This document shows positions 1 to 64,000 of a stretch of DNA of 64,000 nt, one piece after another. The notes beneath the pieces were generated by a model. It was not told where the DNA came from, did not search any database, and worked only from the letters and a program-made list of their open reading frames with translations. Each line of letters begins with the position of its first letter. Positions within the stretch are counted from its first letter, which is position 1. A program made the translations under genes and the position numbers. Source of the stretch: an uncultured Gammaproteobacteria bacterium (GTDB taxonomy: Bacteria; Patescibacteriota; Patescibacteriia; 2-01-FULL-39-33); the NCBI GenBank assembly GCA_964573235.1, contig CAZNIV010000001.1:3709-67708 (forward strand). Direction: 5' to 3'.

Positions 1-251
1 AATACAGTCTCTATTACATTGCCGTCATCTAAGGTAATTAGTGCCTTAAAGGTGCGACCATCAGCGGAAGCGAAAACCTTGCCATTAACCGTTAATGGGC
101 TTTCTTGATTCATTTTTTCTCTCAGTGGCAAAGAAAAAGTTAAAACATCGTTCCAATTGCCGGCTAATTGCTTATAAATTGCTTCATAAGCCTGTTTTAC
201 GCGATATTTTGGCTCATCCTTCAAAACTTCTGGCAAGTTACTAATCAACAT
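1..251 (-). CDS. rlmN: Partial CDS (N-terminal ~83 aa; gene continues beyond window start) of a 23S rRNA/tRNA m2A methyltransferase RlmN-like radical SAM enzyme
   Basis: Reverse translation from ATG at 251..249 gives MLISNLPEVLKDEPKYRVKQAYEAIYKQLAGNWNDVLTFSLPLREKMNQE...DGNVIETV, matching the RlmN N-terminal helical domain pattern (FRxxQ..W.Y....F.EMTNL.K.LR..L). The start is 3 nt after the upstream gene's stop. Confidence 0.5.
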   Translation of the reverse strand, partial: MLISNLPEVLKDEPKYRVKQAYEAIYKQLAGNWNDVLTFSLPLREKMNQESPLTVNGKVFASADGRTFKALITLDDGNVIETV

Positions 252-254
252 ATT

Positions 255-1037
255 TTATAAGCTATTAATAAAAATATAATGGAAAATAATTGCAGCCGAA
301 GCGGCAACATTTAATGATTCCATATCTTTAGTCATTTCAATCCGCACAAATTTACTAGCTTGCTCTTCAATTTTAGCATTAACCCCGTGAGTTTCTGAGC
401 CCAATACTAAACAAAAATCAGTTGGCATTTTCATTTTACCTAAATCCTCTGCTTGATTGGCACGCGCCACCATTACCGGCATTTTCTTTTTAATCTCTCC
501 AAAGATAGCTAAATCTTTATCGCGATTAAACTTAATTTTAAAAATCGCATCTTTAGCAGCTTGAACAGTTTTGGGATTATATAATTCCGCGCAACCTTCG
601 CCGAAAACAAAATTAGTCAAACCAAACGCGACACCGGAACGCAAAATTGTGCCTAAATTTCCCGGGTCGTTAATCGCATCTAAATAAACAATTTTATCAC
701 AATAATCTAAGCCTTCAGAAAACTTACTAAACACACCGGCAACGCCAGAACCACTTTCTAATTGCGTAAAATAATCATTTACTCTGTCATTGATGACATA
801 AATTTCTTCTAGACCGCAATTAGCTATAATATAATTTAGTTTATCACTTCCCTTTTGCATTAAATCTTCACGCACAAAAAGCATTTCTGGCTTAACGCCC
901 GATTTCATCGCATCATGAATGATAGTTAAATTTTCCACCAAAAACTGACCGTATTCATCACGGAATTTTTTATCGGCGATTTTTTTTACCCATCGCGCCT
1001 TTTCATTTTCACGACTAGTAATCAATAATTCTTCCAT
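255..1037 (-). CDS. TrmH/SpoU-family RNA 2'-O-methyltransferase (RlmB-like)
   Basis: 260-aa ORF with a SpoU-type C-terminal fold signature (LVLGSETHGV, NVAASAAIIF) and an N-terminal substrate-binding domain. Confidence 0.7.
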   Translation of the reverse strand: MEELLITSRENEKARWVKKIADKKFRDEYGQFLVENLTIIHDAMKSGVKPEMLFVREDLMQKGSDKLNYIIANCGLEEIYVINDRVNDYFTQLESGSGVAGVFSKFSEGLDYCDKIVYLDAINDPGNLGTILRSGVAFGLTNFVFGEGCAELYNPKTVQAAKDAIFKIKFNRDKDLAIFGEIKKKMPVMVARANQAEDLGKMKMPTDFCLVLGSETHGVNAKIEEQASKFVRIEMTKDMESLNVAASAAIIFHYIFINSL

Positions 1038-1038
1038 G

Positions 1039-2502
1039 CTAGATATCTCCTAAATTAATTTGCTGATCTAAGCGAATTTGCTTTACAAAATCTGGAATAT
1101 GACTAACCAAAATCATTGACCCTTCAAATTCATTAAGCGCTTTAGCAATTACTGGCAAATGACGGAAATTAATATGATTAGTCGGTTCATCCAACACTAA
1201 TAATCCGGGTTTCATCAAAACCAAACGAGCAAACATCAACAAGCCCTTTTGACCTTCAGACATAAATTTAATTTGATTACCCAATATTTTACCATCCAAC
1301 AAGAATCTTGAAGCCGTAGCACGCAAAACCTGCTCATCTTCTTTAGCCATTACTTCTTCTAGCGCCTCATAACCTGTTTGTTCAAAATCTAAAGTCGAAA
1401 AATCTTGACGATAATAACCGATACGCACCTCTGGTGATACCGATATTTCTTCGGCTTGACGGGTAGCTAATTTTTCTAAGAAAGTAGTTTTACCGATGCC
1501 ATTAGGACCAGCAATAAAAAAATGAATTCCTTTACGCAAAGCAATTTCTACTGGCTTTTCGCGCACTTCACCATTACGGTAAGCCTCCAATCTAGTAATT
1601 GTCGCTATGGTGCCACCAAAAAACGGATCAAATTCTTGGGCAGGAATAGTAAACTCTTTAATCGCCCGATCTTCTCGGCGAACATCTACTTTTTCTTCTT
1701 CATAATCCTCGGCCTGTTCACGCATTTTTTTAGCCAACGAACGCAAACGACCGCCCTTATGCGCAAAGAATTCCGATTTCTCTTTTAAGCTTTGAATATT
1801 TTTTTCCATTCGAGCGTTCTGCATGTTTTCACGCTCAATACGATTTTTAATTTCCTCTACTACATCATAATAATTACCAGTATACTGTTCAATCTTTTTA
1901 GTAAACACATCCAAATACAACACGCCATCAGTAAACATATTCAAAAATTCCGCATCATGAGAGATAACCAAGCACGTTTTATCATACATGATTAAAAATG
2001 TGGTCAAATGATCAATTGCGTCTTGGTCTAAATTATTAGTCGGTTCATCTAATAATAAAATATCCGGCTCTTGGATTAAGGCGTAAGCTAATAATAATTT
2101 GGCCTGCTGACCACCAGAAAGCTTATTGACCGTTTTATCTAAAGGCAAATCAGCATTCACCACTTCAAACACATCGGCGATTCTTTTATCTAAATTATAT
2201 ATCTTTTCATCAAAAGCGGTGGCAAAATATTCACGCACCGTTAGGGGCTTAAATTTTGGATCCATAATCTGCTTCGCGATAGCGATTTTGGCATCCTTAT
2301 CTGAAAAAACATTACCTGCCTTGGTCTTCAACTCACCCATAATCATTTTGAATAGGGTAGTTTTTCCCGAACCGTTTTGGCCCATTAAGGCAAATTTACT
2401 GCCATTACGCATCGAAAAACTAGCCTCATCTAACAGAGGTTTATTAAGTTCAAACTCAAAAGTGACTTCATCAAAACGCAAAACGACATTATCATTGGCC
2501 AT
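1039..2502 (-). CDS. ABC-F family ATPase (two tandem ABC domains, no TM domain)
   Basis: Two Walker A motifs (GQNGSGKTT, GPNGIGKTT), two ABC signatures (LSGGQQ, MSEGQKG), and a charged inter-domain linker. Confidence 0.8.
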   Translation of the reverse strand: MANDNVVLRFDEVTFEFELNKPLLDEASFSMRNGSKFALMGQNGSGKTTLFKMIMGELKTKAGNVFSDKDAKIAIAKQIMDPKFKPLTVREYFATAFDEKIYNLDKRIADVFEVVNADLPLDKTVNKLSGGQQAKLLLAYALIQEPDILLLDEPTNNLDQDAIDHLTTFLIMYDKTCLVISHDAEFLNMFTDGVLYLDVFTKKIEQYTGNYYDVVEEIKNRIERENMQNARMEKNIQSLKEKSEFFAHKGGRLRSLAKKMREQAEDYEEEKVDVRREDRAIKEFTIPAQEFDPFFGGTIATITRLEAYRNGEVREKPVEIALRKGIHFFIAGPNGIGKTTFLEKLATRQAEEISVSPEVRIGYYRQDFSTLDFEQTGYEALEEVMAKEDEQVLRATASRFLLDGKILGNQIKFMSEGQKGLLMFARLVLMKPGLLVLDEPTNHINFRHLPVIAKALNEFEGSMILVSHIPDFVKQIRLDQQINLGDI

Positions 2503-2629
2503 AGACGCTTAAACTGGTTATTTCAAAGCTATTAAAAATAGGTTTTTATTATAGCACAAAAGAGAGGATTTTTCAAGAGCAAAAAAGCCCCACCAGTGGC
2601 AGAGCTTTTACAACCTGATCGAAAATCTT

Positions 2630-3094
2630 TTAAGCAATTTTAGTAATCTTACACTTTAGAGTTCCAGCTGGAACTTTCAACTCAAATTCGGTACCAATCA
2701 TTTTACCCATAAAAGCGCGACCCAATGGCGACTCATGAGAAATTTTACCATTCATTGGATCAGCCTCACTCGGACCAACGACAGTATAAGAAATTTTTGA
2801 GCCATTATCACAAGCCGCATGAACCGTAGAACCAATAGATACAATACTATTAGTTCTTTCATTGCCAGTAACAATAATCGCATTTTTGATTAAATTTTCC
2901 AATTCCTGAATTCTACCCTCAATAAAGCTTTGATCTTCTCTAGCTTCGTGGTATTCAGCATTTTCGGATAAATCGCCTAATTCTCTAGCAGCCGCAATTC
3001 TTTCAATTACCTCTGGTCGTTTAACTGCAATTAATTCTTTTAATTCCGCTTGCGCTTTTTCTAATCCCTCAGGAGAAACGTAGTTTTCTTTCAT
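2630..3094 (-). CDS. greA: Transcription elongation factor GreA
   Basis: 154 aa with an N-terminal coiled coil (ELGDLSENAEYHEAREDQ) and a C-terminal FKBP-like domain. Confidence 0.85.
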   Translation of the reverse strand: MKENYVSPEGLEKAQAELKELIAVKRPEVIERIAAARELGDLSENAEYHEAREDQSFIEGRIQELENLIKNAIIVTGNERTNSIVSIGSTVHAACDNGSKISYTVVGPSEADPMNGKISHESPLGRAFMGKMIGTEFELKVPAGTLKCKITKIA

Positions 3095-3166
3095 AATAGT
3101 ATTTTAAATCTTATTTTTTAAAACATAAATAGAATAATACACTCTCACCCATCTGTCAATGGCTAA

Positions 3167-5077
3167 TTATTTTTTGCCATTAAACCAGTAGTTCATAATA
3201 TCTTTAGCGATTGGCACTGCGATCACATCACCACCACCACCCTCTTCTACTAATACCGTGATGGAAAAAGTTGGATTTTCAAATGGCGCATAAGCATTAA
3301 ACCAAGCATGATAAGCCTTGCTACTATTCCACTGAGCCGTACCGGTTTTACCCGCAGAAGTAACTGGTAAACTAGCTAGGGCTCGACCAGAACCGGCTAA
3401 TACCGTTTGACGCATCGCATCTTGCACAAATTTAATATTTTTTTTATCCACCATGCCTTCACGAATAACTTCTATTGGCATTTCTTTTTTGGTGCCATCA
3501 GCATTAATAATGGTCTTTACCAAATGCGGACGAATTAATTTTCCGCCATTAGCAACTGTTGAGTTATAAGCATTAACTTGTAGCGGTGTTACCAATAAAC
3601 CACCCTGACCAATTGATAAATGATAAGTATCGCCAATATACCAAGGTTCACCAGAAGTTTTCTTTTTCCATTCTTCATCTGGCACCAAACCCTTACTCTC
3701 ACCCGGTAAATCAATACCCAAACGCTCACCTAAGCCAAATAATCTAAGATACTTATCTATTCTTTCTAGTCCCAAACCTTTAAAATCGCCATAGCCACCG
3801 CCAATATAATAAAAATAGGTATTTACCGACATGGCAATAGCGCGATACAAATTAGTCACTCCATGACCTCCAGCAAGCCAGTCAGGAAAGGTCCAAGAGC
3901 CCACATGAATGCCTCCTGTGCTCAAAAAACTAGTTTGTGGAGTTACTACCCCCTCTTGCAGTGCCGCGGCTGCCATGACCATTTTAACCGTTGAGCCAGA
4001 GGGATACTCACCAGAAACCGAGCGACTAAATAATGGCTTCTTTTCATCGTTTAATAAGGCTTTATAATCTGCTAAACTAATTCCAGTTGTAAATAAATTA
4101 TTATCATAAGATGGGTAATCCACCAGTGCTAATATTTCGCCATTTTGAGGATTAGAAATCACTATTGCCGCCGTTTTTTTTCCTTGCAATCTTTTTTCTA
4201 AAGTCCGATAAGCAAACTCCTGCAAATCTACATCAATACTTAACTGAATATCTGATCCGGGCACAAATGGCACCTGCGACACAATTTTTCTTTCACGCCC
4301 CAAAGCATCTACTTCTACCATTTTTTTACCATGTTGGCCTTTCAAATCTTGTTCGTAATATCTCTCTAGACCCGTCTTACCAATACCATCTGTTAATAAA
4401 TATTGCCCCGGATTTTTTTCATATTCAGCCGTATTCACCTTGCCCACATAACCCATAATATGCGAAGTTTCTTTACTATATAAATAATTACGCCAAGAAT
4501 CCACCTCCAAATCTACTCCCGGCAAATCGGCACTCATAATTTTTAACGCCATCGCCTGTTCGTAAGGAATACCCGTTTTAATCGTAATCGGTTCAAAATA
4601 ATATTTATCAGCACCTTTGATTTGTTCCTCCACATCTGAAACCTGTAATCCAAAAACCGTGGCTATCTTATCTAAAACCGCCTGCCTTTGCTGTTGCTCT
4701 TTTGGTAATCCAGCCTGAGTAATGAATAAAGAAAAACCGGAAACATTTTGCACTAACGGCTTACCATTACGATCAAGAATAATGCCGCGATTCGCCTTAA
4801 CATACTCGGTACGCAAGCGATTACTTTCTGCCTGACTAAAATAAGTATCGCCCTTAATAATTTGCAAATAAAAAGTTTTCCCCAATAATAACACTAAGGC
4901 TAACATCAACAAGGCAATAAAAATTATTGCTCTAGTCTTAGTTAACGATAAGCTCAAATAAGATGAGGAGTGAAATGAAGCGCCATCAGAATTAAAAGAG
5001 CTTTCCACCCACGCCAAATTACTTTTAGCTTTTAAATCTATATCATCAGAAATAAAAAATGGTCCTTCTCTTCTCAT
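3167..5077 (-). CDS. mrdA: Penicillin-binding protein 2 (peptidoglycan D,D-transpeptidase, elongasome)
   Basis: N-terminal TM segment; SxxK (STVK), SxN (SVN) and KTG (KTGTA) motifs; located downstream of mreBCD. Confidence 0.85.
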   Translation of the reverse strand: MRREGPFFISDDIDLKAKSNLAWVESSFNSDGASFHSSSYLSLSLTKTRAIIFIALLMLALVLLLGKTFYLQIIKGDTYFSQAESNRLRTEYVKANRGIILDRNGKPLVQNVSGFSLFITQAGLPKEQQQRQAVLDKIATVFGLQVSDVEEQIKGADKYYFEPITIKTGIPYEQAMALKIMSADLPGVDLEVDSWRNYLYSKETSHIMGYVGKVNTAEYEKNPGQYLLTDGIGKTGLERYYEQDLKGQHGKKMVEVDALGRERKIVSQVPFVPGSDIQLSIDVDLQEFAYRTLEKRLQGKKTAAIVISNPQNGEILALVDYPSYDNNLFTTGISLADYKALLNDEKKPLFSRSVSGEYPSGSTVKMVMAAAALQEGVVTPQTSFLSTGGIHVGSWTFPDWLAGGHGVTNLYRAIAMSVNTYFYYIGGGYGDFKGLGLERIDKYLRLFGLGERLGIDLPGESKGLVPDEEWKKKTSGEPWYIGDTYHLSIGQGGLLVTPLQVNAYNSTVANGGKLIRPHLVKTIINADGTKKEMPIEVIREGMVDKKNIKFVQDAMRQTVLAGSGRALASLPVTSAGKTGTAQWNSSKAYHAWFNAYAPFENPTFSITVLVEEGGGGDVIAVPIAKDIMNYWFNGKK

Positions 5078-5613
5078 GATTGGATAAATATTGGCTTAAA
5101 ACTTCTGGTATGTCGATTAATAAAATAAAAAACCACTAACAATAAAAGCGTACTAGTAATTGCTTGGCCAATCGTATCCGCTAACCAAGCTCTGGCTGAA
5201 AAAAAATCACTTAAGCGCAGCAAATAAAATAAACCCGAAGTGGCCAAAAAAAGTAAATTATAAACAACAGCCCCAATTAATCCTAGCGACAACAAAGAAT
5301 ACATTGAGCGATTCGTAAAAAAATTATGGTGCAATAAGGCTAAAATCATAGCCGTAGAAAAATAAACCAACATAAAAAAACCAAACGGCAAATTAGAATA
5401 AATATCAGCCAAAAAACCTAACCATAAACCCACCAACAAGCCAGCACTATAATCAAATAAATTTACCGTCAAAATTATCAAACATAAAACTAAATTAAGA
5501 TAATGCCAAAAACCTCCTAAATTAGAAAAAAAAGACATCTGTAAATGAAAAATAATCGTTACTACGGCTAACGAAAAAAATACTCGCCAAATTTTGCGAT
5601 GATTTTCTTGCAT
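5074..5613 (-). CDS. mreD: Rod shape-determining protein MreD-like polytopic membrane protein
   Basis: 179 aa, strongly hydrophobic; sits in the canonical position between mreC and PBP2. Confidence 0.5.
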   Translation of the reverse strand: MQENHRKIWRVFFSLAVVTIIFHLQMSFFSNLGGFWHYLNLVLCLIILTVNLFDYSAGLLVGLWLGFLADIYSNLPFGFFMLVYFSTAMILALLHHNFFTNRSMYSLLSLGLIGAVVYNLLFLATSGLFYLLRLSDFFSARAWLADTIGQAITSTLLLLVVFYFINRHTRSFKPIFIQS

Positions 5614-5614
5614 A

Positions 5615-6409
5615 TTAAGGAATAATAACCGTTACATAACTTAAATTATCAAAAGAGACGATCGGCTTAAGTGTTGCGGTTTTAAAAATTTCGCTTTCCA
5701 CCTGAGATATACCATCAATCACTGCTACTAATAAATTTTTAGGAATGTTTCCTTCTAATCCTGAGGTTACCACTAAATCCCCTTCTCGAACATCTTGATC
5801 TTGAGGCACATTAGTCATAGAAAAACTCAAACCAAACTGACCCTCTGCTAAACCAACAGTTTGGGTTAAATTTTGTACGGTCACTGCTACTTTACTTTTA
5901 TTATCCGTTAACAATAATACCTTACTGTAGTCAGGATAAACGTCGTAAATTTTGCCAATCAAAACACCATCATCCACCACTACCGCCAACCCTTTAACAA
6001 CCCCATCATTAGTGCCACGATTAATAACTACTGACTTAGAAATATTATCCGAAACACCTGTAATAATTTTAGCGGAAACAAATTTAATTTTGTTCGTCTG
6101 CACAAAATTTAGCTCTTTTTTTAATAACGCATTTTCTTCAGATAAACCATTCAATTTAGTGGTATCCAATTGATAACGCTTAAGCTGTTCTTGCAAATCA
6201 CCATTTTCTTTTAACAAATCACGCTTAGTTACCCAATCACTAATAAAATTTTTAGTTTCATAAGAAGTGACATACATTAAGCGCTGAACTGGCGAAGTAG
6301 CCCAAATAAAAAAATTCTCCACCGGCCTAAACCAGCCTATGTAGTGTAAAGCGACACTCAATATCATTGCCACTAAACCAAAAATGGCCAATTTAAATGC
6401 CTTATTCAT
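5615..6409 (-). CDS. mreC: Rod shape-determining protein MreC
   Basis: N-terminal TM segment, a coiled coil, and a C-terminal beta-rich domain; immediately downstream of mreB. Confidence 0.7.
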   Translation of the reverse strand: MNKAFKLAIFGLVAMILSVALHYIGWFRPVENFFIWATSPVQRLMYVTSYETKNFISDWVTKRDLLKENGDLQEQLKRYQLDTTKLNGLSEENALLKKELNFVQTNKIKFVSAKIITGVSDNISKSVVINRGTNDGVVKGLAVVVDDGVLIGKIYDVYPDYSKVLLLTDNKSKVAVTVQNLTQTVGLAEGQFGLSFSMTNVPQDQDVREGDLVVTSGLEGNIPKNLLVAVIDGISQVESEIFKTATLKPIVSFDNLSYVTVIIP

Positions 6410-6429
6410 AGCAGAAATTTTTATAATTC

Positions 6430-7467
6430 TTATTGGGCGGAAGGGATAGAAATATCATTCAAAAGCGCCTCATCTTCTAAAATAACGCCCATACCGCGCA
6501 CCACGCAAGTTTGAGGGTCATCCGCAATGTGCACTGGTATTTGAATGGCGTTAGCAATAAAACGATCCACGCCTTTTAATAACGAGGTGCCACCGGTTAA
6601 AATAACGCCTTTCTGATAAATATCCGCCACCAATTCCGGAGGGGTGGTTTCTAGAGTGGATTTAATCGCATCTACGATCTGACGCACTGATTTATTAATA
6701 GATTGTTGAATCTGAACAGAATTAACATGAACTTCTCTTGGCAAACCACTCAAAATATCACGACCACGCATTTCTATTTCCATCACTTCTTTCAAATCAA
6801 CAGCTGAACCAATTTTCTTTTTAATGTCTTCCGCTACCATTTCACCCAAAACCAAACTAAATTCTTCTCGCGCAAAACGAACAATATCATGATTGAGAGT
6901 TTGACCAGCTACCTTAGAAACTTTCCAATTAACAATGCCATTTAAAGAAATTACCGCAACTTCGGTTAAGCCACCGCCTAAATTAACTACCATATTACCG
7001 CTTGGATCTTGAATAGGAATACGAGCACCAATCGCTGCAGCCATGATATTTTCTACTAAGTAAACTTGCTTAGCGCCAGCCGATAACACCACATCTTCTA
7101 CGGCTTTTTTTTCTACCTCGGTTACATCTAATGGAATACCCACAATAACCCTAGGCTTACCACCAAAAGAAAATTTTTCTGACTGCACTTTTTCAAAAAA
7201 ATATTTAAGCATTTTTTCGGCCACTTCAAAATTAGAAATGACGCCATGCACCAACGGTGAATCAGCTTCAATATGAGGCGGGGTTTTACCCAACATGCGC
7301 CTAGCATCATCACCAACGGCTAAAATTTGGTCGGTGCGATGATTAATCGCTACCACTGATGATTCACTAACTACAATGCCACGATCCCGTTTAAAAATCG
7401 TGGTTTTAGTCGTACCCAAATCCACGCCCAAGTCATGATTAAATTTTCCAAAAAACTTTTTAAACAT
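6430..7467 (-). CDS. mreB: Actin-like rod shape protein MreB (paralog 1)
   Basis: GVDLGTTKT phosphate-1 motif and NLGGGLTEVAVISLNG; full-length homology to MreB. Confidence 0.85.
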   Translation of the reverse strand: MFKKFFGKFNHDLGVDLGTTKTTIFKRDRGIVVSESSVVAINHRTDQILAVGDDARRMLGKTPPHIEADSPLVHGVISNFEVAEKMLKYFFEKVQSEKFSFGGKPRVIVGIPLDVTEVEKKAVEDVVLSAGAKQVYLVENIMAAAIGARIPIQDPSGNMVVNLGGGLTEVAVISLNGIVNWKVSKVAGQTLNHDIVRFAREEFSLVLGEMVAEDIKKKIGSAVDLKEVMEIEMRGRDILSGLPREVHVNSVQIQQSINKSVRQIVDAIKSTLETTPPELVADIYQKGVILTGGTSLLKGVDRFIANAIQIPVHIADDPQTCVVRGMGVILEDEALLNDISIPSAQ

Positions 7468-7754
7468 AAATTATAATCCTTCCAACCAATAACTAGCCAG
7501 AGCTCATTCATTAATTCTCTTATCGATTATAAAGTTTTTAATTTTGAGCGAAAATTACAGATTTTGAGAAGGCATATTAAGATATGTCGACGAAAAATAT
7601 GAAATTTGCAGCCAAAATTTAAAACTTTTAATGATATACGGAATTAGTGAATGAACTATTGTTACACATAAATTAACAGAAAAACCGAAAAAAAACAACC
7701 AGTCATTAGCCCTTGATTATTTAATATTATAATATAACATAAATAACGCCATTT

Positions 7755-8123
7755 TTAGCCAAAAATATTGGACCAGAATCCCTTTTCCTCTTTTTCGTCT
7801 TTTTGACGATTTTCTTCTTTGGCTGTCTCATCATCAGTCATTAATTCAGCCAAGACGCCCAAAATACGGTCTACTTCGTTTTCTACTGTTTCTCCGTCAT
7901 ATTCGCCACTATGCGCCGTAATACCATCATATATGGCTTTTTTTTGATCCAAATGTAAGTTAATTACATTATTAGTAATATATACATGAAAACGCGGATA
8001 AAAATTGCTCCCCATAGTTCTGGCATAACTAACTATTCCCTCTTTATTAGGTGGCAATTGACCATAGCCACTCTTGCGAATAAGGCTAATAGCAGAAATT
8101 TTTTGCTCAACAGGAATTTTCAT
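7755..8123 (-). CDS. Hypothetical protein (function unknown)
   Basis: The track ORF is 7755..8156. The likely true start is the internal Met (MKIPVEQ...), whose ATG overlaps the rseP stop, suggesting translational coupling. Acidic C-terminus; no recognisable family. Confidence 0.4.
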   Translation of the reverse strand: MKIPVEQKISAISLIRKSGYGQLPPNKEGIVSYARTMGSNFYPRFHVYITNNVINLHLDQKKAIYDGITAHSGEYDGETVENEVDRILGVLAELMTDDETAKEENRQKDEKEEKGFWSNIFG

Positions 8124-9277
8124 TATAAACCAACCAAGTGTTTTAAACCACCCCAAATACGACCACCATATTTAACCAAGTCACTACATGTAATTATTAC
8201 CACTAAACCCATAATCAAGATAAAACCAATATTATGCGCCATATTTTCCCATTGCTGTTTCATCGCCTTGCCTCTTAATTTTTCTATTATTAAGAAGAGA
8301 ATGCGACCGCCATCTAAGGCTGGCAACGGCAAAATATTAATGACCGCCAAATTCAGCGATAACATCGCCATAAACTGCAATAAATAAATCAATCCTAATT
8401 TAGTTACCTGACCGGTAATAACGGCAATACCAACTGGACCGGCTACATCAGCCGAAACCGAAACCCCGGTAACTAACTTTTTAAACAAATCAAATAAAGC
8501 CGTAAAAATAGCACCAGTTAATACAACTGTGGTTTTCGCACCTTCCCAAATAGCTCGATACCATGGATATTTAACCACGGCAGTGTGTGCCAAATCAACA
8601 CCAATACCAGCGCGACCACCTACATCTTTAACTTCAACTGAAAAGGTTTTTTCTTCAACATCACGCTTAACACTAATTTGTACGCTTTGATCTTTCTTAT
8701 TTACCAAATAATCCCTTAGCATTTGAACGCCGGTGATTTTTTGACCATCAACAAATAATAACTCATCACCCGACTTAATGCCTGCTTTTTCGGCGCCAAA
8801 GCCGGCTACGGCTTGTAAAATTTGCACCTTTTCCTCTTTTAAATATTTACTATCAACCGTTCCATCAACCATCATTGGGGTGCCAACGCCATAACCAATA
8901 GATAATAAAGTAACGCACAACAACACGTTCATAATCACACCTGCAGCCAAAATAACGATCCGTTGCCAAATTGGCTTAGCTGCAAAGCTATCCGCATCTG
9001 GCTTATCTTGACCGTTTTCCCCTTTAATTTTTACAAAACCGCCAATTGGAATCCAATTTAAAGAATATACGATGGTTTTTTCTTCTGGGTTTTTATTACC
9101 CCAAATAAAGCGCCATTTGCCATTAACTTTATAAACCCCACCAATACGCGGTGGTAAACCAAAGCCAAATTCATCAACGCCAGTGCCAAATTTTAGCGCC
9201 GTCCAAAAATGACCAAGCTCATGAACAAAAACGAGCACTGACAATACGAGAAAAAATATTATAATAGTGATAATCAT
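8123..9277 (-). CDS. rseP: RseP-type site-2 protease (M50 zinc metalloprotease with PDZ domain)
   Basis: HELGHF (HExxH) in TM1, a PDZ segment, and C-terminal TM segments. Confidence 0.85.
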   Translation of the reverse strand: MIITIIIFFLVLSVLVFVHELGHFWTALKFGTGVDEFGFGLPPRIGGVYKVNGKWRFIWGNKNPEEKTIVYSLNWIPIGGFVKIKGENGQDKPDADSFAAKPIWQRIVILAAGVIMNVLLCVTLLSIGYGVGTPMMVDGTVDSKYLKEEKVQILQAVAGFGAEKAGIKSGDELLFVDGQKITGVQMLRDYLVNKKDQSVQISVKRDVEEKTFSVEVKDVGGRAGIGVDLAHTAVVKYPWYRAIWEGAKTTVVLTGAIFTALFDLFKKLVTGVSVSADVAGPVGIAVITGQVTKLGLIYLLQFMAMLSLNLAVINILPLPALDGGRILFLIIEKLRGKAMKQQWENMAHNIGFILIMGLVVIITCSDLVKYGGRIWGGLKHLVGL

Positions 9278-9280
9278 GCC

Positions 9281-9832
9281 TTAAATAGTCATTACTTCTT
9301 TTTCTTTTTCTTCACCGATTTTTTTAATCAGATCATTGAACTCCGAAGTTTTTTTATCCAATTCTTCAAATGACTGGAATTTTAAATCCTCGCTAATTTC
9401 TTTTTCTTTTTCCGCGCGCGTAATTTCAGTTCTAATTTCATCTCTTACCTTACGCAAAGCAATTCTCGCCTCTTCCATTTTCTGATGAAGAACCTTAACT
9501 ACCGCTTTACGATTTTCTTCAGTCATCATTGGTAAACTAATACGAATTTTTTCACCTTCATTGACTGGTGATAAGTTCAAATCACTTTCACGAATAGCTG
9601 TTTCAATATTTTTTAAAACAGATTTATCCCAAGGTTGAATTAAAATACAACGAGCCTCAGGCACAGAAATCGAACCCAACTGATTAAGTGGTGTTCTAGC
9701 GCCATAAGCTTCAACTTGAATATTATCCAAAATACTTGGATTAGCCCGACCCGTCTTTAAGGTGCTAATATCGTTTTTAAAATGCTCAATTGCCTTAGTA
9801 AATAAACCTGCATGATCAGTTAAAATACTCAT
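9281..9832 (-). CDS. frr: Ribosome recycling factor
   Basis: 183 aa; full-length Frr-like sequence (ISVPEARCILIQPWD..., C-terminal charged helix). Confidence 0.85.
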   Translation of the reverse strand: MSILTDHAGLFTKAIEHFKNDISTLKTGRANPSILDNIQVEAYGARTPLNQLGSISVPEARCILIQPWDKSVLKNIETAIRESDLNLSPVNEGEKIRISLPMMTEENRKAVVKVLHQKMEEARIALRKVRDEIRTEITRAEKEKEISEDLKFQSFEELDKKTSEFNDLIKKIGEEKEKEVMTI

Positions 9833-9867
9833 AAATTTTCAATTATTTCTAAACCTTACTTAATTAA

Positions 9868-10953
9868 TTACTTACTACTAACCAAAGAATGGGCTCCAAA
9901 GTACATAATATTTGGATAATTTGGATTGATTAATATTCGATTAACCATTCTAGAAAAAGGCAATTTAGCTGAGGACCATGTTTTGCCACCATCTAACGAC
10001 TTAACCAAGGTGGTAGCCGTTGTGTAATATACCTCATTACTATTCTTAGGATTAACCGCTACGGAGTAGATAAGAGATGGCTTAGCGGTGGTTAATAGTG
10101 ATATTAAAGACCAAGTCCGTCCTTGATTATCCGACTTAACCATACTATATTTAGAGGCAACTATCAATGAGCCACGAGTAGCCCGATCAACCACTAAAGA
10201 AACGTACTCCTGACTAGAAAAATATTGTTTTATTCCCTCGCCCATATTGGCCCACGATTGACCCCAGTCAGCTGTTTTATAAATACCACTTTCTTTAGTA
10301 ATGGCATAAATAACACTAGAATCATCTGGGTCCATTACCAAATCAATAAAGCTACTATTTTTAACTGTATAAGCTACATACCAAGACGTGCCACCATTTT
10401 CTGATTTAATAATTTCACCGCCACGATTAGCCACATATAATATAGAGCTATTTTTTATATCAATAGCAATGTCGCTCAATACAATCTTGTCATTTTGATG
10501 ATAATAAACATTATCCCAATTACGGCCACAATCTTTTGATTTTACTACGCGATTACCAACTAAAACATAAATAATACATTTATTGTTTGGGTCCACCGCC
10601 ACCGACTGCACCTGCATCTTGGCAAACTCCGGAAAAGTATTCCAGCTCAAGCCCTCATCCCAACTATAATAAACGCCATTGGCCTCGGTAGCTAAATAAA
10701 TCGCTCGATAGTCAGACGGATCAAAAACCATCCGCCTAATATCTACTCCTGCAATAGAAGCGACTTTTCCGCCAACAACCGGTATAGCTACTCGTTGAGC
10801 AAAGGTTTTTCCACTATCTTGACTACGCCAAATGCCACCATCCGCCCCTGAAGAAGTAGTACCACCACTCCCGCCTAAGCTAACCGTGCAACCCGAAGCT
10901 AATAAAACCAATCCGACTAATAAAAAACTTCCAAACAATCGCCAATATCTCAT
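9868..10953 (-). CDS. BNR/Asp-box repeat lipoprotein (7-bladed propeller; sialidase/Ycf48-like fold)
   Basis: Lipobox LLASGC; seven SxDxGxTW-type repeats (SQDSGKTF, SWDEGLSW, SKDCGRNW, SENGGTSW, TADWGQSW, SDNQGRTW, SLDGGKTW). Confidence 0.8.
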   Translation of the reverse strand: MRYWRLFGSFLLVGLVLLASGCTVSLGGSGGTTSSGADGGIWRSQDSGKTFAQRVAIPVVGGKVASIAGVDIRRMVFDPSDYRAIYLATEANGVYYSWDEGLSWNTFPEFAKMQVQSVAVDPNNKCIIYVLVGNRVVKSKDCGRNWDNVYYHQNDKIVLSDIAIDIKNSSILYVANRGGEIIKSENGGTSWYVAYTVKNSSFIDLVMDPDDSSVIYAITKESGIYKTADWGQSWANMGEGIKQYFSSQEYVSLVVDRATRGSLIVASKYSMVKSDNQGRTWSLISLLTTAKPSLIYSVAVNPKNSNEVYYTTATTLVKSLDGGKTWSSAKLPFSRMVNRILINPNYPNIMYFGAHSLVSSK

Positions 10954-12008
10954 AAATTTATAATTAAATTATCTAAAATAGTTCTAGGATTAATACTATT
11001 TCTGAGCCACCCACGAGCTTGCTCAATATACTCCATTATACCTTTTATTTTAATAAAAGAAAAATTACCCACCTGTTTTTCTAAAACCCCCAAATATTGT
11101 GAATTTACCACTAATTGTTCACTATCCCCAAGAAGTAACATCAAATCACGCAACGCCACTTGCCAATTTTCGAGCATCAACTCCATCGCCCCTACTACAT
11201 TTTCTTCATCAAAATTTTTGACTTCTTTTTCTGACCAAGATAAACGCTCACCCACCGGCAAGGCTAAAACTTCAAAAAAACTATCAATATGCGCTAAATA
11301 CTTTTCTAATTTATGTGGTTCATGCCAATAATCAATCGCTACACCCGGACGCCCATGCGACAAGTGCGCCAAATAATCGGCTTTATCTAAACCTAAGCCT
11401 TTATAAATCAAATAAGCTGAAATTTTCTTTTTTTCTACCGGCAGAAATTTAATCACTTGGCAACGCGATACAATCGTAGTCGGAATTTTTTTAATATCAT
11501 CGGTAATAAAAATAATTACCGTTTTTGCCGTTGGCTCTTCTACGGTTTTAAGTAACGCATTAGCCGCATTAACATTAACGCGTTCTGCTTCTGGAATAAT
11601 AGCGATTTTATAACTACCCAAAAAAGATGATTGCTGTAATTGTAAACGCAAATCGCGAATTTGCTCCACTGAGACATCGCGTTTTAATTTATCCGTTTTT
11701 TCATCCGTCGCTCGTTCTACTAAAAACATATCCGGATAAATACCTTTTTTAAGTGCCTGACAACTATGACAAACTCCACACGGTTTTTTACCAGCAATCA
11801 AAGCCTCTTTCGGATTATGTTGACAAATAATAGCACTAGCGAACTGTTTGGCTAGAGTTAATTTACCCAATCCCCTAGCTCCGCAAAAAATATAAGCTTG
11901 GGCTACCTTATTATTTTTCAAAGTCAAATCTAAAAATTCTACCGCCTGCTCTTGGCCGCAAATATCCCAATAATGATCAGCGATTTTAATATCAAAACTT
12001 TTTCTCAT
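10950..12008 (-). CDS. holB: DNA polymerase III delta' subunit
   Basis: Degenerate P-loop GARGLGKLT, a zinc module CGVCHSCQ, and an SRC motif. Confidence 0.7.
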   Translation of the reverse strand: MRKSFDIKIADHYWDICGQEQAVEFLDLTLKNNKVAQAYIFCGARGLGKLTLAKQFASAIICQHNPKEALIAGKKPCGVCHSCQALKKGIYPDMFLVERATDEKTDKLKRDVSVEQIRDLRLQLQQSSFLGSYKIAIIPEAERVNVNAANALLKTVEEPTAKTVIIFITDDIKKIPTTIVSRCQVIKFLPVEKKKISAYLIYKGLGLDKADYLAHLSHGRPGVAIDYWHEPHKLEKYLAHIDSFFEVLALPVGERLSWSEKEVKNFDEENVVGAMELMLENWQVALRDLMLLLGDSEQLVVNSQYLGVLEKQVGNFSFIKIKGIMEYIEQARGWLRNSINPRTILDNLIINL

Positions 12009-12017
12009 GACTATTTT

Positions 12018-13130
12018 TTATTTTAACAAACGCGCTAAAATAATTTTTGCGGTCTTTTCCCAAGAAAAATCCTTTACTCTCTCCAATCCCTTGATAATCA
12101 ATTCCTTCCGCTTTACTTCGTCCGCTAACAATTCCGCAATCTTTTCCGCTAAATCTTTTTCACTCTTCGCGTCGGCCAATACCGCCGCCACACCTGCCAC
12201 TTCTTGATGTGGATTTATATTTGAAGTCACCACCGGCACCCCACAAGCCATCGCTTCTAAAATTGGAATACCAAAACCTTCATACAGCGTAGGAAATAAA
12301 AATATCACCGCCGAACTCATGATAATTGGCAAATGTTCTTTTTTAACATAACCCAATAACAAAATGCGATTTTCTAATTTATAATCCGCAATTTTTTGCT
12401 TAATATTATGCAATTCATTACCATCACCACCTGCTAAAACCAACTTTAACTGACTATTGCTTTTGGCTAATATGTTAAACGCTTCCACCATACGAATCAC
12501 ATTTTTTTTACGCTCTATACGACCAACATATAATAGATAAGGCGTGGTAATACCATAATAATGCAATACATCAGCCGATTGATTACTTTGCTTATTATAT
12601 TGACTAGCGTCAAAACCCAAAGGGGCCACCGTAATTTTATCAGGCAAAATATTATAAAGTTTAACTATTTCCTGTTTAGAAAATTCTGAAACAGTTAAAA
12701 TAATATCTGCCCGACGTTTAATGCGCCACATCGTTAATTCATGATACCAATACTGAATTCTTTTATATAATTCCGGAAAGCGCTTAAAACCAACATCGTG
12801 AACCGTTACTGCCACTTTAATCTTTTTTGATAAAAATAAAAATGGAATCGTATGCGCCGGAACAAATAAAACATCCGGGGGATTCAATAATAATTCCCAC
12901 CATAACCTAATTTGCGTCCACAAATATTTTGGCAACCAAACTAAATGTTTTTCTAAAAAATTAACCGGACAAATTTCTAACCCACCAGTCAACGCTTCAC
13001 CTGTATATAGTAAAAACTTAACTTCTGCCGGAGCCATTTTTTTTAATTGCTCAATAACGTGATAAGAATACCACTCTACTCCGGTTTTGATTGGCTTATT
13101 GGCGCGAGAGGCATCAATCCCGATCAACAT
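12018..13130 (-). CDS. Glycosyltransferase family 4 (GT-B, retaining)
   Basis: C-terminal EGFGIPILEAMACGVPVV motif typical of GT4. Confidence 0.75.
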   Translation of the reverse strand: MLIGIDASRANKPIKTGVEWYSYHVIEQLKKMAPAEVKFLLYTGEALTGGLEICPVNFLEKHLVWLPKYLWTQIRLWWELLLNPPDVLFVPAHTIPFLFLSKKIKVAVTVHDVGFKRFPELYKRIQYWYHELTMWRIKRRADIILTVSEFSKQEIVKLYNILPDKITVAPLGFDASQYNKQSNQSADVLHYYGITTPYLLYVGRIERKKNVIRMVEAFNILAKSNSQLKLVLAGGDGNELHNIKQKIADYKLENRILLLGYVKKEHLPIIMSSAVIFLFPTLYEGFGIPILEAMACGVPVVTSNINPHQEVAGVAAVLADAKSEKDLAEKIAELLADEVKRKELIIKGLERVKDFSWEKTAKIILARLLK

Positions 13131-13134
13131 AAGG

Positions 13135-14157
13135 TTATTTAGTAGCTAAAATACTGCGCTTATAGCTTTCAAGATTTTCTAAAGCAATACCAGTGCCACG
13201 CGCTACACAATATAAAGCGTCATCAGCCACATAAGCAGAAAGACCGGTGGCTTGAGTAATTAATTTATCTATATTGCGCAACAAAGAAGATCCACCCGAC
13301 ATCACGATACCTTTATCAATTACATCAGCTGCCAACTCTGGCGGAGTACGATGTAAAACACCCTTAACCGCATTAGCAATGCCTTCTAAATCTGATTGTA
13401 ACGCCTCAGTTACATCATCTGATGACACTACAATAGTTTTTGGCAAACCCGATATCATATCGCGACCACGCACATTCATATACATTTTTTCTTCTAAATA
13501 CAAAGCGGAACCAATATTCTTTTTAATATCTTCAGCGGTAATTTCACCAATCGCCAAATTATACTTACGACGAATATATTCCATGATTGCCATATCAAAA
13601 CGATTACCACCAATACGCACCGAAGCTGAGCAAACAATGCCACCCAAGGCCAAAACCGCAATTTCTGAAGTACCACCACCAATATCAATAATCATATTGC
13701 CGGAAGCTGAGCCAATCGGAATATTAGCGCCAATCGCTGCTACAATTGGTTCTTTAATAATATAAGCCGCTTTAGCGCCAGCCGCAATGGTTGCATCGAT
13801 AACGGCACGACGCTCAGTAGAAGTAATACCATCTGGCACTGCTACCATCACCTCGGGACGAAAAATTCTTACCCCACCCAAAGCTTTATTGATAAAATAA
13901 CGCAACATTGCCTCAGTTGTTTTATAATCCGCAATCACACCCTCTTTTAGCGGCCTCTTAGCAATAATCGTATCCGGAGTACGTCCAATCATTTCTTTAG
14001 CTTCTACGCCAACTGCAATAATCTTTTTATCTGCCACCGAAATCGCCACCACTGACGGTTCATTAATTACAACACCTTTTTTGGGCAAATAAACCAAAAC
14101 ATTAGTAGTTCCAAGGTCAATACCGATTTTCTTTTGAAACAAGGAAAAAATAGACAT
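13135..14157 (-). CDS. mreB: Actin-like protein MreB (paralog 2, Mbl-like)
   Basis: IGIDLGTTNV and IDIGGGTSEIAVLALGG; full-length MreB homology; more canonical than paralog 1. Confidence 0.85.
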   Translation of the reverse strand: MSIFSLFQKKIGIDLGTTNVLVYLPKKGVVINEPSVVAISVADKKIIAVGVEAKEMIGRTPDTIIAKRPLKEGVIADYKTTEAMLRYFINKALGGVRIFRPEVMVAVPDGITSTERRAVIDATIAAGAKAAYIIKEPIVAAIGANIPIGSASGNMIIDIGGGTSEIAVLALGGIVCSASVRIGGNRFDMAIMEYIRRKYNLAIGEITAEDIKKNIGSALYLEEKMYMNVRGRDMISGLPKTIVVSSDDVTEALQSDLEGIANAVKGVLHRTPPELAADVIDKGIVMSGGSSLLRNIDKLITQATGLSAYVADDALYCVARGTGIALENLESYKRSILATK

Positions 14158-14171
14158 AAGCCAGTATATAT

Positions 14172-16118
14172 TTAGAATCTTAAACGATATTCTTTATCCA
14201 TCGATAAATCATCAACCCAATTAATAGTTTTACCCTCAAATGCACTAGGCGACTTATCTGCCTGATAGGCTTGAATCAGTTTACCGAAGTTCAGGTTAAT
14301 TTTCAAGTTATGCTTTGTACCAGGCTGTTTTTGCACTAAAATGTCAAATTTACCATTTTGATACGCCTTAATCAATTCTGGCGCTAAGCGATATTCTAAA
14401 ACTAACTTTTGCCACTTCCCCGGCTCAGTAACCATAAAAGTAGCGGCATATTTTTTACCCAAATCTTCACCAATTTCTAAATCTTTTAAAATTTCTAAAT
14501 CTTTTTGGCCTTCGGCAGATTGCAAATACGCTTTTAAGAACCAAGTGCCACTTGGTACATAAACCCGAACATAATTACGATAGCGCGTAATTAAATCGGT
14601 TAAATATTGACCATTATGATAATAAGTTAATTCTATATGCGCCACTAGGTCGCCATTTTTATCTGCCATTACGGAATATTGAAGATCGCGAGTTATTACT
14701 TGATCCGTTTTTAAAGAAGCCATATTACTATCCACCACCATTAAATAGTCACCACCATACCCCTTAACCACCCCTGACCAATTTTTATCAAAGAAAAATT
14801 GCTGTAAATTTTTATCTGTTAAATAAACTAAAATATTTTTCTCATCTATATTCTGCTTTAAGGCTAACCAAATTTTTAATAAATCCCTTGATGGCATCTG
14901 ATAAATTTCGGCCAATAACTTTTTACTCAAATCACTAATAATACTTTTGCGCTGAGTAGCACCGATGCCTTGATTTTTATAATCAAATTCCACAAACTGA
15001 TCTAAATCGGCAGCGAAGTTTTTATCATCAAATAATACATTATTAACATACATTGGCCCAATTACCGAAAGCAGGTTGGCAATAAATTCCGGAGTTAAAG
15101 CAATTACGCCATCTAAAGCAATTGGCGCTAACGAAGCATTTTTTCTTTCTTCATTAAAAAACCACAGAATTTTTTCAGCTGATTGCGACCAGTCTGGCGA
15201 CCAATTAGCGTCGCGCAAATACCATGTTTTTTGATTAATATATTTTTGCATCGGTTCTGGTGGCGTAGCCTGTAATTTACCTTGCGATAACTTGTCTAAG
15301 TTATAAATATCATCTGTAAATAAATCAGTAATCTTGCCGTCTTTAACGGTTAATAAACCATAAGAGCCAATAAATCCGCCGGTTGGCCTGATTTCTAAAT
15401 TATTTTGAAATAAAAATAAATAATGCTTTTCTTTTTGATAACCGACCAGTTCTGGTAAATTACTCACAATTGGCAAGGCAATTTCAGTATTCTCTACCAC
15501 TTGCTTCAATAAAAATCCAACACTAGCAATTTGTGCTTTAAGCGGACCAACTAACATGGCGCTATCTATTTTTTCAATAAGCACATTCGCCTCTTCAATT
15601 TCTTTTTTAGCTTCCAAAAAAGTTACTTTATTGTCATTAATCAATTGAAGCAAGGCAATGCGACGCTCATCGTTATTTAAAACTGACTTAACTATTTCTG
15701 GATTCAATTTATTCTCTAACTGACTAAAAACAGATGCTACTCTGCCATAACCAGACAATAACTTTTCTACCGATGATAATAAGGTATCAACTGCCATTAA
15801 ATTTTCTTTAACTACTGGCAACCATTGCACTGGACCAATCCAGCGTAAACTATTTTTTATACTAACAATACGCTTCTGTGCCAGTGATAAATTATTTTTA
15901 GCTAAATCAATTTTTCCACCCAATAAATCAGCTACTGCCTGATTAGCATTCTGATTTATCGCTTTAGCATCGCCAACAATTACAGAGGCACTGATTGCTA
16001 ACGGTACTAATATCAACAACAATAAACCAATAACGGCAAATAAAGCCCATCTAATCCAATGGTTGGAGATTTTTTTAACTTTAGTCTCTACTACCAAATC
16101 CGATTGTAAATCAAACAT
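14172..16118 (-). CDS. Membrane-anchored extracytoplasmic protein, DUF4012-like (polysaccharide-locus associated)
   Basis: 648 aa; one N-terminal TM segment, then a large helical/beta ectodomain; sits next to GT genes. The family name is a memory-based guess. Confidence 0.45.
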   Translation of the reverse strand: MFDLQSDLVVETKVKKISNHWIRWALFAVIGLLLLILVPLAISASVIVGDAKAINQNANQAVADLLGGKIDLAKNNLSLAQKRIVSIKNSLRWIGPVQWLPVVKENLMAVDTLLSSVEKLLSGYGRVASVFSQLENKLNPEIVKSVLNNDERRIALLQLINDNKVTFLEAKKEIEEANVLIEKIDSAMLVGPLKAQIASVGFLLKQVVENTEIALPIVSNLPELVGYQKEKHYLFLFQNNLEIRPTGGFIGSYGLLTVKDGKITDLFTDDIYNLDKLSQGKLQATPPEPMQKYINQKTWYLRDANWSPDWSQSAEKILWFFNEERKNASLAPIALDGVIALTPEFIANLLSVIGPMYVNNVLFDDKNFAADLDQFVEFDYKNQGIGATQRKSIISDLSKKLLAEIYQMPSRDLLKIWLALKQNIDEKNILVYLTDKNLQQFFFDKNWSGVVKGYGGDYLMVVDSNMASLKTDQVITRDLQYSVMADKNGDLVAHIELTYYHNGQYLTDLITRYRNYVRVYVPSGTWFLKAYLQSAEGQKDLEILKDLEIGEDLGKKYAATFMVTEPGKWQKLVLEYRLAPELIKAYQNGKFDILVQKQPGTKHNLKINLNFGKLIQAYQADKSPSAFEGKTINWVDDLSMDKEYRLRF

Positions 16119-16120
16119 TT

Positions 16121-16894
16121 TTATTTATGGTAATAATAAAGATATTTAAACCAATCAAAAATATGAATCCAAAATATTTTAGAAAAAATACCGCTAGTGG
16201 CCGATTCACGCTTATGATAATGCACAATATTCGTATCGGCAAAATACATCACCTTCCAACCACAATCCCAGAACTGCTTAGCCAACGCCACATCGCCAAA
16301 ATATAAAAATAACTTCTCGTCCATTAAACCAACTTTTATCAAGCGATCACGACGAATCATATAACAAGCACCCAAAATCCAATCTACCTGCCTAATTTCT
16401 TGATGAGAAAAATCATGCATCAAATATTGACTTGTTTTTCTTTTTCCCGCTGGTAAGTTACCCAAAAAAGTACGGCGATAAATTGGCACCATTGCTGTTG
16501 GAAACCGCATGCACGACATTTGAATTGAGCCATCGGGATTTTTTAATTTTGGTCCGACCAATGCCACATCATCATTGAATAATAAATAATCATGCATTTT
16601 TTGAATGGCACTATCTAAAAATGCAATGTCAGTATTTAAAATTAAAACGTGCTTCCCCTTAGCTTCTTTAATTGCCCAATTATTGCCCTTGTGATAACCA
16701 AGATTTTCAGTTGCCACCAATAAACGCACTTGGGGAAATTTTTCTGCCACCATTTCTACACTACCATCTTGCGAATTATTATCTACTACAATAATTTCAA
16801 AATTAGCCTGAGGCGCAAATTTATAAATCCCCCTCAAGCATTGTTTGAGTAGGCCTCTGGTTTTATAATTAACAATAATAATTGAAATATCCAT
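16121..16894 (-). CDS. Glycosyltransferase family 2
   Basis: N-terminal IIIVNYKT...VVDNNSQDGS GT-A signature and DxD-region. Confidence 0.8.
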   Translation of the reverse strand: MDISIIIVNYKTRGLLKQCLRGIYKFAPQANFEIIVVDNNSQDGSVEMVAEKFPQVRLLVATENLGYHKGNNWAIKEAKGKHVLILNTDIAFLDSAIQKMHDYLLFNDDVALVGPKLKNPDGSIQMSCMRFPTAMVPIYRRTFLGNLPAGKRKTSQYLMHDFSHQEIRQVDWILGACYMIRRDRLIKVGLMDEKLFLYFGDVALAKQFWDCGWKVMYFADTNIVHYHKRESATSGIFSKIFWIHIFDWFKYLYYYHK

Positions 16895-16895
16895 A

Positions 16896-17933
16896 TTAAT
16901 TAATCCAATGACGCAAATATCTAGCTTCCACTCTCGCCTTTTTCATGATTTTTTTGCGTTTAGCTAACATTTTTGGCAATAATTTTAATATCTGACCCAA
17001 AGCTTTAATTGAAGACCATTCTAAAAATAATATATATAATACCTTTTTAAACTCATAACCTAAAATATTCGGCCAATACTTTTTTAAATTTTCTGCTTGC
17101 AGGTTTTTTACTAACATGAACCAGTGATTACGAAAAGAATAAAAACGAGAAATTTTAGATTGTTTACGGCGCAATTTAAAAATATCCATAAACTTGCGCT
17201 TTTCTGAACCAGCCAAAGATCGTACATGATAAGCCTTAGCCATTGGCACCAAAAATGACTTCCAGCCAAACAATTGCAATCTCCAAGCTAAATCAATATC
17301 CTCTTTATAAATAAAAAAATCTTCATCAAAACACTCGCTCGTTGTGCCCTCTTGATTACCCAAACAAACATCATTCAATGCCTCGCGTTTGTAAAGAGCC
17401 AAACCGGCACAATGACCAAAAACTTCTTGATTACTAACAAAAGCATCACCATCTTGCCCGGCACCCAATTCAACAACCCGAAAGTTATTTTCTATTTTTA
17501 AACCACAAGAATCAATAATATTAGAACGCTCTAATTCATTGGTATCAGCATTCACGATTCGACTCTTTAACATTTTTCCACCAAAACTACCATACTCCGA
17601 ATATTTATCTGATTCCGCCACCGCCATGATATTTTCTAACCAATTATCCTCTAAAACAATATCCGGATTACAAGTAATAATATAAGGCGAGTTCAATAAA
17701 CGAATACCTTGATTATTAGCCTTAGCAAAGCCCAAATTTTTATTATTTTGAAAAACAGTAATATCTGGATAATTAGTTTTCAAAAATTTAACCGTGCCAT
17801 CTTGCGAGTTATTATCAATTACCAAAATTTGAAACTCCCGATGAGTTTGACGCAAAATAGACTCCACACATTCTCCAATGTATTTTATACTATTCCAAGT
17901 AACGATTTGAAATGTAATCTTTGGTGATAACAT
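16896..17933 (-). CDS. Glycosyltransferase family 2
   Basis: ITFQIVTWNS...LVIDNNSQDGT GT-A signature. Confidence 0.8.
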   Translation of the reverse strand: MLSPKITFQIVTWNSIKYIGECVESILRQTHREFQILVIDNNSQDGTVKFLKTNYPDITVFQNNKNLGFAKANNQGIRLLNSPYIITCNPDIVLEDNWLENIMAVAESDKYSEYGSFGGKMLKSRIVNADTNELERSNIIDSCGLKIENNFRVVELGAGQDGDAFVSNQEVFGHCAGLALYKREALNDVCLGNQEGTTSECFDEDFFIYKEDIDLAWRLQLFGWKSFLVPMAKAYHVRSLAGSEKRKFMDIFKLRRKQSKISRFYSFRNHWFMLVKNLQAENLKKYWPNILGYEFKKVLYILFLEWSSIKALGQILKLLPKMLAKRKKIMKKARVEARYLRHWIN

Positions 17934-17935
17934 AA

Positions 17936-19441
17936 TTAAGCTTTCTTTTCAGTTACCCAGAAACCTAGACGATACTTACCGCCCAAAAGTAATCTGGTTT
18001 GCGCTTCAATGGATGGGATCGCCCCAAAAAATACCATAGTTACTGGGAACAATACCCATTGAACTAGCATAATTAAATAATTAACAATATTATATCCCTT
18101 TGGTCGCGCTGGCAACATAAAAGTGTACATGATTGAATTAATTATCAAGCCTACCATACCAATCATCATCAAGGTTTCCAAGGTGCGTGGCGCATTCTGT
18201 AAAAAGGCTGAAGCTTTTTCATTCTGATCAGCCAAAATTAAAGGTAAGCGACCATAAATTAAAATTAATAAAGGCGCCGTCGCCCAAGAATACATACCTT
18301 CGGTTTGATTCCACAAGTAATGCAAGCGTTTTTTTAATGGCATTTTAGTATGCGCCTTAGGGCCAAAAAAATTATTCACGAGCCAGGGAAAATGCTCTAC
18401 CCCCCACGCCCAACGACGCATTTGCTTATACTGATCTTTAATGCTTTTCCAAAATGAGCCAACATAAACGGTATCCATCGACAAAGTCACGAACATTGGC
18501 ACCACTTCGTAATCACCATTATAATTAACAATCGCCTGCAAACAAATGCGCGAATCCTCGGATACAATTGTTTTATCGTGAAAGCCCACATCTGATAGCA
18601 TTTTAAAGCTCATACTATGCGAAGAAAAAGTGAGTAATTTTTCGGGACGCGATAAATCGGTTAACAACCAAAAAGTCGTGGAAGAAGCCACCACGCGCAC
18701 GATCGGGTTAGATTCCCAAATATTGTTGTTATACAAAATCAACGGTTGAAAACTGGCGTGGGTAGGATTTTTGTGCGTTAAATATTTGTAAGTTAAACAG
18801 GAAAAATATTGAATGTGCGGTAAGGTTTCGATATCAAAACAAGATACAATAATTTTTTCATAAGGGAATTGTAACTCATCAATATAAGCCTTTAAATGGC
18901 GCTCCATATAATTAACATTTGAGCCCTTGCCTGGCAATTCATCTTTGGCGCGCGGATGCACCGTAATAATTAACTTTTTAAAGTATCGTTCATATTTAAC
19001 GCGAATTTTTTCAGCACTAACCAAAAAGTTTTCTTTATCCCCTTCTTCACCACCCAAAACAATAATCATTTTATCTTTAGGATAAATGGTTTTTAACAAC
19101 TCCGCAAAAGAGCGGTCGATTATCTCATAAGGCTCTTTATAAGTAGGATAAGTGATGACATGCAAATAATCATTATAATCCTTGCCGTCTGATTGTTGTT
19201 TTAAATCTTCCAGTTTAGCCATCCAATCAATTTTAACATCATGGCGATAACGAAACCAAGAAATACCCAGCCAAACCATCATGTAAAATAAACGAAGAAT
19301 CCAATAAGTAACAAAAACAATCACAAAATAAATCGCCCAAATTGGCTTAATAAACGATAAAATAGTGAGAAAAACAAAAGTCAGCCACACTAAGGAGGCT
19401 GGGAAGAATTCACTTATTCTGGCAATAGTTGATTCCTTCAT
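17936..19441 (-). CDS. Integral-membrane processive GT2 beta-glycan synthase-like protein (cellulose/chitin/hyaluronan synthase-like)
   Basis: N- and C-terminal TM clusters flank a cytoplasmic GT domain; TED-like motif (IVSEDSRI) and QxxRW motif (QMRRWAWG). Confidence 0.6.
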   Translation of the reverse strand: MKESTIARISEFFPASLVWLTFVFLTILSFIKPIWAIYFVIVFVTYWILRLFYMMVWLGISWFRYRHDVKIDWMAKLEDLKQQSDGKDYNDYLHVITYPTYKEPYEIIDRSFAELLKTIYPKDKMIIVLGGEEGDKENFLVSAEKIRVKYERYFKKLIITVHPRAKDELPGKGSNVNYMERHLKAYIDELQFPYEKIIVSCFDIETLPHIQYFSCLTYKYLTHKNPTHASFQPLILYNNNIWESNPIVRVVASSTTFWLLTDLSRPEKLLTFSSHSMSFKMLSDVGFHDKTIVSEDSRICLQAIVNYNGDYEVVPMFVTLSMDTVYVGSFWKSIKDQYKQMRRWAWGVEHFPWLVNNFFGPKAHTKMPLKKRLHYLWNQTEGMYSWATAPLLILIYGRLPLILADQNEKASAFLQNAPRTLETLMMIGMVGLIINSIMYTFMLPARPKGYNIVNYLIMLVQWVLFPVTMVFFGAIPSIEAQTRLLLGGKYRLGFWVTEKKA

Positions 19442-19517
19442 TTACTTGATTTATGAGCTTATTTATAACATTTTTAAGCGAAAAAATCAACCCATAAAAA
19501 AGTCAGATACAAAAAAC

Positions 19518-19545
19518 ACTTCAAATTCATCAAATGAAGCATTTT
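19518..19545 (-). terminator. Weak candidate terminator downstream of gpmI copy A
   Basis: Short hairpin CTTCA...TGAAG followed by TGTTTTTTGT on the minus strand; the stem is only 5 bp. Confidence 0.3.
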
Positions 19546-19568
19546 ATCTTATAAATAAGCGATAAAAC

Positions 19569-21152
19569 TTAAATCAAACTCGTGCCCGTCATTTCTTTTG
19601 GCTGAGGCAAATTCATTACCTTTAAAATGGTTGGCGCCACATCAGATAAAATACCCGATGGCTGAACCAAACTCAAATCGGAACTTGGAGCATCCATGCC
19701 ACCCATCGTCTTGCCTTCCCACTCTTTGCCCACCACTACAAACGGCACCGGATAACTGCTATGTTCTTTATCTATTTCACCAGATTGCAAGTTAATTAAC
19801 TCTTCAGCATTGCCATGATCGGCGGTTAAAAACAAAATGCCATTTTTGGCCAAAACTAGTTCGCTGATTTGCTTAACGCAACCATCTACCACTTCGCACG
19901 CCTTAATGGTCGCTTTTAAATCCCCAGTATGCGCCACCATATCCAAATTAGCAAAATTAATCACGATAAAATCATATTTATCAGCCATAATGGCTTCACA
20001 AGTTTTTTTAGCAATTTCTTTTACTGACATTTCTGGCTTTTCAGCGTAAGAACTTACACGAGGTGACGGCACCAAAATCCTATCTTCACCTTTGAACTCT
20101 TCTTCTAAGCCACCATTAAAAAAGAAAGTGACATGGGCATATTTTTCTGTTTCGGCAATATGTAGTTGTGTTAAACCGGCGTCAGATATTACCTTAGCCA
20201 ATGGATCATGAATCAAATCTTGTTTAAAAGCCACCTCCACTGGCAAGTCTTTTTCATATTCCGTCATCGCCACAAAATACAAATCCTTCAAATATTCGCG
20301 CGGAAATTTTTCAAAACCAGGCAACACAAAAGCCTTAGTAATTTCACGAGCACGATCAGAACGATAATTAAAGAAAATTATGGAGTCGCCAGATTTAACT
20401 TGCGCCACCGGCTTGCCTTTTTTAGTAATGACTACCGGTATAAATTCTTCATCATAAACTTTTTTATCATAAGAAGCCTGAACCGCTTCGGTGGCGTCAT
20501 CAAAATAGTTGGTGGCCTTGCCTTGAGTCATAGCATCATAAGTTAAAGCAATACGCTCCCAATGATTATCGCGATCCATGGCATAAAAACGGCCAGACAA
20601 AGTGGCAATTTGCCCAATCTTATCTTTTTCTATTTTATGCTTAATTTTATTGATCATATCGATGCCAGAATTATACGGCATATCGCGACCATCCAAAAAA
20701 GCATGAATATAAACTCGATTAAATTTTTGCTTTTCACATAAATCTAATAAAGCAAATAAATGATTAAGCGAGCTATGCACCCCACCGGAAGAAGTTAAGC
20801 CCATAATATGCAAATCTCCTTTAGTTTTTTTAGCATGAGTAATAGCCACGACAAATTTTTCATTAACAAAAAAATCGCCACCAGAAATGGCGTGATCAAT
20901 TAATGGTAAATTCTGATAAAGCAACTTTCCTGATCCTAAATTTAAATGACCAACCTCGGAATTACCAAACTCACCCCATGGCAAACCAACAGACTCACCC
21001 GAAGCCTGAAGGGTTAAAGCGGGATAGCTTTTTAATAAATTATTCAGAGCTGGAGTATTAGCCGAAGAAATGGCATTAGAACGTGATAGCGGAGCCACTC
21101 CCCAACCATCAAGAATCAATAATACTACTGGCTTTAATCTCTTATTGGTCAT
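19569..21152 (-). CDS. gpmI: 2,3-bisphosphoglycerate-independent phosphoglycerate mutase (iPGM), copy A
   Basis: LLILDGWG; catalytic Ser motif GNSEVGHLNLG; full-length alkaline-phosphatase-superfamily iPGM. Confidence 0.85.
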   Translation of the reverse strand: MTNKRLKPVVLLILDGWGVAPLSRSNAISSANTPALNNLLKSYPALTLQASGESVGLPWGEFGNSEVGHLNLGSGKLLYQNLPLIDHAISGGDFFVNEKFVVAITHAKKTKGDLHIMGLTSSGGVHSSLNHLFALLDLCEKQKFNRVYIHAFLDGRDMPYNSGIDMINKIKHKIEKDKIGQIATLSGRFYAMDRDNHWERIALTYDAMTQGKATNYFDDATEAVQASYDKKVYDEEFIPVVITKKGKPVAQVKSGDSIIFFNYRSDRAREITKAFVLPGFEKFPREYLKDLYFVAMTEYEKDLPVEVAFKQDLIHDPLAKVISDAGLTQLHIAETEKYAHVTFFFNGGLEEEFKGEDRILVPSPRVSSYAEKPEMSVKEIAKKTCEAIMADKYDFIVINFANLDMVAHTGDLKATIKACEVVDGCVKQISELVLAKNGILFLTADHGNAEELINLQSGEIDKEHSSYPVPFVVVGKEWEGKTMGGMDAPSSDLSLVQPSGILSDVAPTILKVMNLPQPKEMTGTSLI

Positions 21153-21154
21153 AA

Positions 21155-22714
21155 CTACAATAAACTATCTTTAGTCATTAATGGATCTTTTTTAACTCCC
21201 ATTAATTTTAATATCGTTGGCGCCACATTACCCAGGCAACCGCCAGTTTTTAACTGAGTTTTATGATTAAAATCACGACCCACTAAAATAAATGGCACTT
21301 GATTACCTGTGTGTTCCGTAATAATTTCACCGGTTTCTAAATTAAGCATGTACTCTAGATTACCATGATCAGCGGTAATAATCAATGCACCCTTAGCTTT
21401 AAGCACGGCTTGTAACACTTTTTTGACATACTTGTCAACTGCCTCTGCCGCCTTAATTCCAGCCTTAAAATTACCCGTATGCCCTACCATATCCGGACAA
21501 GCAAAATTAGCGGCAATAAAATCATACTTGCGAAGCGCGCCTAAAATTTTAGTCGTAATTTGAGCCGTAGACATCACTGGCTTCAAATCATAAGAATCAA
21601 CCATTGGCGATGGCACCATTACCCGATCCTCGCCATCAATTTTATCAGCATAACCACCATTAAAAAAGTAAGTCATATGAGCATACTTTTCACTCTCGGC
21701 AATATAAATTTGTTTTTTATCTTTTAACGCTAACGGCAAAGTTTCTCTTACATCCTCTGATGGATAAGCAGTATAGATAGTATCCAGATCAGGACCAAAA
21801 TCAGTCATGGCTACAAACAATAAATCTTGCAAAACTTTCTTACGCTTCGGCGCCCCTAAATTTTTACCCTCAAAATCTTTCTGCACAAAAAGCTTCGTTA
21901 ATTGGCGCGCGCGATCAGAACGCAAATTGAAATACACCAGCGCATCTTTATCACTAATACGGGGCAACATCTTATCACCATCATACATAATTACCGGCTC
22001 AATAAATTCATCAGTCACATTGGCATTATACGCTCTAGTAATACCTTCTTGCGGACTATTCCCTTTATGGCCAACCCCAAGAACCATCGCTTCGTAAGCC
22101 TTATTATTCCTATCCCAAGATTTTTTTCGATCCATAGCATAAAAACGACCAATTATAGTGGCAATTTTTTCTTTTGGGGTTAAAAATCTTTCTAAGGCCT
22201 CTACCGCCTTTAAAGCCGAGCGCGGTGGAGAATCACGACCATCAGTAAATAAGTGTAAATAAATATTACCCGTTGTAACGCGCCTAAAAACCATCAAAAG
22301 AGCCATTAAATGATCTGGACTACTGTGTGGACTTTGATCAGTAGACAATAAACCCATTAAATGAATGTTAGATTTATTATTTTCAACATGCTTAATCGCC
22401 GCCAAAAAAGCCGGGTTTTTAAAAAATTCACCCGTGCTAATTTGCTTAGAAATTTTTACCACATCCTGATCCACAATTCGGCCAGCGCCAAGATTAAGAT
22501 GACCCGCTTCAGAATTACCCACCTGCCCTAACGGCAAACCAACAGGCAAACCAGAAGCTTCCAAAGTAACCCATGGGTATTTACGATACAAACCATTGAT
22601 CGTTGGGGTTTTGGCCATGAAAATCGCATTAGACGCATCCGATTTCCCCAATCCCCAACCATCAAGAATTAGTAAAACAACTTTTTTATAAATTGGCGCT
22701 TTAGCTTTAGCCAT
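21155..22714 (-). CDS. gpmI: 2,3-bisphosphoglycerate-independent phosphoglycerate mutase (iPGM), divergent copy B
   Basis: LLILDGWG; GNSEAGHLNLG; roughly 40% identity to copy A; placed 2 nt upstream of copy A. Confidence 0.8.
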   Translation of the reverse strand: MAKAKAPIYKKVVLLILDGWGLGKSDASNAIFMAKTPTINGLYRKYPWVTLEASGLPVGLPLGQVGNSEAGHLNLGAGRIVDQDVVKISKQISTGEFFKNPAFLAAIKHVENNKSNIHLMGLLSTDQSPHSSPDHLMALLMVFRRVTTGNIYLHLFTDGRDSPPRSALKAVEALERFLTPKEKIATIIGRFYAMDRKKSWDRNNKAYEAMVLGVGHKGNSPQEGITRAYNANVTDEFIEPVIMYDGDKMLPRISDKDALVYFNLRSDRARQLTKLFVQKDFEGKNLGAPKRKKVLQDLLFVAMTDFGPDLDTIYTAYPSEDVRETLPLALKDKKQIYIAESEKYAHMTYFFNGGYADKIDGEDRVMVPSPMVDSYDLKPVMSTAQITTKILGALRKYDFIAANFACPDMVGHTGNFKAGIKAAEAVDKYVKKVLQAVLKAKGALIITADHGNLEYMLNLETGEIITEHTGNQVPFILVGRDFNHKTQLKTGGCLGNVAPTILKLMGVKKDPLMTKDSLL

Positions 22715-22720
22715 TTTTTA

Positions 22721-23977
22721 TTAAGCTAATTTTAATTCTTCAGCAATTTCCATCAAACGATTATATTTAGTCACCCTTTCAGCGCGACATAAAGAACCAG
22801 TCTTAATATATTCAGCGTTAGAAGCGACTGCTAAATCAGCGATAAAATCATCGACAGTTTCACCTGAACGATGAGAAACAGCGATACTATATTTATGTTT
22901 CTGTGCTAATTTCATACATTCAACAGTTTCGGAAACGGTACCAATTTGATTTAACTTAATCAAAATAGAATTAGCAATATGCTTTTTAATACCTTCAGCT
23001 AAAATTTTTGGATTGGTCACAAACAAATCATCACCAACCAAGCCAATTTTATCGCCCAAAACTTTAGTCAACATAGCCCAACCAGTCCAATCACTTTCAC
23101 CTAAACCATCTTCCAAAGTTTCAATTGGATATTTTTCAGTCCAACCCTTATACATTTCTACCATTTCAGCCGAAGTGCGCTGTTTGCCATCCGCCTTCAT
23201 GTCATAAATATCATTTTCATGAAATTCGGAAGCGGCCGCATCAATAGAAATACGCACATCAGAACCAAATTTATAACCAGCAGTTTCTACGGCTTTAGCA
23301 ATAGTTTGCAAGGCCATTTCATTACCCGCTAATTTAGGTGCATAACCACCCTCGTCACCAACAGTAATTGGAAAACCATCCGCTTTTAAAATCTTTTTTA
23401 AGGTATGAAAAATCTCCGCGCCACAACGAACCGCTTCGTGAATATTTGTTTGTTGCGGAGTAACCATAAATTCCTGAATATCAATAGACCAACCGGCATG
23501 AGCGCCACCATTCATAATATTCATCATTGGCTTAGGAAACTTCCAACCATCCAATTTCTTCCAATATTTTTCTCTCAAATAAGCGTATAATGGCTTTTTA
23601 CTAGCAATCGCTGCGGCACGACAAACGGCCAAAGACACACCCAACATCGCATTGGCTCCAAGATTGCCCTTATTATCCGTGTTATCCAACTCAATCATTA
23701 AGGCATCAATCTCTTTTTGCTTTTTAGGATTCATTCCAATTAAGCGTGGAGCGATAATATTATTAACATTAGAAACTGCTTTTAAAACACCCAAACCATT
23801 GTAACGCGCTTTATCACCGTCACGCAATTCTAATGCTTCACGGCTACCAGTAGAGGCTCCCGAAGGCACACCAGCCCAAGCTTTGATTTTATTAGACAAA
23901 ACTACTTCTACTTCTACCGTTGGGTTGCCACGAGAATCTAAAATTTCTCTGGCAGTAATCTTTGCAATGGTTGCCAT
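22721..23977 (-). CDS. eno: Enolase
   Basis: 418 aa; canonical enolase motifs (SIDIQEFM, IKLNQIGT, SHRSGETED-like SHRSGETVD). Confidence 0.9.
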   Translation of the reverse strand: MATIAKITAREILDSRGNPTVEVEVVLSNKIKAWAGVPSGASTGSREALELRDGDKARYNGLGVLKAVSNVNNIIAPRLIGMNPKKQKEIDALMIELDNTDNKGNLGANAMLGVSLAVCRAAAIASKKPLYAYLREKYWKKLDGWKFPKPMMNIMNGGAHAGWSIDIQEFMVTPQQTNIHEAVRCGAEIFHTLKKILKADGFPITVGDEGGYAPKLAGNEMALQTIAKAVETAGYKFGSDVRISIDAAASEFHENDIYDMKADGKQRTSAEMVEMYKGWTEKYPIETLEDGLGESDWTGWAMLTKVLGDKIGLVGDDLFVTNPKILAEGIKKHIANSILIKLNQIGTVSETVECMKLAQKHKYSIAVSHRSGETVDDFIADLAVASNAEYIKTGSLCRAERVTKYNRLMEIAEELKLA

Positions 23978-23991
23978 ACTTTATATTTTAT

Positions 23992-24798
23992 TTATTTTAT
24001 TTCATAAGTAACTGAAACCTCAACTGTAATATCCTGAGTTCCAGACTCAATCACGGCCGTTGGCGCAACTGCCTTATCTACACTGCCCGCCATCATGTCC
24101 GAGCGATAATAATTAATTGGACTTGGTACATAACCACTACCCTCAGTAAAGCTAACTACAGAGCCCAATTTAACGCCAAGCTGTTTAGCTAATTCATTAG
24201 CCTTGTCTTTAGCTTGCTTGATTGCCAAATTTCTCGCTTGCACTTTTAACTCAGTTGGATCATCAATGGTAAATTGTGGACCATTAACGCTATTAGCACC
24301 CAAAGATCCAGCATTGGTTAAAATATCACCGATATTATCAAAATTTCTTACCTTTACTTCAACATTTTGACTAACTGTATAGCCAATAATTTTAGATTGA
24401 TTATTAGACCAATCATACCTTGGCTGAATAGAATAATTATCAGTCTTAATATCTTTAGCCTCAACTTTAAATTGAGATTTAACTGTGTCCATAATCTTAT
24501 TCATCTTGGTATTATTGTCTTTTTGCGCCTCAGTTACCGTAGATTTTTCAGAAATCACACCAATATTAATAACCGCTACGTCTGGAGTAGCTGAAACCTT
24601 GCCTGTACCATTAAACGCGATTTGATTTTTATAATCTGGAGTTTTACCAATGAAATCATAAGATTTAAAAGAATTACGAGCTAATCCTAATAAATAAAAC
24701 CCTAGGACCACCAAAACTAAAATTGCAAAAGCCCCGGCAACTTTATGACCAATAGCACAGCCACAAACGCCATTAGAACAACATTTTTCCTCGTTCAT
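23992..24798 (-). CDS. SIMPL-domain (DUF541) protein with N-terminal Cys cluster and one TM helix
   Basis: MNEEKCCSNGVCGCAIGH followed by a TM helix, then an SIMPL-like ectodomain. Confidence 0.55.
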   Translation of the reverse strand: MNEEKCCSNGVCGCAIGHKVAGAFAILVLVVLGFYLLGLARNSFKSYDFIGKTPDYKNQIAFNGTGKVSATPDVAVINIGVISEKSTVTEAQKDNNTKMNKIMDTVKSQFKVEAKDIKTDNYSIQPRYDWSNNQSKIIGYTVSQNVEVKVRNFDNIGDILTNAGSLGANSVNGPQFTIDDPTELKVQARNLAIKQAKDKANELAKQLGVKLGSVVSFTEGSGYVPSPINYYRSDMMAGSVDKAVAPTAVIESGTQDITVEVSVTYEIK

Positions 24799-24813
24799 AT
24801 TTTTTAGTTATTA

Positions 24814-26004
24814 CTAAAACTTAATTAATTTAGATAAACCCGGTAATTCTTTACCTTCTAAAAACTCTAACATCGCTCCGCCACCAGTAGAAATAAAATT
24901 GAATTTCTTTTCTAACCCCATTTTGCGAATCATTTGCACTGTTTCACCACCACCAACAATCTTCTCCCCCTTGGCTTTGGCTAACAATTTAATAATTGCC
25001 TCGGTGCCTTTTGTAAAAGTTGGATTTTCAATCAATCCCATCGGGCCATTCCAAACAATCATCTTAGCTTGTTTAATGATACTAGCATAAAGCTGGATAG
25101 TATCCGGACCAATATCTAGAATTATTTCATTTTCTTTTACTTTTGCCAAGGCACCCAATCGCCCATGACTACTTTTAAAACTTTTAGCCATTAAACCATC
25201 AACTGGCACCACTAATTTATTTTCCGTTAGCTCAATGTTTTTAATTTCTTCTTCCATGTCTTTTTCTACTAGCGACTTACCTACCGAAACGCCCTTAATC
25301 AACAAAACGGTATTGGCCAAAGCGCCACCAAGCAAAATTTTGCTCGCCACCTTTAAAAAATTCTTAATTACCTTAATTTTAGTGGAAATTTTTGCCCCAC
25401 CAATAATCGCCACCATCGGCTTTTTGGGTTTATATAATGCCTTAGATAAATTAACCACCTCTGATTCTAACAATAAACCGGCATAACTAGGCAAAAATTC
25501 CTGAATCGTAGAAACCGAAGCTTGGGCGCGATGATCAACCGCAAAAGCGTCATTAACATAAATATCAGCCAAACTAGCTAATTGTTTCGCAAACTCCTGA
25601 TCAGCTTGCTCTTCACGCGCATCAAAACGAATATTTTCTAACATCAAAATATCACCATTTTTCATTTTAGCGATCAATCTATTGGTTTCTTCTCCAATAA
25701 TTACTGAACTCTTTTTAACTTTTTTCTTTAATAAATTGGATAATCTTTTAACCACCGGTGTTAAGCGCAAATCTTCTACTACTTTACTATCTGGTCGCCC
25801 CAAGTGGGCCATCAATATTAATTTTGCCCCTTTTTTAGCCAAAAATTTAAGTGTCGGCAAGGTTTTTACAATGCGATAATCTTCACTTTTGCCCACCTTT
25901 CCGTCTTTAGTTAGTGGCACATTAAAATCCACGCGAATCAATACGCGCTTCCCTTTCCAATTTTTAACTTGTTTTATAGACTTTATTTTCATAGCGTTTA
26001 ACAT
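24814..26004 (-). CDS. pgk: Phosphoglycerate kinase
   Basis: 396 aa; RVDFNVP, GGGA, GGGETV motifs. Confidence 0.9.
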   Translation of the reverse strand: MLNAMKIKSIKQVKNWKGKRVLIRVDFNVPLTKDGKVGKSEDYRIVKTLPTLKFLAKKGAKLILMAHLGRPDSKVVEDLRLTPVVKRLSNLLKKKVKKSSVIIGEETNRLIAKMKNGDILMLENIRFDAREEQADQEFAKQLASLADIYVNDAFAVDHRAQASVSTIQEFLPSYAGLLLESEVVNLSKALYKPKKPMVAIIGGAKISTKIKVIKNFLKVASKILLGGALANTVLLIKGVSVGKSLVEKDMEEEIKNIELTENKLVVPVDGLMAKSFKSSHGRLGALAKVKENEIILDIGPDTIQLYASIIKQAKMIVWNGPMGLIENPTFTKGTEAIIKLLAKAKGEKIVGGGETVQMIRKMGLEKKFNFISTGGGAMLEFLEGKELPGLSKLIKF

Positions 26005-26035
26005 TTTATCATAAATTTAACCAAAAACGAAAGGG

Positions 26036-26293
26036 TTACTTATCCCCCTCAATCTCTCTTAAAATCCAACTATGCCCTGTAATCTTATTAATTTTTAACA
26101 CTATCCCCTCAGCTAAAGTACCTTTAGATAACATATCCACATTAAATTTAACATTTTCTGGTAACACTTCTTCGCCATGTTCTACGATGGAACCCAAATC
26201 TACTGTCGCCGATTTAACGTTATTTAAACTATTTTTTTCAGCATGCTCTAAAATAGTTTTAAAAATAATATCTGCTAAGTGAAAATCGTGCAT
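26036..26293 (-). CDS. hypA: HypA-like nickel metallochaperone N-domain protein lacking the zinc-finger domain
   Basis: Probable start MHDFHL (internal Met of the track ORF 26036..26329). It aligns to the HypA N-terminal domain (MHE...KHGAKRVT..V.LKIGAFS...LAFCF..V..GSVAEG..L). No CxxC...CxxC follows, and the next gene starts 31 nt downstream. Confidence 0.5.
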   Translation of the reverse strand: MHDFHLADIIFKTILEHAEKNSLNNVKSATVDLGSIVEHGEEVLPENVKFNVDMLSKGTLAEGIVLKINKITGHSWILREIEGDK

Positions 26294-26304
26294 AATAATT
26301 TTAA

Positions 26305-27591
26305 TTAATGAGTAGCACAAGAAATGCAAGGATCATAAGCACGAATCAAAGCGCGGATTTTTAGTGATCGTTTTTTGGCATCCATCTTAATCACATCTGG
26401 TAAATAAGTTTTAATATCTTCTTCTAGATTACGCAGAAAAGAACAAGTTGGTGTAATGATATCACAATTAGTGATAAAACCATTAGCGTCAATTTCATAA
26501 TGATGATACAAGGTGCCTCGAGGAGCTTCTACTGCCGCCGCCCCAATACATAATTTACCAAGTGGATTAGCCCCGGCCACGATACCCAGTTCTGCTAACC
26601 GACTAGCTTCGGGCTTAATTTCTGCCACCAAGTGTGTTAATAATTTACCCACCTCTTCTACGGCATGCAAAACCTCAATTGCTTGCGCGGTAATATTACA
26701 GAAACTATTGTATTGTGGTAATTCCCAATTTAAACTTTTTAAAACTCCTGCCGCCAAAGGATTTAGTTTTTGATGATTCAAATTTATTCTAGCTAACGCG
26801 CCAACCATAAACGGTTCGCCCTTTAGTGTAGCTGATTTAGCATGACGATACGGTTCTTCAATTTCTTTAATATTCTTAGCAAAGTTAACCGCTGGCACTT
26901 TTTTAAAACCACCCAAATTCAAATCACCATCATAAATAGCATAATTATGATCGGCCGATAACGCCACATGTTTAGTGGTACGAGAAAATTTAGGGTATTT
27001 AATTTTTAACACTAAGTGAATTAAGGATAAGGAGTCTTTCAATACCGCTTGATATTGACCCAAAAGCACTTGCAATTCCTCTTTATTTGGTGTCACCTTA
27101 AATCCACCCACTTCGGAATTAATCGGATGAATAGCGCGACCACCAATCACTTCAATAATCTTTAGCGCCCAATCACGAACGCGCATCGCACTTTGAGTTT
27201 CTTTAGGATATTGTTTAATTAATTGCAAATCATTTTCAATATCAAAAAAATCAGCTAACGATAAAAAAAATAAATGAAGCGCATGTGAGTGAATAATTTG
27301 CGCCATCGACATAGCCTGTCTGAGCTTAACCGTTTGTTCACTAACTTTAATATCTAAAGCATTTTCAATTGCCTTAATTGAGGTTAAATTATGCACCACC
27401 GGACAAATACCACAAATACGCGCCGTGACAATTGGCGCCTCTGTAAAATGACGACCAACCAAAATCCCCTCGATCAACCTCGTGCCCTCAGCCGTTAACA
27501 ACTTAGCCGATTTAACATCGCCATTCATAATCTCAGCCACAAAATCAGTGTGACCTTCCATTTTACCAATATGATTGATTTGGATTTTCAT
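26305..27591 (-). CDS. hydA: [NiFe]-hydrogenase large (alpha) subunit, group 3 (3b-like)
   Basis: L1 motif RICGICPVVH near the N-terminus; L2 motif DPCISCATH is the extreme C-terminus, so there is no cleavable extension; 428 aa. Confidence 0.85.
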   Translation of the reverse strand: MKIQINHIGKMEGHTDFVAEIMNGDVKSAKLLTAEGTRLIEGILVGRHFTEAPIVTARICGICPVVHNLTSIKAIENALDIKVSEQTVKLRQAMSMAQIIHSHALHLFFLSLADFFDIENDLQLIKQYPKETQSAMRVRDWALKIIEVIGGRAIHPINSEVGGFKVTPNKEELQVLLGQYQAVLKDSLSLIHLVLKIKYPKFSRTTKHVALSADHNYAIYDGDLNLGGFKKVPAVNFAKNIKEIEEPYRHAKSATLKGEPFMVGALARINLNHQKLNPLAAGVLKSLNWELPQYNSFCNITAQAIEVLHAVEEVGKLLTHLVAEIKPEASRLAELGIVAGANPLGKLCIGAAAVEAPRGTLYHHYEIDANGFITNCDIITPTCSFLRNLEEDIKTYLPDVIKMDAKKRSLKIRALIRAYDPCISCATH

Positions 27592-27594
27592 ATC

Positions 27595-27849
27595 TTAAAT
27601 AAAAATTTTAATAACTAAAAGTCCAACCACTATTCCCAACACATTAAACAACATATCCAAACTACTTTCTTTTAAATCATTAGTACGCATAAACTGATCA
27701 CTAATTTCTTTAGTCAAACCAACCGCCAAAGAAAATAAAACCGCCGCCAAATAACTACCAGAAATCGCATAAACCGTACTTGACATCATTGAAGAAATTA
27801 AAAAATGCGCTACCTTGTCATAATTATTTGTCAGCCTTAGGTAAAACAT
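27595..27849 (-). CDS. Small (84 aa) two-TM membrane protein encoded between the hydrogenase small and large subunit genes
   Basis: It fills the 232-nt gap between the delta and alpha genes. It has two hydrophobic helices. The start may be an internal Met, which would reduce the 26-nt overlap with the delta gene. Confidence 0.4.
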   Translation of the reverse strand: MFYLRLTNNYDKVAHFLISSMMSSTVYAISGSYLAAVLFSLAVGLTKEISDQFMRTNDLKESSLDMLFNVLGIVVGLLVIKIFI

Positions 27850-28654
27850 TTATTTTCTTTTTAATCACTTTTTTAGTTGCCTTCTGTTCTTTAGACCATT
27901 CTTGCATGATTGTATCTTTAGCGCCAAATACTTCCATTACGCGATCAACTTGTTTTTTTGTAAATTTAGACAATAAATAAGCCATCAAATTACTCACTTG
28001 CGCGCCCTCAAATAACCCGCGACAACCCCAACAAGCCTGTTTACTCTTCAAGCACACTGCTTCACAGCCACCCAAGGTTATTGGCCCTAAGCAAATTTGA
28101 CCTTTTTGCAATAAACACTCATAACCTAATTTTTGACATTCGTAACATACCGGATTTTGCGAAATTCTTGGTTTACGCCCAGCCAATAACTGATAACCAA
28201 TTTCCATAAACTCTTTACCGGTAATTGGGCAGCCAGGAATAGTCAAATCTACTTTCACAAAATTATCCACTTCTTTGATATCTGGATTAGGCACCTTAAT
28301 ATCATGATAAACTTGTTTAATCGTCTTTTTCTTATCGCCATAGTTTTTCATCTCCCAAACACCGCCTAGCGCCGCGCAATTGCCCAGCACTACCAAAAAA
28401 TCAGATTGCTGACGTAATAATTTTAATAGTTTAATATTTTCTTCTGTCACCGGATTACCTTCCACAAAACAAATATCAAACCGACGCGCCGTCATTGGCT
28501 CATCTTCAATTAATCTAAATTCTTCCACCTCAAAATTTTTCAACCAACTTAAAAATCTTGGACCTTCATCCAACATAGCAAATTGGCACCCTTCACAAGA
28601 GGTTAAGCCCACAATAGCAATTTTTAATTTTGTAGTTTTATTTTTTGCCTTCAT
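27824..28654 (-). CDS. hydD: [NiFe]-hydrogenase small (delta) subunit, group 3
   Basis: SCEGCQ proximal-cluster motif, GNCAALGG, IPGCPI, and a C-terminal Cys-rich region for the medial/distal clusters. Confidence 0.8.
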   Translation of the reverse strand: MKAKNKTTKLKIAIVGLTSCEGCQFAMLDEGPRFLSWLKNFEVEEFRLIEDEPMTARRFDICFVEGNPVTEENIKLLKLLRQQSDFLVVLGNCAALGGVWEMKNYGDKKKTIKQVYHDIKVPNPDIKEVDNFVKVDLTIPGCPITGKEFMEIGYQLLAGRKPRISQNPVCYECQKLGYECLLQKGQICLGPITLGGCEAVCLKSKQACWGCRGLFEGAQVSNLMAYLLSKFTKKQVDRVMEVFGAKDTIMQEWSKEQKATKKVIKKKINVLPKADK

Positions 28655-28692
28655 ACTATATATATTTTAGCAAATTTTTACACTTTAGGCGA

Positions 28693-29952
28693 CTAAATTT
28701 TCACCTTCAACTCTTCTTCAAGCATCTCATAGCTTAAATCCCCTTTAAATAGTGCCCATTTTTCCATTTTTTTCTCCTGATCATAGAATTTATTCTCATA
28801 AATTTCATAATCGGCGCGATACTTTTCTGGCGTTAAATTAAGCATGATCGCATTAGCGCCAGCCATAAACGCCTTATGCCGAAATTGCTCACCATAAAGC
28901 GTTTCCATGGCAGTAGTAACGGGTATTCTGGCTTTAGGTAAAACTAAGCGAATAGTGGCAATAATTTTTAACATCATTTCTTCTGGTAAAATTATCTCAT
29001 CAACCAACGGGGTATTTTTCGATGGCACTAATGGCCCAAATGACGGCATGAAAGCATTAAACCTTTTTAGCGTCAAAATATCTACCGCTAAATCAGTTAC
29101 TGATTGCTTAGGTAAGCCAGCGATAAAACCAGTGGCAATGGTATAACCTAATTTTAAACAACCATCAATTAATGCACGGCGATCGGCACCATCTTCGCCT
29201 TGATGCAAATCAGTATACAATCTATCATTCATTTCTTCGTATCTAATTAAAACGCCATTAGCACCAGCTTTTTTTAATTGCTGATAAACTTCCAAAGAGC
29301 GACCACCAATACTCAAATATAAAAACGCGCGAAAACGCTTTTTAATTTCTGTCACTAAACTTATTAAATCAGCGTCAGAATAAGTATAATCTTCCCCGGA
29401 TTGCAATACTAAAATTTTATAACCTTTATCCTCTACCGCTTCTCGCACCGCTTCAATAATTTCTTCGCTCGTCATACGATAACGCTTTACCGCCTGATTA
29501 CCACATCTAATGCCACAATACTGACAATTACTAGCGCAATAATTAGAAAACTCAATCAAACCATGCACGCAAATATGATCTTTAATACTAGTTTTTCTGG
29601 TAATATTGGCCTCAGAATACAACTCATTTAAATCAGCTTCGGATTTTAAGGTTAATAAATATTCAATATCTGCCTGTTGCAATTTGTCTGACTTAGCTTT
29701 AGCTAAGATATTTTTTAATTCTTGATTTTGACTGGGCTCGGCCAATGGATAAGCTTTTAGCAACGCAAAAATTTCTTCTGCCTCTGAAGCGGAAATTTTT
29801 TTCAGTAAAAAATCATTGGTAAATAAAACCCAGTCACCGATCTGTAAGTCTTCTGGCGTTAACATTTTTACTTCTTTTTCTCGGCCACTCACTTCTAATT
29901 TGGCCGAAACGCCAGAAACCGACAAGACCTTTGCCGGTAAAGTCAAACACAT
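28693..29952 (-). CDS. Fusion protein: N-terminal HypC/HupF-like domain (MCLTLP...) + HydE/HmdB/BioB-like radical SAM domain
   Basis: Residues 1-70 align with HypC (MCLTLPAKV...GDWVLFTNDF versus E. coli MCIGVPGQI...GQWVLVHVGF). Residues ~120-419 carry CASNCQYCG (CxxxCxxC), GLIEFSNYC, KRYRMT and LQSGED, strongly resembling HydE as remembered. One uninterrupted ORF. Confidence 0.8.
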   Translation of the reverse strand: MCLTLPAKVLSVSGVSAKLEVSGREKEVKMLTPEDLQIGDWVLFTNDFLLKKISASEAEEIFALLKAYPLAEPSQNQELKNILAKAKSDKLQQADIEYLLTLKSEADLNELYSEANITRKTSIKDHICVHGLIEFSNYCASNCQYCGIRCGNQAVKRYRMTSEEIIEAVREAVEDKGYKILVLQSGEDYTYSDADLISLVTEIKKRFRAFLYLSIGGRSLEVYQQLKKAGANGVLIRYEEMNDRLYTDLHQGEDGADRRALIDGCLKLGYTIATGFIAGLPKQSVTDLAVDILTLKRFNAFMPSFGPLVPSKNTPLVDEIILPEEMMLKIIATIRLVLPKARIPVTTAMETLYGEQFRHKAFMAGANAIMLNLTPEKYRADYEIYENKFYDQEKKMEKWALFKGDLSYEMLEEELKVKI

Positions 29953-29961
29953 AAATTTAAA

Positions 29962-30108
29962 TTACATTCTGTTTTTACGAAAAATGGTAGCCAAACCCAA
30001 AACGATCAAAGCAATTGGCCAAATCAAATCCCAATTGATCGCTGGCACTACGCCCAAATACTTGAGCAAGAAAACCAAACCCACAACTACCAATGCTACT
30101 CCCAACAT
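29962..30108 (-). CDS. Candidate small (48 aa) hydrophobic membrane peptide between hydG and the hypC-rSAM fusion (not in the supplied ORF track)
   Basis: Manual translation gives MLGVALVVVGLVFLLKYLGVVPAINWDLIWPIALIVLGLATIFRKNRM. The 168-nt gap in this otherwise tightly packed operon has no other explanation. Confidence 0.3.
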   Translation of the reverse strand: MLGVALVVVGLVFLLKYLGVVPAINWDLIWPIALIVLGLATIFRKNRM

Positions 30109-30120
30109 ATATTTAAAAAA

Positions 30121-30942
30121 TTAATTAAATTTAATATAATCTTTAATTTCACTCCAGGTGAATACCGGGCCATCTTTACATACATAATACGGGCCAATAG
30201 CGCAATGTTGGCAAACACCAACCCCGCAATACATTTTCTTTTCTAATGACACATAAATATTTTCATCTTTTATGCCTTTGGCCTGCAATTGTTCTACCAC
30301 AAACTTATACATCACTGGCGGACCAACAATAATGGCAATAGAATTAGAAGTAATAACGCGTTTAGCCAATAAATTAGTAATTAAGCCTTTATCCCCTTTC
30401 CAATCTTTTTCTGGCTTATCTAAAGTTAAATTAAACTCGCTATGCTTTTTCCAGTAATCATGCTCAGATTTAAAAAGTATTGAGTGCTGATTTAAGCAGC
30501 CATAAAAAATTTGCATCACCGTATTATCTAATCGGCCGGCCATATAATCAACAATAATTGGCCTAAGTGGAATAAAACCACAACCGCCACCAATTACAAT
30601 CAACGGTAAATCTTTAGCCTTTTCCACGTCAAAACCGTTGCCAAACGGGCCACGAATATCTACCTCATCACCTACTATTAAATTACTGAATTTATGCGTC
30701 AATAAACCCACGTCACGAATAGCTAACTCAAAATAATTTTTTGCCTCAAACGGCGACGAACAAATACTAATCGGACACTCGCCCCAACCCGGCAAACCCA
30801 CTTGCATAAATTGGCCATGAATAAAAGCAAAGTTTTTTTGCTGCTTAGTATCAATAAATTTTAAACGCCACAAAATTGTATCGGGCGACAAGCACTCAAC
30901 GGCAACAATTTTAGCTTTTTGCGGTTGATAAATATTGATCAT
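30121..30942 (-). CDS. hydG: Sulfhydrogenase/3b-hydrogenase gamma-like subunit (FAD/NAD(P)-binding oxidoreductase with C-terminal 2Fe-2S; PyrK/AsrB-like)
   Basis: FNR-like fold with IVIGGGCGFIPLRPI and a C-terminal CGVGVCQHC...C cluster motif. Confidence 0.75.
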   Translation of the reverse strand: MINIYQPQKAKIVAVECLSPDTILWRLKFIDTKQQKNFAFIHGQFMQVGLPGWGECPISICSSPFEAKNYFELAIRDVGLLTHKFSNLIVGDEVDIRGPFGNGFDVEKAKDLPLIVIGGGCGFIPLRPIIVDYMAGRLDNTVMQIFYGCLNQHSILFKSEHDYWKKHSEFNLTLDKPEKDWKGDKGLITNLLAKRVITSNSIAIIVGPPVMYKFVVEQLQAKGIKDENIYVSLEKKMYCGVGVCQHCAIGPYYVCKDGPVFTWSEIKDYIKFN

Positions 30943-31904
30943 AGATTTTTAAGCACCTCATTGATTTTAATTCCCACTGGGCAAACATTACTGCAACGAT
31001 TACAACTAACACAACCCGGCAAGCCGTATTCTTTAGGAATGCGCACAAATTTATGGGTATACCAAAAATAAATCTTTTGTTTAGCGGTATCTAGCGATTT
31101 ATGCCCGCCAGCCACCAAAGAAAAATCATTATAAAAGCAATTACCCCACTTGCGAACGCGACCGGTATTATTCACATCATTTTTATCTTCTAAATCAAAG
31201 CAAAAACAAGTCGGGCATACAATAGAACACTTACCACAAGCGATGCAAGTTTTGCCCAATTCTTCCCAAATTGGCTGATCAAAAGACTGATCAACTTTCT
31301 TTTTTAACAATAACATGCGCTTATCTTGGCCTTCTTCGGCAATCGGCCCAGCAAATTCTACGTGCTGATATTTTTTGGCACCACGCTTTTCTAAAAATAA
31401 CTGACCTTTTTCTGATCCGGAATATAAATCATAACCATCATTAACTCTGGCCATCAAAAAGATATCAAACACTAAGTGCTCTAAAAAGTTTTCTTCCCAA
31501 TTATGGGTAAAGACTTTATATTTTTTAAATTCCTCGGGCGCGCCCGTACCTAATCCCACTATTAAAGTACGACGACGACGTTCTTGATAATATTTATCCT
31601 TAGAAAATACCTGCTCCCACAAAGCCAACGCCTTTAAATCCAAAACATTAATGCCCACCAAAGAAAATTTTGGCCAAACACGAGTTTCTTCTTTTAAATT
31701 ACCGCCACTAATGCCAAATAAGCGTTCCTCAGCCGGAATTAGCCATTGCTTAAAAGAATTAACTGGCATTTCGGCCGACCAATCAATATTTTTTAAATCT
31801 GTTACTGGCGCTACCTTAAGTACACCATCAATTCTTTGAGGTGCTATAATCTGATATTCTTTAGAAATGGCTAAAATTAAATTTTGTAATTCGGTTTTAT
31901 TCAT
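30939..31904 (-). CDS. hydB: Sulfhydrogenase/3b-hydrogenase beta-like subunit (4Fe-4S ferredoxin domain protein; AsrA-like)
   Basis: CIACGKCSIVCP and CVSCNRCSNVCP motifs; overlaps hydG by 4 nt. Confidence 0.7.
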   Translation of the reverse strand: MNKTELQNLILAISKEYQIIAPQRIDGVLKVAPVTDLKNIDWSAEMPVNSFKQWLIPAEERLFGISGGNLKEETRVWPKFSLVGINVLDLKALALWEQVFSKDKYYQERRRRTLIVGLGTGAPEEFKKYKVFTHNWEENFLEHLVFDIFLMARVNDGYDLYSGSEKGQLFLEKRGAKKYQHVEFAGPIAEEGQDKRMLLLKKKVDQSFDQPIWEELGKTCIACGKCSIVCPTCFCFDLEDKNDVNNTGRVRKWGNCFYNDFSLVAGGHKSLDTAKQKIYFWYTHKFVRIPKEYGLPGCVSCNRCSNVCPVGIKINEVLKNL

Positions 31905-31945
31905 GGATTTATTATAACATAACTAAGAAAACCCCACCAACAAAA
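31905..31945 (-). promoter_or_regulatory. Candidate promoter for the hydrogenase operon, possibly giving a leaderless or very short-leader mRNA
   Basis: On the minus strand TATAAT (31911..31916) ends 6 nt before the hydB ATG, with a weak TTGGTG-like -35 element 17 nt upstream. Confidence 0.3.
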
Positions 31946-31967
31946 AATATTAATACAATTACCAAAA

Positions 31968-32291
31968 CTACTTATTTAAATTTAAAATAAACCAATACCC
32001 ACCACCAGTTGCGTAACGCGGACCAGGCCCCTCTTTAACTAGGATATACTCTTTTTCTGAACCTAAATACTCTCTTACACTATCCACTTGACTTGGTATG
32101 GCATCAATTAAAATATCTCCGCTCTCCCCCAAAGGCAAATGTCCTTGATTAATCCATTCTTTTAATTCAAATACCAAAGTACCTAAGCCCGTTAAAATTT
32201 TTAACTCTTCTCGTAATTTAATAACGGCTTCTTTAATTCTATTCTCCTCTGATAATTCCGGTCCAGTAACCTCTCTTTTAAATGGCTTCAT
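31968..32291 (-). CDS. Hypothetical 107-aa protein upstream of the hydrogenase operon
   Basis: ORF with unbiased, coding-like composition; no family recognised. Confidence 0.4.
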   Translation of the reverse strand: MKPFKREVTGPELSEENRIKEAVIKLREELKILTGLGTLVFELKEWINQGHLPLGESGDILIDAIPSQVDSVREYLGSEKEYILVKEGPGPRYATGGGYWFILNLNK

Positions 32292-32302
32292 AAATATTGC
32301 AA

Positions 32303-33385
32303 TTATTCCTCACTACTTGGCTTCTCTAATAAATTCACTTCCAATTCGCTATCCGACTTAGTAATCTTAACAATATCCTTATCGATCTTTTTTAATTCTT
32401 TACCAGCCAAATTATAGGAATTAACGGTGGTGCCTAAATTATTGCCCAATTTTTCAAAATAATCACTATACGCCAAAATATGCTTTTGTAATTTTTCCAC
32501 ATTACCTTGAATTTCTTTGGCGTCTTTTTCGATTTTCAGCGCGCGTAAACCTTGCAATACTGTTTGCAAATAAGCAGCAAAAGTGGTTGGAGACACAATA
32601 ATCACCTTCTTTTCATTAAAAGCATAATCAATTAAACTGCGAGTATTTACCTTAACGGCGCCCACCTCATTAATTAATAAATCATAATAAATACCCTCTG
32701 ATGGGATAAACATAAAAGCAAAATCCAATGTTCCCTCTTCTGGACGAATGTATTTAGCCGTTTCATCAATACGCTTTTTTAAATCATCTTTAAAAGCTTT
32801 TTCTAAGACTAACTTTTTACTCTCATCAGTTTCATCTAAAATTCGACGATAATTTTCTAAAGAAAACTTAGCATCTACCGGTAATACATTGTCTTTAATT
32901 TTCACTACCGCATCGACGGCATCACCATTTTTAAAGCGATATTGCATCTCATAAGCCTGGGGCGGTAAAATATTTTGCAAAATTAAATCCAAACCCGCTT
33001 CACCAAGGGAACCGCGATTTTTAGAATTAGTTAAAACTTTTTCTAAATTTTTTAACTGCTCAGTAAAAGACATTACCTGCTTATTAGTTTCCTGTAACTG
33101 GGTTACCTTTTCGGTTACACCCCTAATTACACTCAAGCTCTGACTAAACTGACTTTGCATTTGACGATTAGATTCAGTTAATTTTCCATCTACCGTTTGA
33201 TTTAAATTGCGAATATTTAAATCCATCGCTTGATTCAATTCTTTAATACGCTCTTGCAACATCACCAAAGACTGGCCATTTTTATCTTGATTGCCTAATT
33301 GCTCCATTTTTTGACTAAACAAAATAAACATTCCCGCCAAAGCCAACAAAACCAAAGCTAATAGAATCACTAATAATATTTCCAT
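32303..33385 (-). CDS. rmuC: DNA recombination protein RmuC
   Basis: N-terminal TM segment, a long coiled coil, and a C-terminal RmuC nuclease-like motif FAFMFIPSEGIYY...SPTTF. Confidence 0.75.
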   Translation of the reverse strand: MEILLVILLALVLLALAGMFILFSQKMEQLGNQDKNGQSLVMLQERIKELNQAMDLNIRNLNQTVDGKLTESNRQMQSQFSQSLSVIRGVTEKVTQLQETNKQVMSFTEQLKNLEKVLTNSKNRGSLGEAGLDLILQNILPPQAYEMQYRFKNGDAVDAVVKIKDNVLPVDAKFSLENYRRILDETDESKKLVLEKAFKDDLKKRIDETAKYIRPEEGTLDFAFMFIPSEGIYYDLLINEVGAVKVNTRSLIDYAFNEKKVIIVSPTTFAAYLQTVLQGLRALKIEKDAKEIQGNVEKLQKHILAYSDYFEKLGNNLGTTVNSYNLAGKELKKIDKDIVKITKSDSELEVNLLEKPSSEE

Positions 33386-33396
33386 AAATTTAATTG

Positions 33397-34548
33397 TTAT
33401 TTATTAAGCTTAGCAAATTCCAACACGGCCTTCAAATAATTTTCTACTTGAAACTTTTTTGCTTCGTTTAAGCGATCTTCAGAAAAATTAATTTCTTCGC
33501 GACTAGTTAAAATACGATTAAGTTTTTCACCAAAATTACCTTTAGACCAATTAAATAACCAACCCATTTGCTTGTCTTTAATCAGTTCCGGCAAAGCTCC
33601 AATATTTGCGGCTAAAACCGGTATACCATGGGCAAACGCCTCAATAATCACCATGCCAAAGCTTTCTGGCGTTTTTGACGGATTAACCAATAAATCAATC
33701 TGAGGCCAAATTTTATCTTCTAGTTCCTGATGGGTTAATTGGCCGTAAAAAATAATTCTTCGATCATCATCGGCTAATATTTTAGCCTTTTCACTTGCCG
33801 ATCCTTCACCCACCACATGCAAGGTAAAATCGCCCACAATCTTTTTAAATTCGGTAATTAATTCTAAAATACCTTTATATTCTTCAATTTGACCGATGTA
33901 AACTAAATTATCAATACGACCATCAAATTTTATTTCTTTAACTACCACATCCACTGGATTGCCTAAAACTTTTTTATCAGCAAAATCAAAATAACCATGT
34001 CTATCATATAAATCAGTAAAGTAATGCGATGGAAAAATCACTTTTTTAACCGCACTAAATAAAAATCGACACACTATGCGATAAGCTTTAGCCACTAAAC
34101 CATCTCTAGATTCCACCAAGCCACTAGGGTAAATCAACTGCGCATCATGAATAGTATGGATCCAAGGAACATCTAATCTGGCTAATTTTCCTGGCAAAAT
34201 ATAACTTAAACCTTTTAAATTATGCGTCAAAATTAAATCTGGTTTATTTTGTTTAATGATATTCATCACCTTGTTCGCCTGCTTAAAATTAAACATATCG
34301 CGAATATGCCAAAAAATACGACGCCAAAATGGTTTCTTATTGATATCTAAATAATTAAAAATATTCTCCGCCGACAAACGATAAACCCTCACCCCCTCCA
34401 ATAACTCAACATCTTCTTTTTTGCCCAAAGTAATAACAGAAACATCATGCTTAAGTAAACGCAAACGCTCTACTACCGTGGCCACCACCGTTTCAGCGCC
34501 ACCCCTAAAAAAGGGTTTATAAATTGAATGGATGACAGCTATTTTCAT
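33397..34548 (-). CDS. Glycosyltransferase family 4
   Basis: GT-B fold; ESFGMVIIEAFAHGIPVLA motif. Confidence 0.75.
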   Translation of the reverse strand: MKIAVIHSIYKPFFRGGAETVVATVVERLRLLKHDVSVITLGKKEDVELLEGVRVYRLSAENIFNYLDINKKPFWRRIFWHIRDMFNFKQANKVMNIIKQNKPDLILTHNLKGLSYILPGKLARLDVPWIHTIHDAQLIYPSGLVESRDGLVAKAYRIVCRFLFSAVKKVIFPSHYFTDLYDRHGYFDFADKKVLGNPVDVVVKEIKFDGRIDNLVYIGQIEEYKGILELITEFKKIVGDFTLHVVGEGSASEKAKILADDDRRIIFYGQLTHQELEDKIWPQIDLLVNPSKTPESFGMVIIEAFAHGIPVLAANIGALPELIKDKQMGWLFNWSKGNFGEKLNRILTSREEINFSEDRLNEAKKFQVENYLKAVLEFAKLNK

Positions 34549-35693
34549 AATTGACGATAAACATCCGCCATCAAATCAGCTACCACTGACCAAGAATATT
34601 TAGCTTTAGCGCGCTTAATCGCTTGTTCTGACATACTTTGCGCGGTATGTGGATAACTCAATATTTTATTCATTTTTTCTGCTAAATCAAGAGCATTTTT
34701 GGGCTCACACAACAAACCTGTCACTTCATTTTTAATCGTTTTACGACTACCCGGCCAATCTGAAACCACTGCCGGCAAACCACAAGCTTGAGCCTCAGCA
34801 ATCACTATACCAAAACTTTCCGTGCTTTCAGTAGATGGTAAAACAAACACATCACAATTGCTATAGTATTTTGGCAATTCTTCGTTTTTAACCCAGCCCA
34901 GAAAAATAATCCTATCTTCAATGCCTAATTGTCGTGCCAAATCCTTGTACTGTTTTTTTAACTCCCCATCGCCAATCACCAAGAGTGCTAAGTCGTTTTT
35001 AATACTCAAATTTTTTACCGCCCTAATTAATACATCCACGCCCTTGAAAAAATGCTGTTTATCTAATCCGCCAACAAAAATAATTTTTTTAGTTTTTTCA
35101 CCTAAATTATAATACTGATTAAATAATAAATCTTTTTCCTGGGGCTGAAAAATATTTTCATCAATACCATTAGGCACAACTACAAACTTTTCATGCTGTT
35201 TAGTAAAAAATGGTTTTAAACGACAATACTTAGCGTGATCTTCGGATAAAACAAAAAACTTATCACAAGCCTTAACCATTAACCCTAAAAATAACTTAGA
35301 ATAAACGGCAAAGAAATATTTCTGCCAACCAAAGCCAATGGCGTCCATTTCGTAATGCACCACTAACTTAAGACGCGGATATATTTTTTTAGCCAATATC
35401 ACCACTAAATCCGTACCAAAAAAAGGGTAATATAAATGCGCAATATCAAAATTACGCAATTGCCATAATAAACTTAATAAAAATCCAGCATGGCCAAGTC
35501 CAAGCCAGTTTTTAAGCGGTTTAAAAGTATAACCAGTATCCACGGCATATCTCTTGCCTTTAATCACTGGCGTAAAGGCTGTGACATCAAAACCACGCTT
35601 ACTAAGCTCTTTAGCCTGATAATAAGCGTTATTACCAATACCGCCCCCATTTGGTGGCCAAGCGCAAACGATAATCGCTAGCTTTTTGTTCAT
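34545..35693 (-). CDS. Glycosyltransferase family 4
   Basis: ESFGIVIAEAQACGLPAVVSD motif; overlaps the downstream GT4 by 4 nt. Confidence 0.75.
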   Translation of the reverse strand: MNKKLAIIVCAWPPNGGGIGNNAYYQAKELSKRGFDVTAFTPVIKGKRYAVDTGYTFKPLKNWLGLGHAGFLLSLLWQLRNFDIAHLYYPFFGTDLVVILAKKIYPRLKLVVHYEMDAIGFGWQKYFFAVYSKLFLGLMVKACDKFFVLSEDHAKYCRLKPFFTKQHEKFVVVPNGIDENIFQPQEKDLLFNQYYNLGEKTKKIIFVGGLDKQHFFKGVDVLIRAVKNLSIKNDLALLVIGDGELKKQYKDLARQLGIEDRIIFLGWVKNEELPKYYSNCDVFVLPSTESTESFGIVIAEAQACGLPAVVSDWPGSRKTIKNEVTGLLCEPKNALDLAEKMNKILSYPHTAQSMSEQAIKRAKAKYSWSVVADLMADVYRQL

Positions 35694-35760
35694 TTTACTG
35701 ATATTATTTGCTTATACAACTACTTAAAGCATACTATTTTAAACGAACTCAGTCAAAGCT

Positions 35761-36537
35761 ATGTCTAAAAAATATTTAATTGGCATCGACTTACACGGCA
35801 CCTTACTTAATGAGCAATGGCAAATAGAAAATAACCTAATTTCTCCATTAGCCGAAAAATTATCTGCCTTAAAAAAAGATTGTCTAATTTATGTCTGCTC
35901 CGGCAATGACCTAACTTTTATCCAGCAATATATTCCCGAATCAATTCGCCAATTATTTGACGGTTATATTTTAGAAACCGGCTGCACTATAAGCGAAGGC
36001 ATAGAAGAAAAAATTATTGTGCCAAGCGAAACATTAAAAATTATTAAATCATTAGAAGATAAACTTCGCCAAGCCAACATCCCCGAAGTAAAATATTTTG
36101 GTCGCCGGCTATCCACTATTAGCCTATTCACTAGAGATGAAAGCAGTGGGCCAGAACCGGATATTATTCATGATCGCGTAAAAAATCTAGTTAACGAATT
36201 AGGCTTTACTGATCATGTCTTGGTCACTCACTCTAATGTAGCGGTAGATATTATCCCTTTGGGTTTTAATAAATTTACCGGCATGCGCCATATTGCCAAC
36301 AATTTAAAAACTATTGGCATTGCCGATTCTTTAAACGACAGTCACATGATTTTAGGCGCTGACTACTCTTTTATTCCCGCTAACGCCTCCGCTAAGCTTT
36401 TAAATTTACTAGAAAAAAATCAAAAAACGGTAGAAAAAATTCACCAAGCCCAAAAAGCTACCATTCTGCAAAGCCAATATGGCCATACTCTGGGTGTAAT
36501 TGACGCTTTAGATTTTATAGCCAAAAATTTGATATAA
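35761..36537 (+). CDS. HAD-superfamily (Cof/IIB-like) sugar-phosphate phosphatase-like protein with atypical motif I (DLHGT)
   Basis: IGIDLHGTLL (motif I with His in place of the second Asp), a cap domain, and GDSLND (motif IV). Confidence 0.6.
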   Translation: MSKKYLIGIDLHGTLLNEQWQIENNLISPLAEKLSALKKDCLIYVCSGNDLTFIQQYIPESIRQLFDGYILETGCTISEGIEEKIIVPSETLKIIKSLEDKLRQANIPEVKYFGRRLSTISLFTRDESSGPEPDIIHDRVKNLVNELGFTDHVLVTHSNVAVDIIPLGFNKFTGMRHIANNLKTIGIADSLNDSHMILGADYSFIPANASAKLLNLLEKNQKTVEKIHQAQKATILQSQYGHTLGVIDALDFIAKNLI

Positions 36538-36577
36538 TATAAGTAGCGCTCTTTAATTTAACTAACGGAGGTGTACC

Positions 36578-36874
36578 ATGAAACGAGAAAATCTTGTTTA
36601 TTTGGTCGCCACCGACCAAACCGGAAACACCGTTCAATTCCAACGAGAATGCCCTCCTGGAGTGCAAATTTACTCTAAGGAAGGCACTTGGACTTGCAAT
36701 AATGATCACAAGCCGATTCACTATCAAATCGGTTCTGGGGTCAGAATGGGCGTCACAGATGATAAACTGCTTTATGCGCGGTCAAATGTCATTGGCGTCT
36801 ACGATTCTACCAAGCCGGAACAGCTCAACAATGCTATCGTGGCCATCATTACAGCCACGAGTAGTGCAGACTAA
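36578..36874 (+). CDS. Small (98 aa) hypothetical protein, compositionally atypical (GC-richer), with a strong Shine-Dalgarno
   Basis: GGAGGTG lies 5 nt upstream of the ATG; GC-ending codons are used preferentially, unlike the neighbours; a hairpin/T-run terminator follows immediately. Confidence 0.5.
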   Translation: MKRENLVYLVATDQTGNTVQFQRECPPGVQIYSKEGTWTCNNDHKPIHYQIGSGVRMGVTDDKLLYARSNVIGVYDSTKPEQLNNAIVAIITATSSAD

Positions 36875-36881
36875 AAACAAT

Positions 36882-36920
36882 ACTCGCCGACCATAATGTC
36901 GACGAGTTTTTTATTTTTTT
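36882..36920. terminator. Bidirectional intrinsic terminator between the small + strand ORF and the convergent GT2 gene
   Basis: Hairpin ACTCGCCGAC-cataat-GTCGACGAGT (one mismatch) followed by T8 on the + strand and a T-rich run on the - strand. Confidence 0.65.
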
Positions 36921-37980
36921 ACCAACTAATAATTTTTTGTACTAACTTCAGATAAATTTCCATTATCGGATTGGCCACATAGGTAATTAAAAAATATTGA
37001 AGATCTTGAAATTTTATGGAACCAACATACAATCGAATAATTTCTTTATCTGTTACTTTGCGCAATTTACGCTGTACCATATTTCGACGCTTCAAAATAG
37101 AACCTAAGCGCGATAAAACCCACATGTCGCCAGCCAGCTTTTCTTTAAACCAACCATTTTTAAGAGCATAAACAAACATACCCAATTCTACTACTAACAA
37201 AATTGGCGATAATAATAACAATGTTCGCCATTTATAATTTTCCAACATCACAATATGGCGATTGCGTTCCATGTAATAAAATTTATACTTCGCCTTACCA
37301 AAATTGTATTTATGATAAACTACAGCAAATGGATCTAATACTACTTTAAAGCCAGCTAAGCGCGTACGCCAGCCCAAATCAACATCTTCATGATACATAA
37401 ATAAGCGCTCATCAAATAAATCCCAGTCTTTCATTTTTTCTATTGCCGACATTTTTAACAAACAAGCGGCACCAGAAGCATAAGGCAATTCAAAAATTTC
37501 GTTCTTTTTATTATCTGGCTCACGATAATGATTACAAAAAGCAAAACCCAAATAATGAATGCTATTACCAAAAGAATTAATTAAATGCTTTTCTGGATGC
37601 AATAACAACTTTGGCTGAACAATGGCGATTTTTTTGTCACTTTCGGCCACTTCTACCATGTGCTCTAACCAATTTGGCTCTACAATAGTATCTTGATTTA
37701 ACAATACCGCATAATCACATGCGCTTTTTTGCGCCAAAAAGAAGCCTTGATTATTAGCCTTGGCAAAGCCAGTATTATCTTTATTTACAATCAAACGCAC
37801 CTGCGGATATTTTTCTTTAATATAGCCAACCGTACTATCGGCAGAATTATTATCAATCACAATTACCTGCAATAAATCTTGCGGATAACGACTATGGAAA
37901 ACACTATCCAAACACTCCGGCATATAGTGCCGTGCATTATAGGTAACAATAATAATGGTAATTTTTTTATGTTGAATCAT
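36919..37980 (-). CDS. Glycosyltransferase family 2
   Basis: ITIIIVTYNA...VIDNNSADST GT-A signature. Confidence 0.8.
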   Translation of the reverse strand: MIQHKKITIIIVTYNARHYMPECLDSVFHSRYPQDLLQVIVIDNNSADSTVGYIKEKYPQVRLIVNKDNTGFAKANNQGFFLAQKSACDYAVLLNQDTIVEPNWLEHMVEVAESDKKIAIVQPKLLLHPEKHLINSFGNSIHYLGFAFCNHYREPDNKKNEIFELPYASGAACLLKMSAIEKMKDWDLFDERLFMYHEDVDLGWRTRLAGFKVVLDPFAVVYHKYNFGKAKYKFYYMERNRHIVMLENYKWRTLLLLSPILLVVELGMFVYALKNGWFKEKLAGDMWVLSRLGSILKRRNMVQRKLRKVTDKEIIRLYVGSIKFQDLQYFLITYVANPIMEIYLKLVQKIISW

Positions 37981-38873
37981 TGTTTTTGCGCAATAATAAT
38001 GAGTTTATTATACCGCTTTAAGGCGACTGATAGCAAATTAATCAACTCTAACACCAAGCGCGGGATAAAATATTTAATGCTCCACGGAAAAATTCTTTCT
38101 GCTCCCGTGTTTTGACTTTTGACCTCTAAAACCCTAAAACCGTGTTGAGCTAAAATATTTTTTAATGATTGCTCACTGTGAATAAATAAATGATGAATAC
38201 CAAACATCCACGACGCCGGCCAACTGATTTTTAATTTTAATAAACCTAAAATTATTAAATTAATTAGTGCGCAACTATTTGGCGTTTCAATAATTAAATA
38301 ACCATTATCTACTAAAGCAATTCGGCTTTTTTCTAATAATTTATTTTGATCACTGACATGCTCAAATAAGTCCCACATAAAAACAGCTTTAAACTTTTCT
38401 ACTGGCCAAATATCATGCAAAACATCCGCCGCCAAGGCCTTAACACCAAACTGCTTAATAGAAAATTCCACCGCTTCGCGTGATATTTCTAAGCCAATTT
38501 CTTGATAACCAGATTTCTTTAAAATATCCAAAAACATGCCGCCACCACTACCCAAATCCAACATTCTATCCCCTTTTACCCACTGGTATTTTTTAGCTAA
38601 ATTAAAAAATAATTTAACTAATTGTTGACCGTATTTAGTGCTTGCATATTGTGGTAAATCGCGATAATAATTATCGCGACTACCCGTAGAATCATACTTT
38701 TGATAATAAACTCCTAATTGCTCCTCACTAGGTAAATTTTCAGTAAACAAAAAATGGCACTTTTTACAGCGACATAAAACATAATTCCCCTGCCCAATCT
38801 GGCGATAATCCAAATACTTTTCACTCCCGCCAGAACAAACCGGACAAATCATATGATTAATTTTTCTGCTCAT
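37977..38873 (-). CDS. Class I SAM-dependent methyltransferase with N-terminal zinc-ribbon
   Basis: CPVCSGG...CRCKKCHF zinc ribbon; LDLGSGGGMF (SAM motif I). Confidence 0.8.
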   Translation of the reverse strand: MSRKINHMICPVCSGGSEKYLDYRQIGQGNYVLCRCKKCHFLFTENLPSEEQLGVYYQKYDSTGSRDNYYRDLPQYASTKYGQQLVKLFFNLAKKYQWVKGDRMLDLGSGGGMFLDILKKSGYQEIGLEISREAVEFSIKQFGVKALAADVLHDIWPVEKFKAVFMWDLFEHVSDQNKLLEKSRIALVDNGYLIIETPNSCALINLIILGLLKLKISWPASWMFGIHHLFIHSEQSLKNILAQHGFRVLEVKSQNTGAERIFPWSIKYFIPRLVLELINLLSVALKRYNKLIIIAQKQ

Positions 38874-39186
38874 CTTTTAGGGCAGACTCTTGGACAATTT
38901 TAGTAATCGCTTTTTCTAAGCGCTGAATATGCGTAATCATTCTAAACAAACCATAAAAAAGAATAATCACTGAAGAATAAACCACTAAATCTACGCCACG
39001 AGTAACCCCAACCATATTAGCTAAATAGCTAGTAATCTCTGGATGCCAAATCACTGCAATGGCACAACACCACAAAACTAACCAAAACCAAAATTGCGGA
39101 CCATTAATTTCTTTGCGTTTTAAACGGGAAATTAAAACACCGATAAAAGTAGCGATAGCTAAAATTAAAATTAATTTTATCAACAT
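38857..39186 (-). CDS. Small polytopic membrane protein (DUF2304/GtrA-like), typically partnered with polyprenyl-phosphate glycosyltransferases
   Basis: 109 aa with 3-4 TM helices, immediately downstream of a Dpm1-like GT2. The family name is from memory. Confidence 0.5.
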   Translation of the reverse strand: MLIKLILILAIATFIGVLISRLKRKEINGPQFWFWLVLWCCAIAVIWHPEITSYLANMVGVTRGVDLVVYSSVIILFYGLFRMITHIQRLEKAITKIVQESALKDEQKN

Positions 39187-39188
39187 AA

Positions 39189-39851
39189 TTATTTTTTAAT
39201 AATTAAATCCCACAAAATATTAAACGCATTAAAAACACTCTGCCCTTTTTTCTTCGAGTATTCCGTATATTCAATCGTTACTGGTACTTCTTGATATTTA
39301 ATTTTTTTATCCGCTAATTCCTGTAAAATCTCACTGGCATAGGCCTGACGATCTTGAACTAAACTAAGTTTTTTTAAAGCTTCGGCGCTCCAAGCCTGAA
39401 AACCATTGTGTACATCAGTGAGCTTTAATCCAGTAGTAAGGCGCGTAAATAATAAAGCTAATTTTAAAGTAATAAGTCGTGACCAAGGCATATTTTTAGT
39501 TTGACCTAAAAAACGCGAGCCCAAAGCCACCTGACATTGATTAGCCTGTAATGGCAGAAGTATTTTACTAATTTCTACTGGCGCCATTTGCCCATCGGCA
39601 TCAAAAAAAACTACCCGAGAAAAATTATTATTCAGAGCATATTTAATACCGGTTCGCAATGCCGATCCTTGACCGCGATTAATCATATGACGCAAAACTA
39701 TAGCCCCAGCCTCTTTAGCTAATTTAGCCGTATCATCTTTTGATCCATCATCCACTAATAAAACTTCGTAAGATAGCGCTCTTACTTGCTTCACCACTTC
39801 AAAAATTTTTTGGCCTTCGTTAAAAGCCGGAATCAAAACCAATTCTTTCAT
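39189..39851 (-). CDS. GT2 polyprenyl-phosphate sugar synthase-like (Dpm1/GtrB-like) glycosyltransferase
   Basis: 220-aa soluble GT-A domain: LIPAFNEG...LLVDDGSKDDT...DADGQ. Confidence 0.75.
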   Translation of the reverse strand: MKELVLIPAFNEGQKIFEVVKQVRALSYEVLLVDDGSKDDTAKLAKEAGAIVLRHMINRGQGSALRTGIKYALNNNFSRVVFFDADGQMAPVEISKILLPLQANQCQVALGSRFLGQTKNMPWSRLITLKLALLFTRLTTGLKLTDVHNGFQAWSAEALKKLSLVQDRQAYASEILQELADKKIKYQEVPVTIEYTEYSKKKGQSVFNAFNILWDLIIKK

Positions 39852-40873
39852 TATTGACCAAATTTATTTGTACCCAAGATATCTTTGTAGGCATTTAAAT
39901 AATCATAAGTTTCACGCAAGCCCTCATCAATCAACACAATCGGAAACCAACCAATTGCTTCTTTCATTAGGGTAATATCTGGAATTGGCTGCTTAATCAT
40001 TAGCTGATTTTTTTCTTCATAAACAATACGTAAATTCTTATCATTCAGCAAAGAAACTTTTTTAGCTAACTCACTCAAGGTAATTTTCCAATCCGAACCC
40101 AAATTAATTGGACCATTTTCTCCACGGGCCATAACCTTAACTATCCCCTTTATGACATCCTTTATATAACAATAACTACTGACCTCTTTTTCTTCACCAT
40201 AAACCGTGATTTTATTACCCAACAAAACATCCTTAATTAATTCGGGAATCATACGACCATCGTGCAAATCCATTCGCGGACCATAAGTATTAAACAAGCG
40301 CACAATTTTTGTATCCAAATTATATTGCAAACGATAATTATTCACTAAGGTTTCACCAAATCTCAAGGATTCACTATAACAAGCGCGCAAACCCAATTGA
40401 TTAACTGGGCCAATAAATTTTTCATCGATCGGCTGAGTTGGAAAAACATCAGCACAAACAGACGGCGAAGAAATATACAAAAATTTAGATTTATATTTTA
40501 CTGCTAACTCTAGCGCATTACGTAAGCCAATAGAATTAGCCATCATAGTTTCTAACGGCTTATCCATATAAAATTTCGGCGAACCCGGCGTAGCTAAAAA
40601 ATAAATTTCTTGCAAACCTTGAAAAGCCACTTCAAACTGTTTAGGTAGGGGGTAGTTTTCTAAATCCAAACCAGCCACAATATCCTGATTTATAAATTTA
40701 AAATTGGAATTTTGCAATAAGTGGGCAATATTGTCTTCTCGACCCGTTAAAAAATTATCCACACATAAAACCTTAGCACGCTGAATTAGTTCATCACACA
40801 AATGAGAACCAATAAAACCAGCACCCCCGATTACTAAAATGTTTTCTTGATTAAAAATTGCTTTTTTGACCAT
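39851..40873 (-). CDS. UDP-glucuronate decarboxylase (UXS)-like extended SDR with substituted catalytic residues
   Basis: GGAGFIGSHL Rossmann motif; collinear with UXS (GLRACYSESLRFGETL, RLFNTYGPRMDLHDGRMI). The YxxxK motif reads YSESL (Lys to Leu) and the TSE motif reads SPS. Confidence 0.75.
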   Translation of the reverse strand: MVKKAIFNQENILVIGGAGFIGSHLCDELIQRAKVLCVDNFLTGREDNIAHLLQNSNFKFINQDIVAGLDLENYPLPKQFEVAFQGLQEIYFLATPGSPKFYMDKPLETMMANSIGLRNALELAVKYKSKFLYISSPSVCADVFPTQPIDEKFIGPVNQLGLRACYSESLRFGETLVNNYRLQYNLDTKIVRLFNTYGPRMDLHDGRMIPELIKDVLLGNKITVYGEEKEVSSYCYIKDVIKGIVKVMARGENGPINLGSDWKITLSELAKKVSLLNDKNLRIVYEEKNQLMIKQPIPDITLMKEAIGWFPIVLIDEGLRETYDYLNAYKDILGTNKFGQ

Positions 40874-40880
40874 ATGTTTA

Positions 40881-42593
40881 CTATTTACGATAAATAAAAA
40901 TACTTTTTTCTAAGCCACTAATAGATGTTCCTGAATCATAATTCATGTCTGGAGCCACATCAATTACTAAATTTTGATTATCAAAACTATTAATTTCAAA
41001 GGCACCATCTGTAACTTGGCGCTTTAAACCATTTTCAATATACCATACATAGCCAGAATCTTGATACTGAATAAGTGAACCGTTGGGATATTTACTTTCT
41101 GCCGTTAAAATGCAATCACGATTATTAATATAATCAAGTTCAAAAGCATTTTGAATCAATTTAACCCGCTTTTTAAATGAATTACCATATAAAGATAAGG
41201 CTGCTGACTCATCAAAAATCTGACACAAACCAGCACCTGGAGTAACTGCGTAAGTACGAGGGCTATTTTCAAATTTAATTAATGTGCCTGCCCGCACTGT
41301 CACATTAGAACCAATTCTTAACTGATCAAACTCATCCTGACTAATAACCTTAATTCCCTGCTCTGCCCAAGTACCCTTATACCAAGTCCAATAAGTATAT
41401 TCATTAGAAAATAAGTGACGGATATTATTTTGATCAATATAATAAACTGCTGAGGAATTAGATAATTTAGCCACATATCCCCTACTTGGATCAATAGAAG
41501 CCGTTACTACACTATCTAAAGCCAACCCCGCATTAATCCGACCGGCGCCTAATTCATCCTTATAATCAACATTTTGATTATCCACTTTAACGGCCGATGA
41601 CATTAGTACATCAATAATTTGCTTAGGGGTGGCTGAAGGATCTTTGGATTTTACTAAAGCGGCCACCCCAGAAATAATTGCCGAGGCCATAGAAGTACCA
41701 TTCCAATAAGCGGAGTAATAATTTTTGAAACCTTCTTTTTGCACCGAATAAAAAGCCAAACTTTCAATAAACTCTCCTGGGGCCACCAAATCTACACAAC
41801 TATCTCCATAATTAGAAAAAATTGATTTAATATCGGTATTATCAACCGAAGCTACTCCCAAAATAATATTATTATCCGAATTATTACCATAGCAAACAGG
41901 ATATTTAGGTGTCGCATTTAAATCAATACCCTTGCCATTATCACCATTACCAACTGCCGCTACCACTAAAACACCTTTTTTACTGGCCCAATTAATTGTT
42001 TCTTGCAAGGAATCAGAAAAATTATCACCCACTAAACTTAAATTAATAATAGAGGCGCCATTATTTACCGCATACTTAATAGCATTAACCAAACTAGCCA
42101 CATTACCTTCACCATTAGAAGAAAGCACCCTTAAAGCCATGATCTTAGCATTAAAAGCAACGCCAGTTATACCTTCGCCATTATTTGCCGTAGCGGCAAT
42201 GATACCAGAAACTGCTGTACCATGGTGCATACCAAAATTATTATAACCCGTTTCAAATTTAGGTTTTGGATCGTTAGTACCAGTTATAAAATCCCAACCC
42301 CGAACATCGTCAATATAACCATTACCATCATCATCCTTCCAGTTACCTGGAATCTCTTTATTGTTAGTCCAAATATTGGATTTTAAATCTGGGTGGTCAA
42401 TATCAATACCGGAATCTAAAACCGCTACAATCACACCATCACCCTTAGCACTATCCCAAGCCTTTTCTGCATTAATCTTAGATAAATACCATTGGTCGCC
42501 ATATAATGGATCCGATGGCACATAAGCATTGACCGGCAAGGCCGACAAAAATAAGGAAAATATTATTATAAACGGTATTGTTTTTTTAAACAT
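40881..42593 (-). CDS. Secreted subtilisin-like serine peptidase (S8) with C-terminal ~190-aa conserved module shared with two giant surface proteins
   Basis: Signal peptide; Asp (AVLDSGID), His (HGTAVSG) and Ser (GTSMASA) triad motifs; C-terminal module SAVYYID...PNGSLIQYQDSGYVWYIENG. Confidence 0.85.
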   Translation of the reverse strand: MFKKTIPFIIIFSLFLSALPVNAYVPSDPLYGDQWYLSKINAEKAWDSAKGDGVIVAVLDSGIDIDHPDLKSNIWTNNKEIPGNWKDDDGNGYIDDVRGWDFITGTNDPKPKFETGYNNFGMHHGTAVSGIIAATANNGEGITGVAFNAKIMALRVLSSNGEGNVASLVNAIKYAVNNGASIINLSLVGDNFSDSLQETINWASKKGVLVVAAVGNGDNGKGIDLNATPKYPVCYGNNSDNNIILGVASVDNTDIKSIFSNYGDSCVDLVAPGEFIESLAFYSVQKEGFKNYYSAYWNGTSMASAIISGVAALVKSKDPSATPKQIIDVLMSSAVKVDNQNVDYKDELGAGRINAGLALDSVVTASIDPSRGYVAKLSNSSAVYYIDQNNIRHLFSNEYTYWTWYKGTWAEQGIKVISQDEFDQLRIGSNVTVRAGTLIKFENSPRTYAVTPGAGLCQIFDESAALSLYGNSFKKRVKLIQNAFELDYINNRDCILTAESKYPNGSLIQYQDSGYVWYIENGLKRQVTDGAFEINSFDNQNLVIDVAPDMNYDSGTSISGLEKSIFIYRK

Positions 42594-42657
42594 ATTTAAT
42601 CATCAACACTATTTTGGTTGATTATAGCAAATTAAAGCAAAAAATAACAGGGCTAAC

Positions 42658-42686
42658 TTGATTTTTAGCCTTTTTTTTGATATAAC
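42658..42686 (+). promoter_or_regulatory. Candidate sigma70-type promoter for the sugar-transferase/GT4 operon
   Basis: TTGATT, 17-nt spacer, TATAAC, lying 24 nt upstream of the ATG at 42711, within the divergent intergenic region shared with the S8 peptidase gene. Confidence 0.4.
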
Positions 42687-42710
42687 AAAGATATTAATTA
42701 CAACATTTTT

Positions 42711-44036
42711 ATGCTAAAAAGTAAAAATATTTTATTACTCTTGGGCGATTTAACCATCTTTTACTTAGCGTTAATTATCGCGCTAATTACTCGTCAACAA
42801 TACCCCCTCTCAATAAGCACTTGGGATGCCCATTTTTGGCCATTTACCATCTTTTTCTTTCTCTGGTTAGCTAATTTTTTTATTAACGGCTTTTACGATT
42901 TAAAAATCAGTTATAATAATGGATCACTACTTAATAACATTTTTAAACTATCCTTAATAAATTTTATCGTCGCCATAGTTGGATTCTATTTTGCCGCCCC
43001 TTGGCTTGGTAGCATTAAGCCACAAACCACATTAGTAATTCTAACTTTAATTGCCGCCGGAATGCTTTTTGGCTGGCGTAAACTTTTTTACAACATCATC
43101 AAATCTGAAGCTATTGCCAATAATGTTTTAATTCTTGGAAATTCCGATTTAGCACAACTACTTAATAAAGAAATCAATTCTCGCAAACAACTCGGCTATC
43201 GCGCCAATATCATTGAAGATATTCCCGAAAACCTCAAACAATACTGTATTGCCAACAACATCAATATCATTGTTCCAGTAATGGATATTAAAAATCATCA
43301 AGACTTAGCTAAAAGAATCTTTGAGTGTTTAGCCATTGGCGTAAGCGTGTACAATTTACCCCTATTTTACGAACAAATCACTGCCACCATACCAATCGAT
43401 CACATTGATCAATTCTGGTTCCTAGAAAATCTAAGCGAGAACTCCAAAAAATCTTACGACGTTATTAAGCGCGGATTAGACATATTTTTTTCTATCATTG
43501 GCATAATTATCGCTCTGCCTTTTTTGCCAATCATCGTCACTATTATTAAACTCGAAAGTGCTGGTTCGGCTTTTTTTACCCAAATTCGTACTGGCAAAAA
43601 CGGTAAGCCATTTTTAGCTCTTAAATTTCGCTCTATGATTAAAGATGCTGAAAAAAATGGAGCGCAATGGGCTACAAAAAATGATGCGCGCATTACCAAA
43701 TTTGGCTCTTTTATGCGTAAAACCAGATTAGATGAAATCCCTCAACTAATCAATGTTTTACGAGGCGAACTAAGCTTTGTTGGCCCGAGACCAGAAAGAC
43801 CTGAATTTATCGAGATATTAAGCCAAAAAATTCCTTACTATAAAGAAAGATTACTGGCAAAACCAGGCTTAACTGGCTGGGCACAACTTAACGGCCCCGC
43901 TTATGGTGGTTCTGAAGCCGAATCTAAAGAAAAAGTAAAATACGACTTATTCTATGTCAAAAACCGCTCACTCTGGCTAGATGCCTCAATTTTGCTTAAA
44001 ACCATTAAAATTGTCTTAAGCGGAAAGGGACAATAA
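42711..44036 (+). CDS. Polyprenyl-phosphate hexose-1-phosphate transferase (WbaP/CpsE-type bacterial sugar transferase)
   Basis: N-terminal TM helices and a C-terminal sugar-transferase domain (RPERPEF..., KPGLTGWAQL). Confidence 0.85.
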   Translation: MLKSKNILLLLGDLTIFYLALIIALITRQQYPLSISTWDAHFWPFTIFFFLWLANFFINGFYDLKISYNNGSLLNNIFKLSLINFIVAIVGFYFAAPWLGSIKPQTTLVILTLIAAGMLFGWRKLFYNIIKSEAIANNVLILGNSDLAQLLNKEINSRKQLGYRANIIEDIPENLKQYCIANNINIIVPVMDIKNHQDLAKRIFECLAIGVSVYNLPLFYEQITATIPIDHIDQFWFLENLSENSKKSYDVIKRGLDIFFSIIGIIIALPFLPIIVTIIKLESAGSAFFTQIRTGKNGKPFLALKFRSMIKDAEKNGAQWATKNDARITKFGSFMRKTRLDEIPQLINVLRGELSFVGPRPERPEFIEILSQKIPYYKERLLAKPGLTGWAQLNGPAYGGSEAESKEKVKYDLFYVKNRSLWLDASILLKTIKIVLSGKGQ

Positions 44037-44044
44037 AAATAAAT

Positions 44045-45193
44045 ATGGAAAACACCACCAAGCCAAAATTACTTTATGTAATCACCCAGGCGGAATGGGG
44101 CGGAGCCCAAAAATATATTTTTGATTTAGCCACTAGCGAGGAGGCCCAAAATTATGATATTACGGTCGCCATTGGTAATACAATTAACACTACCCTAATA
44201 GATAAACTAGCCGATAAGGGTATTAAAATTCACTCCCTAAAAAAATTGATACGCTCAATCAATCCCCTAAAAGACTTATCGGCTATCAGCGAACTAAAAA
44301 ATTTATTTTCCACTCTACAACCCAATATAATTCATCTCAACAGCTCTAAGGCTGGCATTATTGGTTCTTTTGCCTATCGCCTATGGAATAATATTAACTG
44401 TAGATTAATTTACACTGCTCATGGTTGGGTTTTTAACGAACCATTACCAAATTGGAAAAAAACTTTCTATTTAAATTTAGAAAAAAATACCGCTAAAGAT
44501 AAAAATCATATAATTTGTGTGGCCCAAAGCGACCAAAAAATAGCCACCGAAAAAGGTATTTTTCCACGCCAAAATTTAACCACCATTCATAATGGCATAG
44601 ATATTGCCGAAATGAAGCTATTAGAAAAATTTGAAGCGCGTCGTCTTTTAGAACTACAACCAAATGCTTATATTATTGGTACCATAGCTAATTTTTATCC
44701 CACTAAAGGTTTAAAATACCTTATAGAAGCTATGTATTATTTAGATAACAACTACAATCTACCAATTTATCTAGCCCTTATTGGCGATGGCCAACAAAAA
44801 GAAGAGCTTCTTAATTTAATTGGTAACTATAATTTAAAAAGTCGTATTTTTATTTTAGGAACCAAAGAAAATGCCGCCCAATATCTAAAAGGCTTTGATG
44901 CTTATATTTGCTCTTCAGTCAAAGAAGGTATGCCTTACTCTATTATTGAGGCTATGATGGCCGAATTACCAATAATTTCCACCAATGTGGGCGGTATCCC
45001 AGAGATGTTAGAACAAAATATTTCTGGAATTTTAATTGACCCACAAAAACCAATTTTATTAGCCGAAAATATCAAAGCATTATATGAGCATCAAGAAATT
45101 GCCGATATTTTAGCTACCAACGCCAAGAATATTGCCCAACAAAAATTTACCAAACAACAAATGATTGAACAAACATTTGCCCTATATAAATAA
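44045..45193 (+). CDS. Glycosyltransferase family 4
   Basis: GT-B fold; EGMPYSIIEAMMAELPIIST motif. Confidence 0.8.
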   Translation: MENTTKPKLLYVITQAEWGGAQKYIFDLATSEEAQNYDITVAIGNTINTTLIDKLADKGIKIHSLKKLIRSINPLKDLSAISELKNLFSTLQPNIIHLNSSKAGIIGSFAYRLWNNINCRLIYTAHGWVFNEPLPNWKKTFYLNLEKNTAKDKNHIICVAQSDQKIATEKGIFPRQNLTTIHNGIDIAEMKLLEKFEARRLLELQPNAYIIGTIANFYPTKGLKYLIEAMYYLDNNYNLPIYLALIGDGQQKEELLNLIGNYNLKSRIFILGTKENAAQYLKGFDAYICSSVKEGMPYSIIEAMMAELPIISTNVGGIPEMLEQNISGILIDPQKPILLAENIKALYEHQEIADILATNAKNIAQQKFTKQQMIEQTFALYK

Positions 45194-45205
45194 ATTTAAA
45201 CAACA

Positions 45206-45244
45206 CCAAAAAGCCGGCTACTTCGCCGGCTTTTATTATTTTCG
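45206..45244. terminator. Bidirectional intrinsic terminator between convergent GT4 (+) and Wzy_C-TPR (-) genes
   Basis: AAAA-AGCCGGC-tacttc-GCCGGCT-TTTTATTATTTT; perfect 7-bp GC stem flanked by A and T runs. Confidence 0.75.
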
Positions 45245-45251
45245 TAACCTA

Positions 45252-47369
45252 TTACTTTTTTACTTCCGAGGCTTTACTCTTAATAATTGCATCGTTTACC
45301 TGTTTTATAAACTTATCCGACCAACTCTTTAATTCCGGATCTAAATTAATTGCCTCATTAGCTTCGCTTAAGGCATAATCAAATTGGCCAGTCATAGCCA
45401 TAATCATAGCCAATTGACGATGCGATTCGGCATTCTTAGTATCTAATTTAACCGCCGCTAATGATGTCTCAATAGCTTTATTCATATAAGTAGCTACCCG
45501 ATCTTTTGATCCAATACTATTTAAATACATACCATAATATAAATAAGCATAAGCTACTTCATAATACATTAAAGGGCGACCTGGGCTTAATGATAAAATA
45601 TGCTCTGCTGCCTCTGCGCTTTCTTTAAATCTTTCTGGTTTAAATTGACCATAGGTAGTATTAAAACGCAACCAAACTAAATAATTAGAAACATTATTTG
45701 AATTTTCAGCAATCATCTTATCTAAAGAAATTTCTACGCGATCTGCAGTTTTTGCCACAAAATCCTGACTAATATTACTAGAATTAGCTATTTGATCTAA
45801 TAAATTAGCATACTGACGATAATACTCTTGATTACCTGGAGTATTCTCACTAATAGCATCTTCTAAGTTTTGCATCCTTTGTTCTATGTTCGCACCTTGG
45901 TCACCGAGCGCCTTAATTACCAACTTATTAGCATCTAACGGAATTAAAACCACGGCATATAAAGCCGGCACAAATAATAAAGTAAAACCGACAAGGGTGA
46001 TCATCTTAAATTGTGTCCGACCCAAAACTTCACCCTTACTTTCTGGATTAAACAAACCAATTAAGGCAATCATTAGAAATAAGGGAATGTATGTAACTAG
46101 GGCCTCAAAAATAAACATATTCTGAACACAATACGCCATCATGGCTAAAGTGGCCCAAACCGGAATAAAATAGCGATTACTTAGTTGAGGATTTTTAATA
46201 AAATGACGCCACAAGAAAAATAACGGCACAAATAATAACGCCAAATACGACAATAAACCAAAAATACCACCAGTCAATAAGCGATCCAAAAACATATTAT
46301 GTGAACGATCGAACCACGGTTCTGTCATGGTCGGCGAAAAATACTTATCAAACGGCTGATAAAAATTTTCATACCCCCAACCTAAAATTGGACGCTCTTT
46401 AAATCCCTGCCAAGCCGCCTTCCAAACAATCATACGATTCAAACCAGTTCCCTCGCTAACAGAAATACTAGTAATACGAGTTAATAAGCTACTATTTTTA
46501 ACAAAATCTGAATTTTTGTTTACAAATACCCATACTCCAAAAAAGATACTAGCGCCATAAGTTAAGCCAATAAACCAAAGCCAAAAACGCCTAACTGTTA
46601 AATTATAACTACCAATATAAAACAACACTCTTTGATGTGGCCAAAAGTAATAAACTAAATATAATCCAAAAAGCGCAATCGATAAAGCCAAGCCAATCAT
46701 GCCCCCGCGGGTTAAACTATAAAAAACAATGTAACTAGAAGCTAATATGCTAATAAAATAATAAATTCTAGCCCAAATATTCTGCCTCTTAAACAACAAG
46801 AATAAGGCAAAAAAAGCAACAAAAATCATATAACCAGCCATATAGCCAGCGTTGCCCAGTGAGCCAGAAATACGAGTACTGGCATCAAAATGAAACCAAC
46901 CCCATTTAAATAATTGATCTAGACCAATAAAAAACTGAGCCAAACCTGCCACTAAAAAAATATCCAAAGCCAACAACCAATCTTTCATTTTACGCAAAAA
47001 ACCAGTAGTAATTAATAAGAAGATAAATAAATGAATTAACAATAAAATACCTTCGCTGCGCTCATTATTACTCCAAAAACTATGATAAAAGTAATCTCCT
47101 GCCAAAGAAGCAATGGTAATTAATACCAAATAAAGTGCCATTAATCCGCCAGACAAGTTCAAACGTAAACGATATTCCGGATTATTTAAAGCCAATAGTA
47201 AATAAGCTAACAACATCACTTCTATTGTGGTGTTAAATATGTAAGTTTTAGTAGTGATAAATGGAAAAAACAAATGCCCATCAACAAACAAGGGTACAAA
47301 CATAATAACGCCCAAACCAAGCCATAACAGCGATTTAGCGATAAGGTTTACAGTCGGATTATTCTTCAT
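45252..47369 (-). CDS. Wzy_C (O-antigen ligase/polymerase-like) polytopic membrane protein with C-terminal TPR domain
   Basis: ~12 TM helices; Wzy_C loop motifs (SRISGSLGNAGY, ILGWGYENF, HNMFLDRLLTGGIFG with a conserved His); C-terminal TPR-like helical repeats. Confidence 0.6.
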   Translation of the reverse strand: MKNNPTVNLIAKSLLWLGLGVIMFVPLFVDGHLFFPFITTKTYIFNTTIEVMLLAYLLLALNNPEYRLRLNLSGGLMALYLVLITIASLAGDYFYHSFWSNNERSEGILLLIHLFIFLLITTGFLRKMKDWLLALDIFLVAGLAQFFIGLDQLFKWGWFHFDASTRISGSLGNAGYMAGYMIFVAFFALFLLFKRQNIWARIYYFISILASSYIVFYSLTRGGMIGLALSIALFGLYLVYYFWPHQRVLFYIGSYNLTVRRFWLWFIGLTYGASIFFGVWVFVNKNSDFVKNSSLLTRITSISVSEGTGLNRMIVWKAAWQGFKERPILGWGYENFYQPFDKYFSPTMTEPWFDRSHNMFLDRLLTGGIFGLLSYLALLFVPLFFLWRHFIKNPQLSNRYFIPVWATLAMMAYCVQNMFIFEALVTYIPLFLMIALIGLFNPESKGEVLGRTQFKMITLVGFTLLFVPALYAVVLIPLDANKLVIKALGDQGANIEQRMQNLEDAISENTPGNQEYYRQYANLLDQIANSSNISQDFVAKTADRVEISLDKMIAENSNNVSNYLVWLRFNTTYGQFKPERFKESAEAAEHILSLSPGRPLMYYEVAYAYLYYGMYLNSIGSKDRVATYMNKAIETSLAAVKLDTKNAESHRQLAMIMAMTGQFDYALSEANEAINLDPELKSWSDKFIKQVNDAIIKSKASEVKK

Positions 47370-47454
47370 AATGATATTATTTATTTGCTATATAATTTAA
47401 CATGCTCGCTTCAAAAAAGCAATCAAAAAACAGCTATCAGTTTATTTAATAAAT

Positions 47455-49026
47455 TTAACGCAAAGTAAAGGTTTTTAGACTAACTTCAAAATCAGATAAC
47501 GCTTTAGTATATAATTTTTTATCTGTGCCTACATACTCAAAGCCAATTGTTATCCATCTATCTCCCGATCTTAAGTTATAATTAACTGAATAACCTAAGA
47601 CATTATTTTTATCACCTAAAAAAGTATAGCTTGTTTTCAGCCAATTATTTTTATTTAACTTATACTTCACAACTGAACTCAATTCTTTAATATTTAAACC
47701 AGTCAATCCTGCCATTTTATTAACCTGACCAACCCGCTGACGATAATATGTCTGATAGCCATTATTGTCTAAAGACTTAGTCGCCTCATTAACCGGCGAG
47801 ATATTTACTGTGGCTCTAAAATTAGAAAAACTAGGACTGGCCGCTAAAATCAAAATTGGGCTAGTTTTATCTTTTCGCCCTAAAATAGACCAATTCTTAC
47901 CAACTTTAAGATAAAAATTAGGGTTAATATTACTATACTGATTTACATAACTAATTGGCCGATTATCGTTACTAAAATTAATATCCTCTAACATTCCATT
48001 AATTGCAATAAGATCTTTATCTTCATAGCCATAATTATAAGCTAGGGCCACTAAATATTCTTGACGAGCAAAAAATCTAATTTTATTTTCTACCCCTGCT
48101 AAATAAAAAGCTACCTCTAAACCCTCTTGGCCACTGGCAGTAATAATTTTTTCTGTTTTAATAATTTCTACCTGACCCAAATTTGGTCCACTTTTAATAT
48201 AAGGAATGGCATCGGATAAAGTTGCCGTTCGCGCCATACGAATAAGCGAAACAGTTAAATTACCACCGCCGGCATTATTTTTTTTATCAATTAATACGCC
48301 ATTTTCACCTAAAATCTGAAACCGCCAAACATCCGACTTAGTTAATTCAAAATAAGGATAAAAACTAATGAAAGTGTTTGTACCCTGCAAAATCTTAGCT
48401 TTTTTAACTAATAATTCCACATTTCCCTGAAAAGACACCTTAATAGCTGGGTTATCTATACTATTAACCACCCATTCATTAATAACCGCTTTTTCATTTT
48501 TCCCCCAATTAGCCGTACTATTAATATTATCAATTGCCTTAGTAATTGGCATAAAATCATAAACTGAATCTGAACTAACATCAGTCACGTTATTAATTTT
48601 AAGTAGGGCCAATCCCATACCCTTATTAAAGGCGATCAAAGATCCGGTATAAGAACAATCTACATCTTTATTTGCCTCTTTCTGTAAGCAAATATGATAA
48701 CCAGTTTCCTCTCTAGATCCATCAAAAGCACTTTCTACTACCGCTGTATCATAATTAACCAAAACTACCCCCTTGGAATTAACAGTATAACCAGCTCCCT
48801 CTTTAATCTTTTGCACAAAATAATCCGGATCCACCACAAAAGTTTTTACTGTCGCGATAGCCTTGAAATTTTCAGCCAAAACCACGGGCGTGGAAGTAGT
48901 AGCGGCCATAGCTACATTAAAAACAGCTAGACTTAAACCAATAAGGCCTAAAAAGCTCAAAAAAATAGTAGTTTTTCTATTCATATTTGATAATAAAAAC
49001 TGTTTAATAAGCCAATTATAACACAA
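47455..49026 (-). CDS. Hypothetical secreted/membrane-anchored protein
   Basis: N-terminal signal/TM segment (the likely start is the internal MNRKTTIFLSF); no family recognised. Confidence 0.5.
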   Translation of the reverse strand: MCYNWLIKQFLLSNMNRKTTIFLSFLGLIGLSLAVFNVAMAATTSTPVVLAENFKAIATVKTFVVDPDYFVQKIKEGAGYTVNSKGVVLVNYDTAVVESAFDGSREETGYHICLQKEANKDVDCSYTGSLIAFNKGMGLALLKINNVTDVSSDSVYDFMPITKAIDNINSTANWGKNEKAVINEWVVNSIDNPAIKVSFQGNVELLVKKAKILQGTNTFISFYPYFELTKSDVWRFQILGENGVLIDKKNNAGGGNLTVSLIRMARTATLSDAIPYIKSGPNLGQVEIIKTEKIITASGQEGLEVAFYLAGVENKIRFFARQEYLVALAYNYGYEDKDLIAINGMLEDINFSNDNRPISYVNQYSNINPNFYLKVGKNWSILGRKDKTSPILILAASPSFSNFRATVNISPVNEATKSLDNNGYQTYYRQRVGQVNKMAGLTGLNIKELSSVVKYKLNKNNWLKTSYTFLGDKNNVLGYSVNYNLRSGDRWITIGFEYVGTDKKLYTKALSDFEVSLKTFTLR

Positions 49027-49029
49027 GCT

Positions 49030-49069
49030 GAGGTAAATAAAAAGTAGCCACTTAATTAAAATGGCTACT
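49030..49069 (-). terminator. Intrinsic terminator downstream of the Cys-rich giant protein gene
   Basis: 8-bp stem AGTAGCCA/TGGCTACT with an 11-nt loop; on the minus strand it is followed by TTTTTATTTA. Confidence 0.65.
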
Positions 49070-49097
49070 TTATCTAAATGATTTTAACTATACAAGA

Positions 49098-52000
49098 TTA
49101 AAGTGATGGCGTTATTTTTAATTTTGTGGTTCTAGCTTCTAGGGTTGGCTTTAGTTGCACATAAAAATTATAATAGTTAGAAGTATAAACCTTATCATCT
49201 ATAGATATCTGGAATATACCATTGCAAGTCGTGGCACTACCATCGACAAAAACAAATTGATTTGAATCAATGGGCATTGAGAAGTTTTTAGAAAAAAATG
49301 GCTGCTGATCTTGTTTAATGGTTGGATTAGAATAACAAGTGAACTTATTATTATAATATGGCGCTAATTTGTCAAAAAATCTCTTTAATGTGAAATCAAC
49401 CGTATAAGATCCACTACCAATATCTGTGGCCGTCATTGAATCTACATCTAACATGTGACTTAATTCTAATGGAGCTGGGATAGTTTCACTCTCAATGTTT
49501 CCGTCAGTAGTAACTTTTTTAACGCTAACCTGGCAATTATCAGCAAGTAAATCAGACAATTTAACTCCATCAATGGTTATAACCTTAAACTGATAACCTT
49601 TTTTACCTCCAAGATCAACCCATTCTCCAAAATCATCTGGTCTATCGAGATTCATCTCTACGGGTAAATCATCCACAAAAAATGTCTGAGCAGAAACAGT
49701 TCTATCTTCTTCTTGGCTACCACATTTATAATGCGCCACTAAAGCATCTCCATTTTTAACATCACCTTTAACAAAAGCATAAATATCGAAAGGATTAGCT
49801 TCGTTACCAATCTTATTTGAGCTTATAGTACGGATACCATCACCTATTTTTAATTCCAAAGTGGCGGAGGAAATATGTATATAAAGGTTAGCAATAAAAT
49901 AGCTCTGGCAACCGTCTTGACGATAAGTAAATTGAAGTGTCTGATTTGCTTTTAGGTATATTCTCTTGTAAGGAATATTATAACCTAGATCAGTTGGAGG
50001 ATCAAACATATCTCCGCTGGTTAATTCTTTACCATCAACCAAATAAGAAAGACCTGAAATTGGGCGTGTATAAGGAAAATCTACGGCAATTTTTAAAGTG
50101 GTTTTATTAACAAAAGATTGAATGTCAAGCGTACTACTACAATAATAACTCCCGTTAGGAACTACTAACTTTTGAGTGTACTGCTCTTTATCTACAATAA
50201 AATCTTCTGTTACTAGCCTCTCACAGATACCATTATTATTCTTAAAATCTTTTGGACATATTACTGATTTACCGATAGTCACCCCTGTCGACTTGTCATT
50301 GAAACTTGTCAGATCAATACAAGTACCCTTTTTGGTAGCATCGTAAGTTGGTCCACCTGGTGAAAAAGATATAGTATAATCTTCTGGGAAATTAGAAGTT
50401 AATATAATCGAAGATAAGCCATAAAAACCAGTTGGAAATGATACGGTACTAGTGCCTTGTTTGTAATAATCAGTATAATATCCACTTTCATTTTTACAAC
50501 CGTAAGCATTATAGCCTTCGACTAGAGCCGTTTTATCGTAAGCCGTATAGGTAGTGCCGCTATTAGTTTGATCAGGGAATTTTGGAGTTCCAACACCCAA
50601 AGCATTGACAATACTACCAGAGAAAGAGTACCTCACCCCTCTAATTAAACCCTTTATAACCATCGGTTCACTACTAGTCGCTGAAAAATATATATCCTTT
50701 AAGCCATAGACTGGGTCATGAACATAAATAGTCTTTTTAGTCTTTGGATCGGTAGAAGTACTAACCCTATAAACAGAAACTAAATAACCAGTGATTGGCA
50801 AATTACCCGTATCAACACCTTGGGTATCAATAAAAATCTCTGCCCCACCCATAATATTGGTGACACTCTTTGGGGCGCTAGAAACAGAAGTTGTAATTGG
50901 AGTAATAGCCACTGATTTAGCGGAAGCTAGACTAGTACCGTAACCATTATTAACAGTCGCTGTGAAAGTATAAGCGACGCCCGGAAGAAAACCCGTAGGA
51001 AAAGTAACTGGGCTATAAGCACTGATGGCAATTAGTCTACCTTTATCGCTCTGGTCAATTGGAGTGGTTGGCTCGGCTATAACTGTATATTTAATTGGTG
51101 AAGCGCCACTCTTATTTTCGGGCATAAGAATATCAACCTGAACACCAGATGATGTGGCGAGAAAATAATTAGCAAAGGTTTTATAGCCATTTGCATAAGC
51201 GTGGGGTAAAACGGAACTTGGCGTAGCTGGTCCAACCGGGGGAATAACCTGAATTGATGAGGATTTAATACTGGTGCTTTGACCATTATAATTAGCCAAA
51301 GATACATTAAAGGTATAGTAAGCGCCTGGTTCGAATTTACTAGAAACAATAATGGGCGAGCCAACTTTAGAAGAGCCGCCACCAACAAGAGAAGAATTAG
51401 CAACACAGTCTGGACAATTCTTATAAGTACCCACCGACTGATACGCAACATAAGTGTTTGTCGTCTGGGTTTTGGCATTACGACAAACATCCACAGTAGA
51501 ATTGGTAGTACAACCAAGAATACTTCCTTTGTCTATAGGTTCAGTAAAGGTTAGTTTGATTTGGGGATTAGCAGTTTTATTTGGATATAGGTCACCACAA
51601 GTCCAAACATATGAAGGAGGTGTAATTCCAAGAGTAGCTTTTTCGCATTGAGTTGGATTTCTAACGGGCAATGAAACTGAAGCTAACAAATTAGTTGGGG
51701 GGTTGGGAGCAATCTTGGTATAGCACTTACCATCACCACCCGAAACACCAGGAGCACTACAAGCTGATGCTCCACAAGTTGGCGGATTATTCATACCATT
51801 AACACAAACACACGATGTACCCGATAATTTAGTACCAGAGGGACAAGTAGTTACGGAAGGAGGGGTACAAGTTGGCGGATTAGTGCCACCATTAGCGCAA
51901 ACGCAAGTATTATTGCTAGATAAAATAGTTTTTCCACTACAAACTGGCGTGGTTGACAAAGTACAAGTTGGTGGATTAGTCTTGCCATTAGCGCAAACAC

Positions 52001-52727
52001 AATTGGATCCTGAACGAATCGTACCAGAAGGACAAGTAGCTACTGGAGGGGTACAGGTTGGTGGATTAGTACCACCATTAGCGCAAACGCAAGTATTATT
52101 ACTAGACAGGATAGTTACACCACCACAAACTGGCGTAGTTGGCAAAGTGCAAGTTGGTGGATTGGTTTTACCATTAGCGCAAACACAGGCATTACCTGAC
52201 AAATAAGTTCCCGCAGCGCAAGCCATAGGGGGAGTACATGTAGGGTAATTCTTTCCACCATTAGAACAAACGCAACTATTAGATGCAGTAGAAAAGAAGC
52301 CAACAGAAGCACAAGGCGCTACTGGCAAGGTACAGGTTGGTGGGTTAGTTTTACCATTAGAACAAACGCAAAAACCATTAGATAAAAAAGTGCCGACAGC
52401 ACAAGTTTTTGGAGTGGAGCAAATCGGATAATCGTTAGCACTATTAATACAAACACATTGATTGTTAACAATTTTAGCATTGGCTGGGCAAATAATACCA
52501 TTACCTACCGACGGAACAATGCTACACGTTGGGTAATTAGTCGCTCCGTTTGAACAAGCACATGTACCATTAACCACTTTAGCTGTCGCTGGACAAACGA
52601 CCTGAGTTGAAACCGAACTAATAGCCGCAAAGGCCAATCCCCCAGTCACTGCCAAGGCTAGGGTTAAAACAATCGCTTTTGTACTAATTTTTGTTAAAAT
52701 CCCAACTGACATTTGCGTTTTTGTCAT
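49098..52727 (-). CDS. Giant (1209 aa) secreted/surface protein with ~12 tandem Cys-rich ~33-aa modules followed by a beta-rich region
   Basis: Signal/TM segment at the N-terminus; repeated C-x(7-9)-CxCxNGxTN(P/Y)PTC(T/S) modules at aa ~45-330; a strong intrinsic terminator follows downstream. Confidence 0.7.
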   Translation of the reverse strand: MTKTQMSVGILTKISTKAIVLTLALAVTGGLAFAAISSVSTQVVCPATAKVVNGTCACSNGATNYPTCSIVPSVGNGIICPANAKIVNNQCVCINSANDYPICSTPKTCAVGTFLSNGFCVCSNGKTNPPTCTLPVAPCASVGFFSTASNSCVCSNGGKNYPTCTPPMACAAGTYLSGNACVCANGKTNPPTCTLPTTPVCGGVTILSSNNTCVCANGGTNPPTCTPPVATCPSGTIRSGSNCVCANGKTNPPTCTLSTTPVCSGKTILSSNNTCVCANGGTNPPTCTPPSVTTCPSGTKLSGTSCVCVNGMNNPPTCGASACSAPGVSGGDGKCYTKIAPNPPTNLLASVSLPVRNPTQCEKATLGITPPSYVWTCGDLYPNKTANPQIKLTFTEPIDKGSILGCTTNSTVDVCRNAKTQTTNTYVAYQSVGTYKNCPDCVANSSLVGGGSSKVGSPIIVSSKFEPGAYYTFNVSLANYNGQSTSIKSSSIQVIPPVGPATPSSVLPHAYANGYKTFANYFLATSSGVQVDILMPENKSGASPIKYTVIAEPTTPIDQSDKGRLIAISAYSPVTFPTGFLPGVAYTFTATVNNGYGTSLASAKSVAITPITTSVSSAPKSVTNIMGGAEIFIDTQGVDTGNLPITGYLVSVYRVSTSTDPKTKKTIYVHDPVYGLKDIYFSATSSEPMVIKGLIRGVRYSFSGSIVNALGVGTPKFPDQTNSGTTYTAYDKTALVEGYNAYGCKNESGYYTDYYKQGTSTVSFPTGFYGLSSIILTSNFPEDYTISFSPGGPTYDATKKGTCIDLTSFNDKSTGVTIGKSVICPKDFKNNNGICERLVTEDFIVDKEQYTQKLVVPNGSYYCSSTLDIQSFVNKTTLKIAVDFPYTRPISGLSYLVDGKELTSGDMFDPPTDLGYNIPYKRIYLKANQTLQFTYRQDGCQSYFIANLYIHISSATLELKIGDGIRTISSNKIGNEANPFDIYAFVKGDVKNGDALVAHYKCGSQEEDRTVSAQTFFVDDLPVEMNLDRPDDFGEWVDLGGKKGYQFKVITIDGVKLSDLLADNCQVSVKKVTTDGNIESETIPAPLELSHMLDVDSMTATDIGSGSYTVDFTLKRFFDKLAPYYNNKFTCYSNPTIKQDQQPFFSKNFSMPIDSNQFVFVDGSATTCNGIFQISIDDKVYTSNYYNFYVQLKPTLEARTTKLKITPSL
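51740..52600 (-). repeat. Tandem coding DNA repeats (~99 nt unit in a ~190-200-nt higher-order repeat, ~85-90% identical) inside the Cys-rich giant protein gene
   Basis: For example 51841..52000 versus 52031..52190: ggacaagtag...gttggtggattagt...ccattagcgcaaac... recurs. This also produces the repetitive antisense ORF at 51883..52206. Confidence 0.8.
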
Positions 52728-52766
52728 ATTAATTATATTCGAAGATTAAACTAAATAATTTATAAA

Positions 52767-53867
52767 TTAAACCCATTCCTTAATCACCTTCTCAACATCA
52801 CCAGAATCTACGGTTACCACTCCAGTACTACTTAAATCTTTTTCTATTCTCTCACGGATTTCTATTAGCTTTATTTTTTCTTTTTCTGACTTACATGCCA
52901 ATATTTCCTGATCTTTTTGTTGAATTTTTTTCCACAAATCTTTAACCTCCAAATGGGCTGAGGCTGCCACCTGATAAAGAACACTAGGAAGTGCTGGGTG
53001 TAAATGCGCCACCTTAACCATAGCTGCCGCCTCGTCTAAAGCATCCAAAGCCTTATCTGGTAGCTTTCTATTCTTAATCATTTTTTCGGTTAATTTAACG
53101 GCCATTTCTAGAGCCGAATCGGTAAACTCAACCTTATGATATTCTCTATATTTATTCTTAACCCCCTTAAGAATTGTCATGGTTTCTTTGATTGTTGGCT
53201 CTCTTACTTCAATTAATTGAAAACGGCGCTCTAACCCAAGATCGGTTTTAAAATATTTTTCATATTCTTCAAAGGTAGTAGCACCAATCATTTGTAAGTC
53301 ACCACGCGCTAAGGCCGGCTTTAAAATATCAGATAAATTAATCGATCCCTCTGATCCCTGTGATTGAATTAAAGAATGTACCTCATCCACAAATAAAATA
53401 ATTGATCGATTAGAGTTGACTATCTCTTGAACAATCTTTTTAGCTCTCTGTTCAAATTCACCACGATACTTAGTGCCCGACATTAAAGTAGCCACATCTA
53501 AGGCCAAGACTCGCTTACCCAATAATGCCTCAGGCACATCGCCACGAGCAATACGCTGAGCAAAGCCTTCCACGATAGCGGTTTTACCCACACCAGGGGC
53601 ACCAATTAAAATAGCGTTATTTTTTTCTCGGCGCGATAAAATCTGAGTCAATTTACGAACTTCTTCTTCTCGTCCGATAACCGGATCTATTCGGCCTTTT
53701 TCAGCAAGGTCTGTAAAATTACTAGAATACTGATCAAGAAATGGCGAGCGAGAACCATGGTAATTAGCAGGCATTGCCATAATGCCACCACTATTGCGTT
53801 TTACTAAAAAATATATTACCGCCGCCGCCACTACAATTAAAGCGAATAGATACTGTGAAGTAAACAT
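52767..53867 (-). CDS. Membrane-anchored AAA+ ATPase consisting of a ClpA/ClpB first nucleotide-binding domain (D1) only
   Basis: N-terminal TM helix; ILIGAPGVGKTAIVE Walker A; Walker B FVDEVH; alignment to ClpB D1 plus the start of the coiled coil, then the protein ends. No D2 is present. Confidence 0.7.
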   Translation of the reverse strand: MFTSQYLFALIVVAAAVIYFLVKRNSGGIMAMPANYHGSRSPFLDQYSSNFTDLAEKGRIDPVIGREEEVRKLTQILSRREKNNAILIGAPGVGKTAIVEGFAQRIARGDVPEALLGKRVLALDVATLMSGTKYRGEFEQRAKKIVQEIVNSNRSIILFVDEVHSLIQSQGSEGSINLSDILKPALARGDLQMIGATTFEEYEKYFKTDLGLERRFQLIEVREPTIKETMTILKGVKNKYREYHKVEFTDSALEMAVKLTEKMIKNRKLPDKALDALDEAAAMVKVAHLHPALPSVLYQVAASAHLEVKDLWKKIQQKDQEILACKSEKEKIKLIEIRERIEKDLSSTGVVTVDSGDVEKVIKEWV

Positions 53868-53927
53868 AAAAAATAAATTTAAATTTAACCTTATTATACT
53901 ATTTTTGATTAATTATGACAAATTTAA

Positions 53928-53964
53928 TAAGGCTCTTACTATTTAGTTAGAGCCTTATTTTTAT
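53928..53964. terminator. Stable hairpin between the 1213-aa gene and the AAA+ gene (possible attenuator/terminator)
   Basis: 9-bp perfect stem TAAGGCTCT/AGAGCCTTA with a 12-nt loop. A T5 run follows on the + strand; the minus-strand side is only moderately U-rich. Confidence 0.4.
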
Positions 53965-53980
53965 CAAAACTTAAAGTTAT

Positions 53981-56900
53981 TTACTCCTTAGCATAATCCC
54001 CTTCAAACGAATTTTGAACCGTAATTATTTTAGTGGCATATTTTGTACCAAAAAGGGCTTTAGCCTCGTTGGCGTCAACTAATTTTAATTTTCCCATAGA
54101 AACAACTTTATACATTCTTGGGCTATTACTAAATTTAATTAAATTAGCACCTGGCTTAGCTGTTACATTGTCAGCAATTTCAATATTATCAAATTCACTT
54201 TGAGAAATTACTTTTAACTTATTATTAGCAGTAAGTTTTGACCAAGAAGCCGATTCCCAAGTTCTAAAAGTTACCAAGTTAGGGTAAAGATGCTTTTTTA
54301 AATCAGCATCGATGTAATAAATAGCACTGCTATCGGTAGTCTTAATGTAATCACGAAAAACCGGGGTATAAACGGTAATACTACCATCGGCATTAATAAT
54401 AGATGAATCAATATCATCTACAACGCCTTGAGTGGTGGTGGCATTATCAATATTTTCTTGATCTTTTAGAGTAATTGTCTTACTTAATACCAAAGAAGCA
54501 ATACCACTAGTGGAATAATATTTTAAATAAATTGTATATTGACCATTAATTTGAGGTAAGGCGAAAGAAATCTTTGACTTATGCGGCAAAACGCTAACAT
54601 TAGTAAAATTACTATTTAACGAAATAGCATAGCCACTAACAGTTGCTGGATCACCATTCATGGTAATATCTAATACTGAAGAATTGGTTGAGGTGGCCCC
54701 ATTATTAACCAACAAAGATAATGGCACCCCGTAAAGACCAGTTGGGGTAACGGAAGCTGAGCCACCTCCACCACCTCCGCCTCCGCCGCCAGTATCACTA
54801 GTAATATTCATCAATCCACAATTCAAATGCATCGATAAAGAACCGGAAGTTACTGTTACACTCGCCGTCTTAGCTCCAGAAGATGAATAATCTTTATTTA
54901 TCGTAGCTACTGTTCCCGCTAAGCCGTCGGTACCTGTCCAAAAATAAGTAAAAATACCATTTCCTCCAGAAGCTTGAACTGACCAATTTACTCTAGTTCC
55001 CGTAATTGCAGAAGTGGTATTAGGACTACAAGAAGCAGTGACATTGGGAGTAATTACTGTGATACCAGGAATCTTATATCTAGAAATAGTTCCTTTAAGG
55101 AAATAATAAATATAAACATCACTTATATCAAAGCCACCGTTAATTGTGCCTTCGCCAATAACCTTAATAGAATAACTATTATTTCTTGGATCTATCGCAA
55201 ACACACCATTACTTGCCAATCCCCAAATTCTACCGTCTGGACCAACTTTCAAAGCACTATCGGGTGCACCCCTTAATACAGGGATATTATTCAAAAAAGT
55301 TATTTCATGAGTAGCTGGATCAAATTGGAATATTTTTGTATAAAAACCACCCATTTCAACAGCGGTTCCGTAAACCTTTCCATCTGGCGTAGTAACTAAA
55401 CTTTTAATTTCTGAAGTATTACTAAGTTCAGATGATGTATAGGATATGGCTTTAGCAATTGGATCCCAAATAAATATTTTAGCGGAAGTGTTTGGAGTAG
55501 CAGTAGACCCTTCACCACCCCTAATACTAGTGCCTCCGATAATCTTTCCATTCCAATTAGTTAGTGAAATCACCGCTTGATTAGAAATTATGTTTTCGTA
55601 AACAGTAATCTCCTTAGTGTCTGGGTTCCATACAGAAAAGGTCCCTCCCAGTTTACCATAACCACCAACAGCACCAATATATACTAAGCCATCATCACCA
55701 TAAACCATGCCTCTCGGCCTCCAAGCAATGGGAATATTTGTACCCTGATCAGACTTAAGGCCCGGCGCCGGATTTAATAAAGGCGAAGATAAATTTGTAT
55801 TTACCGCCTTACTTGTATCAAATATCAATAAACGCCCGCCGAAATAACTAGCCCCCAATAATGAAGATTCCCCGTAAAGTAGATATGAATATATTTGACC
55901 AAAATTAGAATTGCCAACTTCTATAATCTGTTTAGTATCGGGATCTACCTTGAAAAAAAACCCAGAAACATATGTGCCAGAATACAATTTTTTATCTTGC
56001 CCCACTATCAACCTCTGTAACATAACCTCTTTTGTAGGCCTTTCTTTTTCAAAACTAACTGAAATAACTTTATTCTCGACTGTACTATAATATCCAATCT
56101 CAGATTTTATATTGTCTATCCCCAAATATTTTCCATTATAAATTCTACCAGCAGAACTGGTTTTAAAATCTGCAAAAGCTATTTCAGTGGCTACACCATC
56201 TTTCAAGCTAAAATATTTTTTTGTTGCACTCCCATTAGTAAGTATTTCTATTTGAGCAGCCACCCCACCATCAGAGGTTATTCCTCCATCTTTAGAAGTC
56301 TGATAAACACGACCAAATTGTTCATTCACGGTTGCGGGATAATCAAGAATTGTTCTATAAGTACCATCAGCAATTTTATATGCCACTACTTTTTGTCTAG
56401 TTGAACCTACGCCAGCATAAACATATCCATCTTTTCCGGCCGCGATAAAATGAACATAACTCTCGGTCGGCTCAATTCTACCAATATCAGTAATTTTTGA
56501 AGTTACTGGATCGTAACTAAAAAGCTTGGCATTAGGATAACTGCCACCATACAATTTTCCATCGCTACCCCAAGCTAACCCATATATCCAGGTTGTCGTA
56601 GCTGTATCTACCGCTCCGAGATCATCAATCGTTTCTTTATTTGCATCTAAATTTGTATTTATTCTAAGTAAATGACCGGTTGGATATCCACCCAAATATA
56701 TATTATTATCTGGCCCGATTATCATTCCATTATCTCCCTGATCAGTAAAAGCTTCTGATTGAAAATGTTTTTCTATTTTACCGGTAATATTATTAACCCT
56801 AATAACCGATGTTTTATTATGCGCATAGCCTATACTAATATAGGTACTATCATTTAAAACGACGTAATTTAAAACCAGGCCATTACCTGTATATGTCGCA

Positions 56901-57622
56901 ATTTTTTCTACCGTGCCCTCTGCGGCGTCTGGTAAGCTACCATCTTCATTATTATAACAAATACCATTACTACTAATTACATCAATGGCACTATCACAAC
57001 ACTTAGGAGTACAACCCACACTACTACATTGAGTAATATAATATTCACCAGAATCATCGCCACAACAACCCGACTGACCAAGGCTAGTATATTCACCAAA
57101 GGCCATATTTTCTCCGCTCAAAACACCACCACCTTCTTTTCCACAAACAGCAGGCGAACTACAATAAGCACTTGACCAACGATCGCAATCCAGCCAAGTT
57201 CCACCGGTACCACCACCATACTGCCAACAGAAAGCCTTGTTATCATTTCCTCCAGGATTCAAATCAGAATACATTCCTAATTTATTGACATTATTCCCTG
57301 AAGCAAAACATTTTCCATTTTTATCTACGCAATCACTTGAATTAGAACAACAAGACTGAACCGTACCATTAGCCCACTCTACCCCCGGAATATAACTTAC
57401 AGCTATTGATGATTTTAAAAATGGGTTAGAGCTATTTGCCTCACACACGGACTGGGCATAGGCAGGATATCCTTTTATTACTTCGGATATTAACTGGCGA
57501 GGTGCTTGAAATTTAAAGAAAAGGCCACTGGCAATAATTAAAATACTAAAAAATAAAACGCCACTTAAAATAAATTTTCTACTTATCTTGTAAGTTATTT
57601 CTTTAAATTTTGAGTAAAGCAT
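53981..57622 (-). CDS. Giant (1213 aa) membrane-anchored surface protein: Cys-rich region, beta-propeller-like repeats, PKD-like domain, poly-Gly tract, C-terminal shared module
   Basis: N-terminal TM segment; multiple CC/CxC clusters; repeated YxxG/LYSG propeller-like motifs; GTRVNWSVQASGGNGIFTYFW (PKD-like); G11 tract; C-terminal SAIYYID...AKALFGTKYATKIITVQNSFE. Confidence 0.7.
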   Translation of the reverse strand: MLYSKFKEITYKISRKFILSGVLFFSILIIASGLFFKFQAPRQLISEVIKGYPAYAQSVCEANSSNPFLKSSIAVSYIPGVEWANGTVQSCCSNSSDCVDKNGKCFASGNNVNKLGMYSDLNPGGNDNKAFCWQYGGGTGGTWLDCDRWSSAYCSSPAVCGKEGGGVLSGENMAFGEYTSLGQSGCCGDDSGEYYITQCSSVGCTPKCCDSAIDVISSNGICYNNEDGSLPDAAEGTVEKIATYTGNGLVLNYVVLNDSTYISIGYAHNKTSVIRVNNITGKIEKHFQSEAFTDQGDNGMIIGPDNNIYLGGYPTGHLLRINTNLDANKETIDDLGAVDTATTTWIYGLAWGSDGKLYGGSYPNAKLFSYDPVTSKITDIGRIEPTESYVHFIAAGKDGYVYAGVGSTRQKVVAYKIADGTYRTILDYPATVNEQFGRVYQTSKDGGITSDGGVAAQIEILTNGSATKKYFSLKDGVATEIAFADFKTSSAGRIYNGKYLGIDNIKSEIGYYSTVENKVISVSFEKERPTKEVMLQRLIVGQDKKLYSGTYVSGFFFKVDPDTKQIIEVGNSNFGQIYSYLLYGESSLLGASYFGGRLLIFDTSKAVNTNLSSPLLNPAPGLKSDQGTNIPIAWRPRGMVYGDDGLVYIGAVGGYGKLGGTFSVWNPDTKEITVYENIISNQAVISLTNWNGKIIGGTSIRGGEGSTATPNTSAKIFIWDPIAKAISYTSSELSNTSEIKSLVTTPDGKVYGTAVEMGGFYTKIFQFDPATHEITFLNNIPVLRGAPDSALKVGPDGRIWGLASNGVFAIDPRNNSYSIKVIGEGTINGGFDISDVYIYYFLKGTISRYKIPGITVITPNVTASCSPNTTSAITGTRVNWSVQASGGNGIFTYFWTGTDGLAGTVATINKDYSSSGAKTASVTVTSGSLSMHLNCGLMNITSDTGGGGGGGGGGSASVTPTGLYGVPLSLLVNNGATSTNSSVLDITMNGDPATVSGYAISLNSNFTNVSVLPHKSKISFALPQINGQYTIYLKYYSTSGIASLVLSKTITLKDQENIDNATTTQGVVDDIDSSIINADGSITVYTPVFRDYIKTTDSSAIYYIDADLKKHLYPNLVTFRTWESASWSKLTANNKLKVISQSEFDNIEIADNVTAKPGANLIKFSNSPRMYKVVSMGKLKLVDANEAKALFGTKYATKIITVQNSFEGDYAKE
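54761..54790 (-). repeat. GC-rich (GGN)10-11 triplet tract encoding poly-Gly (G11) in the 1213-aa protein
   Basis: ccacctccaccacctccgcctccgccgcca on the + strand, inside an AT-rich gene. Confidence 0.8.
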
Positions 57623-57658
57623 GAAATTAATTGGTTTTTATAAAAACTATGTTTATAT

Positions 57659-57687
57659 ATTTTACCATATTTTTGTGATTATGATAA
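57659..57687 (-). promoter_or_regulatory. Candidate promoter for the 1213-aa surface protein gene
   Basis: On the minus strand: TTATCA, 17-nt spacer, TAAAAT, about 37 nt upstream of the ATG at 57622 and downstream of the terminator at 57741..57770. Confidence 0.35.
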
Positions 57688-57740
57688 TAATTTACTTATA
57701 ATTATCGCCTTGTTTTATTGATTATTTTATTTTCTTTTTT

Positions 57741-57770
57741 TGTTTAAATAAAAAACCCCGATTAACGGGG
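57741..57770 (-). terminator. Intrinsic terminator for the 77-aa membrane protein gene
   Basis: CCCCG-attaa-CGGGG hairpin; on the minus strand it is followed by TTTTTTATTTAAAC. Confidence 0.65.
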
Positions 57771-57786
57771 TGTAATTAATGGGGCG

Positions 57787-58020
57787 TTACGCTTTTTTCT
57801 GATACCGCCCATGGCGACACAGATGAAAAAGGTATATATATACCAAGAAGGCCAATATACAGCCTATGTATATTAAGTAAAACATCGAATAGAAGAAACA
57901 GGCCGTAACATGAATGGCGATTATAGACGCAATTACAACTACAAAGGTTACTAAATGCATGGGGTGTTGTTTCCTTATTTCTTTGTTAATACTTATTAAA
58001 GAGCTAGTATTATTTAACAT
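57787..58020 (-). CDS. Small (77 aa) two-TM membrane protein with its own terminator
   Basis: Hydrophobic ORF; a perfect hairpin CCCCGattaaCGGGG plus a T-run on the minus strand lies 17 nt downstream of the stop. Confidence 0.45.
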   Translation of the reverse strand: MLNNTSSLISINKEIRKQHPMHLVTFVVVIASIIAIHVTACFFYSMFYLIYIGCILAFLVYIYLFHLCRHGRYQKKA

Positions 58021-58080
58021 TTTTTGTTATTTATGTCAATGTAATTAGGTGATTTTTCATAAATTAGTTATAATTACCCC

Positions 58081-58752
58081 ATGAAACTCAATCCTAAATC
58101 AAAATATTTGCAGATTGCTTTTAATAGCCCGATTGATGAAGTTAAGGCTATGCTTGATTTACTCCCCGCTTCCGATAAAATCATTATTGAAGCAGGAACG
58201 CCCTTTATTAAGCAATATGGTAATTTTGGCATAACCGCCATTAATACTTGGTGGCGAGAAAAATTAGGCAAAAAAGGCTACATTGTTGCCGATTTAAAAT
58301 GCATGGATAGAGGTTCAACCGAAGTGGCTACCGCCGCCCAAGCTGGCGCTTCTGCCGTTACCTGTTTAGGCTTGGCGCCAATTGAAACTATCAACGAATT
58401 TATCAAAAAATGCCAAGAGCTAAAAGTTGATTCCATGATCGACATGATGAATGTAGAATTTCCTTTTGAAATATTGCAAAAATTAACCAAATTACCAAAT
58501 ATTGTTGTTTTACATCGTGGCGTTGATGAAAACACCCATAACCGAGAAAAACAACTTCCCCACCACTTAATAAACCGCATTAAGGGCGCCTATGGTAAAG
58601 TTTTAATTTCTATTGCGGGTGGCGAAACAACTAAAGATATAACTAGAACTTTTTTTAATAATGCCGATATTGCTGTGGTGTGGCGACCTTTTTATGAAAC
58701 CCCAGAAAAAACTACGCTATTAGCCGAAGATTTTTTGAAGTTGCTAAAATAA
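58081..58752 (+). CDS. 3-hexulose-6-phosphate synthase / 3-keto-L-gulonate-6-P decarboxylase-like protein (OMPDC suprafamily), paralog 1
   Basis: LQIAFNSP (beta-1), IIEAGTPFIK, DLKCMD (DxKxxD), LHRGVDE and IAGG align with HPS/KGPDC (LQVAIDL, IIELGTPLIK, DMKTMD, HAGLDE, VAGG). The beta-1 Asp is Asn. Confidence 0.75.
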   Translation: MKLNPKSKYLQIAFNSPIDEVKAMLDLLPASDKIIIEAGTPFIKQYGNFGITAINTWWREKLGKKGYIVADLKCMDRGSTEVATAAQAGASAVTCLGLAPIETINEFIKKCQELKVDSMIDMMNVEFPFEILQKLTKLPNIVVLHRGVDENTHNREKQLPHHLINRIKGAYGKVLISIAGGETTKDITRTFFNNADIAVVWRPFYETPEKTTLLAEDFLKLLK

Positions 58753-58754
58753 TT

Positions 58755-59831
58755 ATGAATCTAGAAAAACAAAAAAAATCAAACGAGAAAAATTTTCAGC
58801 AAATGATTTCGTCGCTTTTTCCCTTCGTATTTGTTGCTGTGTTTATGGCTTTTAAATTTAATATCATACTTGGTTTTATTATTTTATTTTTTATTATTAT
58901 ACTAATCAAAGGCAAAAAGGCTTTTATTCCTGCCATCAAAGAAATTATCCGACAAGCAAATGAGGAGCAAAAAAGAGCCCAGACTAATTATCAAAATAAT
59001 AAAACAAGCTCAAAAAATATTCGCGGTACTTTTTCTATCGATTCCGAGATTGACGAAATAAACCCACCAACTACATCACTCAATAATCAAAATCCCGAAA
59101 CCAAAAGTGAATCAGAAACCCCCGGAATTTCGATAATCCCCTTTACTGCCTTGTCTTTCATGCCATCGGTCGCACCTAGGCTAGAAAAACGAAAAAGATA
59201 TTTGCAAATTGCCCTTAACGGCAAAATGAGCGAAGCAGAATCTATTGCCAGAAATTTGCCAACCTCTGATCGTATTATTGTAGAAGTAGGTACGCCACTT
59301 CTCAAGGCTCGCGGAATTAATGCTATTGAACGCCTTCGCGCCATTATTGGCGAAAATACTTACATTGTGGCCGATAATAAATGTGCTGACTTAGCCGATC
59401 GCGAAGTGGCTATGATGGCTAAAGCGGGCGCTAATGGCGCCACCTGCCTAGGTGTAGCCCCAATTGAAACCATTAACAGTTTTATCGCCGAATGCCAAAA
59501 GCAAAATATCGACGCTATGATTGACATGATGAACGTAGAAAATCCACTCATGGTTTTACAAAAGTTAAAAACCATGCCTAAGGTGGTAATTGTTCATCGA
59601 GGCGTTGATGAAAGCGAAATTTCTAAAGAAAAACAAATCCCCTACTACCAAATCAAACAAATCAAAGGCAATTATAATATTATGGTAGCGGTAGCCGGTG
59701 GCGATACTATCAAAGAAGCGCAAAGCGCTTTATTTAACGATGCCGACATTGTAATTACTTGGAAAGATTTTTATCAGTCTAATCAAAAAACGGCCCAGTT
59801 GGCTGAGTCGTTTTTGAGTGAAGTTAAATAA
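58755..59831 (+). CDS. HPS/KGPDC-like protein, paralog 2, with N-terminal TM anchor and low-complexity linker
   Basis: The C-terminal ~215 aa are collinear with paralog 1 (LQIALNGK, IVEVGTPLLK, DNKCAD, VHRGVDE, VAGG). The N-terminal 140 aa comprise a TM helix plus an N/S/T/E-rich linker. Confidence 0.7.
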   Translation: MNLEKQKKSNEKNFQQMISSLFPFVFVAVFMAFKFNIILGFIILFFIIILIKGKKAFIPAIKEIIRQANEEQKRAQTNYQNNKTSSKNIRGTFSIDSEIDEINPPTTSLNNQNPETKSESETPGISIIPFTALSFMPSVAPRLEKRKRYLQIALNGKMSEAESIARNLPTSDRIIVEVGTPLLKARGINAIERLRAIIGENTYIVADNKCADLADREVAMMAKAGANGATCLGVAPIETINSFIAECQKQNIDAMIDMMNVENPLMVLQKLKTMPKVVIVHRGVDESEISKEKQIPYYQIKQIKGNYNIMVAVAGGDTIKEAQSALFNDADIVITWKDFYQSNQKTAQLAESFLSEVK

Positions 59832-59834
59832 ATT

Positions 59835-60647
59835 TTATTTTCCCTTAATCGTTTGGGCAATCGCCTGAAAACCACTCATTATTTCAACTGGCAAAGCAAA
59901 TATAACCGTCTTCGATGGATCTGGGTTAATCTTTTCAATCGTCTGTAAAGTTCTCATAGATAAACCACCCGGAGTAGAACTAAGCGCCTTAGCCGCCTGC
60001 GCTAAGCGTTCAGAAGCCTGATACTCACCTTCGGCCCTAATAATAATGGCGCGTCTTTCTCTTTCGGCTTCGGCTTGTTTAGCCATAACGCGTTTCATAT
60101 CGGCTGGCAATTCAATATCTTGAATTTTAATATCGGTTACTAAAATACCCCAAGACTGAGTAGCTAAGCTAACAATTTTTTGCACTTCCTCGGCAATCTT
60201 TTCTCTTTCCGATAAAAGCGGATCTAACTCGATAGCGCCAATCACATCACGAAGCGCCGCTTGAGCGTATTGCGAAACGGCCAAAGTATAATTTTTAATA
60301 TTCAACATAGCATCTTCAGCGCTTTGCACCTGAAAATATACCACAGCATTAATACCCACTGGCACATTATCTTTAGTAATAACTTCTTGCTGTGGAATAT
60401 CGGTGGTAGTAATACGCAAATCTACTTTCATCATCTTTTGAAAACCAACCAGAATCCAAGTTAAACCGGGATTACGCGTGCCGGTATATTTACCTAAAGT
60501 TAATACCACTCCCCGTTCATATTGATTAATTACTCTTAAACCTGGGATAACCACAAACACCACCAAAAACGCAATCACGGCTAGAACAATTGCCGGAAGA
60601 AATGAGATTAATTCTAGTTCCATAAAATTATTTTTTATATTTGGCAA
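59835..60647 (-). CDS. SPFH/band-7 (stomatin/prohibitin-like) membrane protein
   Basis: N-terminal TM segment; an SPFH core (VDLRITTTDIPQQEVITKDNV...) and a C-terminal coiled coil. Confidence 0.85.
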   Translation of the reverse strand: MPNIKNNFMELELISFLPAIVLAVIAFLVVFVVIPGLRVINQYERGVVLTLGKYTGTRNPGLTWILVGFQKMMKVDLRITTTDIPQQEVITKDNVPVGINAVVYFQVQSAEDAMLNIKNYTLAVSQYAQAALRDVIGAIELDPLLSEREKIAEEVQKIVSLATQSWGILVTDIKIQDIELPADMKRVMAKQAEAERERRAIIIRAEGEYQASERLAQAAKALSSTPGGLSMRTLQTIEKINPDPSKTVIFALPVEIMSGFQAIAQTIKGK

Positions 60648-60705
60648 TTTAGATCAATTGCCGATTTTATTAAGTTATTTTTATTATAACATAGCCAACA
60701 AAATC

Positions 60706-60748
60706 AGTAAAACACAAAAACTCCCACTCTTGCGAGCGGGAGTTTTGT
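60706..60748. terminator. Bidirectional intrinsic terminator downstream of the 1058-aa surface protein gene
   Basis: 11-bp stem AACTCCCACTC/GAGCGGGAGTT (one mismatch) with loop TTGC; flanked by A5 upstream and T-runs on both strands. Confidence 0.7.
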
Positions 60749-60790
60749 ATCAAACAGCTAAGCTATTTGAAGTTTTTAATCTAAATTAGA

Positions 60791-63700
60791 TTAATTCTTC
60801 AAAGTTACAGTAGCAGTAGATGGGTTACCGACAACTTTCAAACCAGTGATAACTTCAGTTTGAGTGCCGTTACCATTAGCATCATCACCATAGACAGCTT
60901 CGTCGATGGAGTAAGTGATGTCACCAATATTGCTATTAGCAGACAAAGTTACAGCATCAGTTGAGCTAGCTGCAGTAGCGTTCTTTACAGTTAAATATCT
61001 GTAAGAACCGCCCTGGATAGATGAACTAAAGTTGGTACCGAAATCAACAGAAGAAGAAGTGGTAGAAATATCAGTATTAAAGCTGGACTGACCATCGCCA
61101 GAAACAGCCAAACCGAAAGTAGCTACATTAGAACCACCGTCTTTGACGAATTTAACTCCAGTCAAAGTGATAGCTTTTGTACCAGTATTGGTGATCTTGA
61201 AGATACCCAAAGTGTTACCAGCAGCTTGAGACAATTGAGTAGCAGTTGTAGGAGAAACTGCATCAACAGTAACGATAGCTGGAGCAATGTAAGTATAACC
61301 AGTGCCAATAGCGGAACCTGCAACAGTAGAAGCAGCGTTACCAGAAGTTGCACCAACTGCAATAATATCAGCAGTAGAAGAAGCAATTCTGAAAGCGAAA
61401 TCATGGCCTAATTGAGCAATACCCTTAGCGCCGATATCAGCCTTTACGTATAAAGTGATAGCAGTAGCATCGGTAGTACCGATGGTAGAAGCTAACAAGT
61501 TATCAGTAGAAGTGAAGGTAACGGAACAAACGTTAGAAGAACAAGAATCCATCTGGTTAGCAGTCAAAATAGGCTGACTAGCAGAACCAACGTAAACTCT
61601 AATGTTTCTAATATCGTTCATAACCAAGGCAGTACCAGTAGCGGTTAACTTCAAAGTTCTTAACTTCAAAGCTTCGTTTCTAGCAGTCATGGTTAAGGCA
61701 AAGTAAGTACCATCATTTGTGCCAACAGTTTTAACCTGAGCATTAGATGGAGTAGCAGTAGAACCAGTAACTAAAGCGATGTTCAAACTACCAGAAGTAG
61801 TCAAAGCAATTGCCTGACCAGATCCAGCCTTTGTAGCATCAACAGTGTTGCCAGTATCCTGACCAACAGCAGAAACGCCGTATGCAGAGAAAGTATGTGT
61901 AGCGGTTGAAGTAGAACCAGTGATATCACCGATCAACTTAACTACTACATTAGTATTCTTAGCTACAACAATCGGAGTCTTGAAGTTATAAGTTGTAGAA
62001 GCGGCATTGTTTGAAGTGCTGTTAGAGGTTTCTACGGTTACGCCGTTGATTTGCATTCTCAAGTTAGAAACCTGAGTTGCTACACCAGCGCCACCCATTA
62101 AATCATTCATAACAATGGAAGAAACTTTTACAGCTTCACCAGAGTTATTAGCGTTTAATTCAATATTAGCCAACTCATGATCGTTCACATTAACAGTAGT
62201 GTGAGCAACTGGAGTAGATAATGTTGTTACTTTTAATACACCAATTTGAACATTGATAGTATTAGCAGTAATTGCAGAAACAGTAGGATCGATAATATCG
62301 TTGGTTAACAATCTCTTTACGCTAGTAACATCAAAAGTAGCAACAAAGCTATTTGAAGAAGTAGCAGTAGAAGCGACGTTAGCTTCTACAGTAACAACTG
62401 CAGTCTGACCAGCGGTCAAAGTGTAGTAGGACTGTAAAGTAACTTCATGATTACCAGCGGTTGGAGTTTCACTGTAGACAGAAGAACCATTTACTTTTAC
62501 ATAAACAGAACCAGTCAAACCAGTAACCTGATTCAAACCAAGGGAAATCTTTCTTAATTCCATGTTTTCACCTGAAGCTTTGACATCATATTTAGCCAAA
62601 ACTACATTAGAAGTACCTGGAGTAACAGCTGCATTTGGAGAATCAGAAGACTTAGCTAAGGTCATAGTACCCTTGCCAATAGTCACCTTATTCACGCCAG
62701 TACCCATTGGGAAACCGGAAGCAGTGTCGATCAAAGAAGCGCCAGTATCGTTGCCAGTAACTACGATATCATAATTGTTATAAACAACTAAGTCGATAGT
62801 TCTGTCAGTAGTACCAACTACTTTCAATCTGACAGTCAAATCCTTGTTCATACCCTTATCGATAGCGTAAGGAGTAGCCAAGTTAAAGGTAACATAATTA
62901 CCCTTTGGCTGAGCAGTTGCCAAAACAGCGCCAGTTGAATCAACTAATTCAACATCTTTATAGTCAGTATCAGCAGCATTACCATTGTTATACAAAGTAA
63001 CGCTAGATACTTTAACTTTTTCAGCAGAACCAGTTAAGATGTTAATCTTAGTGATGTCTTGAGCGCTAGTAGCATCAATGTTCATAGTAGCAGTAGCACC
63101 AACTACATACTTCATAGAAGCGGTTACTGTACCAACAGTGTTGTTAGAGTTGATCAAAGACATAGAATTGCCCCAAATTGGGAAAGAACCACCAATAGTT
63201 GCATTGGAAGTAATTGCTGCAACGGAAGCAATACCAAACTGGACAGTGCCAGAAATAGCAGCAGAACCAGTGTTGATTCTAACGGTCAAAGTTACAGTGC
63301 TATTAGCAGGAACTTTAACAGCGTCAGTGTTGCCAAACAATAATACAACTTCATTATCAGCATTGATAGAAGAAGCCATATTACCATGTCTAACACCAGC
63401 GTTATCAATAATATCAATGCCAGTAACGGTATTGGTATTAGAAACGAAACCAGCTTTCTTTAATGTCAAAGCAGTTACTGTGACATCAGCATTGCCAGCG
63501 GTTAAATTTACTTTCAATACTGGATTGAAAGCGGTACCGGAAGCGATGTTAGTAGAAGCTGGAGTAGCAGCAGCCAAAGCGACTGTTAAACCACCAACAA
63601 CTGGAGTAGTAGAACCACCTGCAGTAGCGGTAGCAACTGGGTTAGCAATTGCAGCTACTTCAGCGGTAATAGAAGCGCCAGTAGTGTAAGTCATAGTAGA

Positions 63701-63967
63701 AGGAATAGTCATTACAGCGCTAGAACGTAACTTGTTAGCTACGAAAGCATCGGAAGTGACTAAGCTCTTCTGACCATTTTGAATCATGTATACGTCCTCA
63801 GAACCCTGGTACTTAACCAAAGAACCATTAGGTAAATTGGAAGAAGTGGTCAAGGAAACGCCATCCTTAGTATAGTTAGTCTCAAAAGAAGACTGGATGG
63901 TGACTACTTTGGAGGCATAAGTTGTACCGTAAAGAGCCTTGGCAGTTGCATCATCGAGCAAGCTCAA
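60791..63967 (-). CDS. Large (1058 aa) low-complexity T/S/A/G/V/N-rich, Cys-free surface (S-layer-like / Ig-like beta-sandwich repeat) protein; N-terminus carries the shared module
   Basis: N-terminus is MSLLDDATAKALYGTTYASKVVTIQSSFE...PNGSLVKYQGSEDVYMIQNG. There is an in-frame stop 9 codons upstream of the Met and no signal peptide. A strong terminator follows downstream. Confidence 0.6.
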   Translation of the reverse strand: MSLLDDATAKALYGTTYASKVVTIQSSFETNYTKDGVSLTTSSNLPNGSLVKYQGSEDVYMIQNGQKSLVTSDAFVANKLRSSAVMTIPSTMTYTTGASITAEVAAIANPVATATAGGSTTPVVGGLTVALAAATPASTNIASGTAFNPVLKVNLTAGNADVTVTALTLKKAGFVSNTNTVTGIDIIDNAGVRHGNMASSINADNEVVLLFGNTDAVKVPANSTVTLTVRINTGSAAISGTVQFGIASVAAITSNATIGGSFPIWGNSMSLINSNNTVGTVTASMKYVVGATATMNIDATSAQDITKINILTGSAEKVKVSSVTLYNNGNAADTDYKDVELVDSTGAVLATAQPKGNYVTFNLATPYAIDKGMNKDLTVRLKVVGTTDRTIDLVVYNNYDIVVTGNDTGASLIDTASGFPMGTGVNKVTIGKGTMTLAKSSDSPNAAVTPGTSNVVLAKYDVKASGENMELRKISLGLNQVTGLTGSVYVKVNGSSVYSETPTAGNHEVTLQSYYTLTAGQTAVVTVEANVASTATSSNSFVATFDVTSVKRLLTNDIIDPTVSAITANTINVQIGVLKVTTLSTPVAHTTVNVNDHELANIELNANNSGEAVKVSSIVMNDLMGGAGVATQVSNLRMQINGVTVETSNSTSNNAASTTYNFKTPIVVAKNTNVVVKLIGDITGSTSTATHTFSAYGVSAVGQDTGNTVDATKAGSGQAIALTTSGSLNIALVTGSTATPSNAQVKTVGTNDGTYFALTMTARNEALKLRTLKLTATGTALVMNDIRNIRVYVGSASQPILTANQMDSCSSNVCSVTFTSTDNLLASTIGTTDATAITLYVKADIGAKGIAQLGHDFAFRIASSTADIIAVGATSGNAASTVAGSAIGTGYTYIAPAIVTVDAVSPTTATQLSQAAGNTLGIFKITNTGTKAITLTGVKFVKDGGSNVATFGLAVSGDGQSSFNTDISTTSSSVDFGTNFSSSIQGGSYRYLTVKNATAASSTDAVTLSANSNIGDITYSIDEAVYGDDANGNGTQTEVITGLKVVGNPSTATVTLKN

Positions 63968-64000
63968 TTTTGCGCCAGGAGTTACAGCGTAAACTCTAGG

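Follow-up and report, generated by a model that had tools for sequence, protein, structure and literature searches.

A tandem pair of HPS-like proteins with an invariant beta-1 Asn, one of them membrane-anchored, beside a stomatin gene in CPR bacteria and DPANN archaea

We found two adjacent plus-strand genes for relatives of HPS (3-hexulose-6-phosphate synthase) and KGPDC (3-keto-L-gulonate-6-P decarboxylase) in the window, meaning the whole 64-kb stretch of DNA that was analysed (Table 1). The paralog 1 stop codon and the paralog 2 start codon are 2 nt apart. All of the motifs listed in the initial annotation of this pair are present: IIEAGTPFIK/IVEVGTPLLK, ADLKCMD/ADNKCAD, HRGVDE in both, IAGG/VAGG, and AFNSP and ALNGK at the end of strand beta-1. 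The pair is followed by a convergent stomatin-type SPFH gene, whose protein was read as 270 aa from a TTG at 60647, while the public annotation starts at an ATG at 60623 (262 aa). It scores above threshold for the Band 7 domain (PF01145; E 1.7e-39, 136 bits), has an N-terminal membrane segment (hydrophobic stretch at residues 14-34), and matches the structures of human stomatin (9oh9, E 1.4e-53) and Pyrococcus horikoshii stomatin (3bk6, E 8.8e-52). Its stop codon lies 3 nt from that of paralog 2, as had been pointed out, which leaves no space for a terminator between the two convergent stops; only weak 5-bp hairpins occur near the junction, and the one inside the end of paralog 2 is a possible terminator of the stomatin transcript. 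A weak promoter-like site stands 68 nt 5' of paralog 1. The small upstream ORF at 57787-58020 is not conserved at other loci.

Table 1. Features of the HPS-like/stomatin locus, with positions in the window.
Feature	Position	Strand	Description	Basis
Promoter-like site	57986..58013	+	TTAATA-16-TATTAT, 9/12 matches, weak	Consensus scan
Paralog 1 (fam1)	58081..58752	+	Soluble HPS-like TIM barrel, 223 aa	ORF and PF00215
Codon of beta-1 Asn15, paralog 1	58123-58125	+		Profile-to-PDB alignment
Paralog 2 (fam2)	58755..59831	+	Membrane-anchored HPS-like protein, 358 aa	ORF and PF00215
Hydrophobic helical hairpin	58806..58910	+	Paralog 2 aa 18-52, turn at N36	Hydropathy scan, AF2, conservation
Juxtamembrane helix, then disordered linker	58911..59177	+	Paralog 2 aa 57-86, then aa 86-140	AF2, homologs
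Codon of beta-1 Asn155, paralog 2	59217-59219	+		Profile-to-PDB alignment
Weak 5-bp GC hairpin	59791..59807	.	Inside paralog 2 3' end; T-runs on both strands	Consensus scan
Stomatin-type SPFH/Band 7 gene	59835..60647	-	Convergent; N-terminal TM segment	PF01145
Stop codon of stomatin gene	59835-59837	-		

Both paralogs belong to the HPS/KGPDC branch of the OMP decarboxylase (OMPDC)/HUMPS suprafamily, by sequence and by fold. Each exceeds the 27-bit gathering threshold of PF00215 (65.3 bits, E 9.9e-18 for paralog 1; 66.4 bits, E 4.6e-18 for paralog 2), and the top NCBIfam model for each is NF009833, the HPS domain of Fae/Hps (167.5 and 170.5 bits). The AF2 model of paralog 1 (pLDDT 89.9) is a (beta/alpha)8 barrel with eight beta/alpha units, matched by Foldseek at probability 1.00 to HPS, KGPDC and OMPDC, the best matches being HPS 3f4w, KGPDC 1xbz and HPS 3ajx. 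PyrF identity was rejected: every HPS and KGPDC entry ranks above the OMPDC structures, Glu (E37/E177) stands at the end of beta-2 where OMPDC has Lys, and PyrF models are absent from the NCBIfam matches of both proteins. The assignment to HPS/KGPDC rather than PyrF, first made from motifs, is therefore borne out by profiles and by the nearest solved folds.

The initial annotation had also proposed that the Asp ending beta-1 is replaced by Asn in both copies. Profile-to-PDB alignment places Asn15 and Asn155 on Asp8 of HPS (9lj9, 3f4w) and Asp11 of KGPDC (1xbx), so that the change is real and not an artefact of alignment; alignment to three solved families brought no Asp back to the position. 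The same residue is Asn in 120/120 homologs of each paralog (240 close homologs together) and in 139/139 copies from 83 Patescibacteria loci. One archaeal Fae-Hps representative, P0288, seemed to have Asn as well, but through an artefact of HMM columns; that sequence reads YLQIALDNP, and Asp is therefore present there. A literature search on the role of KGPDC Asp11 found nothing relevant. The remaining key residues are E37, D71-x-K73-x-x-D76, D121, H145-R-G-V-D-E, A179-G-G-E182 and W201-R202 in paralog 1, and E177, D207-N-K209-x-x-D212, H281-RGVDE, A314-G-G-D317 and W336-K337 in paralog 2. Mg ligands, DxKxxD (with its trans-acting Asp) and HRGVDE are intact in both paralogs, and the Glu, DxKxxD, D121, HRGVDE and AGG are invariant across the 240 homologs. 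The Asn co-varies with a Gly to Trp change at beta-8 and with AGG[ILV] becoming AGG[DE], and the proteins with these changes form a monophyletic clade marked by ALN/AFN, AGG[DE] and VW[KR]xF, where canonical members have ALD, AGG[ILV] and VG[RGS]. From barrel topology, N15, E182 and W201 would cluster in a single sub-site.

By sequence and by structure the best matches are HPS (HxlA 3AJX and 3F4W, the HPS-PHI fusion 9LJ9) and the archaeal Fae-Hps HPS domain (NF009833), which share the fold and OMPDC branch, the IEAGTP Glu, DxKxxD, the HxGxDE His and the A-G-G loop, with D121 corresponding to HPS D109. Functional-signature residues of HPS have been tabulated (PMC5980557): 12 of them are identical here, and the only non-conservative changes are D8 to N and G186 to W, N15/N155 and W201/W336 occupying those two places of the active-site signature. 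The acidic residue after AGG is a further difference from HPS, and scores fall under the curated cut-offs, with 95.6 and 99.4 bits against the 200-bit equivalog cut-off of HxlA (TIGR03128; EC 4.1.2.43). KGPDC (UlaD/SgbH) has this barrel too (TM-score 0.78) and is a dimeric enediolate enzyme that depends on Mg; its NCBIfam models give 34-52 bits against cut-offs of 250-294 bits. Its determinants E112, R139 and T169 are D121, V148 and A179 here, states that are HPS-like and are also those of the engineered KGPDC E112D/R139V/T169A mutant.

With GTP, D121, V148 and A179 all of HPS type, plain HPS activity may be retained, and the two proteins might be ordinary 3-hexulose-6-phosphate synthases of the RuMP route that tolerate Asn and adjoin stomatin for no mechanistic reason, working forward to detoxify formaldehyde or, as in archaea, backwards from fructose-6-P to ribulose-5-P. 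HPS models are the top profile matches, archaeal Fae-Hps domains are the nearest canonical relatives, and the family occurs in DPANN archaea, in which the pentose-phosphate pathway is often missing. We nevertheless consider this unlikely: the HxlA scores are about half of the cut-off, and no member of the family keeps the beta-1 Asp found throughout the suprafamily, two further positions on the phosphate-loop side having changed with it. The partners 6-phospho-3-hexuloisomerase (PHI, a SIS-domain protein) and Fae were likewise not found near the genes. In bacteria hxlA normally neighbours hxlB or is fused to it, yet a tblastn search with the SIS domain taken from the HPS-PHI fusion P0390 gave zero matches in the 64-kb window and zero in the flanks of 86 related loci (1.08 Mb). 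The RuMP reading, which the initial annotation had raised as a bypass, would furthermore leave unexplained both the membrane anchors and the two-way linkage to stomatin over two domains of life described below; tandem duplication with one anchored copy and a stomatin link is itself a departure from known HPS.

Paralog 2 does have a membrane anchor. It had been described as a single TM helix before a disordered N/S/T/E-rich linker; the tether and the linker stand, but AF2 and the homologs give a two-helix hairpin. AF2 places helices at residues 3-35 and 37-52 (pLDDT 80-95) and 57-86, then disorder over 86-140, with pLDDT below 50 at 86-125. A conserved F-x-I-N-P-x-x-G turn marks the hairpin in most fam2 homologs. 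Both hairpin flanks are net positive, and by the positive-inside rule both ends are therefore predicted to be cytoplasmic. The low-complexity, N/S/T/E-rich linker varies in length and sequence among fam2 homologs, except for its end, RLEKRK(K/R)YL, a conserved lead-in to beta-1 that the homologs keep as RLEKRKKYL. We found the anchor at 33/83 loci, as a lineage-specific trait; tethering is therefore dispensable for the family, being missing from more than half of the loci.

An internal Met (M136) 13 residues ahead of the paralog 2 domain, and about 15 two-gene loci whose short fam2 copy (about 218 aa) has no anchor, could suggest that the tether comes from a wrong start codon, a caveat entered at the outset, and that stomatin lies next door by chance or hitch-hiking. 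The N-terminal extension, however, is open for 135 codons with zero stops (4-19 stops in the other five frames), which has a chance probability of about 1.5e-4; the hairpin motif is found in most homologs and is confidently predicted by AF2, while no Met is conserved at M136. Adjacency at 73/75 loci, in both gene orientations and among otherwise unrelated flanks, speaks against chance, and we regard this very improbable explanation as largely refuted already.

Across the loci the gap from paralog to paralog has a median of 1 nt, and the genes overlap in 16/57 pairs. At one locus (L018) only the soluble copy is intact, the anchored one having lost HRGVDE and AGG. Together with the trans-acting Asp, the spacing and the L018 pattern suggest that paralogs 1 and 2 here probably form a heterodimer with one anchored subunit.

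In CPR bacteria and DPANN archaea alike, the enzyme family has a single conserved partner, the stomatin gene. It adjoins the HPS-like genes in 73/75 assessable CPR loci (65 convergent, 8 co-directional, sometimes as an operon), with a gap of at most 15 nt in 37 of them, and its proteins are 59-83% identical among CPR loci. What had been noted at this locus as a curiosity of spacing is thus a conserved association, although the spacing itself was correctly given. Conversely, all 19 close relatives of the stomatin that could be assessed have an Asn-type enzyme gene beside them. When the flank ORFs were clustered all against all, no further neighbour proved conserved, the next gene cluster being present at 14/84 loci. 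In DPANN archaea, a gene of a sister Asn-type subfamily is found immediately downstream of stomatin at 11/11 loci; this stomatin-enzyme operon was seen at 7 metagenome loci and on four contigs that were looked up (five loci, L168-L172). The mostly convergent orientation in CPR means that enzyme and stomatin are usually not co-transcribed there. Same-strand neighbours at 14 stomatin loci that are without the enzyme gene look heterogeneous. An anti-phage defence system was considered and dismissed, as PADLOC gave no match for paralog 1, paralog 2 or stomatin.

In prokaryotic stomatin-NfeD operons (P. horikoshii PH1511/PH1510) a stomatin-type SPFH gene likewise stands beside one specific partner gene, and in these systems and in the HflK/C-FtsH SPFH cage, which encloses its client, the partner likewise has a membrane anchor and flexible linker. 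The putative partner here is instead a metabolic TIM-barrel enzyme, neither an NfeD protease/OB-fold protein nor an AAA protease; NfeD has no Pfam match in either paralog, and the HPS-like gene is the sole conserved neighbour of this stomatin. The arrangement differs further from stomatin-NfeD in its mostly convergent orientation.

NfeD and similar prokaryotic stomatin partners are often non-metabolic, and one could take the paralogs for pseudoenzymes, sugar-phosphate-binding or structural adaptors that regulate or cap stomatin assembly without turnover. The loss of an acid conserved throughout the suprafamily and the degraded motifs of the anchored L018 copy would agree with this. Hundreds of sequences, and both paralogs, nevertheless show no variation in the metal ligands, the Lys, the two Asp, the His or the AGG loop, the pattern expected for an active enzyme, so that catalysis is probable, judging from these residues, and the adaptor role improbable.

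We favour, with a probability of about 0.6, a specialised enzyme of the HPS family, predicted to be catalytic, that works with a stomatin scaffold at the cytoplasmic membrane face. Mg2+ would be held by the Glu and the first Asp of DxKxxD, and the Lys, the second Asp (from the partner subunit) and the His would act on an enediolate, stabilised by Mg, of a substrate that resembles a ketose phosphate. At the strand ends of beta-7, beta-8 and beta-1 the sub-site appears remodelled, through Asp to Asn, Gly to Trp and the new Asp/Glu after AGG; substrate or stereochemistry is on this account probably other than Ru5P plus formaldehyde. Soluble paralog 1 most likely pairs with paralog 2 as a heterodimer, which the hairpin and flexible linker (about 85 residues) would hold at the cytoplasmic membrane face. 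There the enzyme may be a client or partner of the neighbouring stomatin oligomer, taking the slot of NfeD proteins in other prokaryotic stomatin operons; physical contact is suggested by gene adjacency, which is no proof of interaction. Of the readings offered originally, a membrane complex or neofunctionalised paralogs fit better than the RuMP bypass.

More tentatively, and short of what we would call probable, the locus may be a laterally exchanged two-component membrane module of CPR and DPANN: a stomatin cage or scaffold with an HPS-derived enediolate enzyme as its dedicated client, the active-site acid having shifted from beta-1 towards the beta-7 loop, for a reaction at the inner face of the membrane that is particular to the scavenging life of an episymbiont, such as the processing of an imported host sugar phosphate or head-group. 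If so, no prokaryotic stomatin before this one would have had a defined enzymatic partner besides NfeD, and the OMPDC suprafamily would gain a new reaction.

No description of the HPS-like/stomatin pairing in CPR/Patescibacteria was found in the searchable literature. Its conservation in CPR and DPANN would fit a hitherto undescribed enzyme system at the membrane better than ordinary formaldehyde fixation. Such proteins are currently labelled 'Fae/Hps', 'KGPDC' or 'orotidine 5'-phosphate decarboxylase' in databases, so that reconstructions of CPR and DPANN metabolism may credit these organisms with a RuMP or pyrimidine step that is perhaps missing. A variant with an invariant Asp to Asn change and compensating changes would add a branch to the OMPDC suprafamily, itself a textbook example of how enzymes diverge. 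What prokaryotic stomatins do has long been asked, and a strictly co-inherited enzyme partner provides a testable handle on that question. The module is widespread in two ultra-small, host-dependent radiations, the CPR bacteria and the DPANN archaea, and the host-dependent lifestyle probably has its basis in their conserved 'unknown' genes.

We found both plus-strand ORFs at the positions given by the initial annotation, and the coordinates agree with its convergent SPFH gene, whose end lies 3 nt from the stop of paralog 2. With convergent stops so close, the paralog 2 and stomatin transcripts must overlap or end within each other's coding sequence.

Features of the HPS-like gene pair and its surroundings
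Feature	Position	Strand	Description
Surface-polysaccharide cluster	39851-47369		Upstream of the giant orphan proteins
Giant surface-type protein	53981-57622	-	
Terminator-like hairpin	57755-57771		Good (6 bp, 5 GC, then T-run); begins 16 nt past the stop of the 77-aa ORF
Uncalled ORF	57787-58020	-	77 aa, two hydrophobic helices; divergent from paralog 1
Paralog 1	58081-58752	+	ORF, 223 aa
Paralog 2	58755-59831	+	ORF, 358 aa; starts 2 nt past the paralog 1 stop
Palindromic hairpin	59791-59807		Weak, T-runs on both strands; within the final 40 nt of paralog 2
Stomatin gene	59835-60647	-	ORF, 270 aa; ends 3 nt past the paralog 2 stop
Giant surface-type protein	60791-63967	-	Extends past the window end; 1181 aa in public annotation

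The window (G+C ~36%) carries genes for surface polysaccharides and for giant orphan surface proteins. The polysaccharide cluster encodes an NAD-dependent epimerase/dehydratase, a subtilase, a Bac_transf sugar transferase, a GT4 glycosyltransferase and a Wzy_C ligase-like protein. The two giant proteins on either side of the module have no Pfam hit above threshold, and in the first PKD alone comes up below it (20.8 bits vs the 27-bit cut-off); the C-terminus of this first protein shares a motif of ~30 residues, AKAL(F/Y)GT.YA.K..T.Q.SFE..Y.K, with the N-terminal part of the second. Plus-strand GC skew is ~-0.15 to -0.31 across positions 1-50000, a stretch whose genes lie almost all on the minus strand, and nears zero past ~50 kb (+0.03 to -0.23 in 2-kb windows of 50000-64000). 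The 77-aa ORF is absent from the other fetched loci, save the public record of this same locus (L001). Public records for close homologs of the pair carry Patescibacteria group or Candidatus phylum names.

The proposed HPS/KGPDC-like identity was upheld. Both paralogs match PF00215. Of the curated models, NF009833, for the HPS domain of archaeal Fae/Hps, scores highest (167 and 170 bits); HxlA (TIGR03128) comes next with 96 and 99 bits, roughly half of the 200 bits it requires, and the KGPDC models are lower at 34-52 bits. There was no PADLOC match. AlphaFold2 models paralog 1 as a (beta/alpha)8 barrel (pLDDT 89.9), to which the nearest solved structures are HPS 3F4W, KGPDC 1XBZ/1XBX and HPS 3AJX; OMP decarboxylases rank below these, which excludes PyrF proper. 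A role for the pair in the RuMP pathway, among the options first raised, is less likely than not; a PHI gene is absent from the window and from 1.08 Mb of flanks around 86 related loci.

The reported replacement of the beta-1 Asp by Asn in both copies was borne out by alignment of the family profile to the solved structures, where Asn15 of paralog 1 and Asn155 of paralog 2 fall on HPS Asp8 and KGPDC Asp11, while Trp201 and Trp336 fall on the beta-8 Gly of HPS. Judged against the HPS and KGPDC functional residues tabulated in PMC5980557, the family keeps A, E, G-T-P, D-x-K-x-x-D, L and H145. It has the HPS-type state at KGPDC E112 (D121) and T169 (A179), has Val148, like HPS, at the KGPDC Arg139 position, and departs from HPS non-conservatively only by D8 to N and G186 to W. 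The invariance of the catalytic set makes it unlikely that the proteins are pseudoenzymes. Asn itself occurs without exception among the homologs of each paralog (120/120) and in 139/139 readable copies (83 non-redundant genome loci). When 1.8 billion cluster representatives were searched, the Asn family scored at least 183 bits vs at most 171 for canonical HPS. Between these groups three features change together: ALD to A(L/F)N, AGG[ILV] to AGG[D/E], and [IV]VG[RGS]xI to V(V/I)W(K/R)xF. In the paralog 1 model these positions are the ends of strands beta-1, beta-7 and beta-8, which in a TIM barrel adjoin one another and make the phosphate-loop side of the pocket. This sub-site may have been remodelled, with the new carboxylate after AGG compensating for the one lost from beta-1. 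The Asn clade is monophyletic relative to Asp-bearing HPS in a rough NJ tree, and by these sequence comparisons the Asn is real and clade-defining.

The membrane anchor and disordered linker described for paralog 2 stood, but the single TM helix gave way to a predicted two-helix hairpin. Helices at residues 3-35 and 37-52 are predicted confidently, followed by another helix (57-86) and then the disordered linker (86-140); the hydrophobic hairpin, with its turn F-x-I-N-P-x-x-G, is kept in most paralog 2 homologs, and the frame of the N-terminal 140 residues is open beyond chance (P ~1.5e-4). These observations counter a wrong-start-codon artefact, and indicate that the 140 residues are coding and the predicted anchor real. 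Both hairpin flanks are net positive, so the catalytic domain should be cytoplasmic; the short, slightly acidic stomatin N-terminus, with one hydrophobic segment and then a basic stretch, should put the SPFH domain on the same side. The anchor is lineage-specific: the 83 loci comprise 33 soluble plus hairpin-anchored pairs, 15 soluble pairs, 16 single copies (a few on truncated contigs), 10 single copies with an insertion of ~20-55 residues (~40 in most) after helix alpha-2, and 9 with insertion variants inside pairs. The insertions, rich in Trp, Leu and Lys, separate helix alpha-2 from the DxK strand, giving an enzyme of ~260 aa (loci L058, L060-L064, L066, L068 (671-1465), L075-L077, L079, L082 and L086). 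Speculatively, they could be in-plane membrane helices, another mode of membrane binding in hairpin-free lineages.

Enzymes of the OMPDC suprafamily, KGPDC and OMPDC among them, are obligate dimers, each active site being completed by the other subunit's second Asp of DxKxxD. This Asp is present in both paralogs, which would form a heterodimer in the window; single-copy lineages, such as Roizmanbacteria-, Gottesmanbacteria- and Beckwithbacteria-labelled MAGs, presumably have homodimers. Two further observations fit the heterodimer. The paralog genes are separated by a median of 1 nt and overlap in 16/57 pairs, a spacing that indicates translational coupling. In one CPR lineage (locus L018) the hairpin-anchored copy (8663-9511) is degraded (NKGSNE for HRGVDE, SGSQ for AGGD, VVGEDL for VVWKxF) beside an intact soluble paralog, which is understandable if tethering can be the main job of the anchored subunit.

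The convergent neighbor matches PF01145 (1.7e-39), human stomatin (E 1e-53) and Pyrococcus horikoshii stomatin (E 9e-52), identifying it by similarity as a true stomatin orthologue. Around distant homologs of the pair it is the sole neighbor kept, the other flanking genes all differing. Among 80 GTDB-representative loci and those fetched earlier, stomatin adjoins the enzyme genes in 73; eight of the 10 stomatin-free loci stop at a contig end, leaving 73/75 assessable. The orientation is convergent in 65 and co-directional in 8 (5 downstream, 3 upstream), with a gap of at most 15 nt in 37 loci and overlapping stop codons in several. When all flank ORFs were clustered, no further neighbor proved conserved, the next cluster occurring in 14 loci.

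The reverse also holds. When metagenome contigs were scanned with an alignment of module stomatins, Asn-type genes adjoined 19/19 assessable stomatins scoring at least 300 bits against the window protein, and seven further loci (L109, L111, L114, L116, L119, L120, L122; 270-290 bits) have a more divergent Asn-type gene. Most source names for this sister subfamily belong to DPANN archaea (Altiarchaeales, Aenigmarchaeota, Diapherotrites, Nanoarchaeota), with a few bins labelled Omnitrophica. A Band_7 to HPS-like operon was present in 4/4 contigs looked up (five loci, L168-L172), and these hold no SIS gene. The 221-aa sister proteins have the motifs RYLQIAFNxD, H(K/R)GRDEE and AAGGvDL, their consensus retaining RYLQIAFN, IEAGTP, DLKTxD, H(K/R)GRDE and AGG; in these five and the seven metagenome loci the gene is always directly downstream of stomatin in the same orientation. 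The stomatins there are 51-58% identical to the CPR stomatin, a level that suggests the module was transferred between domains as a whole.

The observations of the initial annotation thus stand, with its interpretation supported only in part, and literature searches returned no description of the Asn-type family or its stomatin linkage. The HPS-like pair is part of a cross-domain stomatin-enzyme module not described before, whose pairing, kept through inter-domain spread and several rearrangements, does not prove physical contact but is strong evidence of functional coupling.
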